The notes under the pieces: generated by a model | Databases searched by the model: none | What the model saw: only the letters and a program-made list of their open reading frames with translations | What the model was told of the DNA's origin: nothing | From: an uncultured Roseicyclus sp. | GTDB lineage: Bacteria > Pseudomonadota > Alphaproteobacteria > Rhodobacterales > Rhodobacteraceae | NCBI GenBank assembly: GCA_964615955.1 | Contig: CAZTUG010000003.1 | Location: 1,226 to 65,225, forward strand | Length of the DNA stretch: 64,000 nt | Direction of reading: 5' to 3' | Translations under genes and position numbers: made by a program | Shown here: positions 1-64,000 of the stretch, in pieces | Layout: every line of letters begins with the position of its first letter | Position numbering within the stretch: position 1 is the stretch's first letter

Positions 1-538
1 TCATCGGATCGACGTAGTCGAACTTCGGCGGCAGCCATTCGCAGCCGAGGTAGGCGTCCGGGTTCCGGTCGAAGTCCCGCGCGGGCAGATCGCCGGTCAG
101 CACCGCCAGCCGCACGAACCGCTCCCAGACCGGGCGGCAGAACAGATGCACCACCACGTTGTGCTGCAGCTGCTCGACCCGGCGGCGGAACTCGATCAGC
201 CCGGCGCGGATCGAGGAATAGGTGACGCCTTCCAAGTCGCCCGAGACCAGCTCGTAGGGCAGGCCGAGCCCCGCCGCGACGGCGCGGAGATGGTTCTTCA
301 CGAAGGGCGCGTAGGCGTCGTGCTCCGTCGGGTTCGAGAAGCGGATGTCGGTGCCGGGTGGGAGCGGGATCAGGCTTCCAGGCTCCATGCCAACGGTCAG
401 CGCGCCGCCGGTGTTGATGCCGCTCAGCCCAGCCCCCCCGTATTCGGATCGCGACCAGGAGGAACCATGGGAGGGGGCGCCGCACATGGCCGAGAGTCGT
501 CGGTCAAGCTGTTGGGAGGGTTTATCCAAAGCGTCCAT
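1..538 (-). pseudogene. phage portal protein (lambda gpB family), N-terminally truncated fragment running off the left edge
   Basis: Absent from the ORF track because it has no stop in the window. Manual minus-strand translation (ATG at 538, in-frame TGA at 541-539) gives ...GMEPGSLIPLPPGTDIRFSNPTEHDAYAPFVKNHLRAVAAGLGLPYELVSGDLEGVTYSSIRAGLIEFRRRVEQLQHNVVVHLFCRPVWERFVRLAVLTGDLPARDFDRNPDAYLGCEWLPPKFDYVDPM-. The YSSxR..L.EFRR and W.PP....DP motifs are typical of the C-terminal half of lambda-type portals. Only about 150 bp separate it from the next gene, so the N-terminal half is missing. Confidence 0.55.
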
Positions 539-687
539 TCAAATTCAGTGCAACACATGTCTACATGGTTCTGCACGAAGCTGTAAAAGATCGCGTCGTC
601 GCAGAGCGCTAGCAGGTTCGGAAACGCTGGTCTTGATCGATATTTCTGCGCATTCCCTTCCGTCTAAGAACTCGACTTCGCCGGCGT

Positions 688-1353
688 TCATTTCATTTGC
701 GACAGATAACTCTCGCGCGTCTGAAGGATGTGGTGGCGCAGGATGTCCAACGCATGCGGGGCGTCTCGATCAGCAATCGCTTTGATCAGGGCCTGATGTT
801 CGCCCATCGTGCGATCATTATTCTTGGCTGCGGCCGATAATCGCGTGCGCAACGCCTGAACCCGAAACTCGATTGCAGAATGCGCATCTCGCAAGAATGC
901 GTTGCCGCAATGGGTTATGATGCCGCGATGCAGCGCTGCATCCAGCCGCCTATAACGCGCAAGATCCGCATTTTCGATTGCCTCGGCCATCTCGCTAACA
1001 ATCGGCTCCAGATGATCGACCAATTTACCCCACGCTTCGGCCATCGCGCGCTCAAGCGCCGCAGTCTCCAGAACCAACCGGAAGTCGCTGAGTTCACGCA
1101 CCAGTTCAGGGCTCGCCTCGAAAACAAACGTGCCGCGTTTTGGGAATATCTGTACCAGTCCCTCGCGCTTGAGTTCCTGAAGCGCTTCGCGCACTGGGGT
1201 TTTGGACACTTGCAAGGACGCGGCAAGTGAAGTCTCGGAGATCGCCTCGCCGAGCGCCAATGTACCATCAACTATCCGCGCCCTGATCTGTTCAAGTGCC
1301 CGTTGGGATAGCTTGGCTGCCGGTCGAGTCAGCGTTTCAATTTTACCTTGCAT
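688..1353 (-). CDS. GntR family transcriptional regulator (FadR/FCD subfamily)
   Basis: 221-aa ORF. N-terminal winged-helix motif ISETSLAASLQVSKTPVREALQELKREGLV plus a helical FCD-type C-terminal domain. Divergent from the TRAP operon. Confidence 0.9.
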   Translation of the reverse strand: MQGKIETLTRPAAKLSQRALEQIRARIVDGTLALGEAISETSLAASLQVSKTPVREALQELKREGLVQIFPKRGTFVFEASPELVRELSDFRLVLETAALERAMAEAWGKLVDHLEPIVSEMAEAIENADLARYRRLDAALHRGIITHCGNAFLRDAHSAIEFRVQALRTRLSAAAKNNDRTMGEHQALIKAIADRDAPHALDILRHHILQTRESYLSQMK

Positions 1354-1363
1354 GCCAGATACT

Positions 1364-1414
1364 CTTCTTATATGCCAATTTCTGTCCTAGTATATAAGAA
1401 GGCTAGTCACCTTC
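1364..1414. promoter_or_regulatory. candidate GntR operator(s) in the divergent intergenic region
   Basis: Perfect 10-bp inverted repeat CTTCTTATAT-N18-ATATAAGAAG (1364-1373 / 1392-1401), followed by GAAGG-N7-CCTTC (1398-1414). It lies in an AT-rich island between the GntR and dctP starts. Confidence 0.35.
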
Positions 1415-1473
1415 TAGTCGGGATGCAAGTCTACAAGCCGCATGCAGGCGGTTTTGACCGGGAGGAGAAAGTG

Positions 1474-2466
1474 ATGAACAGACGGAATATCCTGAAGGCA
1501 GGCGTTGCCCTGGGCGCAGCATACGCAACGGGCTTTGCCGGTGCGGCTCTGGCCCAATCTTCACAGCGGCTGCGCGTGGCCAATTTCTATGCCACTGAGC
1601 ATTCGATGAACCGCGCCCTGCGCGACGTCTTTGTGCCGCGGCTTGAGGCGCTCAGCGACAGCGCCCTGACCGCATCTATCCACGACAATTCCAGTCTTGG
1701 CGCCGAGGGCGAGTTGACCGAGGGGCTGCGCTTGGGCACGATCGAGATGGGGATTACCGGCGGGTTGCTATCGGCTTCGCGTCCGCGGCTGGCGGTGCTG
1801 GAACTGCCATTCCTGTTTCGGGATTTCGACCATGCTTGGGCCGTGTTTGACAGCGATATCGGCGATGATCTGGCCACAGAGTTCGAGGCTGAGGGGATCA
1901 AGGTGCTGGCCTGGGTCGGCAATGGCTTCCGCGCCATATCGAACTCGGTTCGTCCGCTCAATTCGGTGGATGACATGGCCGGGCTGCGCCTGAGGATGCC
2001 CGAAAACCGTGTCTATATCGAGACCGGGCGCGCGCTGGGGTTCAATGTCGTGACCATGCCCTTCAGCGAGATATTCAACGCGCTAAGTCAGGGTGTCGTT
2101 GATGCGCAAGACAATCCGCCACCCACGGTTCTGGCGAGCCGCTGGTTCGAGGTGCAGGACCATCTGGCGATTACCAACCATATCTTCAGCTATGGCGCGA
2201 TCTCGGTAAACAAGTCGCTATACGACCAGATGCCAGCGGATCAGCAAGCAGCGTTGCAGGAAGCTGCCACCGAATTTGCCATCGCCCAGCGTCAAATGCT
2301 GGAAGCCGATTCGGATGCAGTCGTGGCCGAGCTGGAGGGTCATGGGATGCAGATCACCCGTCCCGACATCGCCGAGCTTCAAGCCGCAACCGAAAACGTG
2401 CGCAACAGCATCGCGGCAGATGTGCCCGGCGGCGTCGAGCTTCTGGAGCGCATTGCAGCGCTCTGA
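1474..2466 (+). CDS. dctP: TRAP transporter substrate-binding protein (DctP family)
   Basis: In-frame ATG at 1474, preceded by GGGAGGAG. The N-terminus MNRRNILKAGVALGAAYATGFAGAALAQ is a Tat/Sec-like signal. The body is DctP-like (ELPFLFRD, GFRAISN). The track ORF 1348.. is over-extended. Confidence 0.9.
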   Translation: MNRRNILKAGVALGAAYATGFAGAALAQSSQRLRVANFYATEHSMNRALRDVFVPRLEALSDSALTASIHDNSSLGAEGELTEGLRLGTIEMGITGGLLSASRPRLAVLELPFLFRDFDHAWAVFDSDIGDDLATEFEAEGIKVLAWVGNGFRAISNSVRPLNSVDDMAGLRLRMPENRVYIETGRALGFNVVTMPFSEIFNALSQGVVDAQDNPPPTVLASRWFEVQDHLAITNHIFSYGAISVNKSLYDQMPADQQAALQEAATEFAIAQRQMLEADSDAVVAELEGHGMQITRPDIAELQAATENVRNSIAADVPGGVELLERIAAL

Positions 2467-2523
2467 GGATATGCTGGCCGCGCCGCGAACTTTTGGCGCG
2501 GCCAGAAACACAAGGGGGCTCGA

Positions 2524-2997
2524 ATGACTGCGTTTCTGCGGATGCGTTGGCTTGAGCCGGTACTGGCGGCAATTCTGGCAGTGCTGGTCACAATGGTTCT
2601 GGCAAATGTGATCGGTCGATACCTGCTGGGTGCCGGAATCACATGGACTGATGAAATGGCGCGGTTCCTGTTCGTTTGGCTGACTTTCCTGGGCGCCGTT
2701 CTGGGGCTGGCGCGCGGGGCGCATATCGGCATGGACATAGTAGTTTCTGCGTTGCCGGCACTTCCGGCACGCGCTCTGCGACTTTTCGCACTTGCGCTGA
2801 TGGTCGTCTTTCTCGCTGCCTGGGCCTGGTATGCGCTGGAGCTGGTCCAGCGCTCGATGACCTTTCGTACTCCGGCGCTGGGGGTGCCGCGAGGCTATGT
2901 CTATTCGGTAGCTCCAGCTTCGGCATTTCTGATGCTGTTGGTCTGCCTTCGCCAGTTCTGGCGTGTGCTGCACGGGCGGGAGCCATATGATGCTTAG
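2524..2997 (+). CDS. dctQ: TRAP transporter small permease (DctQ family)
   Basis: 157-aa hydrophobic 4-TM protein positioned between dctP and dctM. Contains the WTDEMARFLFVWLTFLGA motif. Confidence 0.85.
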   Translation: MTAFLRMRWLEPVLAAILAVLVTMVLANVIGRYLLGAGITWTDEMARFLFVWLTFLGAVLGLARGAHIGMDIVVSALPALPARALRLFALALMVVFLAAWAWYALELVQRSMTFRTPALGVPRGYVYSVAPASAFLMLLVCLRQFWRVLHGREPYDA

Positions 2998-4264
2998 TGC
3001 CTTTCTGGTCGTGCTGCTACTCATGCTGACGACCGGCATGCCGGTGGCCTTCGCGCTGGGCCTGACATTCCTTGTTCTGGTGTGGTGGCTGACCGAGTTG
3101 CCACTGATCCTGCTCGCGCAGCAGATCATGGTCGGCGCGGATAATTACAGTCTTGTCGCCATCCCCTTCTTCATGCTGGCGGCTGAAATCATGTCCGCGG
3201 GCGGTATCACCCGTCGGATCATCGCAGCGCTGATGGCGCTGATCGGCTGGGTACGTGGTGGGCTTGCCATGGCCAATGTCGGCGCAAGTGCTGCGATGGC
3301 GTCGTTTTCGGGTTCTGCAGTGGCCGATGCCTCGATGGTCGGCTCAGTAATGATCCCTTCGATGAAAGACCGTGGTTATCCGGCCGCCACAGCGGCGGCA
3401 GTGACGGCCAGTTCGTCGGTGCTAGGCGTCATAATCCCGCCCTCGATCCCGATGATCGTGTTGGGCTTCATCACCGGTACTTCGGTGCTGGACATGTTCC
3501 TCGGTGGGGTGCTGCCAGGGTTGCTGATTGCTGCTTCACTGATCACGGCGGCCTGGTGGGTGTGTCGCCGTCAGGGTGTACCCGCCGACGAGCGGCTGGG
3601 CGGCAGTGCCATCCGTGCGGCGCTGCGGGATGCGCTTTGGGCGCTTGGGCTTCCGGTGATCGTGGTAGGCGGCATCCGGTTCGGGGTTTTCACCGTAGTC
3701 GAATCTTCAGTCATTGCGGTGGCCTATGCGCTGATCGTCTCCGCCTTGATCTACCGCGAGCTGACTCCGCGCAGCCTGTACCGCGCTGCGGTGAATGCCG
3801 CGACAACCTCGGCGGTGGTGATGCTGATTGTCGCAGCGGCAACTGGTTCGGCATGGTTGATGGCATCAGAGCAGGTGCCCCAGACAATCGCCGCGCAGAT
3901 GACTCTTCTGACGGACAGTCCTGTGGTATTCCTACTGATCGCCGTGGCTTTTCTGCTGGTGGTGGGCATGGTCATCGACCTGACCCCTGCGCTTCTGATC
4001 CTGGGGCCGATCCTGATGCCCGTCGCAATGGGTTTCGGGATTTCGCCCGTACATTTCGCCGTGGTGATGGTCGTATCGCTCGCCTTTGGGCTGGTTACGC
4101 CGCCGGTGGGCACTTGCCTTTACATCACCGCAAGCATCGCGCGCACTTCGGCCATTTCGGTGGTTCATGCAGTGCTGCCGTTCCTGTGCGTCATGCTCCT
4201 CACACTGTTGATCATCGTGCTGGTACCGGGCCTGTCCACGTGGCTGCCAGCGACCCTGAGGTGA
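2987..4264 (+). CDS. dctM: TRAP transporter large permease (DctM family)
   Basis: Start MMLSAFLVVLLL overlaps the dctQ stop. About 425-aa polytopic membrane protein with a typical DctM sequence (GGITRRII, MGFGISPVHFAVVMV). Confidence 0.9.
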   Translation: MMLSAFLVVLLLMLTTGMPVAFALGLTFLVLVWWLTELPLILLAQQIMVGADNYSLVAIPFFMLAAEIMSAGGITRRIIAALMALIGWVRGGLAMANVGASAAMASFSGSAVADASMVGSVMIPSMKDRGYPAATAAAVTASSSVLGVIIPPSIPMIVLGFITGTSVLDMFLGGVLPGLLIAASLITAAWWVCRRQGVPADERLGGSAIRAALRDALWALGLPVIVVGGIRFGVFTVVESSVIAVAYALIVSALIYRELTPRSLYRAAVNAATTSAVVMLIVAAATGSAWLMASEQVPQTIAAQMTLLTDSPVVFLLIAVAFLLVVGMVIDLTPALLILGPILMPVAMGFGISPVHFAVVMVVSLAFGLVTPPVGTCLYITASIARTSAISVVHAVLPFLCVMLLTLLIIVLVPGLSTWLPATLR

Positions 4265-4269
4265 TACCC

Positions 4270-5397
4270 ATGTCCAACTCCGAAGCCCTCACCGAGACAG
4301 ATACGCGCCACTACATGGCAGAGACCCTGCATGCTCAGGTAGTGGCAGCGCTGACGGCTTGGGGATTTGCTGACCAGCATGCCGAGGCTTCGGCCGAGGT
4401 GATGATCGAGGCCGATCTGAACGGCATAGACTCGCACGGGCTGGCAATGCTGCTTTACTACGAGGGTTTGGTGCAGGCGGAGGCTCTGAACCCTGCACCG
4501 AGAGTCTCGCTGCTACGCGAAAGCGCGGCCACCGCATTGCTGGATGGCGACGGGGGGCTCGGTCACGGTGTCTCTCTACAGGCGATGGATCTCGCCTGCG
4601 ACAAAGCGCAGGCCGTGGGTGTCGGCGCGGTGGCTGTGCGCGGGTCGGATCATTTTGGAGCGGCTGGGGTCTATGCGGCGCGGGCAGCACGGCGAGGAAT
4701 GGTCAGTCTGATCACGTCGAATGGTTTCACACGCTGCGTTGTGCCTGCCGGTGGTGCGCGGCCGATGTTTTCCACAAATCCCATTGCCTTTGGAGCGCCG
4801 ACGCGCACGAACCCGCCAATGATGTTCGATATCGCCACGTCTACGGCATCTATCGGCAAGGTCAATCTGGCCTGGCTTGCAGGCAAGGAAATCCCTTCCG
4901 GCTGGGTCGTCGATGGCAGGGGCAAACCCGTGACCGATCCGGGTCAGGCACGGGTGATCATCTATGATACCGGCGAGGGCGGGCTGACGCCCTTGGGTGG
5001 CACACCTGAAATGAGCGCGCATAAAGGCTATGGCATCTGCACCATGATCGAGGTGCTCTCAGCACTCTTGTCCGGGGCAACCGCTGCACCGCTTCAGACC
5101 AACCGCGAAGCTGGCGCAGGGGGCACTGATACAGGGCACTTCTTTCTGGCGCTGAACCCGGATGCTTTTCGCCCGCTGGCAGATTTCCACACCGACATGG
5201 ACCGGCTGATTGAAGCGCTTCGTGCTACCCCGCCTGCCGATCCGAACCGGCCTGTCATGGTGCCAGGCGATATCGAATGGCGCACCTATTCGAAGCGAAG
5301 CGAAACCGGCATTCCACTGCCCGGCCGGTTGCGTGAGGAGTTGTGTGCCCTGTGCGAGCGGGCCGGGGCTGCGTTCCTGTTGGAGGCAGGAAAATGA
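4270..5397 (+). CDS. Ldh2 family malate/L-lactate/ureidoglycolate-type dehydrogenase
   Basis: ATG at 4270, 6 nt after the dctM stop. Motifs GIDSHGL, VRGSDHFGAAG, STNPIAFGAP and HKGYG are characteristic of the Ldh_2 family. The N-terminal part of track ORF 3556.. is an alternate frame of dctM. Confidence 0.85.
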   Translation: MSNSEALTETDTRHYMAETLHAQVVAALTAWGFADQHAEASAEVMIEADLNGIDSHGLAMLLYYEGLVQAEALNPAPRVSLLRESAATALLDGDGGLGHGVSLQAMDLACDKAQAVGVGAVAVRGSDHFGAAGVYAARAARRGMVSLITSNGFTRCVVPAGGARPMFSTNPIAFGAPTRTNPPMMFDIATSTASIGKVNLAWLAGKEIPSGWVVDGRGKPVTDPGQARVIIYDTGEGGLTPLGGTPEMSAHKGYGICTMIEVLSALLSGATAAPLQTNREAGAGGTDTGHFFLALNPDAFRPLADFHTDMDRLIEALRATPPADPNRPVMVPGDIEWRTYSKRSETGIPLPGRLREELCALCERAGAAFLLEAGK

Positions 5398-5424
5398 ACT
5401 TATGCTGAACTGAAAGGAAGCCAG

Positions 5425-6072
5425 ATGGACAAGATGCTGATCGAATCCTTCCGCCGTGTAGCCATCGCCTCGGTTGCCGATGCAGTCGAGAAAATCTGCG
5501 GTTCCCGCGGCTATCTTGGACCCGCGATCGCCCCGCGCACTTCTGAGCGCAAGATCGCGGGCCCGGCGGTGACAGTGCTGGAGGAGCCCGCAGAAGACGC
5601 CGGCCCGCCCACCCACGCACTTGAGCTGATTGATGCTGCCGATCCGGGCAGCGTGATGGTTATCGCGACCGGCGGCCATGCGGATGTTGCGGTCTGGGGT
5701 GGCTTGATGACGGCAGGTGCAGTTGCAAACGGGCTTGAGGCTGCAATTCTGGACGCGTGCTTGCGTGATGTCACCGAGATCAAGCGCGATTTCGGCTTTT
5801 CGGTCTTCGCCCGCGGGTCCTGCCCCGGCACGACTGTTGGTCGCGTCCGAACTGTGGCCAGCCAGGTTCCCGTCACTTTAGACGGTGTGACCGTTAATCC
5901 CGGAGATATCGTTGTGGGCGACACCGATGGCGTAGTCATCGTGCCTCAGGCGAAGGCCACAGAGGTTCTGGCTATGGCGCAGGAGATTGATGAACGCGAG
6001 ATGGAACAGGCGAAGCTAATCATCGACAGCGGTTCGCTTATTCAAGGCATCGCGAAATACGGGCGAATCTGA
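5425..6072 (+). CDS. RraA family protein (class II pyruvate aldolase / HMG-CHA aldolase-like)
   Basis: 215 aa. Motifs VADAVEK, GPAVTV, GGLMTAGAVANGLEAAILDACLRD and GDIVVGDTDGVVIVP are typical of the RraA/dimethylmenaquinone-methyltransferase-like fold. RBS AAAGGAAG upstream. Confidence 0.85.
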   Translation: MDKMLIESFRRVAIASVADAVEKICGSRGYLGPAIAPRTSERKIAGPAVTVLEEPAEDAGPPTHALELIDAADPGSVMVIATGGHADVAVWGGLMTAGAVANGLEAAILDACLRDVTEIKRDFGFSVFARGSCPGTTVGRVRTVASQVPVTLDGVTVNPGDIVVGDTDGVVIVPQAKATEVLAMAQEIDEREMEQAKLIIDSGSLIQGIAKYGRI

Positions 6073-6989
6073 TGACTGAACTTCTTTGCCTGGGCGAGCC
6101 GATGCTGGAGTTTAACCAGCAGCCGGACGGACATTTCCTGATGGGCCATGGCGGTGACACCTCGAACTGCGCCATTGCGGCCGCAAGGTCGGGCGCCTCA
6201 AGCGGGGTGGTTACTGCGCTGGGGCGGGATGCCTTCGGTGACAGTTTTGCTTCGCTTTGGGCCCAGAATGGCGTGGCCGCCGATCTGGTTAAGCGCCGCG
6301 GCGATGGGCATACGGGCGTGTATTTTGTGACCCACAGTGCGGATGGTCATGCGTTTTCCTATCTTCGCGCAGGGTCTGCGGCCAGTCGGATGGGTCCGGC
6401 TGACCTGCCGCTGGAAGCCATCCGCGCCGCGCGCTGCCTGCACTTGACTGGAATTACTCTGGCGATAAGCGATTCAAGTTGTGATGCCGGATTCGCTGCC
6501 ATCGAGGCCGCGCGGGAGAGCGGTGTCTCTGTTTCATTCGACACCAATCTGCGGCTGAAGCTCTGGCCTTTGGCCCGTGCTCGGGCATTGATCGGCGCAG
6601 CGATGGGAATGTGTGACATCGCCCTTCCAGGGCTTGACGATGCCCAACAACTCACTGGCCTGACCGAGCCGCAGGCGATCGTTGACCATTATCTTGCAGC
6701 AGGTGCCAGCATCGTTGCACTGACGCTTGGGGCCGAAGGCACACTTGTCGCCACGCCTGAGCGGACCGAACGGGTCGCAGCCTTCAGGGTCGTGGCTGTC
6801 GACGCGACGGCTGCCGGCGACACGTTTGACGGCGCTTTTCTGGCAGAATGGCTGCGTCAAGGAGACCCATTCGTCGCCGCCCGCTATGCCAATGCCGCCG
6901 CAGCGCTCAGCACGCAAGGGTACGGAGCGGTTGCACCTATGCCCGATCGCAAGGATGTAGAGACGTTTCTAGAAGGAGCAGCTCTGTGA
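6072..6989 (+). CDS. kdgK: PfkB family sugar kinase, 2-dehydro-3-deoxygluconokinase-like
   Basis: 305 aa. N-terminus LLCLGEPMLEF..GGDTSN and C-terminus DATAAGDTFDGAF (PfkB signature). TGATG overlap with the upstream gene. Confidence 0.8.
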   Translation: MTELLCLGEPMLEFNQQPDGHFLMGHGGDTSNCAIAAARSGASSGVVTALGRDAFGDSFASLWAQNGVAADLVKRRGDGHTGVYFVTHSADGHAFSYLRAGSAASRMGPADLPLEAIRAARCLHLTGITLAISDSSCDAGFAAIEAARESGVSVSFDTNLRLKLWPLARARALIGAAMGMCDIALPGLDDAQQLTGLTEPQAIVDHYLAAGASIVALTLGAEGTLVATPERTERVAAFRVVAVDATAAGDTFDGAFLAEWLRQGDPFVAARYANAAAALSTQGYGAVAPMPDRKDVETFLEGAAL

Positions 6990-6991
6990 TC

Positions 6992-7696
6992 ATGCCCCGC
7001 AAAGCGCTCGTTACTGGCGGCACCGGTGGCATTGGTCGAGGCACAGTCGAAGCGCTTCTGGCTGAGGGTTGGGAGGTCTTGGCGACTGGCGCTACCGAGG
7101 CAGAGGTAGCAGGCTTGACGCCCAGCTCGGGCCTACAAACTGTGGTCCTCGACGTAACCGACGAGGCGCAGGTTGCCAATTGCATCGCCGGACTTGACCG
7201 ACTGGATGCGCTTGTCAATGCGGCAGGGATTTTGCGCCGAGGGGACGAGCACCGGATCGAAGTCTTCGAACGGGTTGTTGCCGTCAATCTGACTGGAACC
7301 ATGCGGATGTGCCTTGCCTGTCATCCATTGCTTAAGGCTAGCGGTGGGGCAGTGGTCAACATCGCCTCTATGCTGTCGTATTTCGGTGGGGCGCTGGTGC
7401 CTGCTTATTCGGCATCAAAGGGTGGCGTGGTGCAATTGACGAAGTCGCTTGCAGCAGCATGGGCCTCAGACGGCATTCGAGTCAACGCTGTTGCTCCGGG
7501 CTGGATAGAGACAGAAATGACTGCCCCGCTGCGGGCTGACCCGATGCGTAATGATGCAATCCTGTCCCGTACCCCGATGGGCCGCTGGGGGCAGCCGGCT
7601 GAGGTGGGCGCAGTGATCTCGCTACTTCTGTCCCCCGGCGCAGGATTTGTGACCGGGACGACCCTGCCGGTAGATGGCGGATACGCTGCCGTCTGA
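6992..7696 (+). CDS. SDR family oxidoreductase
   Basis: ATG at 6992, after AGGAG. Motifs TGGTGGIGRG (Rossmann), YSASKGG (catalytic YxxxK) and PGWIETEM. Track ORF 6848.. is over-extended into kdgK. Confidence 0.85.
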   Translation: MPRKALVTGGTGGIGRGTVEALLAEGWEVLATGATEAEVAGLTPSSGLQTVVLDVTDEAQVANCIAGLDRLDALVNAAGILRRGDEHRIEVFERVVAVNLTGTMRMCLACHPLLKASGGAVVNIASMLSYFGGALVPAYSASKGGVVQLTKSLAAAWASDGIRVNAVAPGWIETEMTAPLRADPMRNDAILSRTPMGRWGQPAEVGAVISLLLSPGAGFVTGTTLPVDGGYAAV

Positions 7697-7719
7697 CCCC
7701 AAACCAGAGTGGAGGACTG

Positions 7720-8241
7720 ATGCCTGACATAACCGATACAACCCGGATGCCTTATCAGCTTCCGTTTCCCAGCGATGCGTTACCCGAAATCGTGATCCCC
7801 CAAGCAATTCCCGAGGATGAGCGCATCTGGGTGCCACAGGCCGAAAATGTCTGGTTCCGTCCCTTGTGCCTGAACCGTTCGCAGGGCTACTGGGTCAACC
7901 TGCTAAGAGTACGCCGGGCGGGGGTATTGTCACGCCACCGCCACCCGCAACCTGTTCATGGCTTCGTTCTTAAGGGGCGCTGGCACTATCTGGAGCATGA
8001 ATGGATCGCCGACGAGGGCGGCTATGTCTTCGAAGCACCGGGCGAGACCCATACCCTGGTCGTTCCTGAGGATGTGGACGAGATGATCACGCTATTCCAG
8101 GTCAATGGAGTGATGTGCTATGTGGACCCATGGGGCAAGGTCGCAGGCTATGAAGACGTTTTCACCAAGATCGACCTGTGCCGGAAACACTACGCGGACG
8201 TTGGCTTGGGAGCGGAGTTTGTGGAAAGTTTTATTCGTTAG
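7720..8241 (+). CDS. cupin protein, 2,4'-dihydroxyacetophenone dioxygenase family-like
   Basis: 173 aa with RBS GGAGGA. Cupin His cluster SRHRHPQPVHGFVLKGRWHY..EAPGETHTL. The overall sequence resembles the DAD dioxygenase family. Confidence 0.75.
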   Translation: MPDITDTTRMPYQLPFPSDALPEIVIPQAIPEDERIWVPQAENVWFRPLCLNRSQGYWVNLLRVRRAGVLSRHRHPQPVHGFVLKGRWHYLEHEWIADEGGYVFEAPGETHTLVVPEDVDEMITLFQVNGVMCYVDPWGKVAGYEDVFTKIDLCRKHYADVGLGAEFVESFIR

Positions 8242-8418
8242 CCTCGTCGATTTCGTAGAGGAGCCTTGTCGCCTACAGCGTAGCGAAGAATTGCGTTTAA
8301 CTTTCAAATGACTGTTTTGCGATGGACCCCAGCAGCCATCTACCACGGGCTGTTTACGCGTATGCTGCAGATGCAGTGCCGGGACCTCACAGATGGCTTT
8401 CTGCCCATCGCATCGGTT

Positions 8419-8781
8419 TCACACGGCTTCGCCCCACGGTCGCACCCTCGGCATCACCCCCGTCACCTCAACCTCGCGCAACATGCGAGCGGATACCAAC
8501 CCGTCGCGCACCCAATCGAGCGCCTGCCACCAGTCGTCATAACCCCGATGGGCGGCCTCGATCTGCTGCGGATGGGGTCGCAGGGTCACCGGACAGGCCG
8601 GAACCTCGACCGTGCGCCACTTGCCGCGTGAGAGCACGCGCTCGGTGCCCACGACGATGGTGGCGGCGCGCTCGCCATGCTGGTTGCGCCTGGTGTCAAC
8701 CGGGACGACGCGCGGCACCGCACCGGGCATCCAGTCCGGCGTCAGCCCAGCGCGCGCGAGTTCGGCGACACGGATCGCCAT
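8419..8781 (-). CDS. hypothetical protein or gene fragment (possibly mobile-element derived)
   Basis: Protein-like part of track ORF 8419..9027, read from its internal Met: MAIRVAELARAGLTPDW...RGKWRTVEVPACPVTL...YDDWWQALDWVRDGL. I recognise no family. The upstream part of the ORF is antisense to the integrase remnant. Confidence 0.25.
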   Translation of the reverse strand: MAIRVAELARAGLTPDWMPGAVPRVVPVDTRRNQHGERAATIVVGTERVLSRGKWRTVEVPACPVTLRPHPQQIEAAHRGYDDWWQALDWVRDGLVSARMLREVEVTGVMPRVRPWGEAV

Positions 8782-8826
8782 GCGCTTGCCGCCAAGGCTA
8801 TCGGGCAGGCCTGCGACAGTGGCAGC

Positions 8827-9009
8827 GATCACTTCTGCATCCTCATGGGTGTGTCGCTCTGGATCGAGCAGGGCTTCTCGATCAAGGAGATTATGACCTT
8901 CGCTGGCCACTCCTCGATCCAGATGACCATGGAACGCTACGGCCACCTGTTCCCTTCGCCCGACCACCAGAAGGCCATGGCCATGGTCGAGGCGAAGCTG
9001 CTGGGATAA
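8827..9009 (+). pseudogene. tyrosine recombinase/phage integrase, C-terminal ~60-aa remnant
   Basis: The C-terminus of track ORF 8677..9009 reads ..LWIEQGFSIKEIMTFAGHSSIQMTMERYGHLFPSPDHQ... This is the conserved His-II (GHSS) and catalytic Tyr (RYGHL) box of tyrosine recombinases. The upstream Arg-I/His-Arg boxes are absent. Confidence 0.7.
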
Positions 9010-9141
9010 CAAGTATTTGCGCCTCATACAGGATTCCCAATGGTGAGCATATGCGCCTTGCTTGGGTCATGTTGCGCTTTGCCACGGACATTCACCGTGG
9101 CAAAAACGAATGTTGCCGCGAATAGCCAAATGCGGGCAGTT

Positions 9142-10302
9142 CTATTTCAAACGTTGCTCAAAAAACTCATCTTCGAGCCCTTCATATTTTTTGTCCAATA
9201 GCGGAGCCACGAAGCGCCACGGGACGAAGACTTCGTGCGAGCCAAAAGCGTAGGGCAGAACTCCATAGGGACTGAAATTCATCGTCAGGCCTCGGTCGTC
9301 GAAACTGAATTGCGAGGCGAGGCCCCAAGTGTGTTTCCGATCCTCAAATGAGTGCGTGATGAAGTCCTCTAGACCTTCGCCATCGAACATCGCGAGAAGG
9401 ACTTTCTTGCAATACTCAAGTAGCCGAAAGGCATTGTCTGCATCATGCCCTAGCAGATCATTGATTGAGCAAAGGCCATAGTCGGGCCCGAGAAAGTTAA
9501 GCGTAGTAACCCCATGGTTTGGGTGCGCGCCGCCCGAGTACCAATATACGGAAGACCGAACCGACAGAAACTCCCCACGCCGAAAAAATTCCTGCATGTT
9601 TAAACCCCACTCATGTGGTGCGTTGTATTCTACGGCCCGTTCTTTTTCTTGCTCGTCCATTAGCTTGAATTCGGCAACCGCACCAACAAACCCGCCCAGT
9701 GCTTCAGTAGTCAGACGTGCGTTGACAAAATCCCAGTAGACGTTGCCACCAGGGTACTGAAGGTAATCAGCGGAGACCAGAAAGTGCTCCGTTGATACAG
9801 ACGATTCGACATGCGAGGGCCGCGCCTCACCACTAGCGTCACGCGGGTCTTCCTTCACCGTCGTCGTTCTTTCGGGAGCAATCCGAAGGACGGTGCCGCC
9901 AAGTTGTCTTAAACGCTTCGTGACGGCATGCGCGAGTTGGTCGCGCCATGCCTCCTGGAAGTGGTCGATGTATTGAAATCGGATCAGCTCAACCGGCATC
10001 CGCAGGTCGTCAAGGCGAATAAAAACGACGTATGTCGCGCCAATCGGTTGGTCGTCGACGAGTTTAAGTGTCTGCTTGATTTCACGGTTCACGACGCCCG
10101 GCCGCGAAAATACCTCGGTAGATATCAAGTGGACAACGAAATCGGCATCTTGCTGTGCGGTGGCTCTTTCACGGTCCCAATCGTCGCCACCGGTCAGAGA
10201 TTCTTTGTCGAACCAGACGTTGTCATTGAGGGTTCTCAGAAAGCCACAAACCTCTTTAGCCGCCTCAAGACGTTCCGATGGATATCCCAAGAATATTTTC
10301 AC
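9142..10302 (-). CDS. TIR domain - DUF4163/DUF3298-like domain fusion protein
   Basis: The N-terminus VKIFLGYPSERLEAAKEVCGFLRTLNDNVWFDKESLTGGDDWDRERATAQQDADFVVHLISTEVFSRPGVVNREIKQ fits the bacterial TIR_2 pattern (F.SY, VW.D, G..W, conserved E). The C-terminus has the DUF3298 hallmark YWYSGGAHPNHG and LNF..G. No signal peptide or TM segment. Probable GTG start at 10302 (AAGGG 7 nt upstream); the track ORF extends to a TTG at 10380. Low GC. Confidence 0.8.
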   Translation of the reverse strand: MKIFLGYPSERLEAAKEVCGFLRTLNDNVWFDKESLTGGDDWDRERATAQQDADFVVHLISTEVFSRPGVVNREIKQTLKLVDDQPIGATYVVFIRLDDLRMPVELIRFQYIDHFQEAWRDQLAHAVTKRLRQLGGTVLRIAPERTTTVKEDPRDASGEARPSHVESSVSTEHFLVSADYLQYPGGNVYWDFVNARLTTEALGGFVGAVAEFKLMDEQEKERAVEYNAPHEWGLNMQEFFRRGEFLSVRSSVYWYSGGAHPNHGVTTLNFLGPDYGLCSINDLLGHDADNAFRLLEYCKKVLLAMFDGEGLEDFITHSFEDRKHTWGLASQFSFDDRGLTMNFSPYGVLPYAFGSHEVFVPWRFVAPLLDKKYEGLEDEFFEQRLK

Positions 10303-10544
10303 AGATCGCCCTTTGTCTCGATGAGTTTTCAGCAGAACCGTAAGCGATACGGGGGCTGTTGAGAAGGGCTGCGGCCACAATCCCTCAAATCGGGCATCTG
10401 CGGTTGTATGCTTCAGATTGTTGCTTCACCAAAAGGCTATTATCGAGGCGAAGCCGCTCGCCTGATCGGATTACTGTTTGTTCCCATGGGTTTGCGGATC
10501 TTCCGTGCGACACGACGCCGACGTTTCGTGTCCAACATTGGCAT

Positions 10545-10570
10545 AAGTCTTGGAGTTAACAAGACTTTTT
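10545..10570 (+). terminator. AT-rich hairpin plus T-run just inside the att-like end
   Basis: AAGTCTT-ggagttaac-AAGACTT followed by TTT. The stem is weak (7 bp, AT-rich). Confidence 0.25.
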
Positions 10571-10587
10571 GAGTGCAAGGAGTAACC

Positions 10588-10632
10588 CTCATAACCTGAA
10601 GGTCGTAGGTTCAAATCCTACTCCCGCAACCA
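10588..10632 (+). other. tRNA-Met (anticodon CAU) 3' fragment: anticodon loop to CCA, att-site-like remnant
   Basis: CTCATAACCTGAAGGTCGTAGGTTCAAATCCTACTCCCGCAACCA closely matches the 3' part of alphaproteobacterial initiator-type tRNA-Met (..CTCATAACCCGAAGGTCGTAGGTTCAAATCCTAC.CCCGCAACCA). The preceding 40 nt lack an acceptor 5' strand (GCGGGAG) and a D-arm, so this is not a functional tRNA. Confidence 0.7.
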
Positions 10633-10851
10633 ATTTTCTAAATACCATGAATGACTTAGCGCTGCGTCCGTTTGCTCGGGATCGCACCGCTAAAGTCATG
10701 GTGCGTAGCGTGCCCGCATGTGAATCCGGGAATAACGACTCGGGCACCGGCAGACCGCTTCGGGATGACGGCCAAGGCGGGGAACGGTCGTTCGCTGCGC
10801 CCGGCACGAATGCCCGGGACGCGCAGGATGCGGACCATGTCGAATTGGCGC

Positions 10852-11355
10852 CTAAGGTTTCGCGTCTCTGTCAATGGCGAAACTCAACACGGCAGGCAGC
10901 GCCAGTTGGTCGAGCTTGGCGAGGCGGTCGTCGATGTAATGTCCCGGGGCGTGAAGCAGGTTGACCGTTCCGATGAACTCTCCGCCCAGCACCACGGGCA
11001 GGTTTATCACGGACCCAAGACCGAGCGCGGCAATCATCTCGTGGTCGGGGAAGACGTCCGAAAATCCCTCGACAGAGTTCGCGACAAAAACCTCGCGCTC
11101 GCGGATCACGCGCCCGGTCCAGCGGTTCGGAACGATCTCCTTCAGTCCCGACAACGGGTAGTTCCTTGAATCGCTCGTGTATATACGCGCCGCGACGCCG
11201 CTTTCCGGGCCGGTCAGTCGGAACTCGGACACCGAGAAAAGCTTGTGGCCGATACAGGCCTGGCAAAGCTCCTCCAGAGCGGGGAACAGGTTGGTCCAGC
11301 CATCGCTCCGGACGGTGCGGGCGAAGCGCGCAAGTGGGGCAGTCCCGTTATCCAA
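10852..11355 (-). CDS. GAF domain-containing protein
   Basis: 167 aa. The GSVINLPVVLGGEFIGTVNLLH pattern is typical of small GAF proteins. The TTG start overlaps the stop of the upstream M24 gene by 8 nt. Confidence 0.75.
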   Translation of the reverse strand: MDNGTAPLARFARTVRSDGWTNLFPALEELCQACIGHKLFSVSEFRLTGPESGVAARIYTSDSRNYPLSGLKEIVPNRWTGRVIREREVFVANSVEGFSDVFPDHEMIAALGLGSVINLPVVLGGEFIGTVNLLHAPGHYIDDRLAKLDQLALPAVLSFAIDRDAKP

Positions 11356-12451
11356 TGACCTGCATCCTTGTGTCGAACTGCGTCAGGCAAACGTGGCCGT
11401 TTTCGACGACCACGACATCATCCTCGATGCGGACCCCGATCTCGGCCTCCCGGTACAGCCCGGGTTCGATTGTGAAGACCATGCCGGTGCGCTGCGGGGC
11501 CGTGTTGGATCGCAGGATTGGCGGCGCCTCGTGCACCTCCCGGCCAAGCCCATGGCCGGTCTTGTGCAAGATCATGTCGGCGAAGCGCGATGCCTCGAGA
11601 ACGCCGGACGCGGCATCGTCCACGGCGCGCAAGGGGGCGCCGGCGCACACGGCCGCGCGACCGGCCAGATTTGCACCCAGCACTGTTTCGTAGATTTCCG
11701 CGTGGGCGTCGGTGGCATGCTCGCAGAATACGGTTCGGGTGATGTCGGCATGCATGGTGCCGTAACTTGCGCCGAAATCCATCAGCAAGACGTCGCCCGC
11801 CGAAAGCCTTCGGTCGGACGGGTCGCCATGCGGGTTCGCCGCTGCGCCACCACCAAGCACGATCGGATCGAAGGCGAAGCCGGTTGCGCCGTGGGAAAGC
11901 ATCGCCGCTTTCAGACGGGCAGCTATCTGGCGCTCGCTGCAACCGCAAATGCCTGCCTCAAGGGTTTCGCCCAACGCCGCCTCGCTGATCGAGATGGCCC
12001 GGCGCAGCTGGTCCAGTTCTTCCGCGTCCTTGATCAATCGTAGATCGGACAGAGCGGCATCGGCGTCGGTCAAGGCTGCGACGCCCACATGCCGGGCCAG
12101 CGCCCTGTATTCGGCGGCGCGCATCCGCATCCCCTCGATCCCGAGCGGCAATCTGGCGGAAAGGCGTGCCGCAAGCGCGGCGAAGCCGGCTTCAGGCCCC
12201 TCCGCGTCATCCCAGTATGTCGTCTCGCACCGAGGCATCGCAGCCTGCCACTTTTGACGTTCGAGGGCCGGCATCAGCGCATGCGAGTCACCGTCTGCCA
12301 TCAACACGTAAAGCGTCGGCCGCTCCATCAAGTGCAGCGAGACGTCGGTGAGATACCGCAGGTTCGGCCCCGGCACGAACGCGACGCAGCCAAGCCCGGC
12401 GTCGCGCAACAAAGTTGCAGCGCGTGCGCGCCGATCATCGAGAACGTTCAT
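11348..12451 (-). CDS. M24 family metallopeptidase (Xaa-Pro aminopeptidase/creatinase-like)
   Basis: 367 aa with a creatinase/prolidase N-domain plus pita-bread fold. Metal ligands appear in LLMDFGASY, DITRT, HKTGHGLGREVHE, FTIEPG and IRIEDDV. ATGA overlap with the GntR gene. Confidence 0.9.
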   Translation of the reverse strand: MNVLDDRRARAATLLRDAGLGCVAFVPGPNLRYLTDVSLHLMERPTLYVLMADGDSHALMPALERQKWQAAMPRCETTYWDDAEGPEAGFAALAARLSARLPLGIEGMRMRAAEYRALARHVGVAALTDADAALSDLRLIKDAEELDQLRRAISISEAALGETLEAGICGCSERQIAARLKAAMLSHGATGFAFDPIVLGGGAAANPHGDPSDRRLSAGDVLLMDFGASYGTMHADITRTVFCEHATDAHAEIYETVLGANLAGRAAVCAGAPLRAVDDAASGVLEASRFADMILHKTGHGLGREVHEAPPILRSNTAPQRTGMVFTIEPGLYREAEIGVRIEDDVVVVENGHVCLTQFDTRMQVIG

Positions 12452-13182
12452 GGCTCCTGCACCTGATCGATCGCCATCTTGTGCCCGAAGCGCGGGCCCA
12501 GGCCGTTCTGGATGACGCGGGATTCAAAGAGAATGACCGCGCTGACCGCGACATCGCCAGCCTCCGCGTCGTGTGCCGCCATGGCGTCGACAACAGCCCT
12601 CAACCGCGCCACCGCCTCGTTGAATTCGGCCTTGGTCAGGTGCGGGAAGAAGTACAGAAGCTTCATGCGGACCGAGGCGTCCTGTGCTTCGAGGAAATAC
12701 TTCGACAAGAAGCGATTGCGCGCGAGGCTCGCGATGTGCCGGAAAAGGCCAAGCTGCGCGCGGAAGGCCGACTCGGTGTCGCCTGCCTGCAGGCCTGTTT
12801 CATAGGTCGCGACGAAGGCTTCGAGATCGGCACGTCGTGTCTGGCCTTGCAGTGCGGCGGCACGGATCAGGCCCCGCGACAGAAGCAGATACGTGTCGAG
12901 AAACGCTGATTGGTTGTGCAGGGACAGGGGCGCGACGATCGACGTCCTGTTCTGGAGGAACTGGACGAAGCCTTCGTTCGCAAGCAGTAAAAGGGCTTCG
13001 CGGACAGGTGTGCGCGACACCTCGTAGGACTTGGCCAGTTCGACTTCGTCGAGCGCCGTGCCCGGCGCGATCCGAAGCCACTGTATATCTTCGCGCAGTT
13101 TTTCATGGACCATCAGCGCGCCCCGCTTCTTGCGGGGGGGCGAGGTCTTGGCGGCGTCGGTAGGGTCATTTTGCGTCTGCAT
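12448..13182 (-). CDS. GntR family transcriptional regulator
   Basis: Internal ATG at 13182 gives MQTQNDP.... HTH motif ELAKSYEVSRTPVREALLLLANEGFV plus an FCD-like C-terminal domain. Track ORF 12448..13356 is over-extended across the promoter region. Confidence 0.85.
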   Translation of the reverse strand: MQTQNDPTDAAKTSPPRKKRGALMVHEKLREDIQWLRIAPGTALDEVELAKSYEVSRTPVREALLLLANEGFVQFLQNRTSIVAPLSLHNQSAFLDTYLLLSRGLIRAAALQGQTRRADLEAFVATYETGLQAGDTESAFRAQLGLFRHIASLARNRFLSKYFLEAQDASVRMKLLYFFPHLTKAEFNEAVARLRAVVDAMAAHDAEAGDVAVSAVILFESRVIQNGLGPRFGHKMAIDQVQEP

Positions 13183-13192
13183 GAAAAAATTC

Positions 13193-13211
13193 TTGCATAA
13201 AGTTTGCATAA
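13193..13211. promoter_or_regulatory. direct repeat TTGCATAA-N3-TTGCATAA, candidate operator
   Basis: Lies in the AT-rich divergent intergenic region between the GntR gene (13182) and the SBP gene (13260). Confidence 0.3.
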
Positions 13212-13259
13212 TAGACAACCTGAAACCATCACGGATCAAAAAATTCCTGGAGGACGAAG

Positions 13260-14246
13260 ATGGGGAAGTTCGGAATGCTATTGCTCGCCGGCACAGCGGT
13301 GACCGGCTTGGCTGACGCCGCCGCGGCCGAGGGCACGATCGCCTATTTCGCGGCAACGTCGCAGAACGGGTTCAACCAGGCCACCTATGAAGGTGTGCAG
13401 GAGGTCGCGGCTGCACGCGGCTACGACACCGAGATCCTTGATGGGCGGTTCGATGCGGCCGTGCAGTACAGCCAGATCGAGGATGCGCTGGCCTCGGGGC
13501 GCTACGTCGGCATGATCGTGGCTCCGAACGATTCGGTGGGCATCGCCGGCGCCTTCGAGCAGGTGATAGCCGAAGGCATCCCGATCGGAACCGTCTTGTT
13601 CCCCATCGGCCCGGACCTGAACTCGCTCGACCCGCAAGTCGAGGGGATTACCGTCACCGCCGCCTCGCCACCGGTGCCCGGCGCCACCAGCCAGGCCGAG
13701 GCCGTGGTGGCGTATTGCGCCGACAGGGATCCGTGCCGCGTCGTCATCATGATCGGGGCGCAAATCTTCCCGTTCGACAACCTGCGCCTGGAAACCTTCC
13801 AGGCCGTCCTGGGCGCGCATGACAACATCGAGGTCGTGGCCGTCGGCGAGGGGTATTACTCGCCTGATCCAAGTCTGCAGGCGATGAGCGACATCCTGCA
13901 GGCCCACCCGGATGTCGATGTTGTGCTGTCCAACGCCGACCAGCATCTTGTCGGCGTCGAGATAGCGCTTGAAGGGGCAGGCATTGACCCGGCAGGGCTT
14001 TACCTGTCGGGCGGCGGGGCGGCGGCCATCGCCATCTCGGCGATTCGTGAAGGCCGCTGGGATTCGACGCTGGCCTATTTCCCCAGGACGATGGGTGCGC
14101 TGGCGATGGAACAGATCGCCAACGCGATCGAGGGAAGGCCGGTCACCCAGGCCATCAACATGGATGAGGCGGGACCGATCGAGGCGATGATCGATGCCGA
14201 CGTGCTTGCGGCCAACCCCGAGTTCACTGGCGAGTGGGAACAGTAA
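13260..14246 (+). CDS. ABC transporter substrate-binding protein (ribose/LacI-type periplasmic binding fold)
   Basis: 328 aa with RBS GGAGGA and signal peptide MGKFGMLLLAGTAVTGLADAAAA. Type I periplasmic-binding-protein-like sequence. Confidence 0.85.
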   Translation: MGKFGMLLLAGTAVTGLADAAAAEGTIAYFAATSQNGFNQATYEGVQEVAAARGYDTEILDGRFDAAVQYSQIEDALASGRYVGMIVAPNDSVGIAGAFEQVIAEGIPIGTVLFPIGPDLNSLDPQVEGITVTAASPPVPGATSQAEAVVAYCADRDPCRVVIMIGAQIFPFDNLRLETFQAVLGAHDNIEVVAVGEGYYSPDPSLQAMSDILQAHPDVDVVLSNADQHLVGVEIALEGAGIDPAGLYLSGGGAAAIAISAIREGRWDSTLAYFPRTMGALAMEQIANAIEGRPVTQAINMDEAGPIEAMIDADVLAANPEFTGEWEQ

Positions 14247-14310
14247 ACCCGACCACCAGACCTGCGGCGTGCGCATCGTGCACGCCGCCACAGGACAGGG
14301 ATCAGAAATC

Positions 14311-16338
14311 GTGACTATCAGCTATCGCGTGTCGGCCGATATCGGCGGGACATTTACAGACATCGTCTACCAGGATGTTGCAACCGGCCGCTGCGGTGCA
14401 ACCAAGGTCCTGTCGACGCCGGACAACCCGGCACTCGCGGTCCTGAAGGGGATCGACCAGGTGCTTGGGGATGACGGCAAACTGACATTCTTCGTGCATG
14501 GCACGACTGTCGGGCTCAACGCGCTTCTGACGCGGCGCGGCTCGAAGGTCGCCCTCGTGACGAACGAGAATTTCCGCGACGTCTACACCATCCAGGGAAA
14601 CGACCGCGGCGAGATCTTCTCCATCCGCTGGAACAAGCCCGAGCCTCTTGTCACATTGGAGCACACCTATACGGTCGGCGGTCGCATCGCGGCCGATGGC
14701 AGCGAGCTTGCGCCACTGCGCCTGTCGGATCTGGATGTGCTGGTGGATGCCTGCTTGCGAGAGCGCTACGAGGCCATCGCAGTTTCCCTGCTCTTCTCCT
14801 TCAACAACCCTGCGCATGAGCTGGCGGTGCGCGATTACCTCGTCGAACGGCTGCCCGATGTGCAGATCGTGTTGTCGCATCATGTGTCGCCGGAATGGCG
14901 CGAGTTCGAGCGGACATCGACCGCGGTCACGGATGCCTATCTGGCGCCCGTGGTGCGGCGCTACATCGCGACGCTGCAAAACGAGATGGGCGACCGACTG
15001 CCCGAAGGCGGTGCGCTGCACGTCATGGAATCCAATGGCGGGGTGATGACGGCGGCAGCCGCCTCCGCGACGCCGCTTCAAACACTGCTTTCGGGTCCGG
15101 TCGGCGGTGCCATCGGCGGCAAGGCGCTTGCGGCCACAACGGGCCGCGGCAACCTCATCTGCGTTGATATGGGCGGCACGTCCTTTGACGCCTCGCTGGT
15201 GGTCGATGGCCTGCCGTCCACCTCGAACGAGGCCAAGCTGGAGGGCCTGCCCCTGCAAATGTCGGTTGTGGACATTCACGTGATCGGCGCGGGCGGTGGA
15301 TCCATCGCCTGGCAAGAAGCCGGCGCCTTGCGTGTCGGGCCGCAATCTGCCGGATCCAACCCCGGCCCGGTCTGCTACGGTCTCGGCGGAACGGATCCGG
15401 TCGTGTCCGATGCGAACCTCGTCCTGGGGCGTCTGGACGGCGCCAATTTCTCTGGCGGCGAAATGACCCTTGACCGGGACGCGGCTGCGGACGCGCTGGC
15501 GCGGCTGGGCGCCGCGTTCGGCATGAATGCCGAGCAGATGGCGCAGGGCGTGATCGATATCGTCAACGCGAAGATGGCCGATGCCATCCGCACCATAACA
15601 ATTCAGCGCGGGATCGATCCGCGCGAATTCTCGCTGGTGGCCTTCGGCGGGGCGGGTCCGTCGCAGGCGGCGGCACTGGCCGAAGAACTGGAGATCGCCG
15701 AAGTCATCATTCCCGTCCATCCCGGCGCATTCTCGGCCTGGGGGATGTTGCAGACCGACATGCGCCATGACTTCAAGGAAACGCTTTACAGCTTCTGGGA
15801 CATGATCGAGGCCGAAACCATCGATAGCGCCTTCGACGCCTTGCGCGAGCGTGGCCGTGCCCATCTTGGCGCGGAAGGCATCACCATGGACCAAATCGCC
15901 TTCGAGCGTGCGATCGACTTCCGCTATTACGGGCAGGAATACGTGCTGACAATCGCACTTGATGACGGGCCGATCGACATGGACAAGGTGCGCGCCGATT
16001 TCGACGCCGCCTACCAGCGGCAATATGGCCACAACAGTCCCGAGAACCGCGTCGAGATGGCCAATATCCGCCTTGCCGCGCTGGGTCGGCTGGAGCGCCC
16101 CGAGAACGCACCGCCAGAGCGGGTCAATTCGCGCCCTCGACGCGAACGCGAGGTGTGGTTCGGGGGCAAGCCGCAGACCGCCGCCATCCTTGACCGCAAC
16201 GGCATCGGCGAAGGCGACAGCGTATCGGGCCCCGCCATCATCGAGGAAGTCACATCGACCACCCTCTTGCCGCCCGGCTGGACTGCGCGGCTGATCGAGG
16301 GCGGCCACATGACACTCACCCGGGAGGATGCGGCATGA
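14311..16338 (+). CDS. hyuA: hydantoinase/oxoprolinase family protein, A subunit
   Basis: GTG at 14311 gives VTISYRVSADIGGTFTDIV, the canonical HyuA N-terminus. Also GTTVGLNALLTRRG and DMGGTSFD. Track ORF 14194.. is over-extended. Confidence 0.9.
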   Translation: MTISYRVSADIGGTFTDIVYQDVATGRCGATKVLSTPDNPALAVLKGIDQVLGDDGKLTFFVHGTTVGLNALLTRRGSKVALVTNENFRDVYTIQGNDRGEIFSIRWNKPEPLVTLEHTYTVGGRIAADGSELAPLRLSDLDVLVDACLRERYEAIAVSLLFSFNNPAHELAVRDYLVERLPDVQIVLSHHVSPEWREFERTSTAVTDAYLAPVVRRYIATLQNEMGDRLPEGGALHVMESNGGVMTAAAASATPLQTLLSGPVGGAIGGKALAATTGRGNLICVDMGGTSFDASLVVDGLPSTSNEAKLEGLPLQMSVVDIHVIGAGGGSIAWQEAGALRVGPQSAGSNPGPVCYGLGGTDPVVSDANLVLGRLDGANFSGGEMTLDRDAAADALARLGAAFGMNAEQMAQGVIDIVNAKMADAIRTITIQRGIDPREFSLVAFGGAGPSQAAALAEELEIAEVIIPVHPGAFSAWGMLQTDMRHDFKETLYSFWDMIEAETIDSAFDALRERGRAHLGAEGITMDQIAFERAIDFRYYGQEYVLTIALDDGPIDMDKVRADFDAAYQRQYGHNSPENRVEMANIRLAALGRLERPENAPPERVNSRPRREREVWFGGKPQTAAILDRNGIGEGDSVSGPAIIEEVTSTTLLPPGWTARLIEGGHMTLTREDAA

Positions 16339-18023
16339 GCCAGGCAGATCCGATCACCACCGAAGTCGTCCGCAATTTCGTCATTTCCTGCGCGGAAGAC
16401 ATGAACGCCTCGCTCTGGCGCTCGGCCCATTCGGCGATCATCTACGAGGGCAAGGACAGCGCCGTTGCCTTGATGGACGAACGGGGCAACATGCTGGGCC
16501 AATCCACCGGCGTGCCGCTCTTCATCGGCGCCATCGATGTCTGTGTCCGCCATGTGCAGGACTATTACGGCGATGATATCCACGAAGGCGACATCTTCAT
16601 CATGAACGACAGCTACATGCAGGGCACGCACCTGCATGATGTCACCGCCATCGGCCCCATTTTCCACGAGGGCGAACTGGTCGGTTTTGGCGCGGCGCGG
16701 GCGCATTGGAACGACATCGGCGCGATGGATCCCGGTTCGACCATGTCGTCCACCAACATCTATCAGGAGGGCTTGCGCCTTGGACCGACACGGATCGTGT
16801 CGCGCGGCAAGCCGGTGCGCGAGTGGTACGACCACCTCAAGCTCAACACCCGGCTCGAGGGCGCCACCATCGGCGATCTCGGCGCGCAGATCGCCGCCAT
16901 CCGCACCGGCGAGCGGCGTCTTGGCCAGCTTCTGTCGAAGATCGGAACAAGGACCTACCGCGCCGCTTGCCAGAACATATTCGCGCAGGCGCGCCGGATG
17001 GATCGCGAAGCCATCGCCGCGATCAAGGACGGAACCTGGAGCCGCGAGGGTTATCTGGACAATGACGGTGTGGGTACCGAACCGGTCAAGGTCAAGCTGA
17101 CGCTCACGGTCCGGGGCGAGGACCTGATCGTCGATCTGACCGGCACGTCGGGGCCGGTCGCAGGGTCGGTCAATTGTGGCGCAAGCCAGACGGAGTCGCT
17201 GCTGCGACTGGCCTACAAGACGATGATCTCGCCCGAACGCGCGATCACCGGCGGCTCCTTCGAGACGATGACGGTCGTGCTGCCAGACGATTGCATGTTC
17301 AACGCCGGTGAACCTGCCGCCTGCGAATGGTATTTCACCGGGCTGGGTCTTCTGGCCGACCTTTTCATCTCCTGCCTCGGCGAAGCGATGCCAGAGCGCT
17401 CGACCGCCGCGCATTACGGCGACTCCATGGTCGTGGGCTTCTTCTCCGTCGACCCCAGGCGCGGACAGTGGATCTCGATCGAGCCGACCGCCGGAGGCTG
17501 GGGCGGGCGCCACGACAGCGATGGCGAAAGCGCGCTGATCAACCTTGTCAACGGCGGTTTCCGCAACATCCCCGCCGAGGTGATGGAGACGAAGTTTCCG
17601 GTGCGGCTGGAGGAATTCGCGATCCGTACCGACAGCGCCGGGCCGGGCAGGCATCGCGGCGGCTGCGGCGTGGTGCGGCGTTACAAGATGCTGGAGGATT
17701 GCCATGGCGCGATCTGGTTCGAGCGCTCGAAGACGCCCGCCTGGGGCCTGAACGGCGGCGGCGACGGCATGGGGCCGGAGGTCACGGTCAGCTTTCCCGA
17801 CGGCGTCGTGGAAGACCCGCTCAAGATGCGCGCGCGCGCCTTGCCGGCCGGAACCATCGTCGAAACCAGGACCGGCGGCGGTGGTGGCAATGGCGATCCG
17901 CTAGAGCGCGATGTCGCGGCGGTGGCGCGCGACGTGGCCCGGGGTCTCGTAAGCCGCGAGGCGGCCGCACGGGATTACGGTGTGACCGTCACCAGCGATG
18001 GCGAAGCGACGCGCGCCGGATGA
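16335..18023 (+). CDS. hyuB: hydantoinase B/oxoprolinase family protein, B subunit
   Basis: 562 aa. DPITTEVVRNFV and NDSYMQGTHLHDV motifs. ATGA overlap with hyuA. Confidence 0.9.
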   Translation: MSQADPITTEVVRNFVISCAEDMNASLWRSAHSAIIYEGKDSAVALMDERGNMLGQSTGVPLFIGAIDVCVRHVQDYYGDDIHEGDIFIMNDSYMQGTHLHDVTAIGPIFHEGELVGFGAARAHWNDIGAMDPGSTMSSTNIYQEGLRLGPTRIVSRGKPVREWYDHLKLNTRLEGATIGDLGAQIAAIRTGERRLGQLLSKIGTRTYRAACQNIFAQARRMDREAIAAIKDGTWSREGYLDNDGVGTEPVKVKLTLTVRGEDLIVDLTGTSGPVAGSVNCGASQTESLLRLAYKTMISPERAITGGSFETMTVVLPDDCMFNAGEPAACEWYFTGLGLLADLFISCLGEAMPERSTAAHYGDSMVVGFFSVDPRRGQWISIEPTAGGWGGRHDSDGESALINLVNGGFRNIPAEVMETKFPVRLEEFAIRTDSAGPGRHRGGCGVVRRYKMLEDCHGAIWFERSKTPAWGLNGGGDGMGPEVTVSFPDGVVEDPLKMRARALPAGTIVETRTGGGGGNGDPLERDVAAVARDVARGLVSREAAARDYGVTVTSDGEATRAG

Positions 18024-19525
18024 CCGAGCCACTGCTTTCGGCCCGGGATATCGGCGTGCGCTTTGGCGATATCGACGTGCTGTCCGGGGTGGATATCGAC
18101 ATCCGGCCCGGCGAGATCCACGGGCTGATCGGTGAGAACGGCGCGGGGAAATCCACGTTGGGAAAGGTTCTGGGCGGCTTTTACCGCGCAACCCATGGCA
18201 CGATCGCCGTCGCGGGGCGGCGGCAGGATCGCTGGGACACGCCCACGGCACTGGCCAACAGTGTCGCGATCATGCACCAGGAATTGCAGCTGGTGCCCGC
18301 GCTGACGGTCGCGCAAAACGTCTTCCTCGGGCTAGAGGACAACCGCCTCGGCGTGCTGCGCGGGACCGAAGCCACGCGTCTTGCGGCGCTGATGGAACAA
18401 AGCGGCCTGTTCCTGACGCCCGAGGCGCGCGCCGCCAGCCTGACGATCGCCGAGCAGCAGAAAATCGAGATCCTGCGCGCGCTTGCCCGGCGGGCACGGT
18501 TGATCGTGATGGACGAGCCGACCGCGTCGCTGTCGAAAACCGAGATCGACCAATTGCACCGGATCATGCGGAAGCTGCGCGACGAGGGGCGGTCGGTCGT
18601 CTACGTCACGCATTTCCTGAACGACATTCTCGACGTCACTGACCGGGTCACCGTGCTGCGCAACGGTCGCAAGGTGCATACGCGCGACACGTCGGGCGAG
18701 AGCAAGGAAACGCTCATTTCCGCGATGTTGGGAACGTCGAAGACCGAGACGCTGTATCCTGAGAAGACTTACGATTTCGGCCCGGTCGCGCTGTCCGTGC
18801 GCGATCTTGTCTCGCCGAATGGGGCCCGTGTCGACAGGCTCGATATCCGGGCGGGAGAGATCGTCGGCTTCGCCGGGCTGGTCGGCGCCGGCCGGACCGA
18901 GATTGCGCGCGCCATCATCGGCGCCGATCCCGCCGCGGGCGTCGTGGAGATCTACGGCAAGCCATTGGCCCGCCGATCCATCACCGAGGCCACCCGGGCG
19001 GGTCTTGCCATGGTCCCCGAAGACCGGCGCGGGCAGGGGTTGGTGATGACCCTGCCGGTTCGCGCCAATATCTCCTTGCCGCATCTGGGTTGGCTTTCGT
19101 CGCGCGGCGTGATGCGCAAGATCCGGGAACGGACGCTTGCCAAAGGCCTGATCGAACAGCTCGACGTGCGCCCGGCCATCGTGGACGGCGACGTGTCGAA
19201 CTATTCCGGCGGCAACCAGCAAAAGGTGCTGATCGGCAAGTGGCTGGCCGGTGCCCCGAAGGTGCTGATCCTCGATGAGCCGTCACGGGGCGTCGATGTT
19301 GGCGCGCGCGAGACCATCCACCGCGAGATCGGACGCCTGGCGCGGGAGGGCGTTGCGATCCTCGTGATCTCCAGCGAGATCGACGAGGTTCTTGGCCTTG
19401 CGACACGCATCTTTCTGGTCGACCGGGGCCGCCTTGTCGATGAAATCGATCCCGACACGGTCGGCGAGGCCGAGGTTCTGGCGGCACTGTTCACGCATCA
19501 AGGCAGGGAAGACGACGCCGCATGA
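18020..19525 (+). CDS. sugar-type ABC transporter ATP-binding protein (two fused ATPase domains)
   Basis: ATG at 18020 overlaps the hyuB stop. Walker A GENGAGKST, signature LSKTEIDQL / SGGNQQK, and two NBDs as in RbsA/MglA. Confidence 0.9.
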   Translation: MTEPLLSARDIGVRFGDIDVLSGVDIDIRPGEIHGLIGENGAGKSTLGKVLGGFYRATHGTIAVAGRRQDRWDTPTALANSVAIMHQELQLVPALTVAQNVFLGLEDNRLGVLRGTEATRLAALMEQSGLFLTPEARAASLTIAEQQKIEILRALARRARLIVMDEPTASLSKTEIDQLHRIMRKLRDEGRSVVYVTHFLNDILDVTDRVTVLRNGRKVHTRDTSGESKETLISAMLGTSKTETLYPEKTYDFGPVALSVRDLVSPNGARVDRLDIRAGEIVGFAGLVGAGRTEIARAIIGADPAAGVVEIYGKPLARRSITEATRAGLAMVPEDRRGQGLVMTLPVRANISLPHLGWLSSRGVMRKIRERTLAKGLIEQLDVRPAIVDGDVSNYSGGNQQKVLIGKWLAGAPKVLILDEPSRGVDVGARETIHREIGRLAREGVAILVISSEIDEVLGLATRIFLVDRGRLVDEIDPDTVGEAEVLAALFTHQGREDDAA

Positions 19526-20457
19526 CCCGGGCACAGATCCTTCATTTCCTGCAGACCTACGCGGTTCTGATCCTGATCGGCCTGCTCATCGTCGTGCTCA
19601 GCCTGTCGTCTGAGAACTTTCTGACGACGCGCAACCTGCTCAACATTCTCAACCAGAACGCACCGCTCGCGATCATGGCTTCGGCGATGACGCTGGTGAT
19701 CATCGTCGGCGGTTTCGACCTGTCGGTCGGGGCGATCTTCGCCGTGGGGTCGGTCACGGCGGCCTGGCTTGCGGTGAATGTCGATCCCTATCTCGGGTTG
19801 CTTCTGGGGCCCTGCGTGGGCCTCCTGTTCGGGATCGCCAACGGCGTCGTCATCACCGCGCTCAAGGTGCATTCGTTTCTCGCGACCATCGCGACGGCCC
19901 TCATCTTCAAGGGTATCGCCATCGCTGTCTCCGACGGGCGGCTGATTTCGGTGCGGATCGACGCGTTCATTTGGCTGGGTCGCGGCACCTTTCTCGGCGT
20001 ATTCAACTCGATCTGGGTCATGATCGGTTTCGCGGTGATCCTGACCTTCCTGTTGACGCAGACCACCTTCGGTCGGCGGGTCTTTTCGGTCGGCGGAAAC
20101 GAACAGGCGGCGATCCTGTCGGGAATCCGCACCGACCGCATCAAGATCGCGGCCTTCGCCATTGCAGGGTTCGCCGCCGGGCTCGCCTCCATCATCACCA
20201 CCTCGCGCGTTGCATTGGGGCAGGCGACCGCCGGCGAGGGGATGGAGCTTCAGGCCATCGCCGCCGTCATCCTTGGCGGCACCAGCATCTATGGCGGCCA
20301 GGGAGCGGTCTGGCGCTCGCTTGCCGGTGTGTTCCTGCTGGCGCTGGTCAACAACGGCTTCAACATTCTCAACATCGATCCGTTCTTCCGCGATCTGACC
20401 ATGGGTCTGATCATTCTTGCTGCAGTGGGGATCTCGGCAATGGGTGCGCGCCGCTGA
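19522..20457 (+). CDS. ABC transporter permease (RbsC/branched-sugar type)
   Basis: 311-aa polytopic protein. The motifs GGFDLSVGAI and VLGGTSIYGGQG are typical of RbsC-like permeases. Confidence 0.9.
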   Translation: MTRAQILHFLQTYAVLILIGLLIVVLSLSSENFLTTRNLLNILNQNAPLAIMASAMTLVIIVGGFDLSVGAIFAVGSVTAAWLAVNVDPYLGLLLGPCVGLLFGIANGVVITALKVHSFLATIATALIFKGIAIAVSDGRLISVRIDAFIWLGRGTFLGVFNSIWVMIGFAVILTFLLTQTTFGRRVFSVGGNEQAAILSGIRTDRIKIAAFAIAGFAAGLASIITTSRVALGQATAGEGMELQAIAAVILGGTSIYGGQGAVWRSLAGVFLLALVNNGFNILNIDPFFRDLTMGLIILAAVGISAMGARR

Positions 20458-20508
20458 TCGGGATATCAACACGCATCAGGAACAAGGTTGGGGGAAGAGG
20501 GACGACAG

Positions 20509-20720
20509 ATCACCACGACGGATCGCGAGTGCGTCTTCGCCCGGCACACCGGCATCGGCGGCCTGCAATTTCTGGATCCAGCCCCCCAAGACGCCGGACC
20601 CGGCGAGGTGCGCCTCAGGGTCGAGGCCTTCGCGCTCAACCGGGACGACATGGGTCGCATGCCGGGGCGCTATTCGGTCAACTTCGGCACCTTGCCCGCC
20701 CGTCTTGAACGCGCTGCCTC
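20509..20720 (+). pseudogene. zinc-type alcohol dehydrogenase/quinone oxidoreductase (MDR) N-terminal fragment
   Basis: ..RECVFARHTGIGGLQFLDPAPQDAGPGEVRLRVEAFALNRDDM.. matches the GroES-like N-terminus of MDR quinone reductases. Similarity is lost after about 70 aa, and no Rossmann domain is seen in any frame up to 21005. Confidence 0.4.
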
Positions 20721-20824
20721 CACCGGTCCCGCCGCGGAGGATCTTGCATTTGGGCCTCCCGCGCGCCGGGATCGCCCGCTGCGCCCTCCCGCACCCAACA
20801 ATCAATGAGATCTTCTCGCGTGAG

Positions 20825-20891
20825 CCCCCCCCCGACCGGAGCCCTCTTGCGTTCCGCACCCGCGCCCCGCGCACGCACCGCCCCCCCCCCC
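20825..20891. repeat. two homopolymeric C tracts (C9 at 20825-20833; C11 at 20881-20891)
   Basis: Counted directly in the sequence. They lie in non-coding or decayed DNA between convergent genes. Confidence 0.9.
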
Positions 20892-21005
20892 GGCACCGCC
20901 GCGCGAGACCACGGCGTCTCGCGCATCGCGATTCTCGGCGATGTCGGATCTCTGCCTGGCGCCGCCAAGCATCGGACCATGCTGCGATCGACATTCGTGA
21001 CGGTG

Positions 21006-22472
21006 TCAATTGCGCAAGGATCCACGATCATCCGTTTCGGGTTCTGCCGTTGCCACGCCCCAGACCGCCACGTTCAGCGGCAACACCCAGTCATCCGACC
21101 TTGCATATGCCAGATCGACGGCCGTGAGGTCGACCTCCGGGTCGACAAACAACTGTTCCGGGCGACCGTTCAGGGATTTCCAGATCTCGGCGCGAACCTC
21201 CACATCGCCATGGCCTGCATTGCGCCAGACCTCCTCCAGATGGGCTGCGAACTGGTGGATCATGTCCGAGCGGACCAGCATCTTGCCGGCCTGCCGCGCG
21301 GACAGGTATTCGGTCGGATCGACCGCCCAGACCTGATCGCCGGAAACCACGTAGAACACACCTTCGGCGCGGCGATCGTAGATCCGCATCCGCCACGAAA
21401 ACCGGTGGCCGTCGCCGCTCCAGCGAACCTCGGTCGGGAAGACGGCGGCGCGCAGCGGCAGCGCCACCTGCACACAGACCCAGCCGACCATGGCGACAAG
21501 GGCCGCCATCGGGATCAGACGGACCGGGCAAGACGCTTGCGTCACCGTGGTTGCGGGAAGCGCGGAGAGATCCTCCACCCGGCCATGCAGCCAGCGCGCG
21601 ACCCCGCGCGGCCAGTCGGGCGCAAAGAAGATCGTCGTCGCGGCGATGGTCAGCCATGGAAAGATGCCGATGTTGAAGAAGGCTGCGTTGGCGCTGTGGA
21701 AACAGCAATAGACAAGGAAGGTTGCCAGCCGCGTCCGCCGCCAGAGCAGAAGCGGTGCGCCAAGGACGTGCAGGGCGACGGTGGCCCACGCTCCCGCGAT
21801 GATGACCCAGTCGAACTGGAACAGGACTCCGAAGGGGAAATCCCCCGCCAGCGGTCGAAGCCAGAGCCCAAGCGGTTCGCCCGCCAGCCAGTCGGGCGTC
21901 AGTTTCACGAGGCCCGCGAAGATCAGCATGATCTCCATCTGCGTCCTGAGGATCGCGACCGACGCATAAGGCACCGATGTGCCGCGCACCCGGGAAAACA
22001 GCCATGCATCCAGTGACAAGGCCCTGTGCGCCGGCAGGAAGCACATCAGGATCAGGAACAGGATGACGAGGTAGAAGTGGTTGAGGTATTCCGCCTTGTC
22101 GAGCAGGAAGAAGTAGCTGAACAGCACCGTCAACACGACGATCGAGACGCGGTAGAACAGCCCCAGCATCACCAGCGCCGCCGAAAGGCCGACCAGCAGC
22201 CAGGCAACATGGATCCATGGCTCGGGAAGGGGCGTGACCCAGCCGAAACCGGCATAGGTGAAGTGGAACTCCGGCTCGACCCAGTAGCGATAGACACGGT
22301 CGTGGCGGATGAAGCGCCAGCAATCCACGACCATAAGCGCGCCCAGAGCGATGCGGAAGACCGCAAGCGACAGCGGCGATACCGGTCGGGACAGCACGGC
22401 GCGCAGGCGTTGGGCTTTGCCTGGCGCATCGGTGATGCGGTCGGCGGTTCGGGGATCGGCGAAGGTCGTCAT
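21006..22472 (-). CDS. HTTM domain protein, vitamin K-dependent gamma-carboxylase-like (HTTM plus lumenal/periplasmic domain)
   Basis: ATG at 22472, with GGGAGA 7 nt upstream. LAVFRIALGALMVVDCWRFI...FHFTYAGFGWV...LDKAEYLNHFYLVILFLILMCFLP is the HTTM signature. The C-terminal ~200 aa contain WSGDGHRFSWRMRIYDR, as in the VKGC lumenal domain. Confidence 0.85.
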   Translation of the reverse strand: MTTFADPRTADRITDAPGKAQRLRAVLSRPVSPLSLAVFRIALGALMVVDCWRFIRHDRVYRYWVEPEFHFTYAGFGWVTPLPEPWIHVAWLLVGLSAALVMLGLFYRVSIVVLTVLFSYFFLLDKAEYLNHFYLVILFLILMCFLPAHRALSLDAWLFSRVRGTSVPYASVAILRTQMEIMLIFAGLVKLTPDWLAGEPLGLWLRPLAGDFPFGVLFQFDWVIIAGAWATVALHVLGAPLLLWRRTRLATFLVYCCFHSANAAFFNIGIFPWLTIAATTIFFAPDWPRGVARWLHGRVEDLSALPATTVTQASCPVRLIPMAALVAMVGWVCVQVALPLRAAVFPTEVRWSGDGHRFSWRMRIYDRRAEGVFYVVSGDQVWAVDPTEYLSARQAGKMLVRSDMIHQFAAHLEEVWRNAGHGDVEVRAEIWKSLNGRPEQLFVDPEVDLTAVDLAYARSDDWVLPLNVAVWGVATAEPETDDRGSLRN

Positions 22473-22501
22473 GGCATGTCTCCCGTTTTCGGATCTCACG
22501 G

Positions 22502-22527
22502 GGAATTACGCGCCAGGTCGCGCGTTA
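22502..22527 (+). promoter_or_regulatory. ECF-type promoter candidate GGAAT-N16-CGTTA(ATCC) upstream of the DCC/poly-Asp operon
   Basis: -35 GGAAT at 22502-22506, a 16-nt spacer, and -10 CGTTA at 22523-22527. It is embedded in the imperfect palindrome GGAATTACGCGC-N6-GCGCGTTAATCC, so the opposite strand reads GGATT-N16-CGTAA towards the HTTM gene. Nearly the same motif occurs at 25635-25663. Confidence 0.45.
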
Positions 22528-22562
22528 ATCCCCCAGACATGTTGAAAATCTGGAGTCCGTTG

Positions 22563-22976
22563 ATGTCTGATCAGGCCCTGACGATCATTTACGATGGCCA
22601 ATGCCCATTCTGCGCTTCCTATGTCGCCATGGTGCAATTGAAAAAGACTGTGGGGCAAGTGGTGCTGGTCGATGCCAGAAGCGACGATCCGCGCGTGACC
22701 GCTTCGGTCGAGGCGGGCCACGACCTCGACCGCGGCATGGTGGTGCTGTGGCATGACGAGACATTCTTCGGTGATCGGGCAGTGCACTTGCTGGCCACGC
22801 TGACCGCCGCGGATGGCGGGATCGGCAGTCGCCTGCAACGGGCGGTCTTCCGCTCGCCTCGACGCGCGGCCCGGATCTATCCCGTTCTTGCGTGGGGGCG
22901 CCGCGCCTTTCTGCGGCTGATCGGGCGGCGGCCGATTGCCGGGCACCGAAAAGAAACTTCTGCCGGACGGGAATAG
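22563..22976 (+). CDS. DCC1-like thiol-disulfide oxidoreductase family protein (DUF393)
   Basis: MSDQALTIIYDGQCPFCASYV carries the family CxxC motif. ATG at 22563 has GGAG 8 nt upstream; an alternative ATG at 22539 would sit almost on the predicted -10. The first 170 aa of track ORF 22026.. are antisense to the HTTM gene. Confidence 0.85.
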   Translation: MSDQALTIIYDGQCPFCASYVAMVQLKKTVGQVVLVDARSDDPRVTASVEAGHDLDRGMVVLWHDETFFGDRAVHLLATLTAADGGIGSRLQRAVFRSPRRAARIYPVLAWGRRAFLRLIGRRPIAGHRKETSAGRE

Positions 22977-23039
22977 CCTCGGGTCTCGCCCGTTTTATGT
23001 CCGAGGCCCGACTGGCGGGTCCGAGCGAAAGGAAACCAC

Positions 23040-23303
23040 ATGACACATATGAAAACCCTGCTTGCGGCCACTGTGGCCGTCACGGCCCTGATGTCGGCAC
23101 CCCAGCCTGCACAAGCGCAATCCGGTGACCCGTTCCTGCGGTTGCTCAATTCGATGCTTCCGAACGCGCAGATGCGTCCGTCGCGCGGCGGCTGGGACGA
23201 CGATGACGACAATGGCCGCGGCAATTGGAACGACGACGACGACGATCGCGGTGGCCGCGACGACGACGACGATGACGGTCGTGGCAATGATGACGACGAC
23301 TGA
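23040..23303 (+). CDS. small secreted poly-Asp repeat protein
   Basis: 87 aa with RBS AAGGA. Signal peptide MTHMKTLLAATVAVTALMSAPQPAQA, then a tail WDDDDDNGRGNWNDDDDDRGGRDDDDDDGRGNDDDD. Same strand as the DCC gene and 63 nt downstream of it. Confidence 0.7.
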   Translation: MTHMKTLLAATVAVTALMSAPQPAQAQSGDPFLRLLNSMLPNAQMRPSRGGWDDDDDNGRGNWNDDDDDRGGRDDDDDDGRGNDDDD

Positions 23304-23351
23304 GCTGTCGGCACCGACTTCCCAGACTTCAACCAGCGACAGGTTCCCAAT

Positions 23352-23759
23352 ATGAAACCCATTTATCTTCTGCTTCCTGCCAGCGTCACGGCGCTGATGC
23401 TGCTCTCCACCTCGATCCACGCGCAAGCCGTGCGGTTCTCGGACGTGGACACCGACGGCAATGGCCGTCTGTCCTATTCCGAGCTGCAAGCCGCCTTCGG
23501 AACCAGCGCCGCCGATCGGATCTGGACGCGCAACAATGGCACCGAGATCAGCCGCGACGACATTCGCGCCATCAACGGAGCCGATGACGACGATGACGAC
23601 GGACGTGGTCTTGACGATGACGACGATGACGACGGACGCGATGACGACGACGATGACGGCGGCCGCGATGACGACGACGATGACGGCGGCCGCGATGACG
23701 ACGACGATGACGGCGGCAACGACGACGACGATGACGGCGGCAACGACGACGATGATTGA
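23352..23759 (+). CDS. secreted EF-hand plus poly-Asp repeat protein
   Basis: 135 aa with signal peptide MKPIYLLLPASVTALMLLSTSIHA. Canonical 12-residue EF loop DTDGNGRLSYSE (about 23448-23483). C-terminal tail ADDDDDDGRGLDDDDDDDGRDDDDDDGGRDDDDDDGGRDDDDDDGGNDDDDDGGNDDDD, encoded by a 27-bp tandem DNA repeat. Confidence 0.75.
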   Translation: MKPIYLLLPASVTALMLLSTSIHAQAVRFSDVDTDGNGRLSYSELQAAFGTSAADRIWTRNNGTEISRDDIRAINGADDDDDDGRGLDDDDDDDGRDDDDDDGGRDDDDDDGGRDDDDDDGGNDDDDDGGNDDDD

Positions 23760-23815
23760 TGCCGAAAGACCGTCATTTTCCTGAATGACCCCGACCGGGA
23801 CGTCCCATCCCCCCG

Positions 23816-23845
23816 CCCCGCACCGCCCCGTGCGGGGCGGTTTTC
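23816..23845 (+). terminator. rho-independent terminator of the DCC/poly-Asp operon
   Basis: CCCCGCAC-cgcccc-GTGCGGGG (8-bp GC stem) followed by CGGTTTTCGTT, 57 nt after the stop at 23759. Confidence 0.6.
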
Positions 23846-24286
23846 GTTCTGGTCTGGCGCAAACCGGCGATGGCCGCACGCTATCCCGCCTTCCCGGCTT
23901 GGGGACATGGCCGGATCGGCAGACTGGCCCAGGTGCATCAATGACCCATTTTGACAGTGGATAACGGCAGGTTCCACGTTCCCGGATCGGGCTTGCGCAG
24001 CCCCGGGGCCGCCTTGATCGCTCAACCAGCCGGGCGCTCGCGTGCCGGCGCAACCGACACGATCCAGCCCCGGGCAGAGGGTTGCGGTCGCTCGCTGGCC
24101 GTCACCCATGACCCAGGACGCACCCTGCCAGCATCCGATGCACGTGACTGGGGCTGGGGGCTGGGGACCGGGGCCGTGGACCCTGGCGCACGTCGCGCGA
24201 AAGTGGGTGCCGGTCTTGCGCATCTCGGACGCGCGCGATCAAAAGGGTGGCGTGGCTCGCGTGACCGCGGAAGAACGCGGCACGCC

Positions 24287-25069
24287 CTAACCGCCGAGAG
24301 CCGACAGGCGCGCGGCTTCTTCCTCGGGCGAAAGGGTGGGCCCGGCGCCAATGGCGTCGAGGTAGGTATCCAGCGTCTCAAGGGAAGAGGCCGGGGCATA
24401 GCCCGTGTCATCCAAACCCGACGACACCAGGGCAAAGCGGGTGCGCCATCCCCCTGCCTCGTGGCACACCACCGATACCGAGGTGCCGCTGTCAGGTGCG
24501 TCATATTCGAATTCGCGGCAGAACAGGCCGTCTCTGGTCAGGAACGACGCAATGATCGCCACCTCGCCAGGCCCTGCCGCCCCCCTCTCGCCTGCGGCCA
24601 ACCGGCCCAGGGCGTCTTCGATCCCCGGCGAGTCGAGCAGCGCAAGGCCAGGCCCGTTCCCCGTGTCGGGCCGGATCGCAAGGCTCGCGATGACCCCGCC
24701 GACCGCGCCGACCAGCAATGCGGCGCTGGCGGCAAGAGCCAGCGTGACGCGTGGGCGGGGCGGTGCCGCGGACACGGGAAAAGGCACCACCCGATCGGAG
24801 CCCGCTTCGGGCGCAGCGGTGGCGGGCGCGCCACGGGCGGCGGCCAATGTCGCCTCGACCCGCGCGGCAAGATCGCCCGGGACAGGCGCCTCGGGACGGG
24901 CAGCCCCAAGCGATCCCAAAAGGTCGCCGGTCTGCCGGAACATGGCGATCCGCGCCGCCAACGCGTCATCGGCGGCCTCTGCTTCGGCCACGCGCTGCGC
25001 CGCCGCGCGGTCGAGCTCCCCGTCGGCATAGGCCATCAGTGTTTCGTCGTCGAAATCGGTCGGGTTCAT
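24287..25069 (-). CDS. anti-sigma factor (single-pass membrane protein)
   Basis: 260 aa. N-terminus FDDETLMAYADGELDRAAAQRV is the typical anti-sigma N-terminal helix. TM segment VTLALAASAALLVGAVGGVIASLAI plus a ~120-aa periplasmic domain. Lies immediately downstream of the ECF sigma gene. Confidence 0.75.
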   Translation of the reverse strand: MNPTDFDDETLMAYADGELDRAAAQRVAEAEAADDALAARIAMFRQTGDLLGSLGAARPEAPVPGDLAARVEATLAAARGAPATAAPEAGSDRVVPFPVSAAPPRPRVTLALAASAALLVGAVGGVIASLAIRPDTGNGPGLALLDSPGIEDALGRLAAGERGAAGPGEVAIIASFLTRDGLFCREFEYDAPDSGTSVSVVCHEAGGWRTRFALVSSGLDDTGYAPASSLETLDTYLDAIGAGPTLSPEEEAARLSALGG

Positions 25070-25111
25070 TGCGTGTCACTCCTTGCCCCTCACGGATTAA
25101 CGCATGACGGA

Positions 25112-25603
25112 TCAGGTTATTCCCAGTTTTTCCGCCAGCGCCACACGGCCGCGCGCGAGGCGGCTCATCACGGTGCCCTTCGGGATACCGAGGATCTCGG
25201 CGGTTTCGGCGTAAGACATCTCCTCGAAACAGACGAGGGCGATGATCTCTTGATGTTCCGGGGCCAGCGTGGCCAGTGCGGCCTCGGTCTTCTGCAGCAT
25301 CAGGGTGCTTTCGGTCACGCGCGGACCATCGACCATCGCTGCTTCGGGCACATCGAAGATATCCACCTCCGTGCCGCGCGTCGCGAAGCGGCGGGTCTGG
25401 TCGATCCACGCATTGCGCAGGATGCGGAACAGCCAGGGATCCAGCCGGGTCTCGGGATCGAAGCGGTCACGCGCCACGATCGCCTTCTCGACGGTGATCT
25501 GCACCAGGTCGTCGGCGATGTCGCCCCGACGGCACAGCGACAATGCGAAACGGCGAAGCTTCGGCAGCGCCGCCACCAGATCCCGTTCGAATGCATCCCT
25601 CAT
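25112..25603 (-). CDS. RNA polymerase ECF sigma factor (sigma-70 family, group 4)
   Basis: 163 aa from ATG 25603. Region 2 DIADDLVQITVEKAI...DPWLFRILRNAWID and region 4 SYAETAEILGIPKGTVMSRLARGR. Track ORF 25112..26170 is over-extended (antisense to the S8 gene). Confidence 0.9.
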   Translation of the reverse strand: MRDAFERDLVAALPKLRRFALSLCRRGDIADDLVQITVEKAIVARDRFDPETRLDPWLFRILRNAWIDQTRRFATRGTEVDIFDVPEAAMVDGPRVTESTLMLQKTEAALATLAPEHQEIIALVCFEEMSYAETAEILGIPKGTVMSRLARGRVALAEKLGIT

Positions 25604-25634
25604 TTCCTGCGCCGACCCTTGCCGCGCAGGGCGC

Positions 25635-25660
25635 GGAATAAACCTTTGGTGCAGACGTAA
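25635..25660 (+). promoter_or_regulatory. ECF-type promoter candidate GGAAT-N16-CGTAA(TCC) upstream of the S8 peptidase gene
   Basis: -35 GGAAT at 25635-25639, a 16-nt spacer, and -10 CGTAA at 25656-25660, about 29 nt before the ATG at 25689. Same architecture and flanking ATCC as the motif at 22502-22531. Confidence 0.45.
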
Positions 25661-25688
25661 TCCTTTTGACCATGTTAAACCAGAAGAG

Positions 25689-27071
25689 ATGACCGCGATG
25701 ATGCACCGCCTCTTGTTGATCGTTCCCCTTGCCGCGCTGTTCGTGATCGGACTTTCGGCGGTTCCGTCTTTCGTTGCGGACGGTCGGATGGCCTCGATGG
25801 CGTTTGCCGACGACGACGACGATGGCGGCGGCAACGACGACGATGACGGCGGTGGCGGTGGTGGCGCGGCCGGGGCAACCGACGACGATGAAGGGCGGTT
25901 TCCCGTGTTCGGGAACCGTCCGCGCACGCCGCAGGCTGGCCCAGCCGGCCCGCAGGCACCCGATTTCGCCCCGGACGAGATCGTGACCCTTGCGCTGACC
26001 GAGGCGGATCTTGCCGTGCTTGTGGGGCAGGGCTTCACCGTGCTGGATGAACAGGCGCTGGAAGCGTTAGATACCACGTCCCGCCGTTTGCGCATCCCCA
26101 ACGACCTGACGCTGGACGAGGCACGCGAAGCCGCCCGCGGTGTTCCCAGCGGGCAGGACGCCGACTTCAACCACTATTATCGCTCCGAACAGGCGTTTTC
26201 GTCGAGTTGCCGAGGCGTCGACTGCCCGGCGCGCATCCTTGTGGACTGGCCACTGGACCTGTCGCGCGACGGTGGCTGCGGCAACGGCGTCCGGATCGGG
26301 ATGATCGACACCGGCATCAATGCCGCGCACACCACCTTCACGGGTGCCGATCTGGAGGTGCTGCGGCTGGGCGATGAAGCCTTGCCCGAATCCGGTGCCT
26401 TGCACGGAACCGCCGTCGCGGCTCTTCTGGTGGGCGACCCGGGCTCCCGTTCGCCCGGCCTCGTTCCCGGGGCCAGCCTGATCGCCGTCGATGCCTTCCA
26501 CAGTTCGGGCGGTGACGAACGCACCGATGTCTTCACCTTGCTGTCGGGCCTCGACCATCTGGCGGAGGCCAGGGTGTCGATCATCAACCTGAGCCTCGCC
26601 GGACCGCCCAATGCCGTGCTGGAACGCGCCGTGACGCAGCTGGTGGAAGCCGAGGATATCGTCCTTGTCGCAGCCGTGGGCAATGACGGGCCCGCTGCCG
26701 ATCCGGCCTATCCGGCGGCCTATGCGTCCGTTATCGCCGTGACGGCGGTGGACCGCGACGGCGTGGTCTACCGCCGCGCGATCACCGGCTCGCATGTGGA
26801 TATTGCCGCGCCCGGGGTCGATGTCTGGACCGCCGCCTCGATCAGCGGCGCCCGCCCGAAGACCGGCACGTCCTACGCGGTGCCCTTCGTGACGGCGGCG
26901 GCGGCCATCTTGCGCGATACCCGCCCGGAACTGCGCGCCGCCGAAGTCGCGGCGGCCTTGCAGGCGCTGGCCCGCGATATCGGGGATCCCGGCCCGGACA
27001 ATGTCTATGGCGCGGGGCTGGTGCAATTCGATCCGGTCTGCAGCGACCGGCCCCTGATCCTTCCGGACTGA
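25689..27071 (+). CDS. S8 family serine peptidase (subtilase) with N-terminal signal/anchor and poly-Asp/Gly tract
   Basis: ATG at 25689, in frame with track ORF 25269... Hydrophobic N-terminus MHRLLLIVPLAALFVIGLSAV, then ADDDDDGGGNDDDDGGGGGG. Catalytic triad contexts GMIDTGI (Asp), HGTAVAALL (His) and GTSYAVPFVTAAAA (Ser). Confidence 0.9.
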   Translation: MTAMMHRLLLIVPLAALFVIGLSAVPSFVADGRMASMAFADDDDDGGGNDDDDGGGGGGAAGATDDDEGRFPVFGNRPRTPQAGPAGPQAPDFAPDEIVTLALTEADLAVLVGQGFTVLDEQALEALDTTSRRLRIPNDLTLDEAREAARGVPSGQDADFNHYYRSEQAFSSSCRGVDCPARILVDWPLDLSRDGGCGNGVRIGMIDTGINAAHTTFTGADLEVLRLGDEALPESGALHGTAVAALLVGDPGSRSPGLVPGASLIAVDAFHSSGGDERTDVFTLLSGLDHLAEARVSIINLSLAGPPNAVLERAVTQLVEAEDIVLVAAVGNDGPAADPAYPAAYASVIAVTAVDRDGVVYRRAITGSHVDIAAPGVDVWTAASISGARPKTGTSYAVPFVTAAAAILRDTRPELRAAEVAAALQALARDIGDPGPDNVYGAGLVQFDPVCSDRPLILPD

Positions 27072-27163
27072 AATGGTCCGCCGCCTTGCGGGCGACAGGG
27101 CGCCCGTCATTCATCGAGGGATCATCCCGCCGGTCGCGCGTCCGCCCGCAAGGTCTGTCCGCT

Positions 27164-27511
27164 TCAGCCTGCGCAGTCCCGACACCGGATCAACGTGGGA
27201 TCGAGCTCAAGCCGCTGCTGCCCGATAAATTCGCCGCACTCCTCGCACCAGCCGAATTCACCCGAGTCCATCCGCCGGACGGCGGCCTCAAGCGCCCTGA
27301 TCCGTCCAAGCCGCCGCGTTTGCTGGGCGGCGGCCATGGCCTGTTGTTGCATCGCATCCATTCGGCTGAGCCGGCCGACGCTCTGCTGGTCAAGCTCCAC
27401 GGGCCGACGGTCTGCCGATGTCTGCACGGAGGCCGTGCGCAGGCTCTGCAACTCGTCGCGAAGCCGCGGCAGGAACGTGGTCTTCAAGTGCGCGGGGCCG
27501 CGGTCCGTCAT
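27164..27511 (-). CDS. TraR/DksA family C4-type zinc-finger protein
   Basis: 115 aa. Coiled N-terminal part and C-terminus CEECGEFIGQQRLELDPTLIRCRDC (CxxC-N17-CxxC). Lies 3 nt downstream of the Usp gene. Confidence 0.85.
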   Translation of the reverse strand: MTDRGPAHLKTTFLPRLRDELQSLRTASVQTSADRRPVELDQQSVGRLSRMDAMQQQAMAAAQQTRRLGRIRALEAAVRRMDSGEFGWCEECGEFIGQQRLELDPTLIRCRDCAG

Positions 27512-27514
27512 GCC

Positions 27515-28369
27515 CTACCTCATCAGCACCACGGGCACCTTGCAGGTACGGACCATTTCGGTCGTGGTCGATCCGATCACGAGACTGCGAATGCGGCTGT
27601 GCCCATAGGCACCCATGACGACCATGCCGAAACCTTCCTCCTCGACCATCTTGCCCAGCCCGGCTTCCGGTTGGCCGGAAACGATCCGCGTCTCGGCGTC
27701 GATGCCCGCAGCCTTCAGAAGCGCCTTCGCATCGGCAAGGCCCTTCTGCGCCTCGGACGTCTCGTTCCCGACGGTCACGATGGTGATGGCCAGTTGTGCA
27801 AACAGCGCGCTGCGCGAAATGTGATCCACCGCCTTCATCGCGGACACGCCGCCGTCATAGGCCACCAGAACGCTTTCGATCGGCTTGAAGGCGCGGGCGG
27901 CCACGAAGACGGGACGGTGTGCCGCCCGCACGATCCGCTCCAGGTTCGATCCCAGATGGCCCTTTGCGAAATCCGCCGCTTCGCCGCGCTTGCCGATGAC
28001 GATGACGCGGGCATCGCCTTCGATCTCGCCGATGGCCTCGACGATGTCGCCATGGCGCAGGCGGGTGGTGATTTCGGTCACCCCGTCCTGATCCACGATG
28101 GCGCGCGCATCCTCAAGGATGGCGCGGCCCCGGTGGCTCACCAGCTTCGCGCGCTGCGCGTCCAATTCGGCCAGTTCCTCCATCAATCTCGTGCGGGCGC
28201 CAAGGCGAATCGCGCCGGAAAGGTCCCGATTGCCCGTGCCGTCGCGGCGCCCCAGCACATGGATCAACTCCACCGGCGATTGCGTGCGCTGCGAAATCCA
28301 GGCGGCATGGCGGCAGACGCTTTCGGAATAGACGGACCCGTCCACAAGGGCGATGATCTTGTCTGTCAT
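27515..28369 (-). CDS. universal stress protein (tandem UspA domains)
   Basis: ATG at 28369, after GGGAGA. MTDKIIALVDGS..., two Usp repeats, C-terminus GHSRIRSLVIGSTTTEMVRTCKVPVVLM. Confidence 0.85.
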   Translation of the reverse strand: MTDKIIALVDGSVYSESVCRHAAWISQRTQSPVELIHVLGRRDGTGNRDLSGAIRLGARTRLMEELAELDAQRAKLVSHRGRAILEDARAIVDQDGVTEITTRLRHGDIVEAIGEIEGDARVIVIGKRGEAADFAKGHLGSNLERIVRAAHRPVFVAARAFKPIESVLVAYDGGVSAMKAVDHISRSALFAQLAITIVTVGNETSEAQKGLADAKALLKAAGIDAETRIVSGQPEAGLGKMVEEEGFGMVVMGAYGHSRIRSLVIGSTTTEMVRTCKVPVVLMR

Positions 28370-28383
28370 GGTCTTGGTCTCCC

Positions 28384-29874
28384 TCAATGGTCCATCAACG
28401 TGTCCATGGCGCCGGGCTTGTCATGGATGGCCAACCGGTCCACCAGCGTCTCGGTTGCGTCATTCATGCCCACCACCTCGACCTCGGCCCCGTCGCGCCG
28501 GAACTTGAGGATCGCCATGTCCAGCGCCTGCACCGAACTGATATCCCAGATATGCGCCGCACTCACGTCGATCACGACCCGCTCGGGCGCTTCCTTGAAA
28601 TCGAACGCGTCCATGAAATCCTCCACCGAGCCGTAGAAAAGCTGACCCTCGACGCGATAGGTCCGCACGCGGCCATCATCGCTGATATCCGAGGTGACGC
28701 GGAACAGCTGCGCGATCTTGCCGGCAAAGAAGATTCCCGACAGCAGCACGCCCACCAGCACACCGATGGCAAGGTTGTGGGTGTAGACCACGGTCGCGAC
28801 GGTGGCGATCATCACGATGGAGGACGACCGCGGATGCACCGCAAGGTTCTTGATCGACGACCACGAAAAGGTGCCGACCGAGACCATGATCATGATCGCG
28901 ACCAGCGCGGGCATGGGAATGATGCTGACCAGATCGCCAAGGCCGACGACCAGGACCAGCAGGAAGACACCCGCCACGAAGCACGACAGCCGCCCGCGCC
29001 CGCCCGACTTCACGTTGATGATGGATTGGCCGATCATGGCGCAGCCCGCCATGCCGCCGATGAAGCCCGTGGCGGTATTGGCCAGCCCCTGGCCCACACA
29101 TTCCTGGTTCCGGTTCGATTTCGTGTCGGTCAGGTCGTCCACGATGTTCTGCGTCATCAGGCTTTCAAGCAGGCCCACGACGGCGACGGCGACCGAATAG
29201 GGCAGGATGATCATCAGTGTCTCGAAGGTCGGCGCGATGTCGGGGATCAGGAAGACCGGCAGCGTGTCCGGAAGCGCGCCCATGTCGCCCACCGTGCGCA
29301 CGTCCAGCCCCAGCGCGAAGGTCAGCGCCGTCAGGACCACGATGGTCACGAGCGGCGAGGGAATGGCCGTCGTCAGAAGCGGCAAGAGATAGATGATCGC
29401 CAGTCCCATTGCGACCAGCGCATAGGTCAACCACGTGACATCGCGTGGGTCAAGCTCGGGGAATTGCGCCATGAAGATCAGGATCGCCAGCGCGTTGACG
29501 AAGCCGATCATCACCGATTTCGACACGTAACGCATGACGAAGCCAAGCCTCAGCACGCCCATGGCGATCTGCAACAGCCCCGCCAGCACAGTGGCCGCCA
29601 GCAGGTATTCAAGCCCGTGATCGCGCACCAGCGTGACCATCAGGACGGCTGTCGCGGCCGTCGCGGCCGAGATCATGCCGGGTCGCCCGCCCGTGATGGC
29701 GGTGATGACGGCTATGGAGAAGCTCGCGTAAAGACCCACCTTGGGGTCCACGCCCGCGATGATGGAAAAGGCGATGGCCTCGGGAATGAGGGCCAGCGCA
29801 ACGACAAGGCCTGCAAGCAGGTCGCCGCGGATGTTGCCAAGCCACTGGCTGCGATAAGCGTCGAGAGAAATCAT
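28384..29874 (-). CDS. SulP family inorganic anion transporter with C-terminal STAS domain
   Basis: ATG at 29874 gives [42 protein letters not shown], the canonical SulP start. A STAS domain lies at the C-terminus ([15 protein letters not shown]..). The extra 174 aa of the track ORF are not protein-like. Confidence 0.9.
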
Positions 29875-30477
29875 CAAAATGTTATCCGATACCGAACCTG
29901 CGCACCTTGCGCCGGATCGGTGTGCACCTGCACCGTTTTCCAGTTTGTCCGGCGGATCGGCGGCCGGAAGAGCCACCCGGAATCGCTTCCGGGTCCATGT
30001 TCGCTGCATTGCCGAATAAGGCTTGCGACGTGAAATGGCAACATTCAGACACGGCCTGTGGGCCGGATTGGGGCGTTCATGTCGGCATCGAGCCTCGCGT
30101 GCCCAGTTTGGCCGCAGGTCCGCAGTCGAGAATGACAGACGCGCGGAGGCCGCGAATTTAGGCCGTTTCGGGTTGGAATTGACCTTGGAAGGCCTACCTT
30201 GAGCGCCGATAACGTTGTCACAATCGAGAAGGGAACGAATCGCATGCAAAGTCCTTTGGATGGAGAAATGGCCGTTCTCTCCGAGCGCGGAGGCGCCGAG
30301 ATCGATTGTCGTCGGATGTGCTGCGGGGGCTGGCTGGACCGGGGGCGAACGCGACCAGACCATCGCAAAAACGGCGCCGTCGGCACCGCACCGCACCTGG
30401 CCGCCAGACGAAAAAGGATCACGTCGTCACAGAATGGCGCGGCGGCCGACCCTTGGCGATTTCTTCGATTCTGGAAC

Positions 30478-30948
30478 ATGCGGTTCAGGCCGGGCGTCGT
30501 TCGCGGCGCAGTGTTCGCAGTGGCGGTGTTCGGCTCCGCTGCCGTGTCCGCCGGTCTCGCATCCGCGCAATCGGCCGGCGACGAGGACCAACTGCGGATG
30601 GTGGGGCAGTGCCACGGCTGCCGTTTCGAGAATCTGGACGTCACTGGCGAGAGAATGGCAGGCCTCGATCTGACCGAGGCGACGATCCGGAATATGAATT
30701 TTTCTCACACTGCGTTGACCATTGCGATATTCGATTTCGCCGTTCTGGAGAACGTGAGCTTTGCGGCGGCCGATCTGAGCGGAGCCAGTTTCAGAGGCGC
30801 ACACCTGATCAATGTCTCGTTCGAAGATACCGACCTGCGTGGCGCTGTCTTTGAAGATGCAGCGCTGGAAGAGACCGAGTTGCAGGCAGGTCACCTCTGC
30901 AACACGCGGATGCCGGACGAGACCCTGGACAATTCAAACTGCAACTAG
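30478..30948 (+). CDS. pentapeptide repeat-containing protein with signal peptide
   Basis: ATG at 30478: MRFRPGVVRGAVFAVAVFGSAAVSAGLASAQS. Followed by A(D/N)LxX-type repeats (FENLDVTGERMAGLDLTEATIRNMNFSHTAL...ADLSGASFRGAHLINVSFEDTDLRGAVFEDAAL). Confidence 0.8.
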   Translation: MRFRPGVVRGAVFAVAVFGSAAVSAGLASAQSAGDEDQLRMVGQCHGCRFENLDVTGERMAGLDLTEATIRNMNFSHTALTIAIFDFAVLENVSFAAADLSGASFRGAHLINVSFEDTDLRGAVFEDAALEETELQAGHLCNTRMPDETLDNSNCN

Positions 30949-31026
30949 ACGGCTCGAAATCCACCGCCCGGAACGAACATCGCCCGCCCAAGTGCCGTAA
31001 ACGCGGCCGACCTTGCGGCCCCCCGG

Positions 31027-31938
31027 TCAGGCTCGCGGCAAGCTCCAGCCCGCATCGGCAAGCCGCGCGCGCAGCGCCTCCAGATCGGCGGCGGGCAGTG
31101 CATCCAGCGGCGGGCGCAGGGTGGCAAGCCGGGGATCGTCCATCTCGGCGCTCAACAGCGCCTTGGCGGCGGGGATCAGCGGACAGGACGAAAAGATCTT
31201 GCGCACCTCGGCCACCGGCGCCTGCAAAGCCTCGGCTTCGGGCGTGCCCAGGGCGTCGATGACAGCGCGGATCGCGGCGGGGTTGATATTGCCCGATGCA
31301 GTGATGCAGCCCACACCGCCCAAGGCATGGGACTTCACCAGCACGCCCTCGGAAGACGGGAAGATGCGAAAGCCGGGAAAGCGGTGCAGCATCGCCTCGG
31401 TATTCGCCCAGTCGCCGGAACTGTCCTTTATGCCCAAAACGGTGTCGGGGAAGTCGCGGATCAGGCGTTCGATCAGGTCATGGGGAATGCCCACGCCGGT
31501 CATCTGCGGGATGTGGTAGAGCCACAGGCCAAGATCGTCGGACCCGACGCCACGAATCACCGCCGCATACCAGTCGTAGAGACCGTCCACCGATACCGGC
31601 TTGTAATAGAACGGCGGCAGCGCCAGCACCCCGCCGCAGCCCAGCGCCACGGCATGTTTGGCCAGGGTGGTCGTATCGACAAGCGACGGCAGGCCGACGC
31701 CGGGCATCAGCGCTTCGGCGGGCACGTCCGCGGCGATCAGCGCCTCCAGAAGCGCCATCCGCTCGGCCATGCTCAGCGAATTGGCCTCCGAGGTGGTGCC
31801 GAACACGGCCAGCCCGTTGGCGCCATTGGCCAGCAGCCATTTGCAAGTATCCACGAACGCCGCCGCATCGACGGAGAGGTCTGCCTTGAACGGCGTGATC
31901 GCGGGCACAAGCAGCCCGCTGAAGAGTGTCGCAGCCAT
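31027..31938 (-). CDS. dihydrodipicolinate synthase family protein (DapA/NAL-type class I aldolase)
   Basis: ATG at 31938 gives MAATLFSGLLVPAITPFKADLSVD...GLAVFGTTSEANSLS. Also PFYYKP and IKDSSGD (Schiff-base Lys context). Confidence 0.85.
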   Translation of the reverse strand: MAATLFSGLLVPAITPFKADLSVDAAAFVDTCKWLLANGANGLAVFGTTSEANSLSMAERMALLEALIAADVPAEALMPGVGLPSLVDTTTLAKHAVALGCGGVLALPPFYYKPVSVDGLYDWYAAVIRGVGSDDLGLWLYHIPQMTGVGIPHDLIERLIRDFPDTVLGIKDSSGDWANTEAMLHRFPGFRIFPSSEGVLVKSHALGGVGCITASGNINPAAIRAVIDALGTPEAEALQAPVAEVRKIFSSCPLIPAAKALLSAEMDDPRLATLRPPLDALPAADLEALRARLADAGWSLPRA

Positions 31939-32682
31939 CTGTCCGGTGTTCCTTTCGGTATCCTGCCTGGCCGTTGCCGCGCGCGGATCTGGCGCGTCGT
32001 GCGGGCGGCTGCCCCGTCGTCGAGGATATGCGTTTCGCGTCAGAATGTTGTCAACTGAAACATCAGATCGGACAGAACGCGCCCGGGCGTGGCCCATGAA
32101 TGGCGCCCGGAACGGGCCTCATGGCCCGCAAGACCGGCAAGGCAACAGCCCGCGCGGCGGGGGCGTCCTTGGCCAATGCCAGCGCGCAGCGCAAGCCGGC
32201 ATGTTACCCACCCCCGTCACATCCATGCCCAACGCTTGGGCAAGAGGCGGATCTTCCGCCTCGATCGGGGCAGTCTTGGCCCAAAGGGAAGCCGCCTGCG
32301 ACAGGGGTGTGAAGAGGGCCTGCAAGGTTCGCGCCGGACACGAACCCGCGCAGTGCGCGTCATGGGGCGGGTCCGTCTGGGGGCCCGGCGGGCAAGTGGA
32401 TCAGGTCCTTGGCGCGTTTGGCCCTAACCTTCCGCGTGCAAGCGCTTGCACCTTCTGGCGACGACGCGGGCAGGGTCAGGCCCTTCTGGCCCATTCGCGG
32501 GCCAAATCTGGCCTTATGGAAATTGCTTGACGCAAAGAAAGCGCGCTGCCTAGCGTTTTGCGTGGCCCCATCGGTCGCATAATGACGGACCGCCCGAGGC
32601 GGCGATGGCGCAGGACAAGGCACCGCCCGAACCGCCCTGAAGCGACCCGCAGGAAACAAGACGATCCCGACAGGAGAGACCA

Positions 32683-33684
32683 ATGAAACAGACAATCGCC
32701 GCAGCCCTGGCTGGAACCGCGATCCTGGCCAGCGGGCAGTCCGCCCTTGCCGATGGTCACATCAGCGAAATCACCGTCGCCTATTTCCTCGAATGGCCCC
32801 TGCCGATGTATGACGCATGGGCCAATGGCGAATTCGAGGAGGCCATGGGCATCACCCTCAACTGGGTCTCGTTCGAGACCGGCACCGCCATGTCCGCCGC
32901 CATGGCATCGGGCGACGTGCAGATCGCCGTCTCCCAAGGTTTGCCGCCCTTTGTCGTGGCCGCTTCCGCCGGTCAGGATATCGAGGTCGTGGACGTCGCC
33001 GTGACCTATGCCGACAACGACAACTGCGTCGTGCGCTCGGATCTGGAAATCGACGCCGACAATGCCTCCGAACTGGCCGGGCGCCGCGTCGCCGTGCCGC
33101 TGGGCACCGCCGCCCATTACGGCTTCCTGCGCCAGATGGAGCATTTCGGCATCGATCTCGCCAGCCTCGTCATCGTCGACATGGCGCCGCCCGAAGGCGC
33201 CGCCGCCCTGTCGCAGGGTTCCGTGGATTTCGCCTGCGGCTATGGCGGTGGCCTGACCCGCATGCTGGAATACGGCAATGTCCTGCTGACCGGCGACGAG
33301 AAGACCGAACTGGGCATCCTCGTGTTCGACGTGATCTCGGCCCCTGCCGAATTCGTGGCGGAGAATCCCGACCTCGTGGCCTCGTTCCTGGCCGTGACAC
33401 AGGCCGCCAACGATCGCTGGAACGCCGGAGAGACCGAGGCGATGTTGCCCAATATCGCCGAACGTGCGGGCATGGATCTGGACGCCGCCCGCGCCTCCAT
33501 CGCGACCATGGGCTTTCCCAGCGCCGACGCGGTGCTTGGCCCGATCTGGATGGATGGCGGCATGGCCACCTTCATGGGGGGCGTGGCGAATGTCTTCGTG
33601 GAGGCCGGGTCCATCGACTCCGCGCTGGCCGACTACACCGATCGCGTGAATCCCGGCCCGCTGACCACCGCCGCCGGCAACTGA
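32683..33684 (+). CDS. ABC transporter substrate-binding protein (NitT/TauT family, taurine/aliphatic sulfonate-like)
   Basis: 333 aa with RBS AGGAGAG and signal peptide MKQTIAAALAGTAILASGQSALA. TauA/SsuA-like body (ITVAYFLEWP, GDVQIAVSQG, GRRVAVPLGTAAHY). Confidence 0.8.
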   Translation: MKQTIAAALAGTAILASGQSALADGHISEITVAYFLEWPLPMYDAWANGEFEEAMGITLNWVSFETGTAMSAAMASGDVQIAVSQGLPPFVVAASAGQDIEVVDVAVTYADNDNCVVRSDLEIDADNASELAGRRVAVPLGTAAHYGFLRQMEHFGIDLASLVIVDMAPPEGAAALSQGSVDFACGYGGGLTRMLEYGNVLLTGDEKTELGILVFDVISAPAEFVAENPDLVASFLAVTQAANDRWNAGETEAMLPNIAERAGMDLDAARASIATMGFPSADAVLGPIWMDGGMATFMGGVANVFVEAGSIDSALADYTDRVNPGPLTTAAGN

Positions 33685-33696
33685 TCGGCAAGGGGC

Positions 33697-33722
33697 GGGC
33701 CCGGCGGTTCCGGGCCCGTTTG
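33697..33722 (+). terminator. intra-operon hairpin/attenuating terminator after the SBP gene
   Basis: GGGCCCGG-cggtt-CCGGGCCC followed by GTTTG. Confidence 0.5.
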
Positions 33723-33753
33723 TCCCCGCCGCAGTCTGTCCCCGCCGCAGTCT
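33722..33753. repeat. 16-bp perfect tandem duplication GTCCCCGCCGCAGTCT x2
   Basis: Read directly. Located between the SBP and ATPase genes. Confidence 0.9.
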
Positions 33754-33770
33754 CAAATCGGAGCCCGCCC

Positions 33771-34577
33771 ATGACAGGACTGGCCATTCGAAACGTCTCC
33801 ATGCGCTTCGATCTGCCCAATGGCGGGTCGGTGCAGGCGTTGCAGGATGTCTCTCTCGACATCAAGGAGAGCGAGATCGTCAGCGTCCTTGGTCCCTCGG
33901 GTTGCGGCAAGACCACCCTTCTCAACATTGTCGCGGGCTTTCTTGCGCCGACATCCGGCATGATCGAGTTGAACGGTCACCGCGTCCATGGTCCCGATGC
34001 CGAACGCGGCATGGTGTTCCAGAAGGGCGCGCTGTTCGAATGGATGAACGTGCGCGAAAACGTCAGCTTCGGGCCGCGCATGAAGGGGCAGGGCCGCGCG
34101 CAATACGGCGCGACGGTCGATCACCTTCTCGATGTGGTCGGCTTGCGGGACTTCAAGGAAAAGGCGATCTACGAATTGTCCGGCGGCATGCAGCAGCGCG
34201 TTGCCCTTGCCCGCTGTCTCGCCAATGACCCCGACGTGATCTTGATGGACGAACCGCTCGGCGCGCTGGATGCGCTGACGCGCGAGAAGATGCAAAGCCT
34301 CGTGCTGAAGCTGTGGAAGGAAACCGGCAAGACCATCATTCTCATCACCCATTCGGTAGAAGAAGCGCTTTTGCTGGGCGAACGGCTTATCGTCATGGCC
34401 CCCCGTCCGGGGCGCATCCACCGCGAATACAACCTGCCTTTCGCCGATATGGGCGTCGGCGCCGACCTGCGCGAGGTCAAGAAACACCCCCGCTTCGCCG
34501 AGGTGCGCGAGGAAATCCTCGGCATGATCTGGGACATGGAGGAAGAGATCATGGGCCGGACGGAGACCGCGCAATGA
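33771..34577 (+). CDS. ABC transporter ATP-binding protein (NitT/TauT family)
   Basis: ATG at 33771. Walker A GPSGCGKTT, signature LSGGMQQRVALARCL, Walker B ILMDEPLGALD. Confidence 0.9.
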   Translation: MTGLAIRNVSMRFDLPNGGSVQALQDVSLDIKESEIVSVLGPSGCGKTTLLNIVAGFLAPTSGMIELNGHRVHGPDAERGMVFQKGALFEWMNVRENVSFGPRMKGQGRAQYGATVDHLLDVVGLRDFKEKAIYELSGGMQQRVALARCLANDPDVILMDEPLGALDALTREKMQSLVLKLWKETGKTIILITHSVEEALLLGERLIVMAPRPGRIHREYNLPFADMGVGADLREVKKHPRFAEVREEILGMIWDMEEEIMGRTETAQ

Positions 34578-35866
34578 TCCCGTTCCTGATCTATCTCGGC
34601 ATCTTCGTCGGGGCCTTCGTCATCGTCCGCGTCGTTGCGGGCGGCATCGCGCGCACCGGGTTCTCGTCGCTCAAGACGGTGACCTTCGGCGATGAAAGCG
34701 CCGTGCTGCCCGACCGGCGCGCCTCGGTCATCTCCATCCTGACCTTGTTCTTCCTCTGGGCGACCTTTACCGGCTCGGCCCTGATCCCGTCGTTCCTGCA
34801 CATGCCCGGCCCGCCGCTGGGCCTGCATACGTTCGAACATACGGTCCGGAACGCCGAGGGCGAAACCGACACCGCCACCGTGACATTCCTGCTGTTCGAG
34901 ACCGGCCGCGACGAAGACGGCAACGAACTTCCCGATCCCGAACCGCCCGTGGTGGAACCGGGCGATGGCTTCGCGCGCAACGACAGCCTCGTGATCGAAG
35001 CCTATGGCTCGGAACTGGCGCGGTTGCAGGACAACGACCTGCTGACCCGCGATGACGGCACCACGATCATCGCCGTTAACGGCCAGCCGATAGCGCCGGG
35101 CGATCGGCTGCGGTTCGGTTTCGGCACGGTTTCCATGTCCACGCGCGGGTCGCTCAACATCCTGCCCGACAAGGGCTGGCAGATGGAACCGATCTGGCTG
35201 CCCGCGCCCGAAGCCGTCGCGGTGCGGTTCTGGGACATCCTGTGGAACGGCTTCCGCAACTATTCTCTGGGGCAGCATCTGGGCTATTCGCTGTTTCGCG
35301 TCCTTGCAGGCTTCGCGCTGGGCGCGCTGGTCGGCATCCCGCTTGGCTATGCCATGGGCCTGTCGAACTGGGCGCGCGGCTGGTTCGATCCCATTGTCGA
35401 ATTCATGCGCCCCGTTCCGCCGCTGGCACTGATCCCGCTGGTCATCATCTGGGCCGGCATCGGAGAGCCGGGAAAGATCGTCCTCCTGTTCCTGGCCGCG
35501 CTCTGGATCATGGCGATATCGGCGCGCTCGGGCGTGTCCGGCGTCAGCATCTCCAAGGTTCACGCGGCCTATTCGCTGGGCGCCAGCAAGGCGCAGATCA
35601 TGCGCCATGTCATCGTCCCGAATTCCCTGCCCGAGATCTTCACCGGCGCGCGGGTGGCGATGGGCGTGTGCTGGGGCACCGTAGTCGCGGCGGAGCTGGT
35701 GGCGGCCGAACAGGGCGCGGGCATGATGATCATGGTCGCCTCGCGTTTCCAGAACACCGATATCGTGATCCTCGGCATCATCCTGATCGGCATCATCGGC
35801 TTCGGCATCGATATTCTCATGCGGCTGGCCGAGAAGGCCCTCGTGCCCTGGAAGGGCAAAAGCTGA
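34574..35866 (+). CDS. ABC transporter permease (NitT/TauT family) with ~200-aa N-terminal extension
   Basis: ATGA overlap with the ATPase gene. The C-terminal ~230 aa are TauC/SsuC-like (EAA loop region SLGASKAQIMRHVIVPNSLPEIF). The N-terminal part is two TM segments plus an acidic soluble domain. Confidence 0.85.
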   Translation: MIPFLIYLGIFVGAFVIVRVVAGGIARTGFSSLKTVTFGDESAVLPDRRASVISILTLFFLWATFTGSALIPSFLHMPGPPLGLHTFEHTVRNAEGETDTATVTFLLFETGRDEDGNELPDPEPPVVEPGDGFARNDSLVIEAYGSELARLQDNDLLTRDDGTTIIAVNGQPIAPGDRLRFGFGTVSMSTRGSLNILPDKGWQMEPIWLPAPEAVAVRFWDILWNGFRNYSLGQHLGYSLFRVLAGFALGALVGIPLGYAMGLSNWARGWFDPIVEFMRPVPPLALIPLVIIWAGIGEPGKIVLLFLAALWIMAISARSGVSGVSISKVHAAYSLGASKAQIMRHVIVPNSLPEIFTGARVAMGVCWGTVVAAELVAAEQGAGMMIMVASRFQNTDIVILGIILIGIIGFGIDILMRLAEKALVPWKGKS

Positions 35867-35953
35867 CCCCGTGCCCTGGAAGGGCAAAAGCTGACCCCGT
35901 GCCCTGGGGGGGCAAAAGCTGACCCCGTGCCCTGGAGGGGCAAAAGCTGGCCC
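35843..35953. repeat. 28-bp tandem repeat x4 (GTGCCCTGGAAGGGCAAAAGCTGACCCC) spanning the permease stop codon
   Basis: Copies at 35843, 35871, 35899 and 35927 differ only at GGA(A/G)GGG / GGGGGGG and TGA/TGG. Each unit has a small hairpin GCCC-tggaa-GGGC. Confidence 0.9.
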
Positions 35954-36006
35954 CCTCGATGACGCAGACAGTGGCTTTTGTAACCATTCGCTGCTAGCGG
36001 AGCGTC

Positions 36007-36462
36007 ATGTCCGATGCGCCCTTCCATCTGCCGCATTTCCTGCCCTACCTGCTGAATCAGGCCGCCGAGGCCGCTGGTCAGGAATTCCAGGCCTATTACC
36101 GGGGCCGCTATGGCATGTTGCGGACGGAATGGCGGGTGCTGTTCCACCTCGGATGCTACGGCCCGCTCTCCGCCAGGCGGATCTGCGAGATGGCCTCGAT
36201 CCACAAGACCAAGGTCAGCCGCGCCGTCGCCGCGCTGGAGGCCAAGCGCTACCTCGCGCGCAGCCAGATGGCCGACGACCGGCGGGTGGAGGACTTGTCC
36301 CTCACGCCCGTCGGCCGCGTCGTGTTCGAGGATCTCAGCGGTGCCGCCGCCCGGTTCGAGACCCGGTTGGTCGATGGCCTGACGCCCGAGGAATTGCGCG
36401 TCCTTCGACGCGGACTCTTGAAGTTGTCGCACCTGCCGGATGCGCCGGATCGGCCGTTCTAG
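36007..36462 (+). CDS. MarR family transcriptional regulator
   Basis: 151 aa. Winged helix SARRICEMASIHKTKVSRAVAALEAKRYLARSQMADDRRVEDLSLTPVG. Confidence 0.85.
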   Translation: MSDAPFHLPHFLPYLLNQAAEAAGQEFQAYYRGRYGMLRTEWRVLFHLGCYGPLSARRICEMASIHKTKVSRAVAALEAKRYLARSQMADDRRVEDLSLTPVGRVVFEDLSGAAARFETRLVDGLTPEELRVLRRGLLKLSHLPDAPDRPF

Positions 36463-36583
36463 GCGGTGCTTGATTCGGGCGCTCGACTGGCCCCGTCGCG
36501 GGCGCCCTGTCGCCTCCGCAACCGTGATACGGGGCCTGTGTGCTCCGTTTGATCGTGTCCTCGGGATCCGCGGCGCATGAAAT

Positions 36584-36603
36584 TGATATAGCATTGATAT
36601 ACC
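36584..36603 (-). promoter_or_regulatory. 20-nt motif GGTATATCAATGCTATATCA (copy A, minus orientation)
   Basis: Exact copy of the 20-mer found at 60835-60854. Internal direct repeat TATATCA-N4-TATATCA. Lies ~175 nt upstream of the SBP gene at 36779. Confidence 0.4.
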
Positions 36604-36778
36604 TTCGGACCGGCAAGGACGGTCGGCGGCGGCTTGCCTCCCGTGCCTGCGACGGGGATTGTTCTATCCGGCGCGGTTCGCTGCTTTGCAGCATCATCGG
36701 GCCCGCGCGATAACCTGTGGACGGCACCGCGGGTTGTTTTTATCGTGATGCAAAATAAGACAAATGGGAGGACGACAA

Positions 36779-38047
36779 ATGACCAAACTGCAATCCTTGC
36801 GGCTGACTTGTGCCGCGACTGCGTTGATGGCGGCCAGCGCCGCCTCGGCGGACGAAATCAGCTTTCTGTGCTTCCAGAACGGCGTCGAATGCGACGTTCT
36901 GGCGGGCCTGATCACGGATTTCGAGGCTGAAACCGGCCATACCGTTGCCATGGAAGTCGTGGGCTACGAGATTGTCCGCGATCAACTGGAAAACCAGCTT
37001 CAGACCAACGCAGCACCCGATGTCGCGCGGGTCAACAACCTTGGCGGGTTGAACCAGTATTACCTCGACCTGACGCCCTATGTGGATGTCGATTACATGG
37101 AAAGCGCATATGGCGCGGTCCTGCCTTGGTATCGCGCGCCCGGCGGCGAGGATCAGGGCATCTATGGCTGGCCGATGGAGCTGACGGTGACCGGCCCCTA
37201 TGTCAACGTCACGATGTTCGACGATGCCGGTGTCGAGATGCCGGGCGAGGGAGCCACCTGGGACGATTGGGCCGCGGCACTAGCCGAAGTGCAGGAAACG
37301 CTGGGGATGGATGCCGCCTTGGCGATGGACCGCACCGCGCACCGCTGGGCAGGCCCCGCCTTCTCCTATGGTGCTGCTTTCTTTGACGATTCCGGCGTTC
37401 CGATCCTGGTGGACGACGGCTTCCGCAGCTTTGCGGAAACCTTTGTCGGCTGGCACAGCTCGGGCCTGATGCCCGCCGATGGCTGGCCCGCGGGCACCGG
37501 CACCGCCTACCAGAACGCGGCGCCGCTGTTCCTGTCGGGATCGGTCGCGATGCACATGTCGGGCTCGTGGATGATCTCCAACTACGCGGAGAACATCACC
37601 GATTTCGAATGGCGCGCGGTGCCCGCACCCTGTGGCCCGGGCGGCTGCGGCGCGATGCCGGGCGGAGCCGGAATCGTGGCCTTCTCGTCCACCGATGTGC
37701 CGGAGGCGGCAGCAGCCTTCATCGCCTTCCTGGCGGCCGAGGACAACGCCGCGCGCTACGCCGCCGAGACACGGTCCATCACGGCGCATTCCGGCTTGCA
37801 GGCAGCGGGTGTCGACTATGGCGACACGGACCCGGCGGTCGCCGCAGCCTTGTCGACCTTCGCAACCTCGATCGCCCGCGCGGCCGAGACCACGCCCCAG
37901 GCCTTCACGTTCCAGGGCTATACCAAGAACTTCGTGATCTATGGCATCGTGCCCGACTACATCACGCAGGCGATCACCGGCGCAATGTCCCTCGACGACG
38001 CGCTGGCGGCAATCGATGCGGACGTCGCGGCGCAGATCGCGGAGTAA
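36779..38047 (+). CDS. ABC transporter substrate-binding protein (carbohydrate, family 1)
   Basis: ATG at 36779, after GGGAGGA. Signal peptide MTKLQSLRLTCAATALMAASAASA. Confidence 0.85.
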   Translation: MTKLQSLRLTCAATALMAASAASADEISFLCFQNGVECDVLAGLITDFEAETGHTVAMEVVGYEIVRDQLENQLQTNAAPDVARVNNLGGLNQYYLDLTPYVDVDYMESAYGAVLPWYRAPGGEDQGIYGWPMELTVTGPYVNVTMFDDAGVEMPGEGATWDDWAAALAEVQETLGMDAALAMDRTAHRWAGPAFSYGAAFFDDSGVPILVDDGFRSFAETFVGWHSSGLMPADGWPAGTGTAYQNAAPLFLSGSVAMHMSGSWMISNYAENITDFEWRAVPAPCGPGGCGAMPGGAGIVAFSSTDVPEAAAAFIAFLAAEDNAARYAAETRSITAHSGLQAAGVDYGDTDPAVAAALSTFATSIARAAETTPQAFTFQGYTKNFVIYGIVPDYITQAITGAMSLDDALAAIDADVAAQIAE

Positions 38048-38068
38048 AGGCAAGAGCGGGCCGGGCCG

Positions 38069-39130
38069 ATGTGGAACGCCATTCACAATGCTTTCGCAGG
38101 CTCGGCGTGGCCCCTTGGCTTTCTCGTCTATCTGGTCGTGGGGGCGGTCATTGCCCGCCCCCGAGGCACCCTGGGTGCTCGCGCAATGGCCATTCTGGGT
38201 TGGCCGATCGAACTGGCGCAGAAGCTGCGCGGCCACGGACCGCTGCCCTACCTGTTCCTGCTGCCGAACCTGCTGGTGTTCGGCATCTTCACCTTCGCGC
38301 CGCTGTTCATCAACGTAGGTTTCAGCTTCACCGAAGGCCAGTCGATCAACTTCGCCGACCGCCCCTTCGCGGGCACCGACAACTGGCAACGCCTGCTGGC
38401 GGAAACGCAGATCGACACCGGCGCCGCCAATCTCGAGGACGACAAGTTCTACCGCGCGGTCATGGATACATCGGTTTTCGTGATCTTTCAGGTGCCGATC
38501 ATGGTGCTGTTCTCGTTGATCACGGCGCTGGTTCTGAACCGCGACATCGTCGCACGCGGGTTCTGGCGGTCGATCTTCTTCTACCCTGTCATGCTGTCGC
38601 CCGTCGTTGTCGGCTTCCTCTGGACGTTGATCCTGAAACGTCAGGGGCTCATGACGGTTACCCTGATGGAATGGGGTTGGATCGACGCGCCGATTCAATG
38701 GCTTGTGGACCCGGCCTGGACGATGTTCTGGTCCGTTTTCGTCTATACTTGGGCGCATCTCGGCTTCTACATGCTGATCCTTCTGGCGGGTCTTCAGGCG
38801 ATCCCCGGCGATCTTTATGAAGCCGCCGAGATGGACGGCGCCTCGCCCTGGCGCGTGCTGCGCAAGATCACCCTGCCGTTGCTGATGCCGACGCTGCTGG
38901 TCGTCACGGTGCTGTCTCTCATCAAGGCATTCCAGGCGTTCGAGGAGCTTTACGCGATGCAGGTCGGCTGGATCTCCATCGTGGCCTATATCTTCGAGAC
39001 GGCGGGCCTGCGTGGCCAGACCACGACCCACGGGCTTGGCGTTGCGGCCACGGCTTCGCTTCTTATCGCGGGAGCTTTGGCTGTCTTGTCGGTGATCCAG
39101 ATCTTCCTGTCCGGACGGAGCGCGAGATGA
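38069..39130 (+). CDS. carbohydrate ABC transporter permease (MalF/UgpA-like)
   Basis: 353 aa. YLFLLPNLLVFGIFTFAPL and EAA motif YEAAEMDGASPWRVLRKITLPLLMP. Confidence 0.85.
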   Translation: MWNAIHNAFAGSAWPLGFLVYLVVGAVIARPRGTLGARAMAILGWPIELAQKLRGHGPLPYLFLLPNLLVFGIFTFAPLFINVGFSFTEGQSINFADRPFAGTDNWQRLLAETQIDTGAANLEDDKFYRAVMDTSVFVIFQVPIMVLFSLITALVLNRDIVARGFWRSIFFYPVMLSPVVVGFLWTLILKRQGLMTVTLMEWGWIDAPIQWLVDPAWTMFWSVFVYTWAHLGFYMLILLAGLQAIPGDLYEAAEMDGASPWRVLRKITLPLLMPTLLVVTVLSLIKAFQAFEELYAMQVGWISIVAYIFETAGLRGQTTTHGLGVAATASLLIAGALAVLSVIQIFLSGRSAR

Positions 39131-40563
39131 GCGCGGTATGGGACTTCCTCAGCCGCCGTCAGGGGCGAGACAAGCTGACCTTCGTGGATTGGCTGTCCTA
39201 TGCCTACCTTGTGTTCGGCTTCCTCGTGATCCTTGTCCCGGTCCTGTGGCTGGGGTTGAATTCGGTCAAGACACAGTTCCAGATCGAAAGCCAGGACCTG
39301 TCCCTGCTGCCGGGCGACTATGATCGCGTCGCTCGCGCCACTGTGAATGGTCCTGACGGCCGCGAGATTTTCGTCGTCGCGGATATCCCGGATTGGGTTC
39401 TGAACTGGACCGATCTGACGCTCGACGAACGGGCGGATCAGGATGTGGAGGGCTTCCTCGCCGGTCTGGAGGGCAACACGCTCTACGCTCTCCGCTCCCA
39501 TCTGGGGCAAGTCTCCAATGCTGCGCGGGCGCTGGTCGCCGAGGAAGGGCTGCCGGACTGGCTCAATCGATACGGCGCGCTGACGCCGCAGGCGCGGGAG
39601 GCGTTCGACGTGGACGCCGTGATGAATGGCCTGGACGTCGACGAACAACGCCTGATCGGAGAGTATCTGGGCGTCGGTCCCTACCAGCCCAATGCCATCG
39701 TCACGCAAGTGCTGGTCACCGCCCCCCATCCCGACACTGGCGAAGTGATGCAATGGGCCGTTCCCAATGTCAGCGCCACATCCGCGTTCTATCCCGGTCG
39801 CGCCGTCAATGGCAGCGTGGATGGCGTCGTGCGCCTTCCCGCCGATACCGTCACCGCGAACCGAAATATCGCGCCCGACTGGCGCAATTATCTGGAGCCG
39901 CTGACGGGCACCGCCTATGGCGTGAACGTGGATTTTGCCACCTGCATCACGAATTCGGTTCTGGTGACGGTGATCGCCACGCTGATGACACTGCTGATCA
40001 ACTCCATGGCCGCCTTCGCTCTCTCGAAATACACCTTCCGGGGGCAGACGCTGTTCTTGGCGGTGATCCTTGCGACGCTGATGGTGCCGGCCACGATCAC
40101 GCTGGTGGGTGTGTTCAAGGCGATCCATGCGACGGGTCTTTCCGGTTCCATCTGGGGCGTCATCATACCCGGCGCCGCGACACCGGCGGGCGTCTTCCTG
40201 CTGCGGCAATACATGCTGACGATCCCCGAGGAATTGCTGGAAGCGGCAAGGATGGACAGCGCGTCGGAATGGAAGGTGTATTGGCGGATCGTGCTGCCGC
40301 TGGCCCTTCCGGCCATTGCCGCGCTTGGCATCCTGTCGATCATCTGGCGCTGGAACGACTTGATCATTCCGATGGTCGCCATCGCAACGAACACCGAGGC
40401 CTACACGATCCAGTTATGCCTGCTGGAATTCCGGGGCGAGCATATCAGCCAGGAGCATTACCGGCTGGCCATGACGGTCGTGAGCCTGATCCCGACCACG
40501 CTGGTCTTCGTCTTCCTGCAAAAATACATCACCACCGGTATCGCCAATACCGGCATGAAATGA
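39127..40563 (+). CDS. carbohydrate ABC transporter permease (MalG/UgpE-like) with ~200-aa periplasmic insertion
   Basis: 478 aa. EAA motif LEAARMDSASEWKVYWRIVLPLALP. A long soluble segment follows TM1 (about 39230-39900). Confidence 0.85.
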   Translation: MSAVWDFLSRRQGRDKLTFVDWLSYAYLVFGFLVILVPVLWLGLNSVKTQFQIESQDLSLLPGDYDRVARATVNGPDGREIFVVADIPDWVLNWTDLTLDERADQDVEGFLAGLEGNTLYALRSHLGQVSNAARALVAEEGLPDWLNRYGALTPQAREAFDVDAVMNGLDVDEQRLIGEYLGVGPYQPNAIVTQVLVTAPHPDTGEVMQWAVPNVSATSAFYPGRAVNGSVDGVVRLPADTVTANRNIAPDWRNYLEPLTGTAYGVNVDFATCITNSVLVTVIATLMTLLINSMAAFALSKYTFRGQTLFLAVILATLMVPATITLVGVFKAIHATGLSGSIWGVIIPGAATPAGVFLLRQYMLTIPEELLEAARMDSASEWKVYWRIVLPLALPAIAALGILSIIWRWNDLIIPMVAIATNTEAYTIQLCLLEFRGEHISQEHYRLAMTVVSLIPTTLVFVFLQKYITTGIANTGMK

Positions 40564-40606
40564 CCTCCCTCGAGCAGCGAAGCGATAGGGAAAGAAGGAA
40601 ACGCTT

Positions 40607-41680
40607 ATGGCCCTGCTAGAACTCCGCGACGTGAAGAAGGCCTATGGAGAGGTGGAGGTGATCCACGGTATCGACATCACGGTGAAGTCGGGGGACTTCT
40701 GCGTGTTCGTCGGCCCGTCGGGTTGCGGAAAATCGACATTGCTGCGGATGATCGCGGGGCTGGAAAAGATCAGCGGTGGCCAGATCGCGATTGACGACGA
40801 GGTGCTGAACCATGTGCCGGCCTCCAAGCGCGGGCTGGCGATGGTGTTCCAGAGCTATGCGCTCTACCCCCATATGTCCGTGCGCAACAACCTGTCCTTC
40901 GGCTTGGAGAATGTCGGCATGCCCCGCGCCGAGATCGATACCCGCGTGTCCGAGGCCGCGCGGATGTTGCAGATCGACGAATACCTCGACCGTCGCCCCG
41001 GCCAGCTTTCGGGCGGCCAACGCCAGCGCGTCGCCATTGGCCGCGCCGTCGTGCGCGAGCCGCGTGTCTTCTTGTTCGACGAACCGTTGTCGAACCTCGA
41101 TGCAGAGCTGCGGGTGGCCACGCGAGGCGAGATCAGCGAATTGCACCAGCGCCTTGGCAATACCATGGTTTACGTCACCCACGATCAGGTCGAAGCGATG
41201 ACCATGGCCGACAAGATCGCCGTGCTGCGGGCCGGGCGGCTGGAACAATTCGGTCCGCCGCTTCAGCTCTACAACCATCCCGCGAACCGGTTCGTCGCGG
41301 GCTTCATCGGCTCGCCCAAGATGAACTTCATCCGGGGTGTGATGGGGGAAGGGGGGCTGTTCGTGTCCGAAGGTGGGGCCGAGGTGGCGATGGACCCAGG
41401 CCGTTTCAACGTCCATCCCGGACAAGATGTCGAACTCGGTATCCGCCCCGGCCATACCAAACCGGCCGATGGTGCAGGCGTGCCGCTTCAGGTGCGCGCG
41501 GTTGAGCAGTTGGGGACGGAAACCTTCGTCTATGGTGCCGTCGCGGGGGCGGACGACTTCGCCATGCAGCTTCCGGGTCAGGTGGCGATCAGCGCGAAGA
41601 CGACGCTGCAAGTGGCGATCGACGCTGGCGCGGCGCATGTGTTCGACCACAAGACCGGCCTCAGTTGCGCCAGACGGTGA
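40607..41680 (+). CDS. ABC transporter ATP-binding protein (MalK/UgpC type)
   Basis: 357 aa. [33 protein letters not shown], and a C-terminal TOBE-like domain. Confidence 0.9.
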
Positions 41681-41721
41681 CCCTTGACTCTCAGTCAGCA
41701 AACTTCCAAGACATTCGCGAA

Positions 41722-41735
41722 TAGGAACGTTCCAA
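41722..41735. promoter_or_regulatory. LacI-type operator candidate TAGGAACGTTCCAA
   Basis: 12/14 match to the perfect palindrome at 52191. Lies 20 nt upstream of the Gfo/Idh/MocA start. Confidence 0.45.
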
Positions 41736-41754
41736 AATTGGGAGACGAACGCGC

Positions 41755-42747
41755 ATGCGGTGGGGACTGATCGGCGCGAGCACAATCGCGGCAGAGCATA
41801 TGATCGGAGCCATCCGCGCATCGGGCGGTCAGATCGAAACAGTCCTCAGTTCCAGTACTGATCGGGCCGCCAGCTACGCCGCGACCCATGCAATCGGCCG
41901 TGGCGTGACAGATCTGGACGCCGCAATGGACGGCGTTGACGCCGTTTACATCTCTACCACGAACGAGAAGCACTTCCCGCAAGCCATGGCCGCGATTGCT
42001 GCGGGAAAGCATGTGCTGTGCGAGAAGCCCCTTGCGATGGGCGTCGCAGATGCCGTCACCATGGTGCGCGCTGCAAAGGCGGCCGACGTGACCTTCGCCA
42101 CGAACCACCACCTGCGCAATGCGGGCTCACATCTGGCGATCCGGGATGCGATCCGGGCAGGCCGCATCGGAGACGTGCTTTCGATCCGCGTGTTCCACGC
42201 CGTGCACCTCCCGCCGCATCTGCAGGGCTGGCGCATCGACAACCCGGCAGCAGGTGGCGGGGTGATCCCCGACATTACTGTCCACGATGCGGATACGGTC
42301 CGTTTCCATCTGGACGAGGATCCTGTCGACGTGGTTGCCATTAAAACCACCAGCGGATTGGGGCGGGGAGTGGAAGACAGCGCCATGTCCGTATGGTCCA
42401 TGCCCTCTGGTGCCATGGTGCAAAGCCATGAGAGCTTCACCCATCCTTTCGCCGGTTCCGGGATCGAATGTCACGGAACCAAGGGTTCGATCTTTGCGCG
42501 GGGTGTAATGACACAGCAGCCCGTGGGAGAGGTCGTCTTGCGGACGGAGGCGGGGGAAGAGGCATTGTCCTATGCCCTCCACGGCCTCTACGATCGCGCT
42601 TTGGACCTGTTCGCCAAGGCCTGCGCTGGGCAGGGGCGCCCCTCTGCCGATGGCGCCGATGGTGTCAAATCTCTCGCTGTCGCCATGGCTGTCGCGACGG
42701 CAGCCGAAACAGGCCGTCGCGTGGCCGTCGATTATGGCGGGATCTGA
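41755..42747 (+). CDS. Gfo/Idh/MocA family oxidoreductase
   Basis: 330 aa. MRWGLIGASTIAAEHM (Rossmann) and EKPLA motif (CEKPLAM). Confidence 0.9.
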   Translation: MRWGLIGASTIAAEHMIGAIRASGGQIETVLSSSTDRAASYAATHAIGRGVTDLDAAMDGVDAVYISTTNEKHFPQAMAAIAAGKHVLCEKPLAMGVADAVTMVRAAKAADVTFATNHHLRNAGSHLAIRDAIRAGRIGDVLSIRVFHAVHLPPHLQGWRIDNPAAGGGVIPDITVHDADTVRFHLDEDPVDVVAIKTTSGLGRGVEDSAMSVWSMPSGAMVQSHESFTHPFAGSGIECHGTKGSIFARGVMTQQPVGEVVLRTEAGEEALSYALHGLYDRALDLFAKACAGQGRPSADGADGVKSLAVAMAVATAAETGRRVAVDYGGI

Positions 42748-42748
42748 G

Positions 42749-44320
42749 ATGGTGAAGATCGTGACCGGGGCCGAGGCCGTTGCGCGCATCAGGGACGGTG
42801 CAGTCGTGACCGTTTCCAGTTCGTCAGCGCTTGGGTGTCCGGATGCGGTGTTGCAGGCCCTAGGAGAGCGGTTCGACGCCGAAGGCCACCCGAGGGGCCT
42901 GACCACGCTCCACCCCATCGCGGCGGGGGACATGTATGGCGTGAAGGGCGTGGATCATATCGCCAAGGACGGATTGCTGTCGCGGATCATCGGTGGGTCA
43001 TATCCATCGGGCCCGTCGAACCTGCCGATGCCCGCGATCTGGGCCATGGTCATGGAGGATCGCGTGGCCGCCTACAACGTGCCCTCCGGCATCCTGTATG
43101 ACATGCACCGCGACGTGGCCGCGCGCCGCCCCGGCGTGCTGACGCAGGTGGGGTTGGAGACGTTCGTGGACCCGGTCCGCGAGGGCTGCGCGATGAACGC
43201 GGTGGCCGCGCAAGCGCCGATCGTGTCCCGCGTGCAATTCGCCGGAGACACCTGGCTGCACTTCCCCAATATCGTGCCGGATGTCTGCATTCTGCGCGCC
43301 ACCACCGCGGATGAGCGCGGCAACCTGACCTATGAGCACGAGGGCGCGTATCTGGGCGGTCTCGATCAGGCCATCGCCACGCGCAACCATGGCGGGCTGG
43401 TGATCGCGCAGGTCAAACGGGTGACCGCAGGGGGCTCGCTTCGGCCCCATGATGTGCATGTGCCCGGACATCTGGTGGACCTGATCGTGGTGGCCCCGGA
43501 TCAGAAGCAGACCACCGAAACGCCTTACGACCCTGCGATCTCGGGCGAGGTGATGCGACCATGGTCGTCCTTCTCGCTGGCGGAACACGGGGTGGAAAAG
43601 ATCATCGCCCGGCGCGCCGCGATGGAATTGCGGCGCGGGATGACGGCCAATCTGGGCTTCGGCATCTCGGCCATGGTGCCGCGCATCTTGCTGGAGGAAG
43701 GTGCCCATGATGCGGTGACATGGGCCATCGAACAGGGTGCCGTGGGCGGCATGCCCCTGACCGGCTTCGCCTTTGGCTGCGCGTCGAACGCCGATGCCTT
43801 CGTGCCGTCGCCACAGCAGTTCAGCTATTTCCAGGGCGGCGGCTTCGATGTGTCGTTCCTGTCTTTCATGGAGGTCGATGTGGACGGGAATGTGAATGTC
43901 TCGAAGCTGGGCAAGAAGCCGTATCTGACGGCAGGCTGCGGGGGCTTCGTGGATATCACGGCGAATGCGAAGAAGATCGTCTTCAGCGGCTATTTCGAAG
44001 CGGGCGCGCAGTTGGAGATCACTGACGAGGGCCTGCGCGTGGTCTCCCCGGGCAAATTCACAAAGATGGTGGAAGCGGTCGAACACGTGACCTTCGCGGG
44101 CCGAAGGGCAAAGGCGCGTGGGGCCGATGTGCTCTATGTCACCGAGCGCTGCGTGATGCGGTTGGGTGACAAGGGTCTTGTCGCTGTGGAGATCATGCCG
44201 GGGATCGATCCCGCGCGCGACATCGTGGCGGCATCAGATGGTCGCGTTGCGGTGGCGGAGGACGCGCAGATACTGCCGCTTGGTGTCCTGCGCGATGCGC
44301 CGATGGGATTGCAGTTATGA
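42749..44320 (+). CDS. acyl-CoA:acetate/3-ketoacid CoA-transferase family protein (fused A/B, YdiF-like)
   Basis: ATG at 42749. MVKIVTGAEAVARIRDGAVV..., ERGNLTYEHEG (catalytic Glu region), GGMPL..GCGGFVDI. Confidence 0.85.
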   Translation: MVKIVTGAEAVARIRDGAVVTVSSSSALGCPDAVLQALGERFDAEGHPRGLTTLHPIAAGDMYGVKGVDHIAKDGLLSRIIGGSYPSGPSNLPMPAIWAMVMEDRVAAYNVPSGILYDMHRDVAARRPGVLTQVGLETFVDPVREGCAMNAVAAQAPIVSRVQFAGDTWLHFPNIVPDVCILRATTADERGNLTYEHEGAYLGGLDQAIATRNHGGLVIAQVKRVTAGGSLRPHDVHVPGHLVDLIVVAPDQKQTTETPYDPAISGEVMRPWSSFSLAEHGVEKIIARRAAMELRRGMTANLGFGISAMVPRILLEEGAHDAVTWAIEQGAVGGMPLTGFAFGCASNADAFVPSPQQFSYFQGGGFDVSFLSFMEVDVDGNVNVSKLGKKPYLTAGCGGFVDITANAKKIVFSGYFEAGAQLEITDEGLRVVSPGKFTKMVEAVEHVTFAGRRAKARGADVLYVTERCVMRLGDKGLVAVEIMPGIDPARDIVAASDGRVAVAEDAQILPLGVLRDAPMGLQL

Positions 44321-45084
44321 GCGCGGTTCACCTCGAGATCGACGGCGCATTGGCCCGCATCACGGTCGACAATCCGGCCAAACTCAATGCGCTGACGCCC
44401 GAGATGCTGGCGCAGTTGGAGGACGCCTGCGCGACTCTTGAGCGGTCTTCCCTGGTGCGGGCGGTTCTTCTGACTGCAGTCGGCGAGAGGGCGTTTTGCG
44501 CGGGGGCAGATATCGTCGGTTGGGGTGCATTGTCGCCCACCGATTTCGCAAGGCTTTGGGTGCGGGAGGGGCATCGCGTCTACGACCGCTTCGCGCGGCT
44601 GTCACAACCGACCATTGCCGTGATCCACGCCCATGCCTTCGGCGGCGGTCTGGAATTGGTAGCCTGTGCGGATATCCGCGTGATGGCCCCGCAAGCGACG
44701 CTGGCCTTGCCCGAGGCACAGGTGGGCATCGTGCCGGGTTGGGGCGGCAATACGCGGCTCTTGCGGTTGCTGCCCGAGGCAGCGGTGAAGGAAATGGCCC
44801 TGTTCGGGCGGCGCCTGTCGGCAGAGCGCGCGCTGGCGTTGGGCTTCGTGGCCGAGGTTTCGGACAACCCGCTGGCCACCGCGCTGGCGATCGCCAATCA
44901 GGCCATCGCTGCGTCACCCCGCGCCCATGAAGTTGCGAAATATCAGATCCATGCCGCTGTCGGAGAAGACCGCGCGGCGATGATCGAGGCCTTGGGTAGC
45001 GGCATGGTGGGCGCGACCAAAGATCGGGACGAGGGCGTATCGGCCTTCCGTGAAAAACGCTCACCAGACTTCCAGGGAATCTGA
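44317..45084 (+). CDS. enoyl-CoA hydratase/isomerase family protein
   Basis: 255 aa. FCAGADI and HAFGGGLELVACADIRV crotonase motifs. Confidence 0.9.
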   Translation: MSAVHLEIDGALARITVDNPAKLNALTPEMLAQLEDACATLERSSLVRAVLLTAVGERAFCAGADIVGWGALSPTDFARLWVREGHRVYDRFARLSQPTIAVIHAHAFGGGLELVACADIRVMAPQATLALPEAQVGIVPGWGGNTRLLRLLPEAAVKEMALFGRRLSAERALALGFVAEVSDNPLATALAIANQAIAASPRAHEVAKYQIHAAVGEDRAAMIEALGSGMVGATKDRDEGVSAFREKRSPDFQGI

Positions 45085-45087
45085 GAC

Positions 45088-46611
45088 ATGACCGAAATGA
45101 CCATCATCCCCGGAACCGGCGTTGCGCTGCCCGACCCGTTCAGAGCTCGCCACCTGATCGGCGGCGCCTGGCGTGACAGTGCAGACGGTGCGGTGTCGAA
45201 GCGGCACTCGCCTTCCCATGGCGGATTGGTCAGCACCGCGGCGAAGGGCGGCAAGGCAGAGGCGGAAGCGGCCATCGCTGCAGCACGAGCCGCCTTCGAT
45301 GCGGGCGACTGGGCGTTTTCCAGCGGAGCTTCCCGTGCACGCATCCTGTTGCGCGTGGCCGATCTGATAGAAGAACACGTCGACCGCATCGCCCTGTTGG
45401 AGGTGCTGGAATCCGGCAAACCGATTTCACAGGCCAAAGGGGAAATTGCAGGCGCCGCCGATCTCTGGCGCTATGCCGCCAGCCTTGCGCGGATGATCCA
45501 TGGTGACAGTCACAACAGCCTTGGCGCGGACATGCTGGGCGTCGTGTTGAAGGAGCCAATCGGCGTCGTCTCCCTGATCTGCCCATGGAACTTCCCGTTC
45601 CTGATCGTCAGCCAGAAGCTTCCTTTCGCTTTGGCGGCAGGCTGCACGGCGGTGATCAAGCCGTCGGAGCTTACGCCGTCCACAACCTGCATGCTGGGTG
45701 AACTGCTGATCGAGGCGGGCATTCCCGACGGCGTGGTCAACATCGCCCTCGGGTTCGGAGACCCTGTGGGCGAGGTCCTCTCCACCGATGCCCGCGTCGA
45801 CATGGTCAGCTTCACCGGCTCAACCGGGGTGGGCAAACGGATCAGCGCGGCGGCATCCGGGACACTCAAGCGGGTGTCTCTGGAGCTTGGCGGCAAGAAC
45901 CCGCAGGTAATCTTCCCCGATGCCGATCTGGATCAGGCCGCCGATGCAATTGTCTTCGGCGTCTATTTCAACGCGGGGGAGTGCTGCAATTCCGGCAGCC
46001 GGATCATCGTGCACGAAGACGTGGCCGAGGACCTGACCGCGAAGATCGTGGCGCTAAGCCGCCGCGTTCCCTTCGGCGACCCGCTGGACCCGGCCACGCA
46101 GGTCGGCGCAATCATCTCGCCGGAGCATCTGGCGAAGATCGACGGCTATGTGCAGGCCGCCGTGGCCGAAGGCGCGACTCTGGCCATCGGCGGCGCTGCG
46201 TTCGGTGTCGACGGTGTCGGACCGCAATTTTACCAGCCCACGGTCGTCACCAACCTGCGCCCCGACATGCCCATCGCGCGCGACGAGGTGTTCGGGCCGG
46301 TCCTGTCCGTCCTGACCTTCCGCACGCTGGACGAGGCGCTGAGCCTGGCCAACGACGCGGCCTATGGGTTGAGCGCGGGCGTCTGGTCGCGCGACATGTC
46401 CACCTGCCTTGCCTTCGCGCGGCGGGTGCAGGCGGGCACGGTCTGGACCAACACCTGGATGGACGGCTACCCGGAAATGCCCTTCGGCGGCGTCAAGCAA
46501 AGCGGTCAGGGCCGCGAATTGGGCCGCTACGGGCTCGAGGAGTTCCTGGAGGTCAAGACGGTGCAGATGCGCATTGGCGACACGCGTGGCAAATGGGTTG
46601 CTCAGGAATGA
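45088..46611 (+). CDS. aldehyde dehydrogenase family protein
   Basis: 507 aa. PWNFP, ELGGKNP, GECCNSGSR (catalytic Cys) and EVFGPV. Confidence 0.9.
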   Translation: MTEMTIIPGTGVALPDPFRARHLIGGAWRDSADGAVSKRHSPSHGGLVSTAAKGGKAEAEAAIAAARAAFDAGDWAFSSGASRARILLRVADLIEEHVDRIALLEVLESGKPISQAKGEIAGAADLWRYAASLARMIHGDSHNSLGADMLGVVLKEPIGVVSLICPWNFPFLIVSQKLPFALAAGCTAVIKPSELTPSTTCMLGELLIEAGIPDGVVNIALGFGDPVGEVLSTDARVDMVSFTGSTGVGKRISAAASGTLKRVSLELGGKNPQVIFPDADLDQAADAIVFGVYFNAGECCNSGSRIIVHEDVAEDLTAKIVALSRRVPFGDPLDPATQVGAIISPEHLAKIDGYVQAAVAEGATLAIGGAAFGVDGVGPQFYQPTVVTNLRPDMPIARDEVFGPVLSVLTFRTLDEALSLANDAAYGLSAGVWSRDMSTCLAFARRVQAGTVWTNTWMDGYPEMPFGGVKQSGQGRELGRYGLEEFLEVKTVQMRIGDTRGKWVAQE

Positions 46612-47648
46612 TGGAGGCGGTCGAAATTCGGCAGCAGCAAATGGGTCAACCCTTCCGGTGCCTCGCCTTTCATGCGCCGCAAGAGCGTCGTGGCCATCAG
46701 GTTGCCTGTCTGGCGGAGGTCCTCGAACACCGTGTCGATTCGGGGCCGGATATTGTCGAATATCGGCGAGGCGCGCTTGGCGAAGACATCCGCATCGCGT
46801 CCCATCACGTCACCGCTATCGGACAGTGCGGACAGCGTCACAAGCGCCGTCACCTCGCCCACGCAGACATATCCATCGGGCGGGGAAGCCGAGGCTCGGC
46901 TTTTGCGCAGGACTTGGGCGATAGAGGCCGCGGGACTGTCCAGCGTTACTCCGCTGACGATCTCGAAATCCACCCCGGCTTCGCGCGCCGCGCTGACGAA
47001 GCCGTATCGCAGGTGCTGGGTGAAGGTGAAGCGATCCCCGGGCAGGATCAGGGAGAGGCGCTTTCGGCCTTTGGCGACAAGACGCTGAACGGCGGCGCGC
47101 GCGAAGGCCTCGTTGTCGAAGTCGACCCAGGGGTGCGGCGTGGTGAATTCGGTGCGGCCATGGCTGACAAAGGGAAAACCGGCCTCCAACAGCAGGCGCG
47201 CGCGGGGATCGAAAGCCTCGGTTCGGGTGAAGAGGATGCCGTCGGCCAGCTGGTTGCGCAGGATATTTCGCACGGGTTGCAACCGATCTTCGCCCACATG
47301 ATCGGGCACAACGTTGACGGAATACCCTGTGCCGCGCAGGGCCTCCGTGATGCCGGACAGAAACTCGTGGGTGAAGCCGAGAAACTCGTGCTCGGTGTTG
47401 AGCAGCAGGGTCACCACTTGCGTACGGCCGGTGCGCAGGCGGCGTGCGGCACGGTCGGGCACGTAACCTGCGGCGGCGGCGGCCTCGGCCACGGTCGCGC
47501 GGGTCTTCACGGCGATCTGCGGATCGTCCGCAAGTGCCCGGCTGACCGTCGCGACCGAAAATCCCGTCAGTTCCGCAAGGCTGCGCAGGGTCGGTTTCTC
47601 GCCGGTTGGAGAGGGTGCGGCATCACTGGTGTCGCGGCTCGAGGCCAT
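46602..47648 (-). CDS. LacI family transcriptional regulator
   Basis: ATG at 47648. HTH LRSLAELTGFSVATVSRALADDPQIAVKTRATV plus a periplasmic-binding-fold C-terminus. Convergent 10-nt overlap with the ALDH gene. Confidence 0.9.
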   Translation of the reverse strand: MASSRDTSDAAPSPTGEKPTLRSLAELTGFSVATVSRALADDPQIAVKTRATVAEAAAAAGYVPDRAARRLRTGRTQVVTLLLNTEHEFLGFTHEFLSGITEALRGTGYSVNVVPDHVGEDRLQPVRNILRNQLADGILFTRTEAFDPRARLLLEAGFPFVSHGRTEFTTPHPWVDFDNEAFARAAVQRLVAKGRKRLSLILPGDRFTFTQHLRYGFVSAAREAGVDFEIVSGVTLDSPAASIAQVLRKSRASASPPDGYVCVGEVTALVTLSALSDSGDVMGRDADVFAKRASPIFDNIRPRIDTVFEDLRQTGNLMATTLLRRMKGEAPEGLTHLLLPNFDRLHHS

Positions 47649-47690
47649 GGGTCGCCCTTCAGGTTCTATGCCAGCTATATTGCCCGGCAT

Positions 47691-47704
47691 TTGAAACGTT
47701 ACAA
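47691..47704. promoter_or_regulatory. LacI-type operator candidate TTGAAACGTTACAA
   Basis: 12/14 palindromic around a central CG. Lies in the AT-rich LacI/SBP divergent region. A second weaker site, TATAACGTTTTA, is at 47823-47834, and an inverted repeat CAGAAT-N3-ATTCTG is at 47739-47753. Confidence 0.35.
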
Positions 47705-47880
47705 TAGGCTGATTTCTCTGCGAAGATTCTCTGCGCTGCAGAATAATATTCTGATTGTAGGCAGTTCTGAAGAAAGATACCTGGTTTTGCAAAAGCACTT
47801 TCTGGTTGACTTCGACCAGATTTATAACGTTTTAATTTCGTCAGTCCCGGTAAGGGATACGGTCATAAGGGAGGACTACA

Positions 47881-49131
47881 ATGACCAAGTTCACTAAATT
47901 CTACATGGGCGCCGCGATCATGGCGCTGTCGACCGGCGTGGCCGCAGCCCAGGAGGTTGAGGTTCTGCACTGGTGGACCTCTGGCGGTGAAGCGGCCGCG
48001 CTGAACGTCCTGCGCGAAGACTTGGCCGGTGGCGGCATCGGCTGGACCGACATGCCGGTTGCCGGCGGCGGTGGCTCTGACGCCATGACCGTTCTGCGTG
48101 CCCGTGTGACCGCAGGCGATCCTCCGACTGCGGTGCAGATGCTGGGTTTCGCGATCCAGGATTGGGCAGCCGAGGGTGCGCTGGCAAACCTCGACGCTTT
48201 GGCCGCCGAGCAGGGTTGGGCCGACGTCGTTCCCGCCGCTCTTCAGGCATTCTCCACCTATGATGGCCATTGGGTCGCGGCTCCGGTCAATGTTCACTCG
48301 ACCAATTGGGTCTGGGCAAATACAGCCCTGATGGAAGAGCTTGGCATCAGCCAGCCGACCACGTGGGAAGAGTTCGTGGCAGCGATGCAGGCCGCACAAG
48401 ATGCAGGCTACACCGCCTTGGCCCATGGTGGTCAGGCATGGCAGGACGCGACCATCTTCGATTCGATGGTGATGGGCGTGGGTGGCCCCGAGTTCTACCA
48501 GGCGGCCTTCATCGACCTCGATCCCGAGGCGCTTGGCGGTGCACAGATGGTCGAAGCCTTCGATCGGATGGCGACGCTGCGTGGATTCGTGGACGACAAC
48601 TTCTCGGGTCGTGACTGGAACCTTGCCTCGGCCATGGTGATCAACGGCGAAGCGCTGTTCCAGATCATGGGTGACTGGGCGAAGGGCGAATTCGTCAATG
48701 CCGGTCAGACTGCGGGCGAGGAGTTCCAGTGCTTCCGTGTTCCCGGCACCGAAGGCACGGTGATGTTCAACTCGGACCAGTTCGCGATGTTCAACGTGGC
48801 TGATCCGGTGGCGCAGGAATCGCAGCTGACCATGGCTTCGGCCGTGTTGAGCCCCGAATTCCAGATTGCGTTCAACGTGGTCAAGGGGTCCGTTCCCGCG
48901 CGGACCGACATCGACCCCTCGTCGTTCGATGCCTGCGGTCAGCTTGGCATGGCGCAACTGGCGGAAGCCGGTGCCAATGGCGGACTCTTCGGCTCCATGG
49001 CCCATGGCCACGCCAACCCGCCGTCGGTGCAGAACGCGATGTATGACGTGATCACCGCCCACTTCAATGGTGAGTATGACAGCGAGACTGCAGCGGCCGA
49101 AATGGTCACCGCCGTCGAACTGGCGCAGTAA
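47881..49131 (+). CDS. ABC transporter substrate-binding protein (glucose/mannose GtsA-like, HWWTSGGE type)
   Basis: 416 aa with RBS GGGAGGA. Signal peptide, then [16 protein letters not shown] and [10 protein letters not shown] motifs. Confidence 0.85.
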
Positions 49132-49229
49132 GCGCGTCCTTCCCCGGTCCGGTTCCGCCAATCACGCGGGGCCGGACCATCTTGCAGCGCTGATCTGCAA
49201 GTCATTCACCCGAGTGAAGGAGAGGCCCC

Positions 49230-50138
49230 ATGGCCGCAACCGATCCCATGTTGTCGGACGGAGTGGATTTCCGCACCCGTTTGCAGAATTGGCTTCCCAA
49301 GATCGTCCTCGCGCCATCCTTCGCGATCATGGTGATCTTCGTCTACGGCTTCATCGCCTTCACTGTTTTCCTCAGCTTCACCGACAGCCGGATGCTGCCG
49401 TCCTTCAACCTGGTCGGCCTGCAGAATTACGACCGCCTGTTCCGCATCCGGGAATGGGATACGGCCGTCACCAATCTTGCGATCTTCGCGTCGCTCTACA
49501 TCGTGATCTGCACGTTGATCGGGCTGATGCTGGCGATCTTGCTGGACCAGAAGATCCGGGGCGAAGGGCTGCTGCGCCCGATCTTCCTGTATCCCATGGC
49601 GCTGTCGTTCATCGTGACGGGCACAGCGTGGAAATGGTTCCTCGATCCTGCCATCGGGCTCGAGAACACGATGCATCTCTGGGGGTGGGAGAGCTTTGAG
49701 TTCGACTGGATCAAAGACAGCGAAATGGCCATCTATACAATCGTCATCGCCGCGGTCTGGCAGTCCTCGGGCTTTGTCATGGCGATGTTCCTTGCGGGCC
49801 TGCGCGGGATCGACAACGAGATCCTGAAAGCCGCCCAGATGGATGGCGCGTCCAACTTCCAGCTCTATCGCCGGATCATCCTGCCGCAGCTGCGCCCCGC
49901 GTTTCTGAGCGCATTCGTGATCCTGAGCCACCTTGCGATCAAGTCCTATGACCTTGTGATCGCGCTGACTGGCGGGGGGCCGGGCAACGCCACAGCTTTG
50001 CCTGCGACGTTCATGTATTCCTACACCTTCACGCGCAACCAGATGGGCATCGGCGCATCTTCGGCCGTCATCATGCTGATGACCATCGCCGCGATCATGG
50101 TGCCGTATCTCTACGCCGAATTGCGGGAGCGCAAGTAA
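49230..50138 (+). CDS. carbohydrate ABC transporter permease
   Basis: 302 aa. EAA motif KAAQMDGASNFQLYRRIILPQLRP. Confidence 0.9.
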   Translation: MAATDPMLSDGVDFRTRLQNWLPKIVLAPSFAIMVIFVYGFIAFTVFLSFTDSRMLPSFNLVGLQNYDRLFRIREWDTAVTNLAIFASLYIVICTLIGLMLAILLDQKIRGEGLLRPIFLYPMALSFIVTGTAWKWFLDPAIGLENTMHLWGWESFEFDWIKDSEMAIYTIVIAAVWQSSGFVMAMFLAGLRGIDNEILKAAQMDGASNFQLYRRIILPQLRPAFLSAFVILSHLAIKSYDLVIALTGGGPGNATALPATFMYSYTFTRNQMGIGASSAVIMLMTIAAIMVPYLYAELRERK

Positions 50139-51019
50139 TGGCCTTGGCATCCTCCGACAACGCCGTTCGTTCATCCAACGTGGCACGGTTCTTCATCTAC
50201 CTCGTGCTTATCCTTTTCGCGCTGTTCTACCTGCTGCCCTTCGGGATCATGCTGGTGAACTCCCTCAAGCCGTTGGAGGAAATCACCGGCGGCAATATGA
50301 TCGCCCTGCCGCGCGAATGGACCATCGCGCCATGGCTTTCGGCTTGGTCGACGGCCCAGATCGGGGTGCAACCCACCGGACTGCGCCCCTATTTCATCAA
50401 CTCCATCGCCATGGCGGTGCCGGCCGTCGCAATCTCCACCATCGCCGGAGCGCTGAACGGCTACGTCCTGACGAAATGGCATTTCAAGGGCGCAACCTGG
50501 ATCTTCGGATTGCTCCTGTTCTCGTGCTTCATCCCCTTCCAGATCGTCCTGATCCCAATGGCGCGAATCCTGGGGCTTCTCAACATCTCCGGCACGACCT
50601 ATGGCCTGATCCTCGTTCATGTCGTCTATGGAATAGGCTTCTCCACCCTCTATTTCCGCAACTACTATGCCGCGTTCCCGACTGAATTGGTGCGCGCGGC
50701 GATGATCGACGGGGCGGGCTTCTTCCAGATCTTCTGGCGGATCATGTTGCCGTCGTCTGGCCCGATCATTGCTGTCTGCTGCATCTGGCAGTTCACCAAT
50801 ATCTGGAACGACTTCCTGTTCGGCGCGTCATTTGCATCGGGCGGATCGGCGCCGATGACGGTCGCGCTAAACAATCTCGTCAACTCCTCCACGGGGGTGC
50901 GTGAATACAACGTCCACTTTGCGGGTGCCATCATGGCCGCCGCGCCCACTCTCCTCGTCTACATCGTGGCCGGTCGATACTTCGTCCGCGGCCTGATGGC
51001 CGGCAGCGTGAAAGGCTAA
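50138..51019 (+). CDS. carbohydrate ABC transporter permease
   Basis: 293 aa. EAA motif RAAMIDGAGFFQIFWRIMLPSSGP. Confidence 0.9.
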   Translation: MALASSDNAVRSSNVARFFIYLVLILFALFYLLPFGIMLVNSLKPLEEITGGNMIALPREWTIAPWLSAWSTAQIGVQPTGLRPYFINSIAMAVPAVAISTIAGALNGYVLTKWHFKGATWIFGLLLFSCFIPFQIVLIPMARILGLLNISGTTYGLILVHVVYGIGFSTLYFRNYYAAFPTELVRAAMIDGAGFFQIFWRIMLPSSGPIIAVCCIWQFTNIWNDFLFGASFASGGSAPMTVALNNLVNSSTGVREYNVHFAGAIMAAAPTLLVYIVAGRYFVRGLMAGSVKG

Positions 51020-51022
51020 CCC

Positions 51023-52138
51023 ATGGGTTTTCTCGACATCAACAACGTCACCAAATCGTATGGCGCGATGGAGGTCCTGCACAAAGTGGACATCCAGGTG
51101 CAGGAGGGGGAGTTCCTGGTTCTTGTCGGTCCGTCCGGCTGCGGCAAGTCCACGCTGCTGAACATGATCGCGGGGCTGGAAGGTATTTCGAGCGGAGAAA
51201 TCGCGATCAAGGATCGCGTCGTCAACAACGTTGCGCCGTCCAAGCGCAACATCGCGATGGTGTTCCAGTCCTATGCGCTTTACCCCAACATGACCGTTGG
51301 CAAGAACATCACCTTCGGGCTGGAGATGCAGGGCACCCCGAAGTCCGAACGTGACGCCGCCATGGCAGATGTGGCAAAGCTGCTGCAGATCGAGAACCTG
51401 CTGGACCGCAAGCCGGGGCAACTGTCCGGCGGCCAGCGGCAGCGCGTCGCCATGGGCCGTGCGCTGGTGCGCAACCCCGATGTGTTCCTGTTCGATGAGC
51501 CGCTGTCGAACCTCGACGCCAAGCTGCGTGTCGACATGCGGACCGAGATCAAGAAACTGCACCAGAAACTTGGCACCACCATTGTCTACGTCACCCATGA
51601 CCAGATCGAGGCGATGACGCTCAGCACCCGGATCGCGGTGATGTATGACGGCTACGTCCAGCAACTTGGCACCCCGAAAGAGATCTACGACAACCCTGCC
51701 AACCTATTTGTGGCGACCTTCATGGGGTCTCCGGCAATGAACGTGCTGAATGCGCAACTGGTCGAGATGAACGGCGCGCTCCATGCGAGGATCGCAGGAT
51801 CGGAGGGGCAGCAGGTGAACCTTCGTATCGAGAACGCGCCCGAGGCATACCGCGCCTATGTCGACCGTGAGGTGATGTTCGGGGTGCGCCCCGAGGCGAT
51901 CACCGATCCAGAAGGGGCCGACCGCAATGCGCGCAACATCCAGGCGATGACCAACACGGTCAGCGTGACTGAACCGGCAGGAGCGGATACCTTCGTGTCC
52001 ACGACCCTGTCGGGGAGGGACTGCATTGCACGGATGCGGGCGGATGCCGATGTCCACGCTGGCCAGCCCTTCGAATTCGCGGTCAACATGGACAAGGCCG
52101 TGCTGTTCGACCCAAAGACGGAAGACCGAATCGCCTGA
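51023..52138 (+). CDS. ABC transporter ATP-binding protein (MalK/UgpC type)
   Basis: 371 aa. [23 protein letters not shown] and FDEPLSNLD. Confidence 0.9.
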
Positions 52139-52154
52139 TCCGTTTCGCGGCGGT

Positions 52155-52180
52155 GGCAACGCCGTTGACCTTGTTTTTTT
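52155..52180 (+). terminator. candidate intrinsic terminator after the ATPase gene
   Basis: GGCAAC-gcc-GTTG(A)CC stem (one bulge), directly followed by TTGTTTTTTT. Confidence 0.4.
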
Positions 52181-52190
52181 CGCCGAATTG

Positions 52191-52204
52191 TTGGAACGTT
52201 CCAA
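52191..52204. promoter_or_regulatory. LacI-type operator, perfect 14-bp palindrome TTGGAACGTTCCAA
   Basis: Located 66 nt upstream of the second SBP gene. Related copies are at 41722 and 53609. Confidence 0.5.
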
Positions 52205-52269
52205 TCACTGTTTTCAACAAGATGCACCCGAAATCGGGCCCGCATGACTTCTCGGGAGGATCAAGAATC

Positions 52270-53538
52270 ATGACTATTTTCCAGACACGCCTCACAGGGT
52301 TGACGCTCAGCCTTGCCGCAGGCCTTGCTGCAGGCAGCGCCACCGCCGATCCCTCGGTCGAGGTGATGCATTTCTGGACCTCGGGCGGGGAGGCGGCAGC
52401 GCTTGCGGCCGTTCGGGATGCCGTCGTCGCCCAAAGGGTCACCTGGGATGATGCCCCGGTTGCGGGCGGCGGTGGCGACGCCGCACGAACGGTGCTGCAG
52501 GCCCGCATCGCGGCCGGCGATCCGCCGACGGCGATGCTTCTTCTGGGGCAAAACATCCTGGATTGGTCGCAAGAGGGCATGTTGGGCAATGTTGACGACC
52601 TTGCAGCGCAGCAAGGATGGTCACAGGTGCTGCCGAACGCGGTGCGCGCCTATACGGAGATTGACGGCCATTACGTTTCGGCGCCCACCAACGTTCACCG
52701 CACGGACATGATCTGGGCCAGCCGCGCCGCGTTCGAGGCGATCGGAGCAGAGGTGCCCACCACCTGGGAGGCATTCAACGCGCTTGTGCCACAATTCATT
52801 GACGCCGGAATCGTGCCCTTGGCCCATGGGGGGCAAGCCTGGCAGGAGGCCTACATGTTCGAAGCCGTGGCGCTTGGCCTTGGCGGGTCGGATTTCTACC
52901 GACAGGCGCTGGTCGAACTGGACCCCGAGGCCCTGACATCCGCGACCATGGTCGAGATCTTCACACAACTCGCCCTGATCCGTGACACCATGATCGACGA
53001 CAATGCCTCGGGTCGCGATTGGAACCTTGCGACCGCCATGGTCATCAACGGCGAAGCCGCGATGCAGATCATGGGCGATTGGGCAAAGGGAGAATTCACC
53101 AATGCCGGTCAGGTCGCGGGCGAGAATTTCCTGTGTTTTCCCGTGCCTCGGTCGCAAGAAACCGGCTTCATCTTCCTGGTCAATTCTCTGACGTTCTTCG
53201 AACAATCCGACCCGGACATGATGGCCGGGCAGGCGGCCCTTGCCTCGGCGATCATGTCGCCCGAGGTGCAGATTGCGTTCAATATCGCCAAGGGGTCCAT
53301 TCCCGCCCGCAATGACATCGACCTATCCAGCTTGGATGCATGCGCGCAGGCCTCGGCGGCGGATTTCGCGGCGGCCGACGCGGCCGGAACGGCAGTGCCT
53401 ACTTTCGCCGGCTCACATGCGGCCGCAGCAGCGGTCGTCGGCGGCGCCACCGACGCGATCACCGAGTTCTTCAACTCGGACATGAGCCCCGAAGATGGGG
53501 TAACTCTTTTGTCCGAGGCGGTGTTGCTGAACCAATAG
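52270..53538 (+). CDS. second ABC substrate-binding protein, paralogue of 47881-49131
   Basis: ATG at 52270, after GGGAGGA. Signal MTIFQTRLTGLTLSLAAGLAAGSATA, then [16 protein letters not shown] and [10 protein letters not shown]. Roughly half the positions are identical to SBP1 by eye. Confidence 0.85.
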   Translation: MTIFQTRLTGLTLSLAAGLAAGSATADPSVEVMHFWTSGGEAAALAAVRDAVVAQRVTWDDAPVAGGGGDAARTVLQARIAAGDPPTAMLLLGQNILDWSQEGMLGNVDDLAAQQGWSQVLPNAVRAYTEIDGHYVSAPTNVHRTDMIWASRAAFEAIGAEVPTTWEAFNALVPQFIDAGIVPLAHGGQAWQEAYMFEAVALGLGGSDFYRQALVELDPEALTSATMVEIFTQLALIRDTMIDDNASGRDWNLATAMVINGEAAMQIMGDWAKGEFTNAGQVAGENFLCFPVPRSQETGFIFLVNSLTFFEQSDPDMMAGQAALASAIMSPEVQIAFNIAKGSIPARNDIDLSSLDACAQASAADFAAADAAGTAVPTFAGSHAAAAAVVGGATDAITEFFNSDMSPEDGVTLLSEAVLLNQ

Positions 53539-53608
53539 AAAGACCAGCACCAGTCCCGGGCATGGCCCCGGGGCTGGACGGTGTTGAACGTTGATTTTCC
53601 GCTTGGAA

Positions 53609-53622
53609 TTGGAACGATCCAA
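53609..53622. promoter_or_regulatory. LacI-type operator candidate TTGGAACGATCCAA
   Basis: 13/14 match to the 52191 palindrome. Lies 19 nt upstream of the GMC oxidoreductase start. A strong 11-bp hairpin (53550-53577) precedes it. Confidence 0.45.
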
Positions 53623-53640
53623 ACCTAAACAGGCGGGATA

Positions 53641-55116
53641 ATGAGTGACGCTGACATCATCATCGTAGGCTCTGGCATGGGCGGCGCGACACTGGCTGCG
53701 GGGCTGGTGGGATCTGGATTGCGCGTTTTGATTCTCGAACGTGGGCAGGTGCTGCATGATTGCGCCGAGGCGCGCGATGCAGAGGCGATTTACCGGCATG
53801 GCCATTTCCGACCGGATGAAACCTGGCTGACGCCCGACGGGGATCGCCTGAATCCCGGCAATTACTCCTATGTCGGCGGCAATTCGAAATTCTACGGCGG
53901 CGTGATGATGCGTTACCGGGAGGCCGATTTCAGCCCCATCCGCCACATCGGCGGCACAACCCCGGGCTGGCCGCTGGCCTACAGCGATCTTGCCCCCTAT
54001 TATACTCTTGCCGAACGTCTGTTCCAGGTGCGCGGCGTGATCGGGGAAGATCCGACCGAACCTGCCCACGATGCCCCCTACGACTTTCCGCCGATTGCCC
54101 ATGAACCTGCCATCATCGACCTGAAGGCGCGACTCGCCCGTATCGGACTGCACCCTACACCGCTGCCTTTGGCTGTCGATCTGGACCGGTGGCTGCACCG
54201 TGCGGCGACGCCCTGGGACGGGTTTCCGGACACCACGGGCGGCAAGCTGGACGCGGAAAGTGCGGCGTTGGTGACGGCCTTGCGCGATTGCAACATCACC
54301 CTGCGCACCGGCGTTAGTGTGCGGCACATCGAGGTGGAGGGCGCGCGCGTGAAGGGCCTGCTCACCTCCGCCGGGCGGCTCAGCGCGCCGCGCATCGTGT
54401 TGGCGGCGGGCGCGGTGCATAGCGCCGCCCTGTTGCTCCGCTCCGCTACGCACGCGCATCCGAACGGGATCGCGAACAGCTCTGACCAGGTCGGGCGAAA
54501 CTTCATGAACCACAACGCAAGCGCGGTTCTGGCCCTGAGCCACAGACGGAACCGAAGCATCTACCAGAAGACATTGCAATTGAACGATTGGTATTTGAAA
54601 GGCGGACCGGGCGGTGCGCCGCTGGGCAACGTGCAATTGTTGGGGCGCGTGTCCGGCCCGATCCTTGCCTCGCAAACGGGGCTGCCGAAACCTCTGGCTC
54701 GGCTTATCGCAAACCATGCCATCGATTTCTACGCCATGTCCGAGGATCTGCCTGACCCTGACAGCCGTGTGACGGTCCAGGGTGATGAGATCGTTCTTGA
54801 TTGGCGCCGTTCCAATTGGGACGGGCATCTGGCGCTGGTCGCGGCACTGAAGGCGGCATTGAAGCGCGCGGGCTTCCCGGTGGTGTTGTCCAAGGCCTTC
54901 GACCGGCGCACGCCGTCGCATCAATGTGGCACGGCCCGGATCGGCGTCGATCCGGCGACAAGCGTGTGCGACCCCTTCGGCCGCACCCACGACCATCCGA
55001 ACCTCTATATCTGCGACGCCTCGCTGCTGCCGACATCGGCCGCGGTCAATCCGTCGCTGACCATCGCGGCGCTGGCGCTACGGCAGGCCGAACACTTGCG
55101 GGAGGGGACGGCATGA
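53641..55116 (+). CDS. GMC family FAD-dependent oxidoreductase
   Basis: 491 aa. IIIVGSGMGGATLA (FAD), and a C-terminal HQCGTARIG...NLYICDASLLPTSAAVNP GMC signature. Confidence 0.85.
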   Translation: MSDADIIIVGSGMGGATLAAGLVGSGLRVLILERGQVLHDCAEARDAEAIYRHGHFRPDETWLTPDGDRLNPGNYSYVGGNSKFYGGVMMRYREADFSPIRHIGGTTPGWPLAYSDLAPYYTLAERLFQVRGVIGEDPTEPAHDAPYDFPPIAHEPAIIDLKARLARIGLHPTPLPLAVDLDRWLHRAATPWDGFPDTTGGKLDAESAALVTALRDCNITLRTGVSVRHIEVEGARVKGLLTSAGRLSAPRIVLAAGAVHSAALLLRSATHAHPNGIANSSDQVGRNFMNHNASAVLALSHRRNRSIYQKTLQLNDWYLKGGPGGAPLGNVQLLGRVSGPILASQTGLPKPLARLIANHAIDFYAMSEDLPDPDSRVTVQGDEIVLDWRRSNWDGHLALVAALKAALKRAGFPVVLSKAFDRRTPSHQCGTARIGVDPATSVCDPFGRTHDHPNLYICDASLLPTSAAVNPSLTIAALALRQAEHLREGTA

Positions 55117-55835
55117 AGGCGCTCATCACCGGTGGGCAACAGGGCATTGGCTTCGGCATCGCGCAGGTGCTGCATGGCGCGGGCTGGGAGATCGCTCTTG
55201 CCGCCGACGTGCCCGATGCACCCGAGGCTCTGGCTGCCTTGCCCGGCGCGACTTACCACCAGCATGACGTGACCGATATCGGTGCGGCGGCTGCACTTCT
55301 GGACAAGGTCGGGCCGATCCATACCTTTGTGTCGAATGCCGGTGTGGGCGCGCTGCAACGCGGCGACCTGCTGGACATGACACCCGAAAGTTTCGATCGC
55401 TGCATGAATGTGAACTTGCGCGGTGCCGTCTTTCTTGCACAGGAAGTGGCGCGCCGAATGCTCGACATGCCAACCGAGCCCTACCGGTCGATGGTCTTCA
55501 TCACCTCTGTCAGCGCCGCAATTGTCAACGTGGACCGCGCGGAGTACTGCATGTCAAAGGCCGCAGCCGCGATGAGCGCGCAAGCCTTTGCCCTGCGCCT
55601 TGCGCCCCATGGCATAGGCGTTTTTGACGTTCGACCCGGTATCATCTCCACACCGCTGACCGCCCCCGTCGCCACGCGCTACGATGCGGCCATACCGCAG
55701 CTCGTGCCCGCCGGCCGCTGGGGCTATCCCGATGACATTGCCCGGATCGTCCTGCCTTTAGCGCGGGGCGAGTTCGCCTTTGCCACCGGCGCGCAGATCC
55801 CGGTCGACGGCGCGCTGTCTATCAATCGGTTCTGA
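55113..55835 (+). CDS. SDR family oxidoreductase
   Basis: ATGA overlap with the upstream gene. MKALITGGQQGIGFG, YCMSKAA (YxxxK), and PGIISTPL. Confidence 0.85.
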   Translation: MKALITGGQQGIGFGIAQVLHGAGWEIALAADVPDAPEALAALPGATYHQHDVTDIGAAAALLDKVGPIHTFVSNAGVGALQRGDLLDMTPESFDRCMNVNLRGAVFLAQEVARRMLDMPTEPYRSMVFITSVSAAIVNVDRAEYCMSKAAAAMSAQAFALRLAPHGIGVFDVRPGIISTPLTAPVATRYDAAIPQLVPAGRWGYPDDIARIVLPLARGEFAFATGAQIPVDGALSINRF

Positions 55836-55845
55836 GGGGCGCGTC

Positions 55846-57432
55846 ATGTCGGAAACATATGATTTCATTGTCATCGGTGGCGGTTCGGCCGGGTCGGTCG
55901 TCGCGTCACGCCTGTCCGAGAACCCGGATGTCCGCGTCTGTCTGCTGGAGGCCGGGGGGTCTGATCGCCACCCCTTCTTCCACCTGCCCGCTGGTTTCGC
56001 CAAGATGACCAAGGGCATCGCGTCGTGGGGCTGGAAGACCGTCCCGCAGGCGCACTTGCGGGGCAAGGTTTTCACCTACACGCAGGCCAAGGTGATCGGC
56101 GGCGGCTCTGCCATCAACGCGCAGATCTACACCCGCGGTCATCCGTTGGACTACGACGAATGGCGGCAGAAGGGCTGCGAGGGATGGAGCTACGAGGATG
56201 TCCTGCCCTATTTCCGAAAATCCGAGGATAACGACAGCTTCTCAGGACGTTACCATGGTCAGGGTGGACCCTTGGGCGTCTCGAAGCCCGTCGCACCATT
56301 GCCGATCTGCGAGGCCTATTTCAAAGCGGCCAATGCGCTTGGCATCCCTTTCAACCCCGACATCGCCGGAGAGGTGCAGGAGGGCGCGGCCTACTACCAA
56401 CTGACCCAACGAAATGCCCGCCGGTCCTCGGCTGCGATGGCGTTCCTGCATCCGAACCGAGGGCGCGCGAACCTGACCGTCAAACTCCGTGCGCAAGTGC
56501 GGCGGCTGGTGGTGGACGGTGGGCGCGCCACCGGCGTCGACATGCTGGACGGAACAAGGATCACGGCGGAGCGCGAGGTGATCCTGTGCAGTGGCGCCAT
56601 CGGATCACCTCGGCTTCTGCAATTGTCCGGGATCGGTCCGGCTGATGACATGCGCCGGCTTGGCATCGACGTCGTGCTGGACCAGCCGCAAGTGGGCGCG
56701 AACTTGCAAGACCATCTGGACCTCTATTGCATTGCCGAAGTCTCCGGCCCTCACACCTATGATCGCTTCGCAAAACCGCATCTGAGCGTGCTGGCGGGCC
56801 TGCAATACTTGGCCACCCGCAAGGGGCCGGTGGCCAGCAGCCTCTTCGAGACAGGCGGATTCTGGTATGCGGATCCGAATGCCCGCTCGCCCGATCTGCA
56901 ATTTCACCTCGGCCTTGGGACCGGGATCGAAGCCGGGGTCGTCGCGATGCCGCTCGGGGGCGTGACGCTCAATTCCTGCTACCTGCGCCCCCGGTCCCGC
57001 GGCTCGGTCCGGCTGGCCAGCAGTGATCCGTCGGCAGCCCCGCTGATCGACCCGAACTATTGTGCAGACCCGTTCGACCGGGAGATGTCCATTCGCGGTC
57101 TGAGGCTGACACAGGATATCCTTGCGCAAGACCCATTGAAGCCCTTCATCAAGGCGCAGCGCCTTCCGGGGCCAGAGGTCCGTACGGATCAAGACTACTT
57201 CGCCTTCATCTGCGAACATTCCAAAACCTCCCATCACTGTGTCGGGACTTGTGCCATGGGGCCGGGCGACAGCGCCGTCGTCACGCCGCGCCTGCGGTTC
57301 AACGGGATCGACGGGCTGCGGATCGCCGATGCCTCGATCATGCCGACTGTCGTTTCCTCCAACACCAACGCGCCCACGATCATGATCGGCGAGAAAGCCG
57401 CCGACATGATCCGCGAAGATCACGGGATCTGA
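55846..57432 (+). CDS. GMC family oxidoreductase (choline dehydrogenase-like)
   Basis: ATG at 55846. YDFIVIGGGSAGSVVASRLSE, GGGSAINAQIYTRG, and HHCVGTCAMG...LRIADASIMP. Confidence 0.9.
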   Translation: MSETYDFIVIGGGSAGSVVASRLSENPDVRVCLLEAGGSDRHPFFHLPAGFAKMTKGIASWGWKTVPQAHLRGKVFTYTQAKVIGGGSAINAQIYTRGHPLDYDEWRQKGCEGWSYEDVLPYFRKSEDNDSFSGRYHGQGGPLGVSKPVAPLPICEAYFKAANALGIPFNPDIAGEVQEGAAYYQLTQRNARRSSAAMAFLHPNRGRANLTVKLRAQVRRLVVDGGRATGVDMLDGTRITAEREVILCSGAIGSPRLLQLSGIGPADDMRRLGIDVVLDQPQVGANLQDHLDLYCIAEVSGPHTYDRFAKPHLSVLAGLQYLATRKGPVASSLFETGGFWYADPNARSPDLQFHLGLGTGIEAGVVAMPLGGVTLNSCYLRPRSRGSVRLASSDPSAAPLIDPNYCADPFDREMSIRGLRLTQDILAQDPLKPFIKAQRLPGPEVRTDQDYFAFICEHSKTSHHCVGTCAMGPGDSAVVTPRLRFNGIDGLRIADASIMPTVVSSNTNAPTIMIGEKAADMIREDHGI

Positions 57433-57436
57433 AGCC

Positions 57437-58600
57437 ATGCAACTGCCGACCTATGCCGGGACGCTGGAAGACTACATCCTTGAGGGAGACCCCCTTGTCC
57501 CCCGTGCGCCAAGCGTCCCGCTGACCCGCACCGCGTTCGCCGCGGCCCATGTGGTCAGCGATCCCCTGGCCGAGCGCGACCCGTGGCACGGGCGGCCCGC
57601 CGTGGATTGGGACGCGACGCTGCGGTTCCGGGAAGGTCTGTGGGATCAAGGGCTTGGCCTTGCGGAGGCGATGGACACCGCGCAGCGTGGCATGGGCGTG
57701 GATTGGGCGACCGCACGGGAACTGATCGACCGCACGATGCGAGCGGCCAAAGTCCATCCGATGCGCCCGCGCGTGGCCTGCGGGGCCGGAACCGACCACG
57801 TCGCACTGACCGATTTGACAGACACCTCCCGCATCACCGCTGCCTATGCCGAGCAGATGGAGGTGATCGAGGCAGCCGGTGGCCAGCTTATCCTGATGGC
57901 CACCCGCGCGCTTCCCGCGATCGGCGCGGGGCCCGAGACCTACGCGCGGGTCTATGACGACCTGATCGCACAAGCGGCGGAGCCGGTGATCCTGCATTGG
58001 TTGGGCGACATGTTCGATCCGGCCCTGCGCGGCTATTGGGGGGCGACGCGGGTGGCGGAGGCGAACGACATCGTGCTCGATATCATTAACCGGCACTGCG
58101 AAAAAATCGACGGCATCAAGATTTCCCTTCTGAATCAATCACATGAAGAGGAATTTCGCGCGCGCCTTCCCAATGGTGTCCGGCTCTATACCGGTGACGA
58201 TTTCAACTATGCCGCGCTGATCGAAGGGGATGGCACGCACGTCTCTCACGCACTTCTGGGCATCTTCGCGGCCATCGCCCCTGCCGCGAGCCAGGCGTTG
58301 GACGCGCTCGCCCAAGGTGATCACGCCACCTATCATGCGCTCCTGGAACCGACCGTTCCACTGAGCCGCGAAATCTTCAAGACGCCGACGCAATTCTACA
58401 AGGCAGGCATCGCGTTCCTGGCCTGGCTGAACGGTTGGCAACCCCATTTCATCATGCCCGGAGGCTTCCAATCCTCTCGTGAAATCAGCCACTTCGCCGA
58501 GGTTTTCCGGTTGGCCGACAAGGCACGCCTGCTCTCCGACCCGGACCTTGCCTGCCGCCGCATGGGCACGCTTCTGGCGCTGCACGGGATCGACGCTTGA
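57437..58600 (+). CDS. DUF993 family protein (DapA-like TIM barrel of unknown function)
   Basis: 387 aa. The overall sequence (PLTRTAFAAAHVVSDPL...VDWDATLRFREGLWDQGLGLAEAMDTAQRGMG...ILHWLGDMFDP) matches my recollection of the DUF993 family. Confidence 0.7.
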   Translation: MQLPTYAGTLEDYILEGDPLVPRAPSVPLTRTAFAAAHVVSDPLAERDPWHGRPAVDWDATLRFREGLWDQGLGLAEAMDTAQRGMGVDWATARELIDRTMRAAKVHPMRPRVACGAGTDHVALTDLTDTSRITAAYAEQMEVIEAAGGQLILMATRALPAIGAGPETYARVYDDLIAQAAEPVILHWLGDMFDPALRGYWGATRVAEANDIVLDIINRHCEKIDGIKISLLNQSHEEEFRARLPNGVRLYTGDDFNYAALIEGDGTHVSHALLGIFAAIAPAASQALDALAQGDHATYHALLEPTVPLSREIFKTPTQFYKAGIAFLAWLNGWQPHFIMPGGFQSSREISHFAEVFRLADKARLLSDPDLACRRMGTLLALHGIDA

Positions 58601-59610
58601 CCCGCCGACCCACCATACTCGACGTGGCTGCCAAGGCGGGTGTGTCCAAATCGACCGTGTCACTTGTGCTGCAGAACTCGCCTTCCGTGAAACACGAAAC
58701 GCGCGAGGCCGTGCGCAAGGCGATGGCGGACATCGGCTACGTCTACAACCGCGCGGCGGCACAGATGCGGTCGGGATCCGTGGGCTTGGTCGGACTGGTC
58801 ATCAACGATCTGCGCAACCCGTTTTTCACGGAATTTGCCACCGTGCTGCAAATGACGCTGGCGGCCAAAGGCTATGCGACAGTGATCGCAAATTCCGATG
58901 AAGACACTGATTTACAAGCGAAATTGATCGGTTCAATGATTGAACACGGCGTATCCGCGCTGGTTATCTCGCCCGCCTATGGCGAAGGGTGCGGCGGTTT
59001 CGACCAAGTGGAGCGGGCGGGGATTCCGGCTTTGCAGGTGCTCCGCAAGACAGATCCGCGCACGGGACTTTTCCCGTTCGCTTCCTTCGATTACGCCACC
59101 GGATCGGCGCAGGCGACGCGGCATCTTCTGACTCAGGGCGCGCAGCGGGTCGCATTCGTTGGCGGTATGGCCGGGCGCGCCATAACCGAGGAGCGGAAGT
59201 CGGGCTATCTGGCCGAGATGAAACGCGCCGGGATGGAGCCCTACACACTCCATGGGCGCAGCTCCCGAGCCTTCGGCGTTGGCGCTGTCGAGACGCTTTT
59301 GACCAACGCACCCGATGTGGATTCCGCGATATGTTTCAATGACCTGGTCGCGTTGGGCATGCTGTCTGGATTCGCCCGTGCCGGGGTGCAGGTCGGGCAG
59401 GAATTTCGCTTGGTCGGGTTCGACGACATCGAGGAATGCGCCCAGGCTTGGCCGCAACTGTCCTCTGTCGCCTGCGATATCTCCGGGTTCGCGCGTGCGA
59501 TGGCGGATGGTCTGATGGCGTGGATGCAGGATGGTGTAACACCTCCGCCCGAGTATCGTGCGCCCATCGATCTTGTTGCTCGGGCATCAAGCACAGGACG
59601 AAGCTATTGA
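58597..59610 (+). CDS. LacI family transcriptional regulator
   Basis: The TTG start overlaps the upstream stop. HTH PTILDVAAKAGVSKSTVSLVLQNSPSVKHETREAV. Confidence 0.9.
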   Translation: MTRRPTILDVAAKAGVSKSTVSLVLQNSPSVKHETREAVRKAMADIGYVYNRAAAQMRSGSVGLVGLVINDLRNPFFTEFATVLQMTLAAKGYATVIANSDEDTDLQAKLIGSMIEHGVSALVISPAYGEGCGGFDQVERAGIPALQVLRKTDPRTGLFPFASFDYATGSAQATRHLLTQGAQRVAFVGGMAGRAITEERKSGYLAEMKRAGMEPYTLHGRSSRAFGVGAVETLLTNAPDVDSAICFNDLVALGMLSGFARAGVQVGQEFRLVGFDDIEECAQAWPQLSSVACDISGFARAMADGLMAWMQDGVTPPPEYRAPIDLVARASSTGRSY

Positions 59611-60833
59611 TAAAGAAAGACTTTCTGGTCGCGTTGTTTGATCGTGCCGTGGCCGTTGCGGACCCGATGCAGAGTCTTGCAGCTGCCCTTCCGCCCAAAC
59701 CCGCAGGCCGCGTGGTCGTGATCGGCGCGGGCAAGGCCAGCGCGCGGATGGCGGAGGCGGTGGAGGCGGAATGGGGGCCCTGCGAGGGATTGGTGATAAC
59801 CCGCTACGGCTATGGGCGGCCCTGCCAAGGTATTGAAATCGTAGAGGCTTCGCACCCGGTTCCTGATGCAGCGGGCGTTGCTGCGACTCTGCGGATGCTG
59901 GACTTGCTGGACACGGTGGGCGCGGGTGATTTCGTCCTTGCGCTGATTTCGGGCGGCGGGTCGGCGTTGCTATGCGCCCCGGTGGGCGGAATAACTCTCC
60001 TTGAAAAACAACTAGTTACATCGAATTTGCTGGCGTCAGGTGCCCCGATCGGGACGATCAACGGGATCAGAAAAGAGCTGTCCGCGGTGAAGGGGGGGCG
60101 ACTTGCGGCTGCGGCCTTTCCGGCGCGGATGCTGGCACTTCTGATCTCTGACGTGCCCGGCGACAATCCGGCGGATATCGCCAGCGGTCCGACTGTGGGG
60201 CACCGGGGTGACGCCGCCAAGGCTTTGAAAGATTTGGATAAATGGGACGTCGCGCCCGCCGCGTCGATCCGTACGTTCCTTGCGGCGGGTGGCGACCCGG
60301 TCACACCCGACGACCCGCGGCTGACACAGGTGGAGAATGTCATCTGCGCGGCCCCGGCGCAATCGTTGAAAGCAGCGGCACAGATGGCGCGCGAGGCTGG
60401 GTATGTCGTTGAATTACTTGGAGACTCCATCGAGGGTGAGGCGCGCGAGGTGGCCGCAGCCCATGCCGCGCTTGCGCAACGGGCCAAGCCCGGAACGGTC
60501 ATCCTGTCGGGGGGCGAATTGACGGTGACCCGGCGCGGGGATGGTGTGGGTGGACCGAATGCGGAATATGCGCTGGCCTTGGCTATCGCATTGAACGGGA
60601 TAGAAAATATACACGCGATCGCCTGCGACACCGATGGCGTGGATGGCGCGGCGGAGGTTGCGGGCGCCGTCATCGGGCCCGATACGCTGGCCAGGGCGCG
60701 GGCGAGGGGCCTTGATCCGCAAGCCTGTCTTGACCGCAACGACGCCCACAGTTTTTTCGCGGAGATCGGGGACCAGGTCGTGACCGGACCGACCCTGACC
60801 AACGTGAACGATTTTCGCGCAATTCTGGCATAG
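59607..60833 (+). CDS. glycerate kinase type 2 / hydroxypyruvate reductase family protein (DUF4147 + MOFRL)
   Basis: TTG at 59607, with AGGA 8 nt upstream and overlapping the LacI stop. VIGAGKASARMA, ISGGGSALL, IRKELSAVKGGRLA and TDGVDG. The earlier part of track ORF 59436.. is an alternate frame of the LacI gene. Confidence 0.8.
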   Translation: MIKKDFLVALFDRAVAVADPMQSLAAALPPKPAGRVVVIGAGKASARMAEAVEAEWGPCEGLVITRYGYGRPCQGIEIVEASHPVPDAAGVAATLRMLDLLDTVGAGDFVLALISGGGSALLCAPVGGITLLEKQLVTSNLLASGAPIGTINGIRKELSAVKGGRLAAAAFPARMLALLISDVPGDNPADIASGPTVGHRGDAAKALKDLDKWDVAPAASIRTFLAAGGDPVTPDDPRLTQVENVICAAPAQSLKAAAQMAREAGYVVELLGDSIEGEAREVAAAHAALAQRAKPGTVILSGGELTVTRRGDGVGGPNAEYALALAIALNGIENIHAIACDTDGVDGAAEVAGAVIGPDTLARARARGLDPQACLDRNDAHSFFAEIGDQVVTGPTLTNVNDFRAILA

Positions 60834-60834
60834 G

Positions 60835-60854
60835 GGTATATCAATGCTATATCA
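60835..60854 (+). promoter_or_regulatory. 20-nt motif GGTATATCAATGCTATATCA (copy B), overlapping the Dabb start codon
   Basis: Exact repeat of the 36584-36603 reverse complement. The ATG of the Dabb gene (60844) is the ATG inside the motif. Confidence 0.4.
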
Positions 60855-61152
60855 CTTGGTGATGATGGAGGCCGATGGCGACGGCGCTCAGAAGCTGATC
60901 GACGACGCGATCGCCATCCTTGAGAAGCTGCCGGGACGTATCCCCGGCTTCACCGGATTTCGCCACGGCCCGAACCTCGATTTCGAGCGGAAGTCGCAGC
61001 GCTATCCCTACGGGTTCGTGTGCACCTTCGACGACAAGGCCGCGCTGGACGCCTATGCCGCCGATGCGGACCACCGGCGCGCGGGGGGGATGCTGGTGGC
61101 GTCGTGCACGCGCGGGGCGGACGGGATCTTCGTGGTCGATCTGGAGGTCTGA
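60844..61152 (+). CDS. Dabb family (stress-responsive alpha/beta barrel) protein
   Basis: 102 aa. MLYHLVMME...FDDKAALDAYAADADH is typical of the Dabb domain. Confidence 0.8.
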   Translation: MLYHLVMMEADGDGAQKLIDDAIAILEKLPGRIPGFTGFRHGPNLDFERKSQRYPYGFVCTFDDKAALDAYAADADHRRAGGMLVASCTRGADGIFVVDLEV

Positions 61153-61236
61153 GGCTGCGGATCCGGGCGGGGCTGGTGCGAAGGGCGGATTGCGGGCAGA
61201 GTGCAGCCCGAGCAGTTCCAAAGCGGACGAACCGCC

Positions 61237-62175
61237 ATGACCGACGCCAGATCCCTTGCGCTGTTCTACGTGGCCGATGGTCAGCGGCTGGAGATCCAGT
61301 CGTGGCTTCTGGCGGCGTCGCTGGCGCGGGCACATGCGGGCGACGCGCGGGTTTGCCAATTCGCCTATGTCAGTGCCGCCCATCGCCCCGAGATCCGCGA
61401 TGTCAGCCATGCGATCTACGAGGCCTGCGAGGTGGAGCTGCGCACACTGGACGCGCCGCCCGCGTGGAAAAGCCCCTATCCCCACGGCAACAAGATGGTC
61501 GCGGCCTGTGATGCGCGCGGCACCAGCCATGCGATCTTCCTTGACACCGACATGGCGTGCACGGGTTCGCTGGCGGAGTTCATGGACCTTGCCCCCGACA
61601 CCGTCGCCGCAGCGCCGGAGGGACGACCCACATGGGGCGGCAAGAATGCCCGCTGGGCGCGCGCTTATGCACATTTTGGCCTGAGCGTCCCGCAGGAGCG
61701 GGTGCGCCTGCTGCGCGGCGCGAAGATGGAATACGTGCCCTATTTCAATGCGGGCTTCGTCGCTTTCCCCGAGGCGATGCATCCCGAGGACGGGCTGCGC
61801 TTCGCCGAGCATTGGCGCGATACGGCGGTGGACTTCGACAACAATTGCGCCATCGCGCAGAAACGGCCGTGGCTGGACCAGATCACCCTCCCGCTGACCA
61901 TGGCGCGGTTCGGATACAAGGCGCGGGTGCTGGGGGAGTTGCACAACTATTCGCTCTCGCACCGCGCGGATTATGAACGCACGCCGCCCGATACGGTGAT
62001 CCTGCACTACCACCGGCAACGCTTTCTGGCGCAGGCGCCGCAATGGCCGGGGTTGCGGGAAATGCTGCTGGACAGCGTGCCGATCGCCTTCGCGGATGTA
62101 GTCCGAGATTACGTGGCGACGGTGGAAGCGACGGTAGACGAGCGGTCAGACGCGGCGTCACAGGCGGCGGATTAG
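61237..62175 (+). CDS. hypothetical protein, glycosyltransferase family 8-like (nucleotide-diphospho-sugar transferase fold)
   Basis: ATG at 61237. FLDTDM (DxD), YFNAGFVAF and PWLDQITLP resemble the GT8 motifs (DxD, YFNxG, DQD). The assignment is tentative. Confidence 0.45.
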   Translation: MTDARSLALFYVADGQRLEIQSWLLAASLARAHAGDARVCQFAYVSAAHRPEIRDVSHAIYEACEVELRTLDAPPAWKSPYPHGNKMVAACDARGTSHAIFLDTDMACTGSLAEFMDLAPDTVAAAPEGRPTWGGKNARWARAYAHFGLSVPQERVRLLRGAKMEYVPYFNAGFVAFPEAMHPEDGLRFAEHWRDTAVDFDNNCAIAQKRPWLDQITLPLTMARFGYKARVLGELHNYSLSHRADYERTPPDTVILHYHRQRFLAQAPQWPGLREMLLDSVPIAFADVVRDYVATVEATVDERSDAASQAAD

Positions 62176-63086
62176 AGCAATGCCGCAATTTCGGCGCGCG
62201 ACGGCATGGACGCCGCCGTGCCGTGTTTCGTGACGCTGAGCGCGGCGGTGGCGGTGGCGAAGGCCAGCGCGTCTTCGATCGGTTGCCCCTCGGCCAGGGC
62301 CGTGGCGAAGCCGCCGTTGAAGGCGTCGCCCGCGCCGGTGGCGTCGACCACGGGGCCAGCTTTCATCGCCGGCGTGTGGATCGCGCGCGTCCCGTCCCAG
62401 TAAAGCGAGCCGTTGCCCCCCAGCGTCAGCAGCGCGCCCTTGCGCACGCCAAGTTCCAGCAAGGCCTGCGCGGCGGGCAGGGCATCGCCCGGCCCGGTGA
62501 CGCGAAGGCCGGTCAATTCCTCGGCCTCGGTCTCGTTCGGAGTGACATAGTCGCAAAGTGCCAGCAGGCCTGCGGGCAACGCGGTGGCGGGGGCGGGGTT
62601 GAGGATGGTGGTGACGCCCGCGCCATGGGCGATCCTCAGGAAGCTTTGCGCCGCTTCCATCGGTTGTTCCAGTTGCGTCAGGGCGACCTTGGCCGATGCG
62701 ATCCGGTCGGAATGGCCCGCGACATCTGCCGGGGACAGGTTCCCCGCCGCGCCCGGCACGATGATGATGGCGTTCTGCCCGGTGGCCTCGACGATGAAGA
62801 TGCCCGCCGATCCGGTAGGGGTGTCAGGATCTTCGACCACCAGCGGTTGCACGCCCGCCTCGGCCCAGACGGCGCGGCCCATGGCACCGAACGTGTCGGC
62901 CCCGATCCGGCTGAGAAAGGCGACATCGCCGCCCGCCCGCGCCGCCGCCACCGCCTGGTTGGACCCCTTGCCTCCCGGCCCGAGTTGAAACCCGGTGCCC
63001 AGAAGCGTTTGCCCCGCGACCGGCATCTTGACGGTCCGATACGCGGCGTCCGCGACGAAGACGCCGAGGATGATGATATCTGCCAT
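62172..63086 (-). CDS. rbsK: ribokinase (PfkB family)
   Basis: 304 aa. GPGGKGSNQAVAAARAG near the N-terminus and DATGAGDAFNGGFATALAEG near the C-terminus. Confidence 0.85.
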   Translation of the reverse strand: MADIIILGVFVADAAYRTVKMPVAGQTLLGTGFQLGPGGKGSNQAVAAARAGGDVAFLSRIGADTFGAMGRAVWAEAGVQPLVVEDPDTPTGSAGIFIVEATGQNAIIIVPGAAGNLSPADVAGHSDRIASAKVALTQLEQPMEAAQSFLRIAHGAGVTTILNPAPATALPAGLLALCDYVTPNETEAEELTGLRVTGPGDALPAAQALLELGVRKGALLTLGGNGSLYWDGTRAIHTPAMKAGPVVDATGAGDAFNGGFATALAEGQPIEDALAFATATAALSVTKHGTAASMPSRAEIAALL

Positions 63087-63152
63087 GCTGCCCCTTCACC
63101 TTGCCGGGCGATCGAAGCATGATGATGCGCAAACTGGCAAGGGAGAGCGGTC

Positions 63153-63977
63153 ATGAAACTGGTGCGTTGGGGCGAAGCGGGCGCGGAGAAGCCCGGGATA
63201 CTGGACCGCGCGGGCCATGTGCGCGACCTGTCGCACCTTGTGGCGGATATCGACGGCGCGACGCTGGGCGCATTTCCCGAGATCGACGCGGAGAGCCTGC
63301 CGCTGGCAGGCGATGTGCGGCTGGGGCCTTGCGTGGCGCGGCCGGGCAAGCTGGTCTGCGTCGGGTTGAACTATGCCGATCACGCGGCGGAAGGCGGCTG
63401 GGACGTGCCGACGGAACCGGTGCTGTTCATGAAGGCCACCACCGCCATTTCCGGCGCGACCGATCCGGTGATCCTGCCGCCGGGCAGCGAGAAGACCGAC
63501 TGGGAGGCGGAACTGGCCTTCGTGATCGGGCGGCGTGCCAAGGGCGTGGCGACGGGCGACGGGGCGGCGCATATCGCGGGCTACTGCATCCTGAACGACG
63601 TGTCCGAGCGCGCCTTCCAGCAAGAGATGGGCGGCCAGTGGACCAAGGGCAAATCCTGCGACACCTTCGCGCCGATTGGTCCGTGGCTGGTAACACCGGA
63701 CGAGGTGCCGGACCCGCAGGCGCTGGCGATCTGGCTGGAGGTGGACGGCGTGCGGATGCAGGACGGCAATACCTGCACGATGATCTTCGGCCCCGCCTTC
63801 CTGGTCGAATACATCAGCCGTTTCATGACGCTGGAGCCCGGTGATATCGTGACGACAGGCACTCCGCCGGGTGTCGGGCTGGGGAAGAAACCGCCGGTCT
63901 TCCTGCGCGCAGGGCAGGAGATGCGGCTTGGGATCGACGGCCTTGGAGAGCAGCGGCTGCCGGTGCGGGCCTCCTGA
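63153..63977 (+). CDS. fumarylacetoacetate hydrolase (FAH) family protein
   Basis: 274 aa with RBS GGGAGAG. KLVCVGLNYADHAAE, DWEAELAFVIG and GDIVTTGTPPGVG. Confidence 0.9.
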   Translation: MKLVRWGEAGAEKPGILDRAGHVRDLSHLVADIDGATLGAFPEIDAESLPLAGDVRLGPCVARPGKLVCVGLNYADHAAEGGWDVPTEPVLFMKATTAISGATDPVILPPGSEKTDWEAELAFVIGRRAKGVATGDGAAHIAGYCILNDVSERAFQQEMGGQWTKGKSCDTFAPIGPWLVTPDEVPDPQALAIWLEVDGVRMQDGNTCTMIFGPAFLVEYISRFMTLEPGDIVTTGTPPGVGLGKKPPVFLRAGQEMRLGIDGLGEQRLPVRAS

Positions 63978-64000
63978 ACCGGGTGAGTTCCGCCACAGAC

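Follow-up and report, generated by a model that had tools for sequence, protein, structure and literature searches.

The 64,000 nt stretch of DNA analysed here (the window), from an uncultured Roseicyclus sp., carries a gene for a leaderless protein that joins a TIR domain, most closely related to those of SPARTA, to a DUF4163-DUF3298 module related to RsiV. We regard this gene as a good candidate for a one-gene anti-phage system and consider, with somewhat better than even confidence, that it encodes a self-contained cytoplasmic abortive-infection protein (anti-phage or anti-mobile-element) and that it arrived with an integrative element now decayed around it. The immune systems of bacteria, plants, and animals share TIR NADases as a central type of effector and differ in how they sense infection.

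An earlier note, made from the sequence alone, knew of no characterised TIR-DUF3298 architecture. We likewise found none in the literature, where pairings of DUF3298, DUF4163, or RsiV with TIR, phage, or defence yielded no pertinent work, and neither a paper nor a PADLOC model describing this architecture was found. No single PADLOC model spans the whole protein, and NCBIfam holds no model for it. Proteins of this architecture are already in databases, under the annotation “TIR domain-containing protein”.

Gene, Reading Frame, and Base Composition

The open frame on the reverse strand (nt. 9142–10380) gives 412 a.a. when read from a TTG codon, and the earlier note had taken this whole frame as the gene. 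The frame exists and is intact, but its start probably lies elsewhere. Judging from the sequence, the gene most likely begins at the GTG codon given in Table 1 rather than at nt. 10380, since a Shine-Dalgarno-like AAGGG lies upstream, the database protein P0001 (100% identical to the query) is equal in length to the GTG-start product, and most aligned homologues share the N-terminus of that product (MKIFLGY...).

Table 1. Features of the TIR-DUF3298 gene and its flanks (window coordinates)
Feature	Position (nt.)	Strand	Basis or detail
TIR-DUF4163-DUF3298 CDS	9142..10302	−	386 a.a.; GTG start 10300-10302, stop 9142-9144
AAGGG, putative Shine-Dalgarno-like site	10309..10313	−	7-11 nt upstream of GTG; read from the sequence
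TIR domain, residues 1-135	9898..10302	−	Pfam, PADLOC, AF2 model, Foldseek, TIR-only profile
BB-loop core, G39-D-D-W42	10177..10188	−	Conservation and SPARTA alignment
E74 codon (GAA), candidate catalytic Glu in GVVNRE	10081..10083	−	Conservation and SPARTA alignment
Flexible linker, residues 136-160	9823..9897	−	pLDDT 62-69 in this stretch only
DUF4163(PdaC)-DUF3298 module, putative sensor, residues 161-386	9145..9822	−	Pfam, PDB sequence matches, Foldseek
H260-P-N-H263 of GGAHPNHG motif	9514..9525	−	Family alignment
tRNA-Met(CAT)-like 3′ part, putative att remnant	10588..10632	+	45 nt, CTCATAA anticodon loop to CCA end
Tyrosine recombinase C-terminal remnant (...AGHSSIQMTMERYGHL...)	8863..8952	+	Sub-threshold Pfam match
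thiG pseudogene fragment, left edge of insertion	8431..8646	−	Pfam ThiG

The gene was probably acquired horizontally and its base composition is foreign, with a GC content of 0.525 compared to 0.634 for the whole window and a GC3 of 0.571 compared to 0.62–0.82 in the neighbouring genes, which bears out the low GC remarked on earlier. Its own frame is unbroken, whereas of the integrase and thiG beside it only fragments are left. The dN/dS is 0.13 relative to a 76%-identical homologue (locus L004), and the locus with the intact gene recurs in independent metagenome assemblies. No sigma-70-like promoter was found upstream of the gene in a scan not tuned to alphaproteobacteria, and the sole terminator-like matches in a terminator scan fall within the coding sequence.

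The TIR Domain and Its Candidate Catalytic Residues

The N-terminal part of the protein matches the Pfam TIR_2 family (PF13676) well above its cut-off (48.9 bits, cut-off 28; E = 1.1e-12; 118 of 122 profile positions). In the AlphaFold (AF2) model of the protein (pLDDT 90), strands and helices alternate in this part, in keeping with a flavodoxin-like fold, and Foldseek matched it to the TIR domains of SPARTA, MAL, MyD88, SARM1, and AbTir, with target-normalised TM-scores of 0.69–0.78 against those of MAL, MyD88, TRR-2, SARM1, and AbTir. Profile, model, and structure comparison thus agree with the TIR fold that had been proposed from the sequence.

The closest TIR relatives of the window protein, by sequence profile and by structure, are the SPARTA TIR-APAZ proteins. 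The SPARTA-type TIR-APAZ models of PADLOC match the TIR part only (E = 1e-9, profile positions 31–126), a TIR-only profile matched 8qlo_A across the entire domain in a PDB profile search, and Foldseek returned SPARTA 8qlp at 23% identity. A comparison with the viral structures of BFVD gave only generic TIR or deoxyribosyltransferase-like matches.

The glutamate that the earlier note had picked out in NREI as a catalytic candidate (E74) is invariant in the 52 homologues of the family alignment, which are 28–76% identical to the window protein. It sits in helix 70–83 of the AF2 model, in line with the helix alpha-C position of the catalytic Glu in NADase TIR domains, and is aligned to the GVL-KE motif of BabSPARTA TIR-APAZ, this being a sequence alignment and not a superposed active site. 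The BB-loop residues G39 and W42 are also invariant in the 52 homologues and lie, in the alignment, no more than one residue from SPARTA G42 and W46 (SPARTA BB-loop D40–W46). At the position equivalent to E74, the E77A substitution in MapSPARTA is catalytically dead, and mutation of E77 or of the BB-loop in SPARTA reduces or abolishes NADase activity (PMC10899771). We did note that a HMMER alignment to 7uxr placed the family Glu after the WxxxE of AbTir-type TIR domains. This was judged an artefact of partial local alignment and rejected, because the full-domain SPARTA alignment puts the family Glu on the catalytic motif.

The C-Terminal Module and Cellular Location

The C-terminal half had been assigned to the RsiV-related DUF4163/DUF3298 fold, and this assignment stands. 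Both Pfam families exceed their cut-offs (PdaC/DUF4163, PF13739, 31.3 bits, cut-off 29.1; DUF3298, PF11738, 29.1 bits, cut-off 24.1), PDB sequence matches of the module comprise 3cyg, 3s5t, and 4e72 (E = 1.3e-14 for the family profile against 3cyg), and Foldseek returned the same three structures (4.5e-10, 7.6e-10, and 1.8e-8, respectively) together with RsiV (5jen, 3.5e-7). The linker that precedes the module differs in sequence and length among the homologues of the family alignment. Within the module, H260 of the GGAHPNHG motif is invariant and P261, N262, and H263 are each at least 90% conserved. The notion that this motif is a ligand or metal site specific to the TIR fusions was ruled out, as exported DUF3298 lipoproteins share it.

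On its sequence, the window protein is cytoplasmic, as had been predicted. A membrane segment is absent (maximum Kyte-Doolittle 19-residue mean of 1.01), and there is no signal peptide, given that the first TIR strand opens the protein. Since Rv1980c, another DUF4163/DUF3298 protein, does not bind lysozyme (PMC5014341), lysozyme binding of the RsiV type is not to be assumed for the module.

Neighbourhood of the Gene in the Window

The surroundings of the gene within ~6 kb are metabolic, the neighbours being DctM, Ldh_2, RraA, PfkB, SDR, cupin, GAF, M24 peptidase, GntR, binding protein, and hydantoinase genes. No ThsA, pAgo, cyclase, SLOG, Macro, SAVED, or STING gene was found among the neighbouring genes examined, in agreement with the absence of an adjacent ThsA-like partner noted before.

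The description of the locus as a decayed tRNA-Met island can be kept in part: a tRNA 3′ fragment and a deviant GC content are present, but there is no intact tRNA and the integrase match is sub-threshold. The T-arm of the tRNA fragment gave a weak Rfam tRNA match (15.7 bits, E = 0.41) in a narrow, permissive search, and neither ARAGORN nor Rfam at normal thresholds detected a tRNA anywhere in the window. The fragment is putatively that of an initiator tRNA, by its likeness to tRNA-fMet. Repeat searches of the window found neither a second copy of the fragment nor island-bounding repeats, and four independent metagenome contigs terminate within the fragment, as would happen if the sequence recurs at other sites. 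The integrase remnant scores 17.9 bits against the Phage_integrase profile (cut-off 27.1; E = 0.0028) and covers positions 141–169 of 172 only, and no intact integrase is present in the ORF list of the window. The thiG fragment (25.7 bits, cut-off 23) covers positions 84–156 of the 247 in the ThiG profile and also occurs in an independent contig (L097). An island at this site is suggested by two sequence remains only, the tRNA 3′ fragment and the weak integrase remnant.

Distribution of the Family

The TIR-DUF3298 family is small and sporadic, with ~16 loci among 185,579 species representatives (15 full-length), and is alphaproteobacterial wherever the taxonomy is known. Most of its members are found in prophages, in IMG/VR viral contigs, in tRNA-linked islands, or in plasmid defence islands, consistent with the enrichment near defence or mobile genes on which the earlier note had made its proposal depend. 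These comprise prophages and phage-like elements, four IMG/VR viral contigs, tRNA-linked and other islands with integrase, GmrSD, McrBC, or Eco57I-type genes, and plasmid islands with DarT, HEPN, GIY-YIG, and RES-Xre, while one locus carries an MNT-HEPN fusion and a TIR-like/8xMP pair. Counting against a role in defence, two homologues lie in ordinary housekeeping or metabolic surroundings, and no full-length copy turned up when 50,697 sequenced phage genomes were searched by tblastn.

Across the homologue loci examined, no neighbour gene is conserved and no ThsA was seen. LprI (“lysozyme inhibitor”), encoded 2 bp downstream in Qipengyuania, was rejected as a conserved partner, being found in that genome only, as was a zinc-ribbon-RES gene as a general partner, being confined to three loci of one subclade.

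Cytoplasmic DUF4163-DUF3298 modules also occur in divergent TIR fusions (P0137, P0244) and in HNH endonuclease fusions (P0227, P0236, P0253, P0278), and the same TIR subtype is joined to other C-terminal modules in other phyla. Because the cytoplasmic module is also fused to HNH nucleases, these fusions suggest that DUF4163-DUF3298 is a sensor with interchangeable effectors. Plasmids and phages, when searched for HNH-DUF3298 relatives, yielded no informative match.

Proposed Function and Alternatives

As an abortive-infection protein, the window protein would use its DUF4163-DUF3298 module as a sensor for a ligand that arises from infection and is either a protein or a molecule related to the cell wall. 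Ligand binding would lead to oligomerisation, in which the BB-loop of one TIR domain would enter the pocket of the next and form a composite active site around E74. NAD+ would then be hydrolysed and metabolism would halt, such that the phage cycle would not be completed. The analysis shows the two folds, the conservation of the catalytic and BB-loop residues, the location in the cytoplasm, the lack of a conserved partner, and the mobile and defence contexts; that the window protein senses a ligand, oligomerises, cleaves NAD+, and protects against phage is what we infer from them.

The TIR domain may instead make a signalling nucleotide, as in Thoeris ThsB, with the killing left to a separate effector, namely a downstream zinc-ribbon-RES protein in some clades and the product of an unlinked gene, or none, in the window. 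Three loci of a distant subclade (L019, L020, L021) do carry a gene with a zinc ribbon and a RES domain (PF08808, E ~1e-15) after the TIR-DUF3298 gene, on the same strand and either overlapping or at a gap of 18–51 bp, and RES domains carry the annotation of NAD+ phosphorylase. The catalytic Glu is needed equally in signal-producing TIR domains such as those of Thoeris, and the conservation of E74 does not tell NAD+ depletion from signal production. However, the RES gene occurs in three of the ~20 family loci examined and never in the clade of the window, and the three loci, two of which have an MNT-HEPN gene in common, may share one island. Near the window gene there is no gene for ThsA, SLOG, Macro, SAVED, or STING, the ThsB models of PADLOC do not match the protein, and its nearest TIR relatives are the NAD+-depleting domains of SPARTA, all of which leaves a signalling role rather unlikely. 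We also consider it unlikely, though to a slightly lesser degree, that mobile elements carry the protein as a toxin-like or addiction module, or as a regulator linked to stress or the cell wall, and that it consumes NAD+ upon an endogenous signal (muropeptides, envelope damage) rather than in phage defence. Its links to plasmids and prophages and to toxin-antitoxin genes (ParDE, PHD, RES-Xre) would fit such a role, as would the non-defence surroundings of some homologues and the cell-wall-related targets of characterised proteins with the C-terminal fold (e.g., lysozyme for RsiV). Yet no cognate antitoxin gene is conserved beside the homologues in the loci examined, their neighbours are mainly restriction, Abi-type, and phage genes and not envelope genes, and a sensor with a swappable effector (TIR or HNH) is a pattern typical of immune proteins.

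The least probable of the readings considered here, and a highly improbable one, is that the TIR domain serves as a scaffold without enzymatic activity or that the window copy is an inert, unexpressed leftover of the decayed island. TIR domains are not always enzymes (PMC10899771), the surrounding island is degraded, and the promoter scan, with the tuning caveat given above, found no promoter-like site upstream. These points are set against the invariant catalytic Glu and BB-loop Gly and Trp, the intact 386-codon frame with its low dN/dS, and the recurrence of the intact locus in independent assemblies. Within the favoured abortive-infection reading, a narrower proposal, which we regard as quite improbable, is that the RsiV-like module, having no leader, serves in the cytoplasm as a receptor for phage endolysin or lysozyme (which builds up ahead of holin triggering) or for pieces of cell wall set free by infection, and that it is coupled to interchangeable suicide effectors (TIR, HNH).

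In this family, a SPARTA-like TIR domain is joined to a cytoplasmic version of a fold for which lysozyme is the one ligand characterised. Were the role in phage defence true, the gene would represent a compact one-gene system of alphaproteobacteria from the sea and from soil, a group that screens for defence in E. coli and Bacillus cover poorly, and would provide both a second functional context for the large DUF3298 family and a tractable case for a new phage-derived trigger. Were the narrower proposal true, the protein would belong to a new class of pattern-recognition receptors in bacteria, one that senses the lysis machinery of phages and descends from a fold whose characterised members all act outside the cytoplasm.

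Comparison with Known Systems

SPARTA TIR-APAZ and the window TIR domain have the catalytic motif GV(L/V)x(x)E and a Gly/Trp BB-loop in common, and the SPARTA mode of activation, in which oligomerisation forms a composite NADase site that leads to NAD+ depletion (PMC10899771), is likely that of the window protein too. However, SPARTA is a two-gene operon with an APAZ region and a short Argonaute partner, whereas the window system is a single gene and lacks both. Because the C-terminal half has the DUF4163-DUF3298 fold, guide-RNA-directed DNA recognition is excluded as the trigger.

The C-terminal module has the same two-lobed fold as RsiV and 3cyg, BF2082, PA4972, and MPT64, and shares the fold-family motifs (GGAH... 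and ...PY..G) of DUF4163-DUF3298 proteins, although sequence identity to RsiV is ~12%. The domain by which RsiV binds lysozyme is extracellular and the nearest non-TIR DUF3298 relatives carry signal or lipoprotein leaders; in contrast, the window protein is leaderless and its module is fused to a cytoplasmic effector. The HNH-DUF4163-DUF3298 proteins listed above, which are uncharacterised as well, have the same class of leaderless C-terminal module and an N-terminal effector of ~100 residues, this being an HNH nuclease rather than a TIR domain.

Thoeris ThsB is likewise a bacterial TIR protein with a catalytic Glu that is found in defence islands, but a ThsA effector of the SIR2-SLOG or Macro/TM type lies beside it, whereas the window gene has no ThsA and its TIR domain is fused to its own putative sensor. 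Among CBASS models, SAVED_TIR gave a marginal PADLOC match to the TIR part only (E = 0.0057); the TIR effectors of CBASS and Pycsar have a SAVED or STING sensor and an adjacent cyclase, while no cyclase gene lies near the window gene. DSR1, DSR2, and similar single-protein NADase sensors follow the same logic as that proposed for the window protein, with an NAD+-degrading N-terminus and a phage-sensing C-terminus on one polypeptide and no partner, and DSR2 recognises a phage tail tube protein. The effector of DSR1 and DSR2 is SIR2 where that of the window protein is TIR, the sensor fold of DSR2 is unrelated to the window module, and the window protein, at 386 a.a., is much smaller.

Gene start, domain architecture, and fold

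The reading frame proposed for this gene in the earlier note exists, but its start does not hold: the longest frame begins at a TTG codon, and the true start is almost certainly a downstream GTG that yields a 386-a.a product. We base this on an AAGGG sequence, read 7–11 nt 5′ of the GTG, on the equal length of the database protein P0001 (386 a.a, 100% identical to the query), and on the N-termini of the homologues, most of which begin with MKIFLGY at the equivalent position in an alignment of 52 sequences. With a GC content of 0.525 (GC3 0.571), the gene lies below both the whole window (GC 0.634) and its flanking genes (GC3 0.62–0.82), which confirms the compositional dip described earlier.

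A Pfam search of the 412-a.a frame recovered three domains, TIR_2, PdaC/DUF4163, and DUF3298, all exceeding the curated cut-offs (see the table). The AlphaFold2 model, computed from the 52 family sequences, had a mean pLDDT of 90.1 and comprised two domains with a linker modelled at low confidence between them (residues 136–160), with each half matching different PDB structures by Foldseek. The best matches of the N-terminal half were TIR-APAZ proteins of SPARTA, a short-pAgo-associated TIR NADase (8qlp, 23% identity), with MAL, MyD88, SARM1, AbTir, and TIR-STING next. The C-terminal half matched RsiV, an anti-sigma factor solved with bound lysozyme (5jen, 3.5e-7), and, with lower E-values, the DUF3298 structures 3cyg, 3s5t, and 4e72 (E 4.5e-10 to 1.8e-8); PDB sequence searches concurred on both halves. 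The window protein is a member of the TIR_2 and the RsiV-related DUF4163/DUF3298 families, as the earlier note had read from the sequence. In PADLOC, SPARTA-type TIR-APAZ models aligned to the TIR part only (E 1e-9) and no model spanned the whole protein; NCBIfam returned nothing for it.

Given that the protein contains no hydrophobic segment (highest 19-residue Kyte-Doolittle mean 1.01) and starts at the first TIR strand with nothing ahead of it, we likewise place it in the cytoplasm. The non-TIR proteins most closely related to it are DUF4163-DUF3298 lipoproteins that carry clear leader peptides and are exported.

Conserved putative catalytic residues

Across the 52 aligned sequences (28% to 76% identical to the window protein), E74 (numbered on the 386-a.a product), the glutamate earlier put forward as catalytic, is invariant, as are G39 and W42, both located in the loop that follows the second strand. 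In the AlphaFold2 model, E74 is contained in helix 70–83, the usual place of TIR catalytic glutamates. A TIR-only profile aligned over the whole domain to the BabSPARTA TIR-APAZ protein 8qlo_A (E 3.7e-4), and the family motif GVVNRE fell on GVL-KE. Counting along the deposited chain, which has two extra N-terminal residues, placed E74 on SPARTA E77, and G39 and W42 no more than one residue away from SPARTA G42 and W46. The catalytically dead MapSPARTA mutant is E77A, and mutations in the SPARTA BB-loop, which spans D40–W46, lower its NADase activity (PMC10899771). We regard E74 as the putative equivalent of E77 on the strength of sequence alignment and this count, not of a superposed active site.

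Family distribution and modularity

The full-length architecture comprised 81 clusters at 90% identity, and all clusters with a named taxon were alphaproteobacterial (Rhodobacterales, Hyphomicrobiales, Sphingomonadales, and Caulobacterales). A profile of the C-terminal domain retrieved 134 clusters in total, with E-values dropping sharply from the TIR-fused family (<1e-44) to generic DUF3298 proteins (~1e-16); at E up to 1e-30, it matched 72 of 1.84 billion representatives. Of 185,579 species-representative genomes, only ~16 carried the family, and the match was full-length in 15.

A survey of modularity (a search of representatives, then Pfam) found the leaderless DUF4163-DUF3298 module joined to an N-terminal HNH endonuclease in four proteins (P0227, P0236, P0253, and P0278), putatively the same sensor class with a nuclease effector, and to divergent TIR domains in two more (P0137 and P0244). 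Leaderless, apparently complete stand-alone versions of 224–242 a.a without a TIR domain (P0163, P0173, and P0177) might serve as independent sensor subunits or as decoys. Conversely, proteins of Chloroflexi, Acidobacteria, Myxococcota, and proteobacteria carry the same TIR subtype (MKIFLSYASED...G[FY]xQ[KR]E) with quite different modules attached, which, read by eye, resemble FGE-sulfatase-like, P-loop NTPase-like, and membrane-spanning ones. A putative sensor class whose effectors can be exchanged, and an effector whose C-terminal modules can be exchanged, is what one would expect of immune or conflict proteins.

Genomic context

In the window, the insertion features fall between a cupin and a GAF gene. 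A fragment of thiG (thiazole synthase), which seems to have been truncated by the insertion or by a later deletion, directly adjoins an integrase remnant, and the TIR gene stands intact amid these fragments. The 45-nt tRNA-like stretch, putatively part of an initiator tRNA, was weakly recognised by the Rfam tRNA model at its T-arm (15.7 bits, E 0.41). ARAGORN found no tRNA genes in the 64 kb, and no second copy of the stretch was found in the window. Four independent metagenome contigs with an identical GAF gene (L098, L099, L101, and L102) stop inside this stretch, as would be expected if the sequence recurred at other genomic sites; this suggests either other tRNA-Met copies or a population heterogeneous at the junction. 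A fifth independent contig (L097) is arranged identically, thiG fragment included. The decayed tRNA-Met island claimed earlier is therefore a reasonable, though only partly demonstrated, interpretation.

Features of the window and of homologue loci
Feature	Position	Strand	Remarks
Cupin gene, end	8241
thiG fragment	8431-8646	-	Pfam 25.7 bits, ~1/3 of profile
Tyrosine recombinase C-terminal remnant	8863-8952	+	Pfam 17.9 bits, weak, below cut-off
Longest TIR gene frame	9142-10380	-
E74 codon	10081-10083
GTG start	10300-10302
tRNA-like 3′ part	10588-10632	+	45 nt; CAT anticodon, loop CTCATAA, T-arm, CCA end
GAF gene, end	10852
TIR_2	residues 29-149		Pfam E 1.1e-12, 48.9 bits
PdaC/DUF4163	residues 235-288		31.3 bits
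DUF3298	residues 308-388		29.1 bits
L088 contig	1-9621		Mesorhizobium sp. LHD-90
Zinc-ribbon-RES, L019	11109-12170
Zinc-ribbon-RES, L020	3792-4871
Zinc-ribbon-RES, L021	10292-11401
HEPN/TIR-like genes, L019	7813-8778; 12247-13127	+; -
HEPN gene, L021	7987-8916	-
LprI (PF07007), L006	11118-11789	+	Qipengyuania atrilutea
SIR2 family, L004	8057-8827	+	256 a.a
TIR subtype: L024, L028, L033, L035, L039, L043, L045, L046	near 10001 (L024 6057, L033 2334)

Among ~20 homologue loci inspected, proximity to mobile or defence genes, raised earlier as a point to survey, was borne out. The gene lies in a phage-like element (primase-polymerase, portal, and terminase) situated between tRNA-Asn and an integrase, is inserted on the opposite strand within the structural genes of a lambda-like prophage, and occurs on four IMG/VR viral contigs (ParA, an invertase, and a replication initiator on one; a tape-measure gene on another) and, in Mesorhizobium, directly beside an RcGTA-like head-tail cluster (terminase, portal, S78 protease, capsid, and tail genes). 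Islands carried a resolvase and an integrase alongside SNF2/DEAD helicases; an integrase, GmrSD_N, and AAA_21 (at tRNA-Arg); MmeI and a resolvase (at tRNA-Tyr); an integrase, an Eco57I-type methylase, and McrBC; or an MNT-HEPN fusion and a TIR-like + 8xMP pair. Plasmid islands were seen in Rhizobium (DarT, methyltransferase, recombinase, and RES-Xre) and Agrobacterium (HEPN, GIY-YIG, integrase, PHD antitoxin, and ATPase + S8 peptidase). ParDE lies upstream of the gene in Breoghania, and at the Aurantimonas locus it is accompanied by many hypothetical genes and an IS110 transposase. The surroundings of two loci resembled ordinary chromosome.

No neighbour was conserved family-wide across these loci. 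The sole recurrent one, a zinc-ribbon-RES gene directly downstream on the same strand, occurs at three loci, all within a single distant subclade (two MAGs of Brevundimonas and an unclassified Proteobacteria MAG); RES domains carry the annotation NAD+ phosphorylase, and the pair may constitute a two-gene variant in which both enzymes target NAD. The same islands hold a nucleotidyltransferase-HEPN fusion (L019 and L021) and a small TIR-like protein beside an 8xMP membrane protein (PF24838; L019), likely further defence modules. In Qipengyuania atrilutea only, a gene with a domain of the LprI ('lysozyme inhibitor') type, a second lysozyme-associated domain family adjoining the RsiV-like fold, begins 2 bp past the TIR-DUF3298 gene. 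At the closest homologue locus on a long contig (76% identity), a SIR2-family gene, presumably a housekeeping deacetylase, is found 1.2 kb upstream, and the other surrounding genes are metabolic.

Proposed mechanism and alternatives

The best-supported explanation, which we consider somewhat probable, is that the window protein is a single-protein abortive-infection system. The DUF4163-DUF3298 module would sense an infection-derived ligand, and binding would lead to oligomerisation; the TIR domains would assemble head to tail, the BB-loop of one completing its neighbour's active site around E74, and the assembly would destroy NAD+. Such BB-loop/composite-site activation has been reported for enzymatic TIR domains, SPARTA among them (PMC10899771). 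RsiV recognises lysozyme through the active-site cleft of that enzyme, but Rv1980c, another DUF4163/DUF3298 member, does not bind lysozyme (PMC5014341); a phage endolysin or muropeptide as the trigger is therefore attractive yet speculative.

A non-defence function in addiction or stress is unlikely, and a signalling TIR of the Thoeris kind slightly more so. Within ~6 kb of the window gene, no ThsA (in agreement with the earlier note), Argonaute, cyclase, or other partner is present, and the genes are metabolic or regulatory (DctM, Ldh_2, RraA-like, PfkB, SDR, ChrR-type cupin, GAF, M24 peptidase, GntR, binding protein, and hydantoinase). An inactive scaffold or remnant appears the least probable; dN/dS against the closest homologue with DNA sequence was 0.13 at dS 1.1.

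Comparison with known systems

The TIR-DUF4163-DUF3298 architecture is already in databases under generic names, and our literature searches found no paper mentioning TIR-DUF3298, consistent with the earlier view that no characterised one is known. The candidate is interesting and readily testable, and would surprise specialists only if its trigger were the phage lysis machinery. The window protein is not Thoeris, SPARTA, or CBASS, as the defining partner or domain of each is missing here. An architectural parallel may be drawn with DSR2, reported to be a single-protein SIR2 NADase recognising the phage tail tube protein, with sensor and effector in one polypeptide. By analogy, the predicted working of the window protein would be closest to the SPARTA TIR module, combined with the one-polypeptide logic of DSR.

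What the first reader, a model, noticed from the sequence alone, without database searches (positions are those of the whole stretch)
21006..27071. Candidate undescribed envelope system: VKGC-like HTTM protein, DCC oxidoreductase, two secreted poly-Asp proteins, ECF sigma/anti-sigma and a poly-Asp-tagged subtilase
Seen in sequence. A full-length vitamin-K-dependent gamma-carboxylase-like protein (HTTM plus lumenal-type domain, minus strand, 22472->21006) is divergent from a same-strand run with short gaps that ends in one terminator. That run holds a DCC/DUF393 CxxC protein (22563-22976), an 87-aa signal-peptide protein ending in (D5-6-G/N-G-R)n (23040-23303), and a 135-aa signal-peptide protein with a canonical EF loop and a ~50-aa (D6-7-G-G-R/N)n tail (23352-23759). 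About 0.5 kb further on lies an ECF sigma/anti-sigma operon (25603->24287), divergent from an S8 subtilase (25689-27071). The subtilase N-terminal region carries the same kind of tract (ADDDDDGGGNDDDDGGGGGG). Near-identical ECF-type promoter motifs precede the DCC operon and the subtilase (reported separately).

Established knowledge. HTTM and DCC genes are known neighbours. Eukaryotic VKGC carboxylates acidic residues of secreted Ca-binding proteins in the lumen. Bacterial HTTM substrates are unknown.

Inference. The adjacent, co-regulated, periplasm-directed hyper-acidic proteins could be substrates or partners of the HTTM/DCC pair. Two examples would be carboxylation or another modification of acidic residues, or a Ca/metal-binding matrix processed by the subtilase. 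I am not aware of a described system with this composition.
Basis: partly seen in the sequence, partly recalled or inferred. Interest (0 to 1): 0.85.

Follow-up and report, generated by a model that had tools for sequence, protein, structure and literature searches.

The report
Sigma-controlled carboxylase-like enzyme with poly-aspartate proteins
A stress-type sigma factor appears to switch on a bacterial relative of the blood-clotting vitamin K carboxylase together with secreted proteins made largely of aspartate, which gives the first concrete, testable candidates for what this enzyme family modifies in bacteria.

Summary

Comparative genomics shows the genes form a real system.
- In 80 alphaproteobacterial HTTM loci, 50 of 52 small poly-Asp ORFs lie within 1 kb of the HTTM gene.
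- The sigma/anti-sigma/S8 triad is adjacent in 31 of the 80 loci, in at least 10 different gene orders.
- One promoter motif, GGAATA-N16/17-CGT(T/A), precedes HTTM, DCC, the poly-Asp genes, the S8 gene and the anti-sigma gene. It does not precede the sigma gene.

The regulatory part is not new. It is the ECF26 RpoE6/EcfR6/SMa0142 module of Sinorhizobium meliloti (52% identity). Experiments there mapped the same promoters, but the function stayed undefined.

The cargo appears to be new: a VKGC-like enzyme, a DCC protein and secreted poly-Asp proteins. I found no paper describing it. Other genomes attach a different cargo to the same module: DUF6065 plus secreted (Ser/Asn)n proteins, in strict 7-of-7 co-occurrence. 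This enzyme-plus-repeat-protein pairing supports an enzyme-substrate reading.

The HTTM protein keeps five of six GGCX catalytic residues. The acidic tracts contain no Glu, so any carboxylation would have to be on Asp. The chemistry is untested.

The parts
21006..22472 (-). VKGC-like membrane enzyme (HTTM domain plus VKGC lumenal-type domain), 488 aa
   Evidence: Pfam PF05090 E 1.4e-77 and PF22777 E 2.1e-36. Matches human GGCX at E 2.4e-41 over residues 21-468. N131/H132, K190, W195 and F271 correspond to GGCX N159/H160, K218, W223 and F299; GGCX Y395 is His356 here.
22507..22531 (-). ECF26-type promoter facing HTTM, one-mismatch copy (GGATT-N16-CGTA); the reverse half of a palindrome shared with the DCC promoter
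   Evidence: Sequence read. In 43 of 81 loci the HTTM side carries a perfect GGAAT-N-CGT(T/A), often as GGAATAACG-N7-CGTTATTCC.
22502..22526 (+). ECF26-type promoter of the DCC gene (GGAATTACGCGCCAGGTCGCGCGTT)
   Evidence: The motif is present upstream of DCC in 46 of 72 loci.
22563..22976 (+). DCC1-like/DUF393 thiol-disulfide oxidoreductase, 137 aa, no signal peptide, motif DGQCPFC
   Evidence: Pfam PF04134, 38.6 bits against a cut-off of 27.8. It is divergent from HTTM or next to it in 70 of 80 loci.
22970..22994 (+). ECF26-type promoter of pD87, overlapping the DCC stop codon
   Evidence: 41 of 52 small poly-Asp ORFs in other loci have their own motif upstream, against a background of 0.087 per kb.
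23040..23303 (+). pD87: signal peptide, then a DPFLRLLNSML helix, then (D4-6 + G/R/N/W)x4, ending in DDDD-COOH (family A)
   Evidence: 33 family-A relatives share the signal peptide, the DPxLRLLN motif and the DDDD end.
23352..23759 (+). pD135: signal peptide, EF-hand domain, then (D6-7 G-G-R/N)x7, ending in DDDD-COOH (family B). The tail is a 27-nt tandem repeat with about 5 copies.
   Evidence: (EF-hand_6 25.2 bits against 25). 16 family-B relatives were found.
23813..23850 (+). Intrinsic terminator closing the DCC-pD87-pD135 run
   Evidence: Stem of 11 pairs (10 G-C) followed by TTTTCGTTCT.
24287..25069 (-). Membrane anti-sigma factor (EcfR6-type): N-terminal anti-sigma helices, one TM helix, and a periplasmic domain with invariant Cys184, Cys202, Trp208 and a nearly invariant YAPASSL stretch
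   Evidence: Alignment A3. AF2 mean pLDDT 82. NCBIfam anti-sigma hit on the N-terminal region only, below cut-off. No fold match in the PDB.
25099..25123 (-). ECF26-type promoter of the anti-sigma gene, inside the 3' end of the sigma ORF
   Evidence: Conserved in 30 of 32 loci. The same arrangement was mapped experimentally for ecfR6 in S. meliloti (PMC6180224).
25112..25603 (-). ECF sigma factor, group ECF26, RpoE6-type, 163 aa
   Evidence: Pfam Sigma70_r2 and r4_2. 52% identical to S. meliloti RpoE6, E 2e-56. No ECF26 motif upstream of the gene in 30 of 32 loci.
25635..25659 (+). ECF26-type promoter of the S8 gene (GGAATAAACCTTTGGTGCAGACGTA)
   Evidence: Conserved in 26 of 33 loci. The equivalent SMa0142 promoter was mapped in S. 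meliloti.
25689..27071 (+). Secreted pro-subtilase (S8): signal peptide, a disordered poly-Asp/Gly and Pro-rich linker, an I9-like prodomain ending in DADFNHYYR, then the catalytic domain (D207, H239, S395)
   Evidence: Pfam E 1.9e-31. Alignment A2. AF2: residues 25-93 below pLDDT 50; residues 97-165 form beta-alpha-beta-beta-alpha-beta at pLDDT 86-94. Foldseek best hits are unprocessed pro-subtilisins 3whi and 3afg, E 3e-16. 52% identical to the pSymA S8.

Best explanation
This is an ECF26 (RpoE6-type) envelope signalling module: a sigma factor, a membrane anti-sigma factor and a divergent secreted pro-subtilase. In this organism its regulon is a protein-modification cassette made of a VKGC-like HTTM membrane enzyme, a DCC CxxC oxidoreductase and two secreted poly-Asp proteins.

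Proposed working:
1. The sigma gene is transcribed from an ordinary promoter, and the anti-sigma factor holds the sigma at the membrane.
2. An unknown periplasmic cue releases the sigma.
3. The sigma then fires five GGAATA-N16/17-CGT promoters: HTTM, DCC, pD87(-pD135), S8 and the anti-sigma gene. The last one gives negative feedback.
4. The poly-Asp proteins and the pro-S8, whose prodomain also starts with a poly-Asp tract, are exported by the Sec pathway.
5. In the periplasm the HTTM active site, outward-facing by homology with GGCX, modifies their Asp tracts. The most likely chemistry is quinol- and O2-driven carboxylation to beta-carboxy-Asp, which would create malonate-like cation-binding side chains as in Gla proteins.
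6. DCC supplies or recycles reducing equivalents, analogous to VKOR.
7. The S8 matures or trims the products.

Shown here: the gene content, the conservation, the shared promoter, the catalytic-residue conservation and the orthology to RpoE6.
Inferred: the enzyme-substrate relation, the chemistry, and the roles of DCC and S8.

Rough confidences: real co-regulated system 0.9; poly-Asp proteins are HTTM clients 0.5; the modification is Asp carboxylation 0.3.
For: Linkage:
- 50 of 52 small poly-Asp ORFs in 1.33 Mb of HTTM loci lie within 1 kb of HTTM.
- In loci found from the S8 side, they occur in 3 of 3 loci with HTTM (L095, L096, L118) and 0 of 14 without.
- The triad lies within 10 kb of HTTM in 31 of 80 loci, in at least 10 gene orders.

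Co-regulation:
- The motif precedes HTTM (43/81), DCC (46/72), the poly-Asp genes (41/52), S8 (26/33) and the anti-sigma gene (30/32), but the sigma gene only 2/32.
- The spacer is 16 nt in 189 cases and 17 nt in 43, with 1-5 cases for every other spacing.
- Presence of the motif associates with presence of poly-Asp genes, Fisher p = 2e-10.
- S. meliloti RpoE6 was shown experimentally to drive the orthologous protease, the anti-sigma gene from a promoter inside the sigma ORF, and neighbouring hypothetical genes, from -35 GGAATA promoters (PMC6180224).

Enzyme competence:
- K218, N159/H160, W223 and F299 of GGCX are conserved in all 79 intact HTTM homologues out of 80 loci.

Modular pairing:
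- The same ECF26 module elsewhere carries DUF6065 plus secreted (S/N)n proteins. These co-occur in exactly the same 7 loci out of 105, and again on pSymA.
- One locus carries an Asp/Asn beta-hydroxylase behind the motif.

Joint decay:
- Hoeflea halophila L040 has a stop codon in HTTM, no motif and no poly-Asp gene.

Precedent:
- The bacterial VKGC orthologue MloH carboxylates an Asp-derived unit (PMC12647623; PMC12186529).
Against: - No biochemical data exist.
- The tracts contain Asp only (0 and 2 Glu), so the known substrate residue is absent.
- MloH carboxylates the alpha-carbon of a small-molecule intermediate, not peptidyl Asp.
- By textbook knowledge Rhodobacterales make ubiquinone, not menaquinone, so the cofactor is unclear.
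- DCC has no signal peptide, so it probably sits on the other side of the membrane from the HTTM active site.
- HTTM+DCC also exists without poly-Asp genes and without the motif, in a clade at or below about 57% identity with the same catalytic residues.
- The triad often exists without HTTM.
- GGCX Y395 is His here.
- The association statistics are not corrected for phylogeny.
Confidence: 0.45

Rival explanations
1. The poly-Asp proteins, and the (S/N)n proteins elsewhere, are unmodified, intrinsically disordered periplasmic polyanions or hydrophilins. They would buffer Ca2+/Mg2+/metals, inhibit mineral scale or retain water. HTTM/DCC would do a separate envelope job, such as quinone or lipid redox chemistry. 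The genes would share a sigma only because they answer the same stress.
For: - HTTM+DCC occurs without poly-Asp genes in a sister clade.
- The triad and its poly-Asp-tagged S8 occur without HTTM.
- pD135 has an EF-hand and family C has a PepSY domain, both functional without modification.
- Other motif-preceded neighbours include polyphosphate-type VTC/DUF4956 genes, i.e. another polyanion.
- Many hosts come from saline or hypersaline sources, judging by the record titles.
Against: - Small poly-Asp genes are found almost only beside HTTM/DCC: 50 of 52 within 1 kb, and 0 of 14 S8 loci without HTTM.
- The alternative repeat-protein type is strictly paired with a different putative enzyme, DUF6065.
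- Pairing of this kind is not expected for mere co-stress genes.
Confidence: 0.3
2. The repeat proteins belong to the signalling and protease side. They would be substrates, inhibitors or multi-copy precursors cut by the S8 into short D6-GGR-type peptides. Alternatively, their conserved DDDD C-terminus would be the ligand sensed by the anti-sigma periplasmic domain as a feedback signal. HTTM would be an accessory.
For: - 49 of 53 small proteins end in at least four Asp, and most (S/N)n proteins do as well.
- The S8 prodomain begins with the same tract.
- The S8 resembles maturation proteases: PatA/PatG and QhpE NCBIfam hits and PatA among the Foldseek hits.
- The triad is the most widely conserved part. 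The anti-sigma family has 775 representatives at E<=1e-30.
Against: - There is no PDZ-like or other known C-terminus-binding fold in the anti-sigma factor or the S8.
- This model does not explain why the poly-Asp genes follow HTTM/DCC rather than the triad.
Confidence: 0.15
3. The shared motif is read by the general stress sigma EcfG (consensus GGAAC-N16/17-CGTT), or is an operator for a dimeric regulator, rather than by the adjacent ECF26 sigma.
For: - The motif resembles the EcfG consensus.
- RpoE2/RpoE6 regulon overlap was observed in S. meliloti.
- The HTTM-DCC site is palindromic.
Against: - The -35 element is GGAATA, with T rather than C, in about 230 instances.
- The motif is oriented toward the gene at non-palindromic sites.
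- It co-occurs with the triad.
- Exactly these promoters responded most strongly to RpoE6 in S. meliloti: log2FC 4.7 and 6.5 with RpoE6.
Confidence: 0.08
4. The adjacency is chance, or the poly-Asp ORFs are not genes.
For: The sequence is low-complexity. Annotation pipelines sometimes call the antisense frame over it.
Against: - Signal peptides and N-domains are conserved across genera.
- The ORFs have their own promoters.
- Linkage is kept through rearrangements.
- An identical protein is called as a gene in 5 independent metagenome contigs.
Confidence: 0.02

Closest known systems
Sinorhizobium meliloti RpoE6 / EcfR6 / SMa0142 (ECF26 sigma, anti-sigma, divergent serine protease; Lang et al. 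2018, PMC6180224)
   Same: - The sigma is 52% identical and the S8 is 52% identical.
- The gene order is the same.
- The -35 GGAATA / -10 CGT promoters are the same.
- The anti-sigma promoter lies inside the sigma ORF.
- The sigma gene is not driven by its own motif.
   Different: On pSymA the local cargo is DUF6065 (the SMa0148 equivalent) plus a secreted (NSS)n protein, not HTTM/DCC/poly-Asp. The paper did not assign a function and did not note the repeat proteins.
Animal vitamin K cycle: GGCX + VKOR + Gla proteins + furin
   Same: - A homologous enzyme, E 2e-41 over about 450 residues, with K218, N159/H160, W223 and F299 conserved.
- The same logic: a membrane carboxylase facing the extracytoplasmic side, a CxxC redox partner, secreted acidic cation-binding clients, and an S8-family protease in the pathway.
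   Different: - The candidate clients have Asp, not Glu.
- There is no recognisable Gla domain or propeptide.
- The enzyme is shorter (488 aa against 758 aa).
- GGCX Y395 is His here.
- DCC is unrelated to VKOR and lacks a signal peptide.
- The hosts are thought to lack naphthoquinones (own knowledge).
MloH of Streptomyces (malonomycin biosynthesis; Law et al. 2018, cited in PMC12647623 and PMC12186529)
   Same: It is a bacterial VKGC orthologue with demonstrated carboxylase activity on an aspartyl-derived substrate.
   Different: MloH carboxylates the alpha-carbon of a PKS-NRPS intermediate, not a ribosomal secreted protein. It has no ECF, DCC or poly-Asp context.
Bacillus subtilis sdpABC (the HTTM-domain protein SdpB and SdpA mature the secreted SdpC toxin); from my own knowledge, not tested here beyond NCBIfam
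   Same: An HTTM membrane protein, a small cytoplasmic partner and a signal-peptide protein client encoded together.
   Different: There was no NCBIfam hit for the window HTTM protein. The client there is a hydrophobic toxin, not a polyanion, and the regulation is different.
Asp-rich cation-binding proteins (calsequestrin tails, mollusc Asprich, synthetic polyaspartate antiscalants); own knowledge
   Same: Long Asp runs give high-capacity, low-affinity Ca2+ binding. pD135 adds an EF-hand.
   Different: There is no homology. These proteins are eukaryotic or synthetic and are not linked to a VKGC-like enzyme.

Membership tests
Vitamin K-dependent gamma-carboxylase (GGCX/VKGC) family | HTTM transmembrane domain plus VKGC lumenal domain | tested here: met
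   PF05090 E 1.4e-77 and PF22777 E 2.1e-36. Human GGCX chains match at E 2.4e-41.
Vitamin K-dependent gamma-carboxylase (GGCX/VKGC) family | Catalytic and substrate-pocket residues K218, N159, H160, W223, F299 and Y395 (roles taken from PMC12647623) | tested here: inconclusive
   Five of the six are conserved (K190, N131, H132, W195, F271), in all 79 intact homologues out of 80 loci. Y395 is replaced by an invariant His356.
Vitamin K-dependent gamma-carboxylase (GGCX/VKGC) family | Glu-containing client with a docking propeptide | tested here: not met
   The candidate clients have 0 and 2 Glu, none in the acidic tracts. No Gla-domain or propeptide family was detected.
Vitamin K-dependent gamma-carboxylase (GGCX/VKGC) family | Vitamin K hydroquinone/O2/CO2-dependent carboxylation activity | not testable with these tools
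   Needs enzymology. The host quinone content is unknown from the window.
ECF26 sigma/anti-sigma, RpoE6 subtype | Minimal sigma2+sigma4 ECF sigma homologous to RpoE6 | tested here: met
   Pfam r2 and r4_2. 52% identity to RpoE6, E 2e-56.
ECF26 sigma/anti-sigma, RpoE6 subtype | [quoted passage not shown] | tested here: met
   Alignment A3 and the AF2 model. The description of EcfR1/3/4/6 is in PMC6180224.
ECF26 sigma/anti-sigma, RpoE6 subtype | Divergently transcribed serine protease gene | tested here: met
   The S8 is divergent from the sigma here and in all loci with the triad. The arrangement is called widely conserved in ECF26 in PMC6180224.
ECF26 sigma/anti-sigma, RpoE6 subtype | Target promoters with -35 GGAATA and -10 (C)GT; anti-sigma promoter inside the sigma ORF; sigma gene's own promoter not of this type | tested here: met
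.
DCC1-like / DUF393 thiol-disulfide oxidoreductase | PF04134 match and the N-terminal DxxCxxC motif | tested here: met
   38.6 bits against a cut-off of 27.8. The sequence is YDGQCPFCASY.
Subtilase S8 with I9-like prodomain | Asp/His/Ser triad and an N-terminal beta-alpha-beta-beta-alpha-beta prodomain | tested here: met
   D207, H239 and S395 are invariant. The prodomain is modelled at pLDDT 86-94. The best Foldseek hits are unprocessed pro-subtilisins.
T7SS mycosin (TIGR03921) | Score above the equivalog cut-off | tested here: not met
   131 bits against a cut-off of 278.75.
EF-hand | Canonical 12-residue loop and a Pfam match | tested here: met
   The loop is DTDGNGRLSYSE. EF-hand_6 scores 25.2 bits against a cut-off of 25, which is marginal. 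It is conserved in 16 homologues.

The most novel reading that the evidence does not exclude
Alphaproteobacteria make Gla-like proteins. An ECF26-controlled VKGC homologue would convert the Asp runs of secreted poly-Asp proteins, and of the S8 prodomain, into poly-beta-carboxy-aspartate, using a non-naphthoquinone quinol and a DCC protein as its VKOR-equivalent. This would be a previously unknown ribosomal-protein modification system and the ancestral-type function of the vitamin K carboxylase family. A sister cassette, DUF6065 plus (Ser/Asn)n proteins, would perform a second unknown modification under the same sigma.
Probability: 0.25. Interest if true: 0.93.

Novelty: new variant of a known kind. 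Interest (0 to 1): 0.78.

Why it matters
Bacterial homologues of the vitamin K-dependent carboxylase have been known for about twenty years. No natural protein substrate has been found for them, and only one small-molecule case (MloH) is known.

This locus and about 45 related ones point to specific small, secreted, easily purified candidate clients. They also point to a predicted switch: overexpress the sigma or delete the anti-sigma. Together these turn the question into a simple mass-spectrometry experiment.

The finding also gives the first functional lead for the RpoE6-type ECF26 regulon, whose role was left undefined in S. meliloti. It suggests a general scheme in which one sigma/anti-sigma/protease module drives interchangeable cassettes, each an enzyme plus a low-complexity secreted protein.

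Carboxylated poly-Asp proteins would also be of interest for cation binding, control of mineralisation and enzymatic CO2 fixation.

Tried and rejected
- **Anti-sigma sensor fold.** The AF2 model is good (pLDDT 82), but Foldseek against the PDB gave nothing below E 0.1. The cue remains unknown.
- **His356 as an Asp-specificity determinant.** Rejected. His356 (in place of GGCX Y395) is invariant in the HTTM clade without poly-Asp genes as well.
- **NCBIfam.** No family for HTTM, DCC or the small proteins.
- **Rfam.** Nothing in 20500-27600 above noise.
- **ECF reclassification paper (PMC7826278).** No mention of S8 in the main text, and no supplements are held. The ECF26 assignment came instead from PMC6180224.
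- **Literature searches.** Searches for HTTM with DCC or RiPP, for carboxy-aspartate, and for DUF6065 or DUF393 found no description of this system.
- **Repeat-number variation.** None among near-identical metagenome copies. The differences were only in called start codons.
- **GC3-based gene caller.** My own caller picked antisense frames over DCC and the poly-Asp genes, so I dropped it in favour of all-ORF clustering and tblastn.
- **Downstream genes.** DksA/TraR, Usp and SulP are not conserved neighbours and were excluded from the system.
- **Whole-genome co-occurrence.** Whether genomes such as P. tegillarcae have HTTM elsewhere could not be tested.

Full report
**1. The observation**

- The minus-strand ORF 21006-22472 is a full-length VKGC-like protein (PF05090 E 1.4e-77, PF22777 E 2.1e-36).
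- 22563-22976 is a DCC1-like protein (38.6 bits against a cut-off of 27.8).
- 25112-25603(-) is an ECF sigma.
- 25689-27071 is an S8 peptidase.
- The two small ORFs have no Pfam or NCBIfam family as whole proteins. They do have typical Sec signal peptides and Asp-run tails.
- The N-domain of pD135 reaches the EF-hand_6 threshold when scanned alone.
- A strong terminator follows pD135.
- In the 64-kb window only these three proteins have two or more runs of at least four Asp.
- All four exact matches to GGAAT-N16/17-CGTW in the window lie in this region, against 1.3 expected for the whole window. They lie before DCC, before pD87 (overlapping the DCC stop codon), before the anti-sigma gene (inside the sigma ORF) and before S8.
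- The HTTM side of the DCC site carries a one-mismatch reverse copy.

**2. It is a conserved system**

One scan of the genome collection with an HTTM alignment returned 80 alphaproteobacterial loci at 46-76% identity.

- *Neighbours.* tblastn found DCC next to HTTM in 70 of the 80. It found the sigma, anti-sigma and S8 genes together within 10 kb in 31. All-against-all ORF clustering found no other widely shared neighbour.
- *Poly-Asp ORFs.* A search for ORFs with two or more Asp runs found 52 small ones in 1.33 Mb. Fifty lie within 1 kb of HTTM.
- *Families.* All have a signal peptide, and they fall into three families by what follows it. Family A has a DPxLRLLN helix (33 members, pD87-like). 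Family B has an EF-hand (16 members, pD135-like). Family C has a PepSY_2 domain (4 members, E 7e-9). Of the 53 (52 plus this window's), 49 end in at least four Asp at the very C-terminus.
- *S8 architecture.* In every locus the S8 has the same build. Its signal peptide ends in AWA and is followed at once by DDDDD. Then come a disordered Asp/Gly and Pro-rich linker, a conserved domain of about 70 residues ending in DADFNHYYR, and the catalytic domain.
- *S8 model.* AlphaFold models that conserved domain as beta-alpha-beta-beta-alpha-beta at pLDDT 86-94. The best structural matches are unprocessed pro-subtilisins. The poly-Asp tract therefore sits at the N-terminus of a prodomain.
- *Gene order.* The triad and the HTTM/DCC/poly-Asp genes occur in at least ten different relative orders and orientations. 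This argues for selection on linkage.
- *Joint decay.* In Hoeflea halophila the HTTM gene has an in-frame stop, and both the promoter motif and the poly-Asp gene are missing.

**3. One promoter type precedes all members**

| Gene | Loci with GGAAT-N15-18-CGT(T/A) upstream |
|---|---|
| DCC | 46 of 72 |
| HTTM | 43 of 81 |
| S8 | 26 of 33 |
| Anti-sigma | 30 of 32 |
| Sigma | 2 of 32 |

At HTTM the motif often forms a palindrome, GGAATAACG-N7-CGTTATTCC, which gives two overlapping divergent promoters. In addition, 41 of 52 small poly-Asp ORFs have their own copy, including those that have moved to the other side of HTTM.

The spacer distribution is very sharp: 189 instances at 16 nt, 43 at 17 nt, and 1-5 at each other length. 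Presence of the motif at HTTM goes with presence of poly-Asp genes (40/9/3/28, Fisher p = 2e-10) and with the triad (p = 1.6e-5). These tests are not corrected for phylogeny.

**4. The regulatory module is known**

The motif equals the published ECF26 consensus (-35 GGAATA, -10 GT). In Sinorhizobium meliloti, RpoE6 (ECF26) is followed by the anti-sigma gene ecfR6 and is divergent from the serine protease gene SMa0142.

Sigma overexpression with microarrays and 5'-RACE showed the following (PMC6180224):
- RpoE6-dependent promoters before SMa0142 and SMa0148, with SMa0146 also listed among the prominent RpoE6 targets.
- An RpoE6-dependent promoter for ecfR6 inside the rpoE6 ORF.
- An RpoD/RpoH-like promoter for rpoE6 itself.
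- No functional role could be assigned to RpoE6.

The window's sigma and S8 are each 52% identical to the pSymA proteins (E 2e-56 and 2e-118). My in-silico regulon therefore matches an experimentally mapped one in an orthologous system.

A profile of the anti-sigma factor finds 775 cluster representatives at E<=1e-30 among 1.84 billion proteins, so the module is widespread.

**5. The cargo differs between genomes, in enzyme-plus-client pairs**

Loci were also collected starting from the S8: four look-ups, a metagenome scan and plasmid records. The triad is always intact in them, but HTTM is adjacent in only 3 of 17. Exactly those three carry small poly-Asp genes, against 0 of 14 for the rest.

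Elsewhere the motif precedes other genes:
- DUF6065 and a secreted protein built as signal peptide, (Ser/Asn)n, then usually DDDD. Some of these proteins share the DPxxRFL helix of family A. The two genes co-occur in exactly the same 7 of 105 loci. They occur again on pSymA, where the DUF6065 gene carries the very promoter sequence mapped for SMa0148. The (NSS)n gene there is annotated on the wrong strand.
- DUF4956 plus VTC genes, an Asp/Asn beta-hydroxylase (PF05118, E 3e-15), an SLC13 permease with glycerate kinase, and a poly-(RRS) secreted protein.

Conversely, a more distant HTTM/DCC clade (at or below about 57% identity) has no motif and no acidic ORF. It sits among dnaJ-like, cobS, cobT, gatB and msrB genes.

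**6. The enzyme**

Against human GGCX (E 2.4e-41), the residues that deprotonate the quinol or hold CO2 and the substrate carboxylate are conserved in this protein. They are also conserved in all 79 intact homologues out of 80 loci: K218 is K190, N159/H160 are N131/H132, W223 is W195 and F299 is F271. Y395 is an invariant His356.

The enzyme is thus very probably catalytically active. By homology its active site and lumenal-type domain face the periplasm, which is where the signal-peptide proteins go.

The candidate clients contain no Glu in their acidic tracts, so canonical gamma-carboxylation is excluded. Carboxylation of Asp is chemically analogous. The only bacterial precedent, MloH, carboxylates the alpha-carbon of an Asp-derived small-molecule unit. 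From memory, not checked here, the vertebrate enzyme can carboxylate Asp in synthetic peptides at low efficiency.

DCC has the DxxCxxC motif but no signal peptide. A VKOR-like recycling role is therefore only an analogy. HTTM-DCC fusions are reported elsewhere.

**7. Most likely mechanism, and rivals**

Best model:
- An unknown periplasmic cue frees the ECF26 sigma.
- The sigma co-induces HTTM, DCC, the poly-Asp proteins, the pro-S8 and, as a brake, the anti-sigma factor.
- HTTM modifies the exported Asp tracts, probably to beta-carboxy-Asp.
- The S8 processes them.

I rate the real co-regulated system at about 0.9, the poly-Asp proteins as HTTM clients at about 0.5, and Asp carboxylation at about 0.3.

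Main rival (0.3): the repeat proteins are unmodified periplasmic polyanions, and HTTM/DCC has an independent envelope role.

Second rival (0.15): the repeat proteins serve the protease or the anti-sigma circuit, for example through the conserved DDDD C-terminus.

The strict enzyme-client pairing (HTTM with poly-Asp, DUF6065 with (S/N)n) is the strongest argument for the best model. The lack of any chemistry data is its main weakness.

**8. Novelty**

Searches of the full-text library found no paper linking HTTM or VKGC-like enzymes to poly-Asp proteins or to ECF26.

- Known: the ECF26 RpoE6-type triad and its promoters, the HTTM and DCC families, and their adjacency.
- New as far as I can tell: HTTM/DCC belong to this regulon; a conserved class of secreted poly-Asp proteins with DDDD ends accompanies them; and the same module drives alternative enzyme-plus-repeat-protein cassettes.

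I file it as a new variant of a known kind, with a roughly one-in-four chance that it hides a categorically new protein modification.

Noticed in passing
L017, L031, L092, L093, L094, L101, L102; pSymA L116:5853-6566(+) and about 6700-7140(-): DUF6065 genes and secreted proteins built as signal peptide plus (Ser/Asn)n, most ending in DDDD, occur in exactly the same 7 of 105 loci and again on pSymA. Both are preceded by the ECF26 motif. This looks like a second enzyme-client cassette of the same regulon. On pSymA the DUF6065 gene carries the promoter mapped for SMa0148, the strongest RpoE6 target.
   Followed up: partly
L098: motif at 6819(-), ORF 6672-6103(-): An Asp/Asn beta-hydroxylase (PF05118, E 3.4e-15) lies behind an ECF26 motif next to the triad in a 758-kb metagenome contig. 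This is another Asp/Asn-modifying enzyme in the same regulon. It is a single case.
   Followed up: partly
L092:5591-7001(-), L093:5587-6969(-): A DUF4956 plus VTC-domain (polyphosphate-type) gene pair lies next to the triad in two Tabrizicola-like loci; an ECF26 motif was found upstream of it in L093 (7067, minus strand). The product would be another polyanion.
   Followed up: no
L118 (Paracoccus albus plasmid p1) 7119-8459; L116 6817-7206: Public annotation breaks on these low-complexity genes. PGAP truncates the S8 and calls an antisense 'hypothetical protein' over its poly-Asp region. On pSymA the (NSS)n gene is annotated on the opposite strand as an LEELEL protein. Such genes are probably under-counted in databases.
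   Followed up: yes
L116 (S. meliloti ABS7 pSymA) about 7200-7990(-): The ecfR6 anti-sigma reading frame is split by a frameshift in this strain, and no CDS is listed for it. If real, the regulon could be constitutively on in this strain.
   Followed up: no
L040 (Hoeflea halophila KCTC 23107) 10001-11332: The HTTM gene carries an in-frame stop (..RRYYV*PEF..). The locus also lacks the ECF26 motif and any poly-Asp ORF, which suggests the cassette is decaying as a unit.
   Followed up: partly
L104: motif at 3145(-): A small secreted protein with a poly-basic (RRS/KKS)n tail lies behind an ECF26 motif. It is a cationic counterpart to the poly-Asp proteins.
   Followed up: no
window 20488-20808(+): A 106-aa ORF just beyond the 3' end of HTTM looks like an N-terminal fragment of a zinc-type/quinone oxidoreductase (GGLQFLD..PGEVRLRVEAFALNRDD). 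It is not conserved in other loci and is probably a gene remnant.
   Followed up: partly
window 23582-23755: The pD135 tail is a 27-nt tandem repeat of about 5 copies at 89% match, which suggests recent expansion by slippage or unequal recombination. No copy-number differences were seen among five near-identical metagenome contigs.
   Followed up: yes
window 22980-22992(+): A short hairpin plus TTTTAT lies right after the DCC stop codon, inside the spacer of the pD87 promoter. It could be a weak terminator or attenuator separating DCC from the poly-Asp genes.
   Followed up: no
window 23760-24286: A GC-rich gap of 527 nt (about 70% GC) lies between pD135 and the end of the anti-sigma gene. It has no convincing ORF and no Rfam match. 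The equivalent gap is about 120 nt in close relatives such as L019.
   Followed up: partly
window 27164-28387(-): A DksA/TraR zinc-finger protein and a tandem-Usp protein lie downstream of the S8. They have no counterparts in the 80 related loci, so they are not part of the system.
   Followed up: yes

Follow-up and report, generated by a model that had tools for sequence, protein, structure and literature searches.

The window, by which we mean the whole 64-kb stretch of DNA that was analysed, carries a cluster at positions 21006–27071 that encodes a vitamin-K-carboxylase homologue, a DCC oxidoreductase, two secreted Asp-rich proteins and a subtilase. The first gene (21006–22472, − strand) specifies an HTTM/vitamin-K-dependent gamma-carboxylase-like membrane protein (Pfam HTTM, 1.4e-77; VKGC_lumenal_dom, 2.1e-36) and is divergent from a gene for a DCC1-like thiol-disulfide oxidoreductase (22563–22976, + strand; PF04134, 2.9e-09). 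Two genes for small secreted Asp-rich proteins (the poly-Asp genes) follow on the + strand at 23040–23303 and 23352–23759; they were recognized from their translations, which are largely built of DDDDDDGGR-type repeats, and a search for Pfam matches to them returned none. An intrinsic-terminator-like hairpin at 23813–23840 (+) closes this DCC/poly-Asp unit. The − strand then carries genes for a membrane anti-sigma factor homologous to EcfR6 (24287–25069; weak NCBIfam anti-sigma match) and for an RpoE6-like ECF sigma factor (25112–25603; Pfam sigma2 and sigma4), the latter divergent from an S8 subtilase gene (25689–27071, +; Peptidase_S8, 1.9e-31) whose translation has an Asp/Gly-rich N-terminal region. 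Pfam thus agreed with the earlier note on the HTTM, DCC, ECF sigma and subtilase genes. The approximately 550 bp downstream of HTTM (20458–21005) contained no convincing reading frame, the ORFs there being flat in GC by codon position, and gave no Rfam match. Carboxylation of an aspartyl residue is the activity given for MloH, a bacterial HTTM enzyme, in a 2026 preprint (10.64898/2026.08.19.745780), so the Asp-rich secreted proteins could be substrates of the HTTM protein.

The HTTM and DCC start codons are separated by 90 bp, and a dyad-symmetric sequence is situated nearly exactly in the centre of this interval. Its core, GGGGAATTACGCGC-CAGGTC-GCGCGTTAATCCCC (22500–22533, assigned to no strand), contains two predicted promoters; the string quoted in the earlier note begins at 22500. 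In the direction of DCC, the −35 element GGAAT (22502–22506, +) is followed after 16 nt by the −10 region CGTTAATCC (22523–22531, +), and the DCC ATG lies 37 nt after the CGT. On the opposite strand, GGATT (22531–22527, −) is followed after 16 nt by CGTAATTCC, which reads from 22510 downwards and includes the −10 element CGTAA (22506–22510, −), and the HTTM ATG lies 35 nt after this CGT. Between the two CGT elements of the dyad (22508–22510 on the − strand and 22523–22525 on the + strand) there is a gap of 12 bp, without any overlap. Thus, GGAAT-N16-CGTTA facing DCC is present at 22502–22531 (+) as had been claimed, and so is the imperfect palindrome that presents GGATT-N16-CGTAA to HTTM. An inverted-repeat search carried out independently also reported the element, with arms at 22493–22513 and 22520–22540 that are 76% complementary.

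Seventy one-directional sites from other genomes served to construct a position matrix, with which we scanned both strands of the whole window. Five matches scored at least 17.4, all of which face genes of the cluster, whereas the next best match scored 10.4. The two readings of the dyad were both among these five, with scores of 18.4 for the DCC-facing promoter and 17.4, the fifth rank in the window, for the HTTM-facing promoter; nothing outside the cluster qualifies in the window. The sixth-ranked match, at 10290 (+), was within the range of the shuffled controls. Block-wise base shuffles of the window gave 0.06 matches of at least 17.4 each. Similarly, the simple pattern GGAAT-N15-17-CGTWA occurred three times against an expectation of 0.15, with the copies confined to a span of 3.2 kb.

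The top match (score 27.3) was a predicted promoter of the anti-sigma gene, GGAATAA-N15-CGTTA at 25098–25123 (−), which is kept in 24 related loci and whose −35 GGAATA is encoded within the terminal codons of the sigma reading frame (..GGA ATA ACC TGA). The predicted subtilase promoter, GGAATAA-N15-CGTAATCC at 25635–25663 (+), scored 26.0 and is kept in 23 related loci; this is the copy, GGAAT-N16-CGTAATCC, that had been described as nearly identical to the site between HTTM and DCC, and it is indeed present. A further predicted promoter, GGAATAG-N15-CGT at 22970–22993 (+; score 21.9), precedes the first poly-Asp gene by 46 nt, its −35 overlapping the DCC stop codon TAG, and 23 related loci have it in the corresponding position. 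In the window only, the spacer of this promoter is overlapped by a short hairpin with a T-run at 22980–22992. The copies at 25098–25123 and 22970–22993 were absent from the earlier note. A simple scan of 22300–25800 for sigma-70-like promoters found none.

The sigma factor is a protein of 163 aa in which Pfam recognized Sigma70_r2 and Sigma70_r4_2, that is, regions 2 and 4 only, and the best NCBIfam models scored below their cut-offs. It is 53% identical to Sinorhizobium meliloti RpoE6 over its full length, and the anti-sigma factor is 39% identical to EcfR6 and colinear with it over its full length of 260 aa, with a hydrophobic stretch at approximately residues 108–132 of its translation. RpoE6 was placed in group ECF26 with ECFfinder (Lang et al. 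2018, PMC6180224), for which that article gives the consensus −35 GGAATA and −10 (C)GT and, as a widely conserved context, a sigma gene divergent from a serine protease gene. We found both the consensus at the window sites and this gene arrangement in the window. RpoE6-dependent promoters have been mapped upstream of SMa0142 (protease), ecfR6 (inside the rpoE6 reading frame) and SMa0148, with start sites 10 nt after the CGT, where the tabulated promoter sequences end (PMC6180224). Although our matrix was built without any rhizobial sequence, it recovered these three mapped promoters as top matches on pSymA. The best matrix match on pSymA, at 8336 (+) of our locus L081, lies just past the ecfR6 stop codon and is antisense into the annotated SMa0146 homologue (8319–8708, −); it corresponds to none of the mapped promoters read from Table 1 of Lang et al.

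The likeness to the RpoE6 system (PMC6180224) extends to the −35 GGAATA, the 15-nt spacer and the −10 CGT, to the synteny of the S8 gene with the sigma and anti-sigma genes, which is the same on pSymA, and to a second anti-sigma promoter within the 3′ end of the sigma gene. In contrast, rpoE6 on pSymA is not accompanied by HTTM, DCC or poly-Asp genes, the −10 region is CGT(T/C)CT in the RpoE6 system and CGTWNTCC here, and none of the promoter sequences read from Table 1 of that article is two-way, unlike the dyad in the window.

The −35/−10 pattern and spacing of EcfG (ECF15) promoters, GGAAC-N16/17-CGTT, are very similar to those in the window, and cross-talk between RpoE6 and the EcfG-type RpoE2 has been described (Lang et al., PMC6180224). 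However, the −35 in the window is GGAAT at four of the five sites and GGATT at the fifth, and never GGAAC; the T of GGAAT(A) was invariant in all classes of site, in a scan of relatives that itself required GGAAT. In addition, the partner of the sigma factor is a 260-aa EcfR6-like membrane protein rather than a NepR/PhyR pair, and the PhyR_sigma2 Pfam match falls on the sigma factor itself. Thus, the general ECF pattern recognized in the earlier note holds, whereas its comparison with EcfG and SigW gives way to ECF26 (RpoE6-type), which fits better by the homology of both proteins as well as by consensus. The consensus, the mapped start sites and the recovery of the pSymA promoters together identify a known promoter class, and the sigma factor encoded at 25112–25603 is likely to drive the promoters of the cluster.

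Autoregulation of the sigma gene through an ECF26-type site was considered and rejected, as the sigma-facing strand has no correctly placed CGT in the window or in the relatives, with the exception of L010. The sequence at 25604–25688 (−) contained no ECF26-type match facing the sigma gene and, by the simple scan, no sigma-70-like match. The S. meliloti rpoE6 promoter has been described as RpoD/RpoH-like. In L010 (Rhodosalinus sp. 5P4) the sigma–S8 intergenic region has a dyad-symmetric form, GGAATACG-N13-CGTATTCC, at 5226–5254, which would give positive autoregulation of the sigma factor.

We next turn to conservation. Twenty HTTM homologues were aligned and 80 related genomic loci were fetched and mapped by tblastn, with seven cluster genes only as queries. 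The divergent HTTM–DCC pair was present in 69 of the 80 loci, and the sigma/anti-sigma/S8 module was linked in about 35, at times in another position or orientation. The hosts include many Rhodobacterales genera, Hyphomicrobiales (Aquamicrobium, Bosea), an Azospirillaceae genome and Rhodovastum. Scanning these loci for GGAAT-N16-CGT revealed four conserved places, all of which are occupied in the window: between HTTM and DCC, on both strands; about 28–30 nt ahead of the anti-sigma ATG, with the −35 in the last sigma codons; in front of the S8 gene; and over the DCC stop codon, where the −35 (GGAATAG) precedes the gene for an Asp-rich protein.

At the first of these places, GGAAT-N16/17-CGT was read on both strands as a single palindrome of 29–31 bp in 44 of the 69 divergent pairs (30 bp in 37 loci, 31 bp in four and 29 bp in three), with the consensus GGAAT(A/T)ACG-N12-CGTTATTCC. 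Cultured relatives whose dyad is perfect include Celeribacter persicus DSM 100434 (L008), Salipiger marinus DSM 26424 (L018) and Roseivivax isoporae LMG 25204 (L017). Five pairs had a match on one strand, and 20 had no motif. When 22 intergenic regions were aligned with MAFFT without guidance, the sole invariant blocks were the two arms and the HTTM Shine-Dalgarno sequence. The one-directional promoters provided a comparison for the symmetry. With leave-one-out matrices, a reverse-strand score of at least 15 was obtained for 32 of 36 HTTM–DCC sites and for none of the 70 one-directional sites, whose median reverse-strand scores were −13, −7 and −4 by class. The sigma–S8 intergenic region is also divergent, and its site is one-directional in every locus save L010. 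By these scores, dyad symmetry is not a by-product of the motif. These findings argue that the palindrome is a conserved element and not an incidental context, and that the predicted HTTM-facing promoter is real as well.

Presence of the motif was associated with presence of the sigma gene. The flanks of 29 divergent-pair loci contained the sigma gene, and all 29 had the motif, whereas the sigma gene was found in none of the 20 pairs without the motif (Fisher p = 1.4e-6, uncorrected for shared ancestry among loci that are not phylogenetically independent). The palindrome occurred without a sigma gene within the fetched flanks, which are the only sequence covered, in 20 loci. Together with the RpoE6/EcfR6 homology and the ECF26 consensus, this co-occurrence is consistent with the earlier suggestion of one regulon under the sigma factor of 25112–25603, on which the promoters would depend. 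Most of the more distant HTTM–DCC pairs without the sigma gene (L048, L050, L054, L055, L060, L063–L066, L069, L071 and L072) lack the palindrome, and these distant pairs have one or two copies of another conserved motif, roughly (C)CATAAACC-N5-6-TAT, in the HTTM–DCC intergenic region. Both this motif and the palindrome were present in L055 and L063. The (C)CATAAACC-N5-6-TAT motif looks like a different regulatory input.

One could argue that the site in the window is a one-directional ECF26 promoter that serves DCC and the poly-Asp genes only, with its symmetry being a relic or having some other purpose and with HTTM being transcribed from another promoter. The DCC-facing reading is a perfect GGAAT-N16-CGT, whereas the HTTM-facing −35 is GGATT in the window. 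Moreover, the right arm, CGTTAATCC, recurs unchanged as the −10 region of the anti-sigma promoter in the window and could thus be explained without a second −35. This identity arises from a base change in the window copy, in which A (A22528) replaces T in CGTTA[A]TCC, a change present in only one of the 22 aligned sequences; on the other strand it is the rare A-to-T change that converts the GGAAT of the other 21 relatives into GGATT. L028 has the mirror image of this change. The site may as a result be biased towards DCC, and the leftward promoter is perhaps weak or dead in the window, as GGATT is the sole case among the 22 aligned sequences.

The relatives speak against a promoter that fires towards DCC only. 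A perfect HTTM-facing GGAAT and CGT was found in 44 of the 69 divergent pairs, in contrast to the one-directional promoters of the same regulon, which were never two-strand, and the retention of the dyad in nearly perfect form among relatives favours a genuine promoter in the HTTM direction as well. Between the CGT that faces HTTM and the start codon of this gene there are 35 nt in the window and a median of 35 nt (IQR 33–36) in the relatives, and a Shine-Dalgarno-like sequence preceded HTTM in 41 of 48 cases; the corresponding distance to the DCC start codon is 36 nt in the relatives and 37 nt in the window. Two loci, L049 (Paracoccus salsus) and L035, have no divergent DCC, and in both HTTM retains its own one-directional GGAAT-N17-CGT, 37 and 34 nt upstream of its ATG, respectively, and in L049 the −35 of the opposite strand is degenerate (GGATG). 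Finally, the 90-bp intergenic region contains no sigma-70-like site from which HTTM might otherwise be transcribed. The fixed distance, the copies in L049 and L035 and the lack of a sigma-70-like site point to a real HTTM-facing promoter, and we consider transcription towards DCC only to be unlikely.

A palindrome between divergent genes could also be the operator of a dimeric regulator, either a repressor or an activator, in which case the likeness to the sigma motif would be secondary. The geometry of the site is compatible with such an operator: the inverted repeat is near perfect, its 12-bp centre is variable, the centres of its arms are separated by 21 bp (two helical turns), 37 of 44 loci share a total length of 30 bp, and it is central between two divergent start codons. 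However, the half-site equals precisely the −35 joined to the complement of the −10 as these elements stand in the one-directional promoters of the same loci, and its spacing is that of a promoter; the matrix that finds the dyad also finds the experimentally mapped RpoE6 promoters. Moreover, Pfam analysis of the cluster genes in the window identified the sigma/anti-sigma pair as the only regulators, and the palindrome and the sigma gene tend to occur together. We therefore regard an operator as quite improbable. The constant N16 spacing was also considered as a means of distinguishing a promoter from an operator; however, the 30-bp length (37 of 44) is at least as conserved, and sites with 8-bp arms are split between N16 and N17. 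Since the spacer statistics fit the promoter and operator models alike, this argument was dropped.

That the site has a structural role (as a DNA cruciform, RNA hairpin or terminator) or merely matches by chance and regulates nothing is hardly credible: although the dyad as single-stranded DNA folds at −11.1 kcal/mol (z = −3.5), better than 200 of 200 shuffles, its arms are invariant without compensatory changes and its centre is not kept as a stem, the flanking genes both point away from it such that no terminator is needed there, the predicted transcription starts are outside it, an Rfam scan of 20000–27500 gave no match, and only 0.06 matches per window are expected by chance.

From these comparisons we consider it probable that the 30-bp dyad at 22502–22531 serves as an ECF26 (RpoE6-type) promoter in both directions, such that one stress-type sigma factor probably turns on the HTTM gene and the neighbouring operon from a shared site. 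The data also support a regulon of five predicted promoters of the ECF26/RpoE6 type. These functional statements rest on comparative sequence analysis and on experiments in the homologous system. In the proposed mechanism, the anti-sigma factor would hold the sigma factor at the membrane until a periplasmic signal frees it. RNA polymerase holoenzyme containing the sigma factor of 25112–25603 would then bind the −35 GGAAT(A) and the −10 CGT, 16 nt apart, with the orientation being chosen at each binding event. When the 10-nt offset after the CGT of S. meliloti RpoE6 promoters (PMC6180224) is applied, rightward transcription of DCC and the poly-Asp genes would start near A22535 with a 28-nt leader to the DCC ATG, whereas leftward transcription of HTTM (−35 GGATT, −10 CGT) would start at 22497–22499 with a leader of about 26 nt to the HTTM ATG.

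About 37 bp separate the two predicted starts, both of which lie outside the dyad, and each −35 is at about −8 to −4 of the opposite promoter. This placement between the −10 and the start of the other promoter suggests that the site would accommodate one polymerase at a time. The freed sigma factor would also drive the S8 gene, with the promoter at 22970 acting as a booster for the Asp-rich proteins, and would drive additional anti-sigma synthesis as negative feedback; the presence of the anti-sigma promoter within the sigma gene, matching the mapped ecfR6 promoter, implies that this feedback is sigma dependent. We infer in the same way the sigma dependence of the promoters, their start sites, the mutual exclusion and the extent of any weakening of the HTTM direction by GGATT. 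More tentatively, and with somewhat less than even confidence, we propose that the site represents a conserved class of fully dyad-symmetric ECF promoters, at which the same holoenzyme would initiate in either orientation in a mutually exclusive manner, coupling HTTM to DCC and the Asp-rich proteins, and at which single-base asymmetries would tune the left/right ratio.

Bidirectional promoters have been described for sigma-70, where they depend on the symmetry of a shared −10 element and the starts are usually 18 (also 10 or 23) bp apart (Warman, Grainger; PMC12825309; bioRxiv 10.1101/2020.01.31.928960). As in those promoters, the DNA between HTTM and DCC is pseudo-symmetric and has a promoter sequence on each strand (scores of 18.4 and 17.4; 44 of 69 relatives), polymerase is predicted to engage in either orientation to generate divergent mRNAs, and binding in one orientation should preclude binding in the other. 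Unlike those promoters, the whole ECF −35/−10 pair is dyad-symmetric here, and we found neither overlapping −10 elements nor the spacing of about 18 (10 or 23) bp between starts, which are predicted to be about 37 bp apart. Within the library searched, we found no dyad-symmetric or bidirectional ECF promoter and no link between an ECF sigma factor and HTTM or a vitamin K-dependent gamma-carboxylase, which is not proof of absence. Thus, the promoter type is known, whereas its dyad-symmetric two-way architecture looks new.

The dyad would provide a clean natural bidirectional promoter, found in several alphaproteobacterial orders, that is built on a principle other than the shared −10 symmetry of sigma-70 promoters. 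Since the −10 elements, and likewise the −35 elements, of the two directions fall on distinct bases, each direction could be removed separately, making polymerase competition at an alternative-sigma promoter directly testable. The predicted sites also define a compact regulon for a sigma factor whose counterpart in S. meliloti, RpoE6, has yet to be assigned a role. This regulon would be tied to a bacterial vitamin-K-carboxylase homologue, a DCC oxidoreductase, poly-Asp proteins and a subtilase, and overexpression of one sigma factor could turn on all of them for study.
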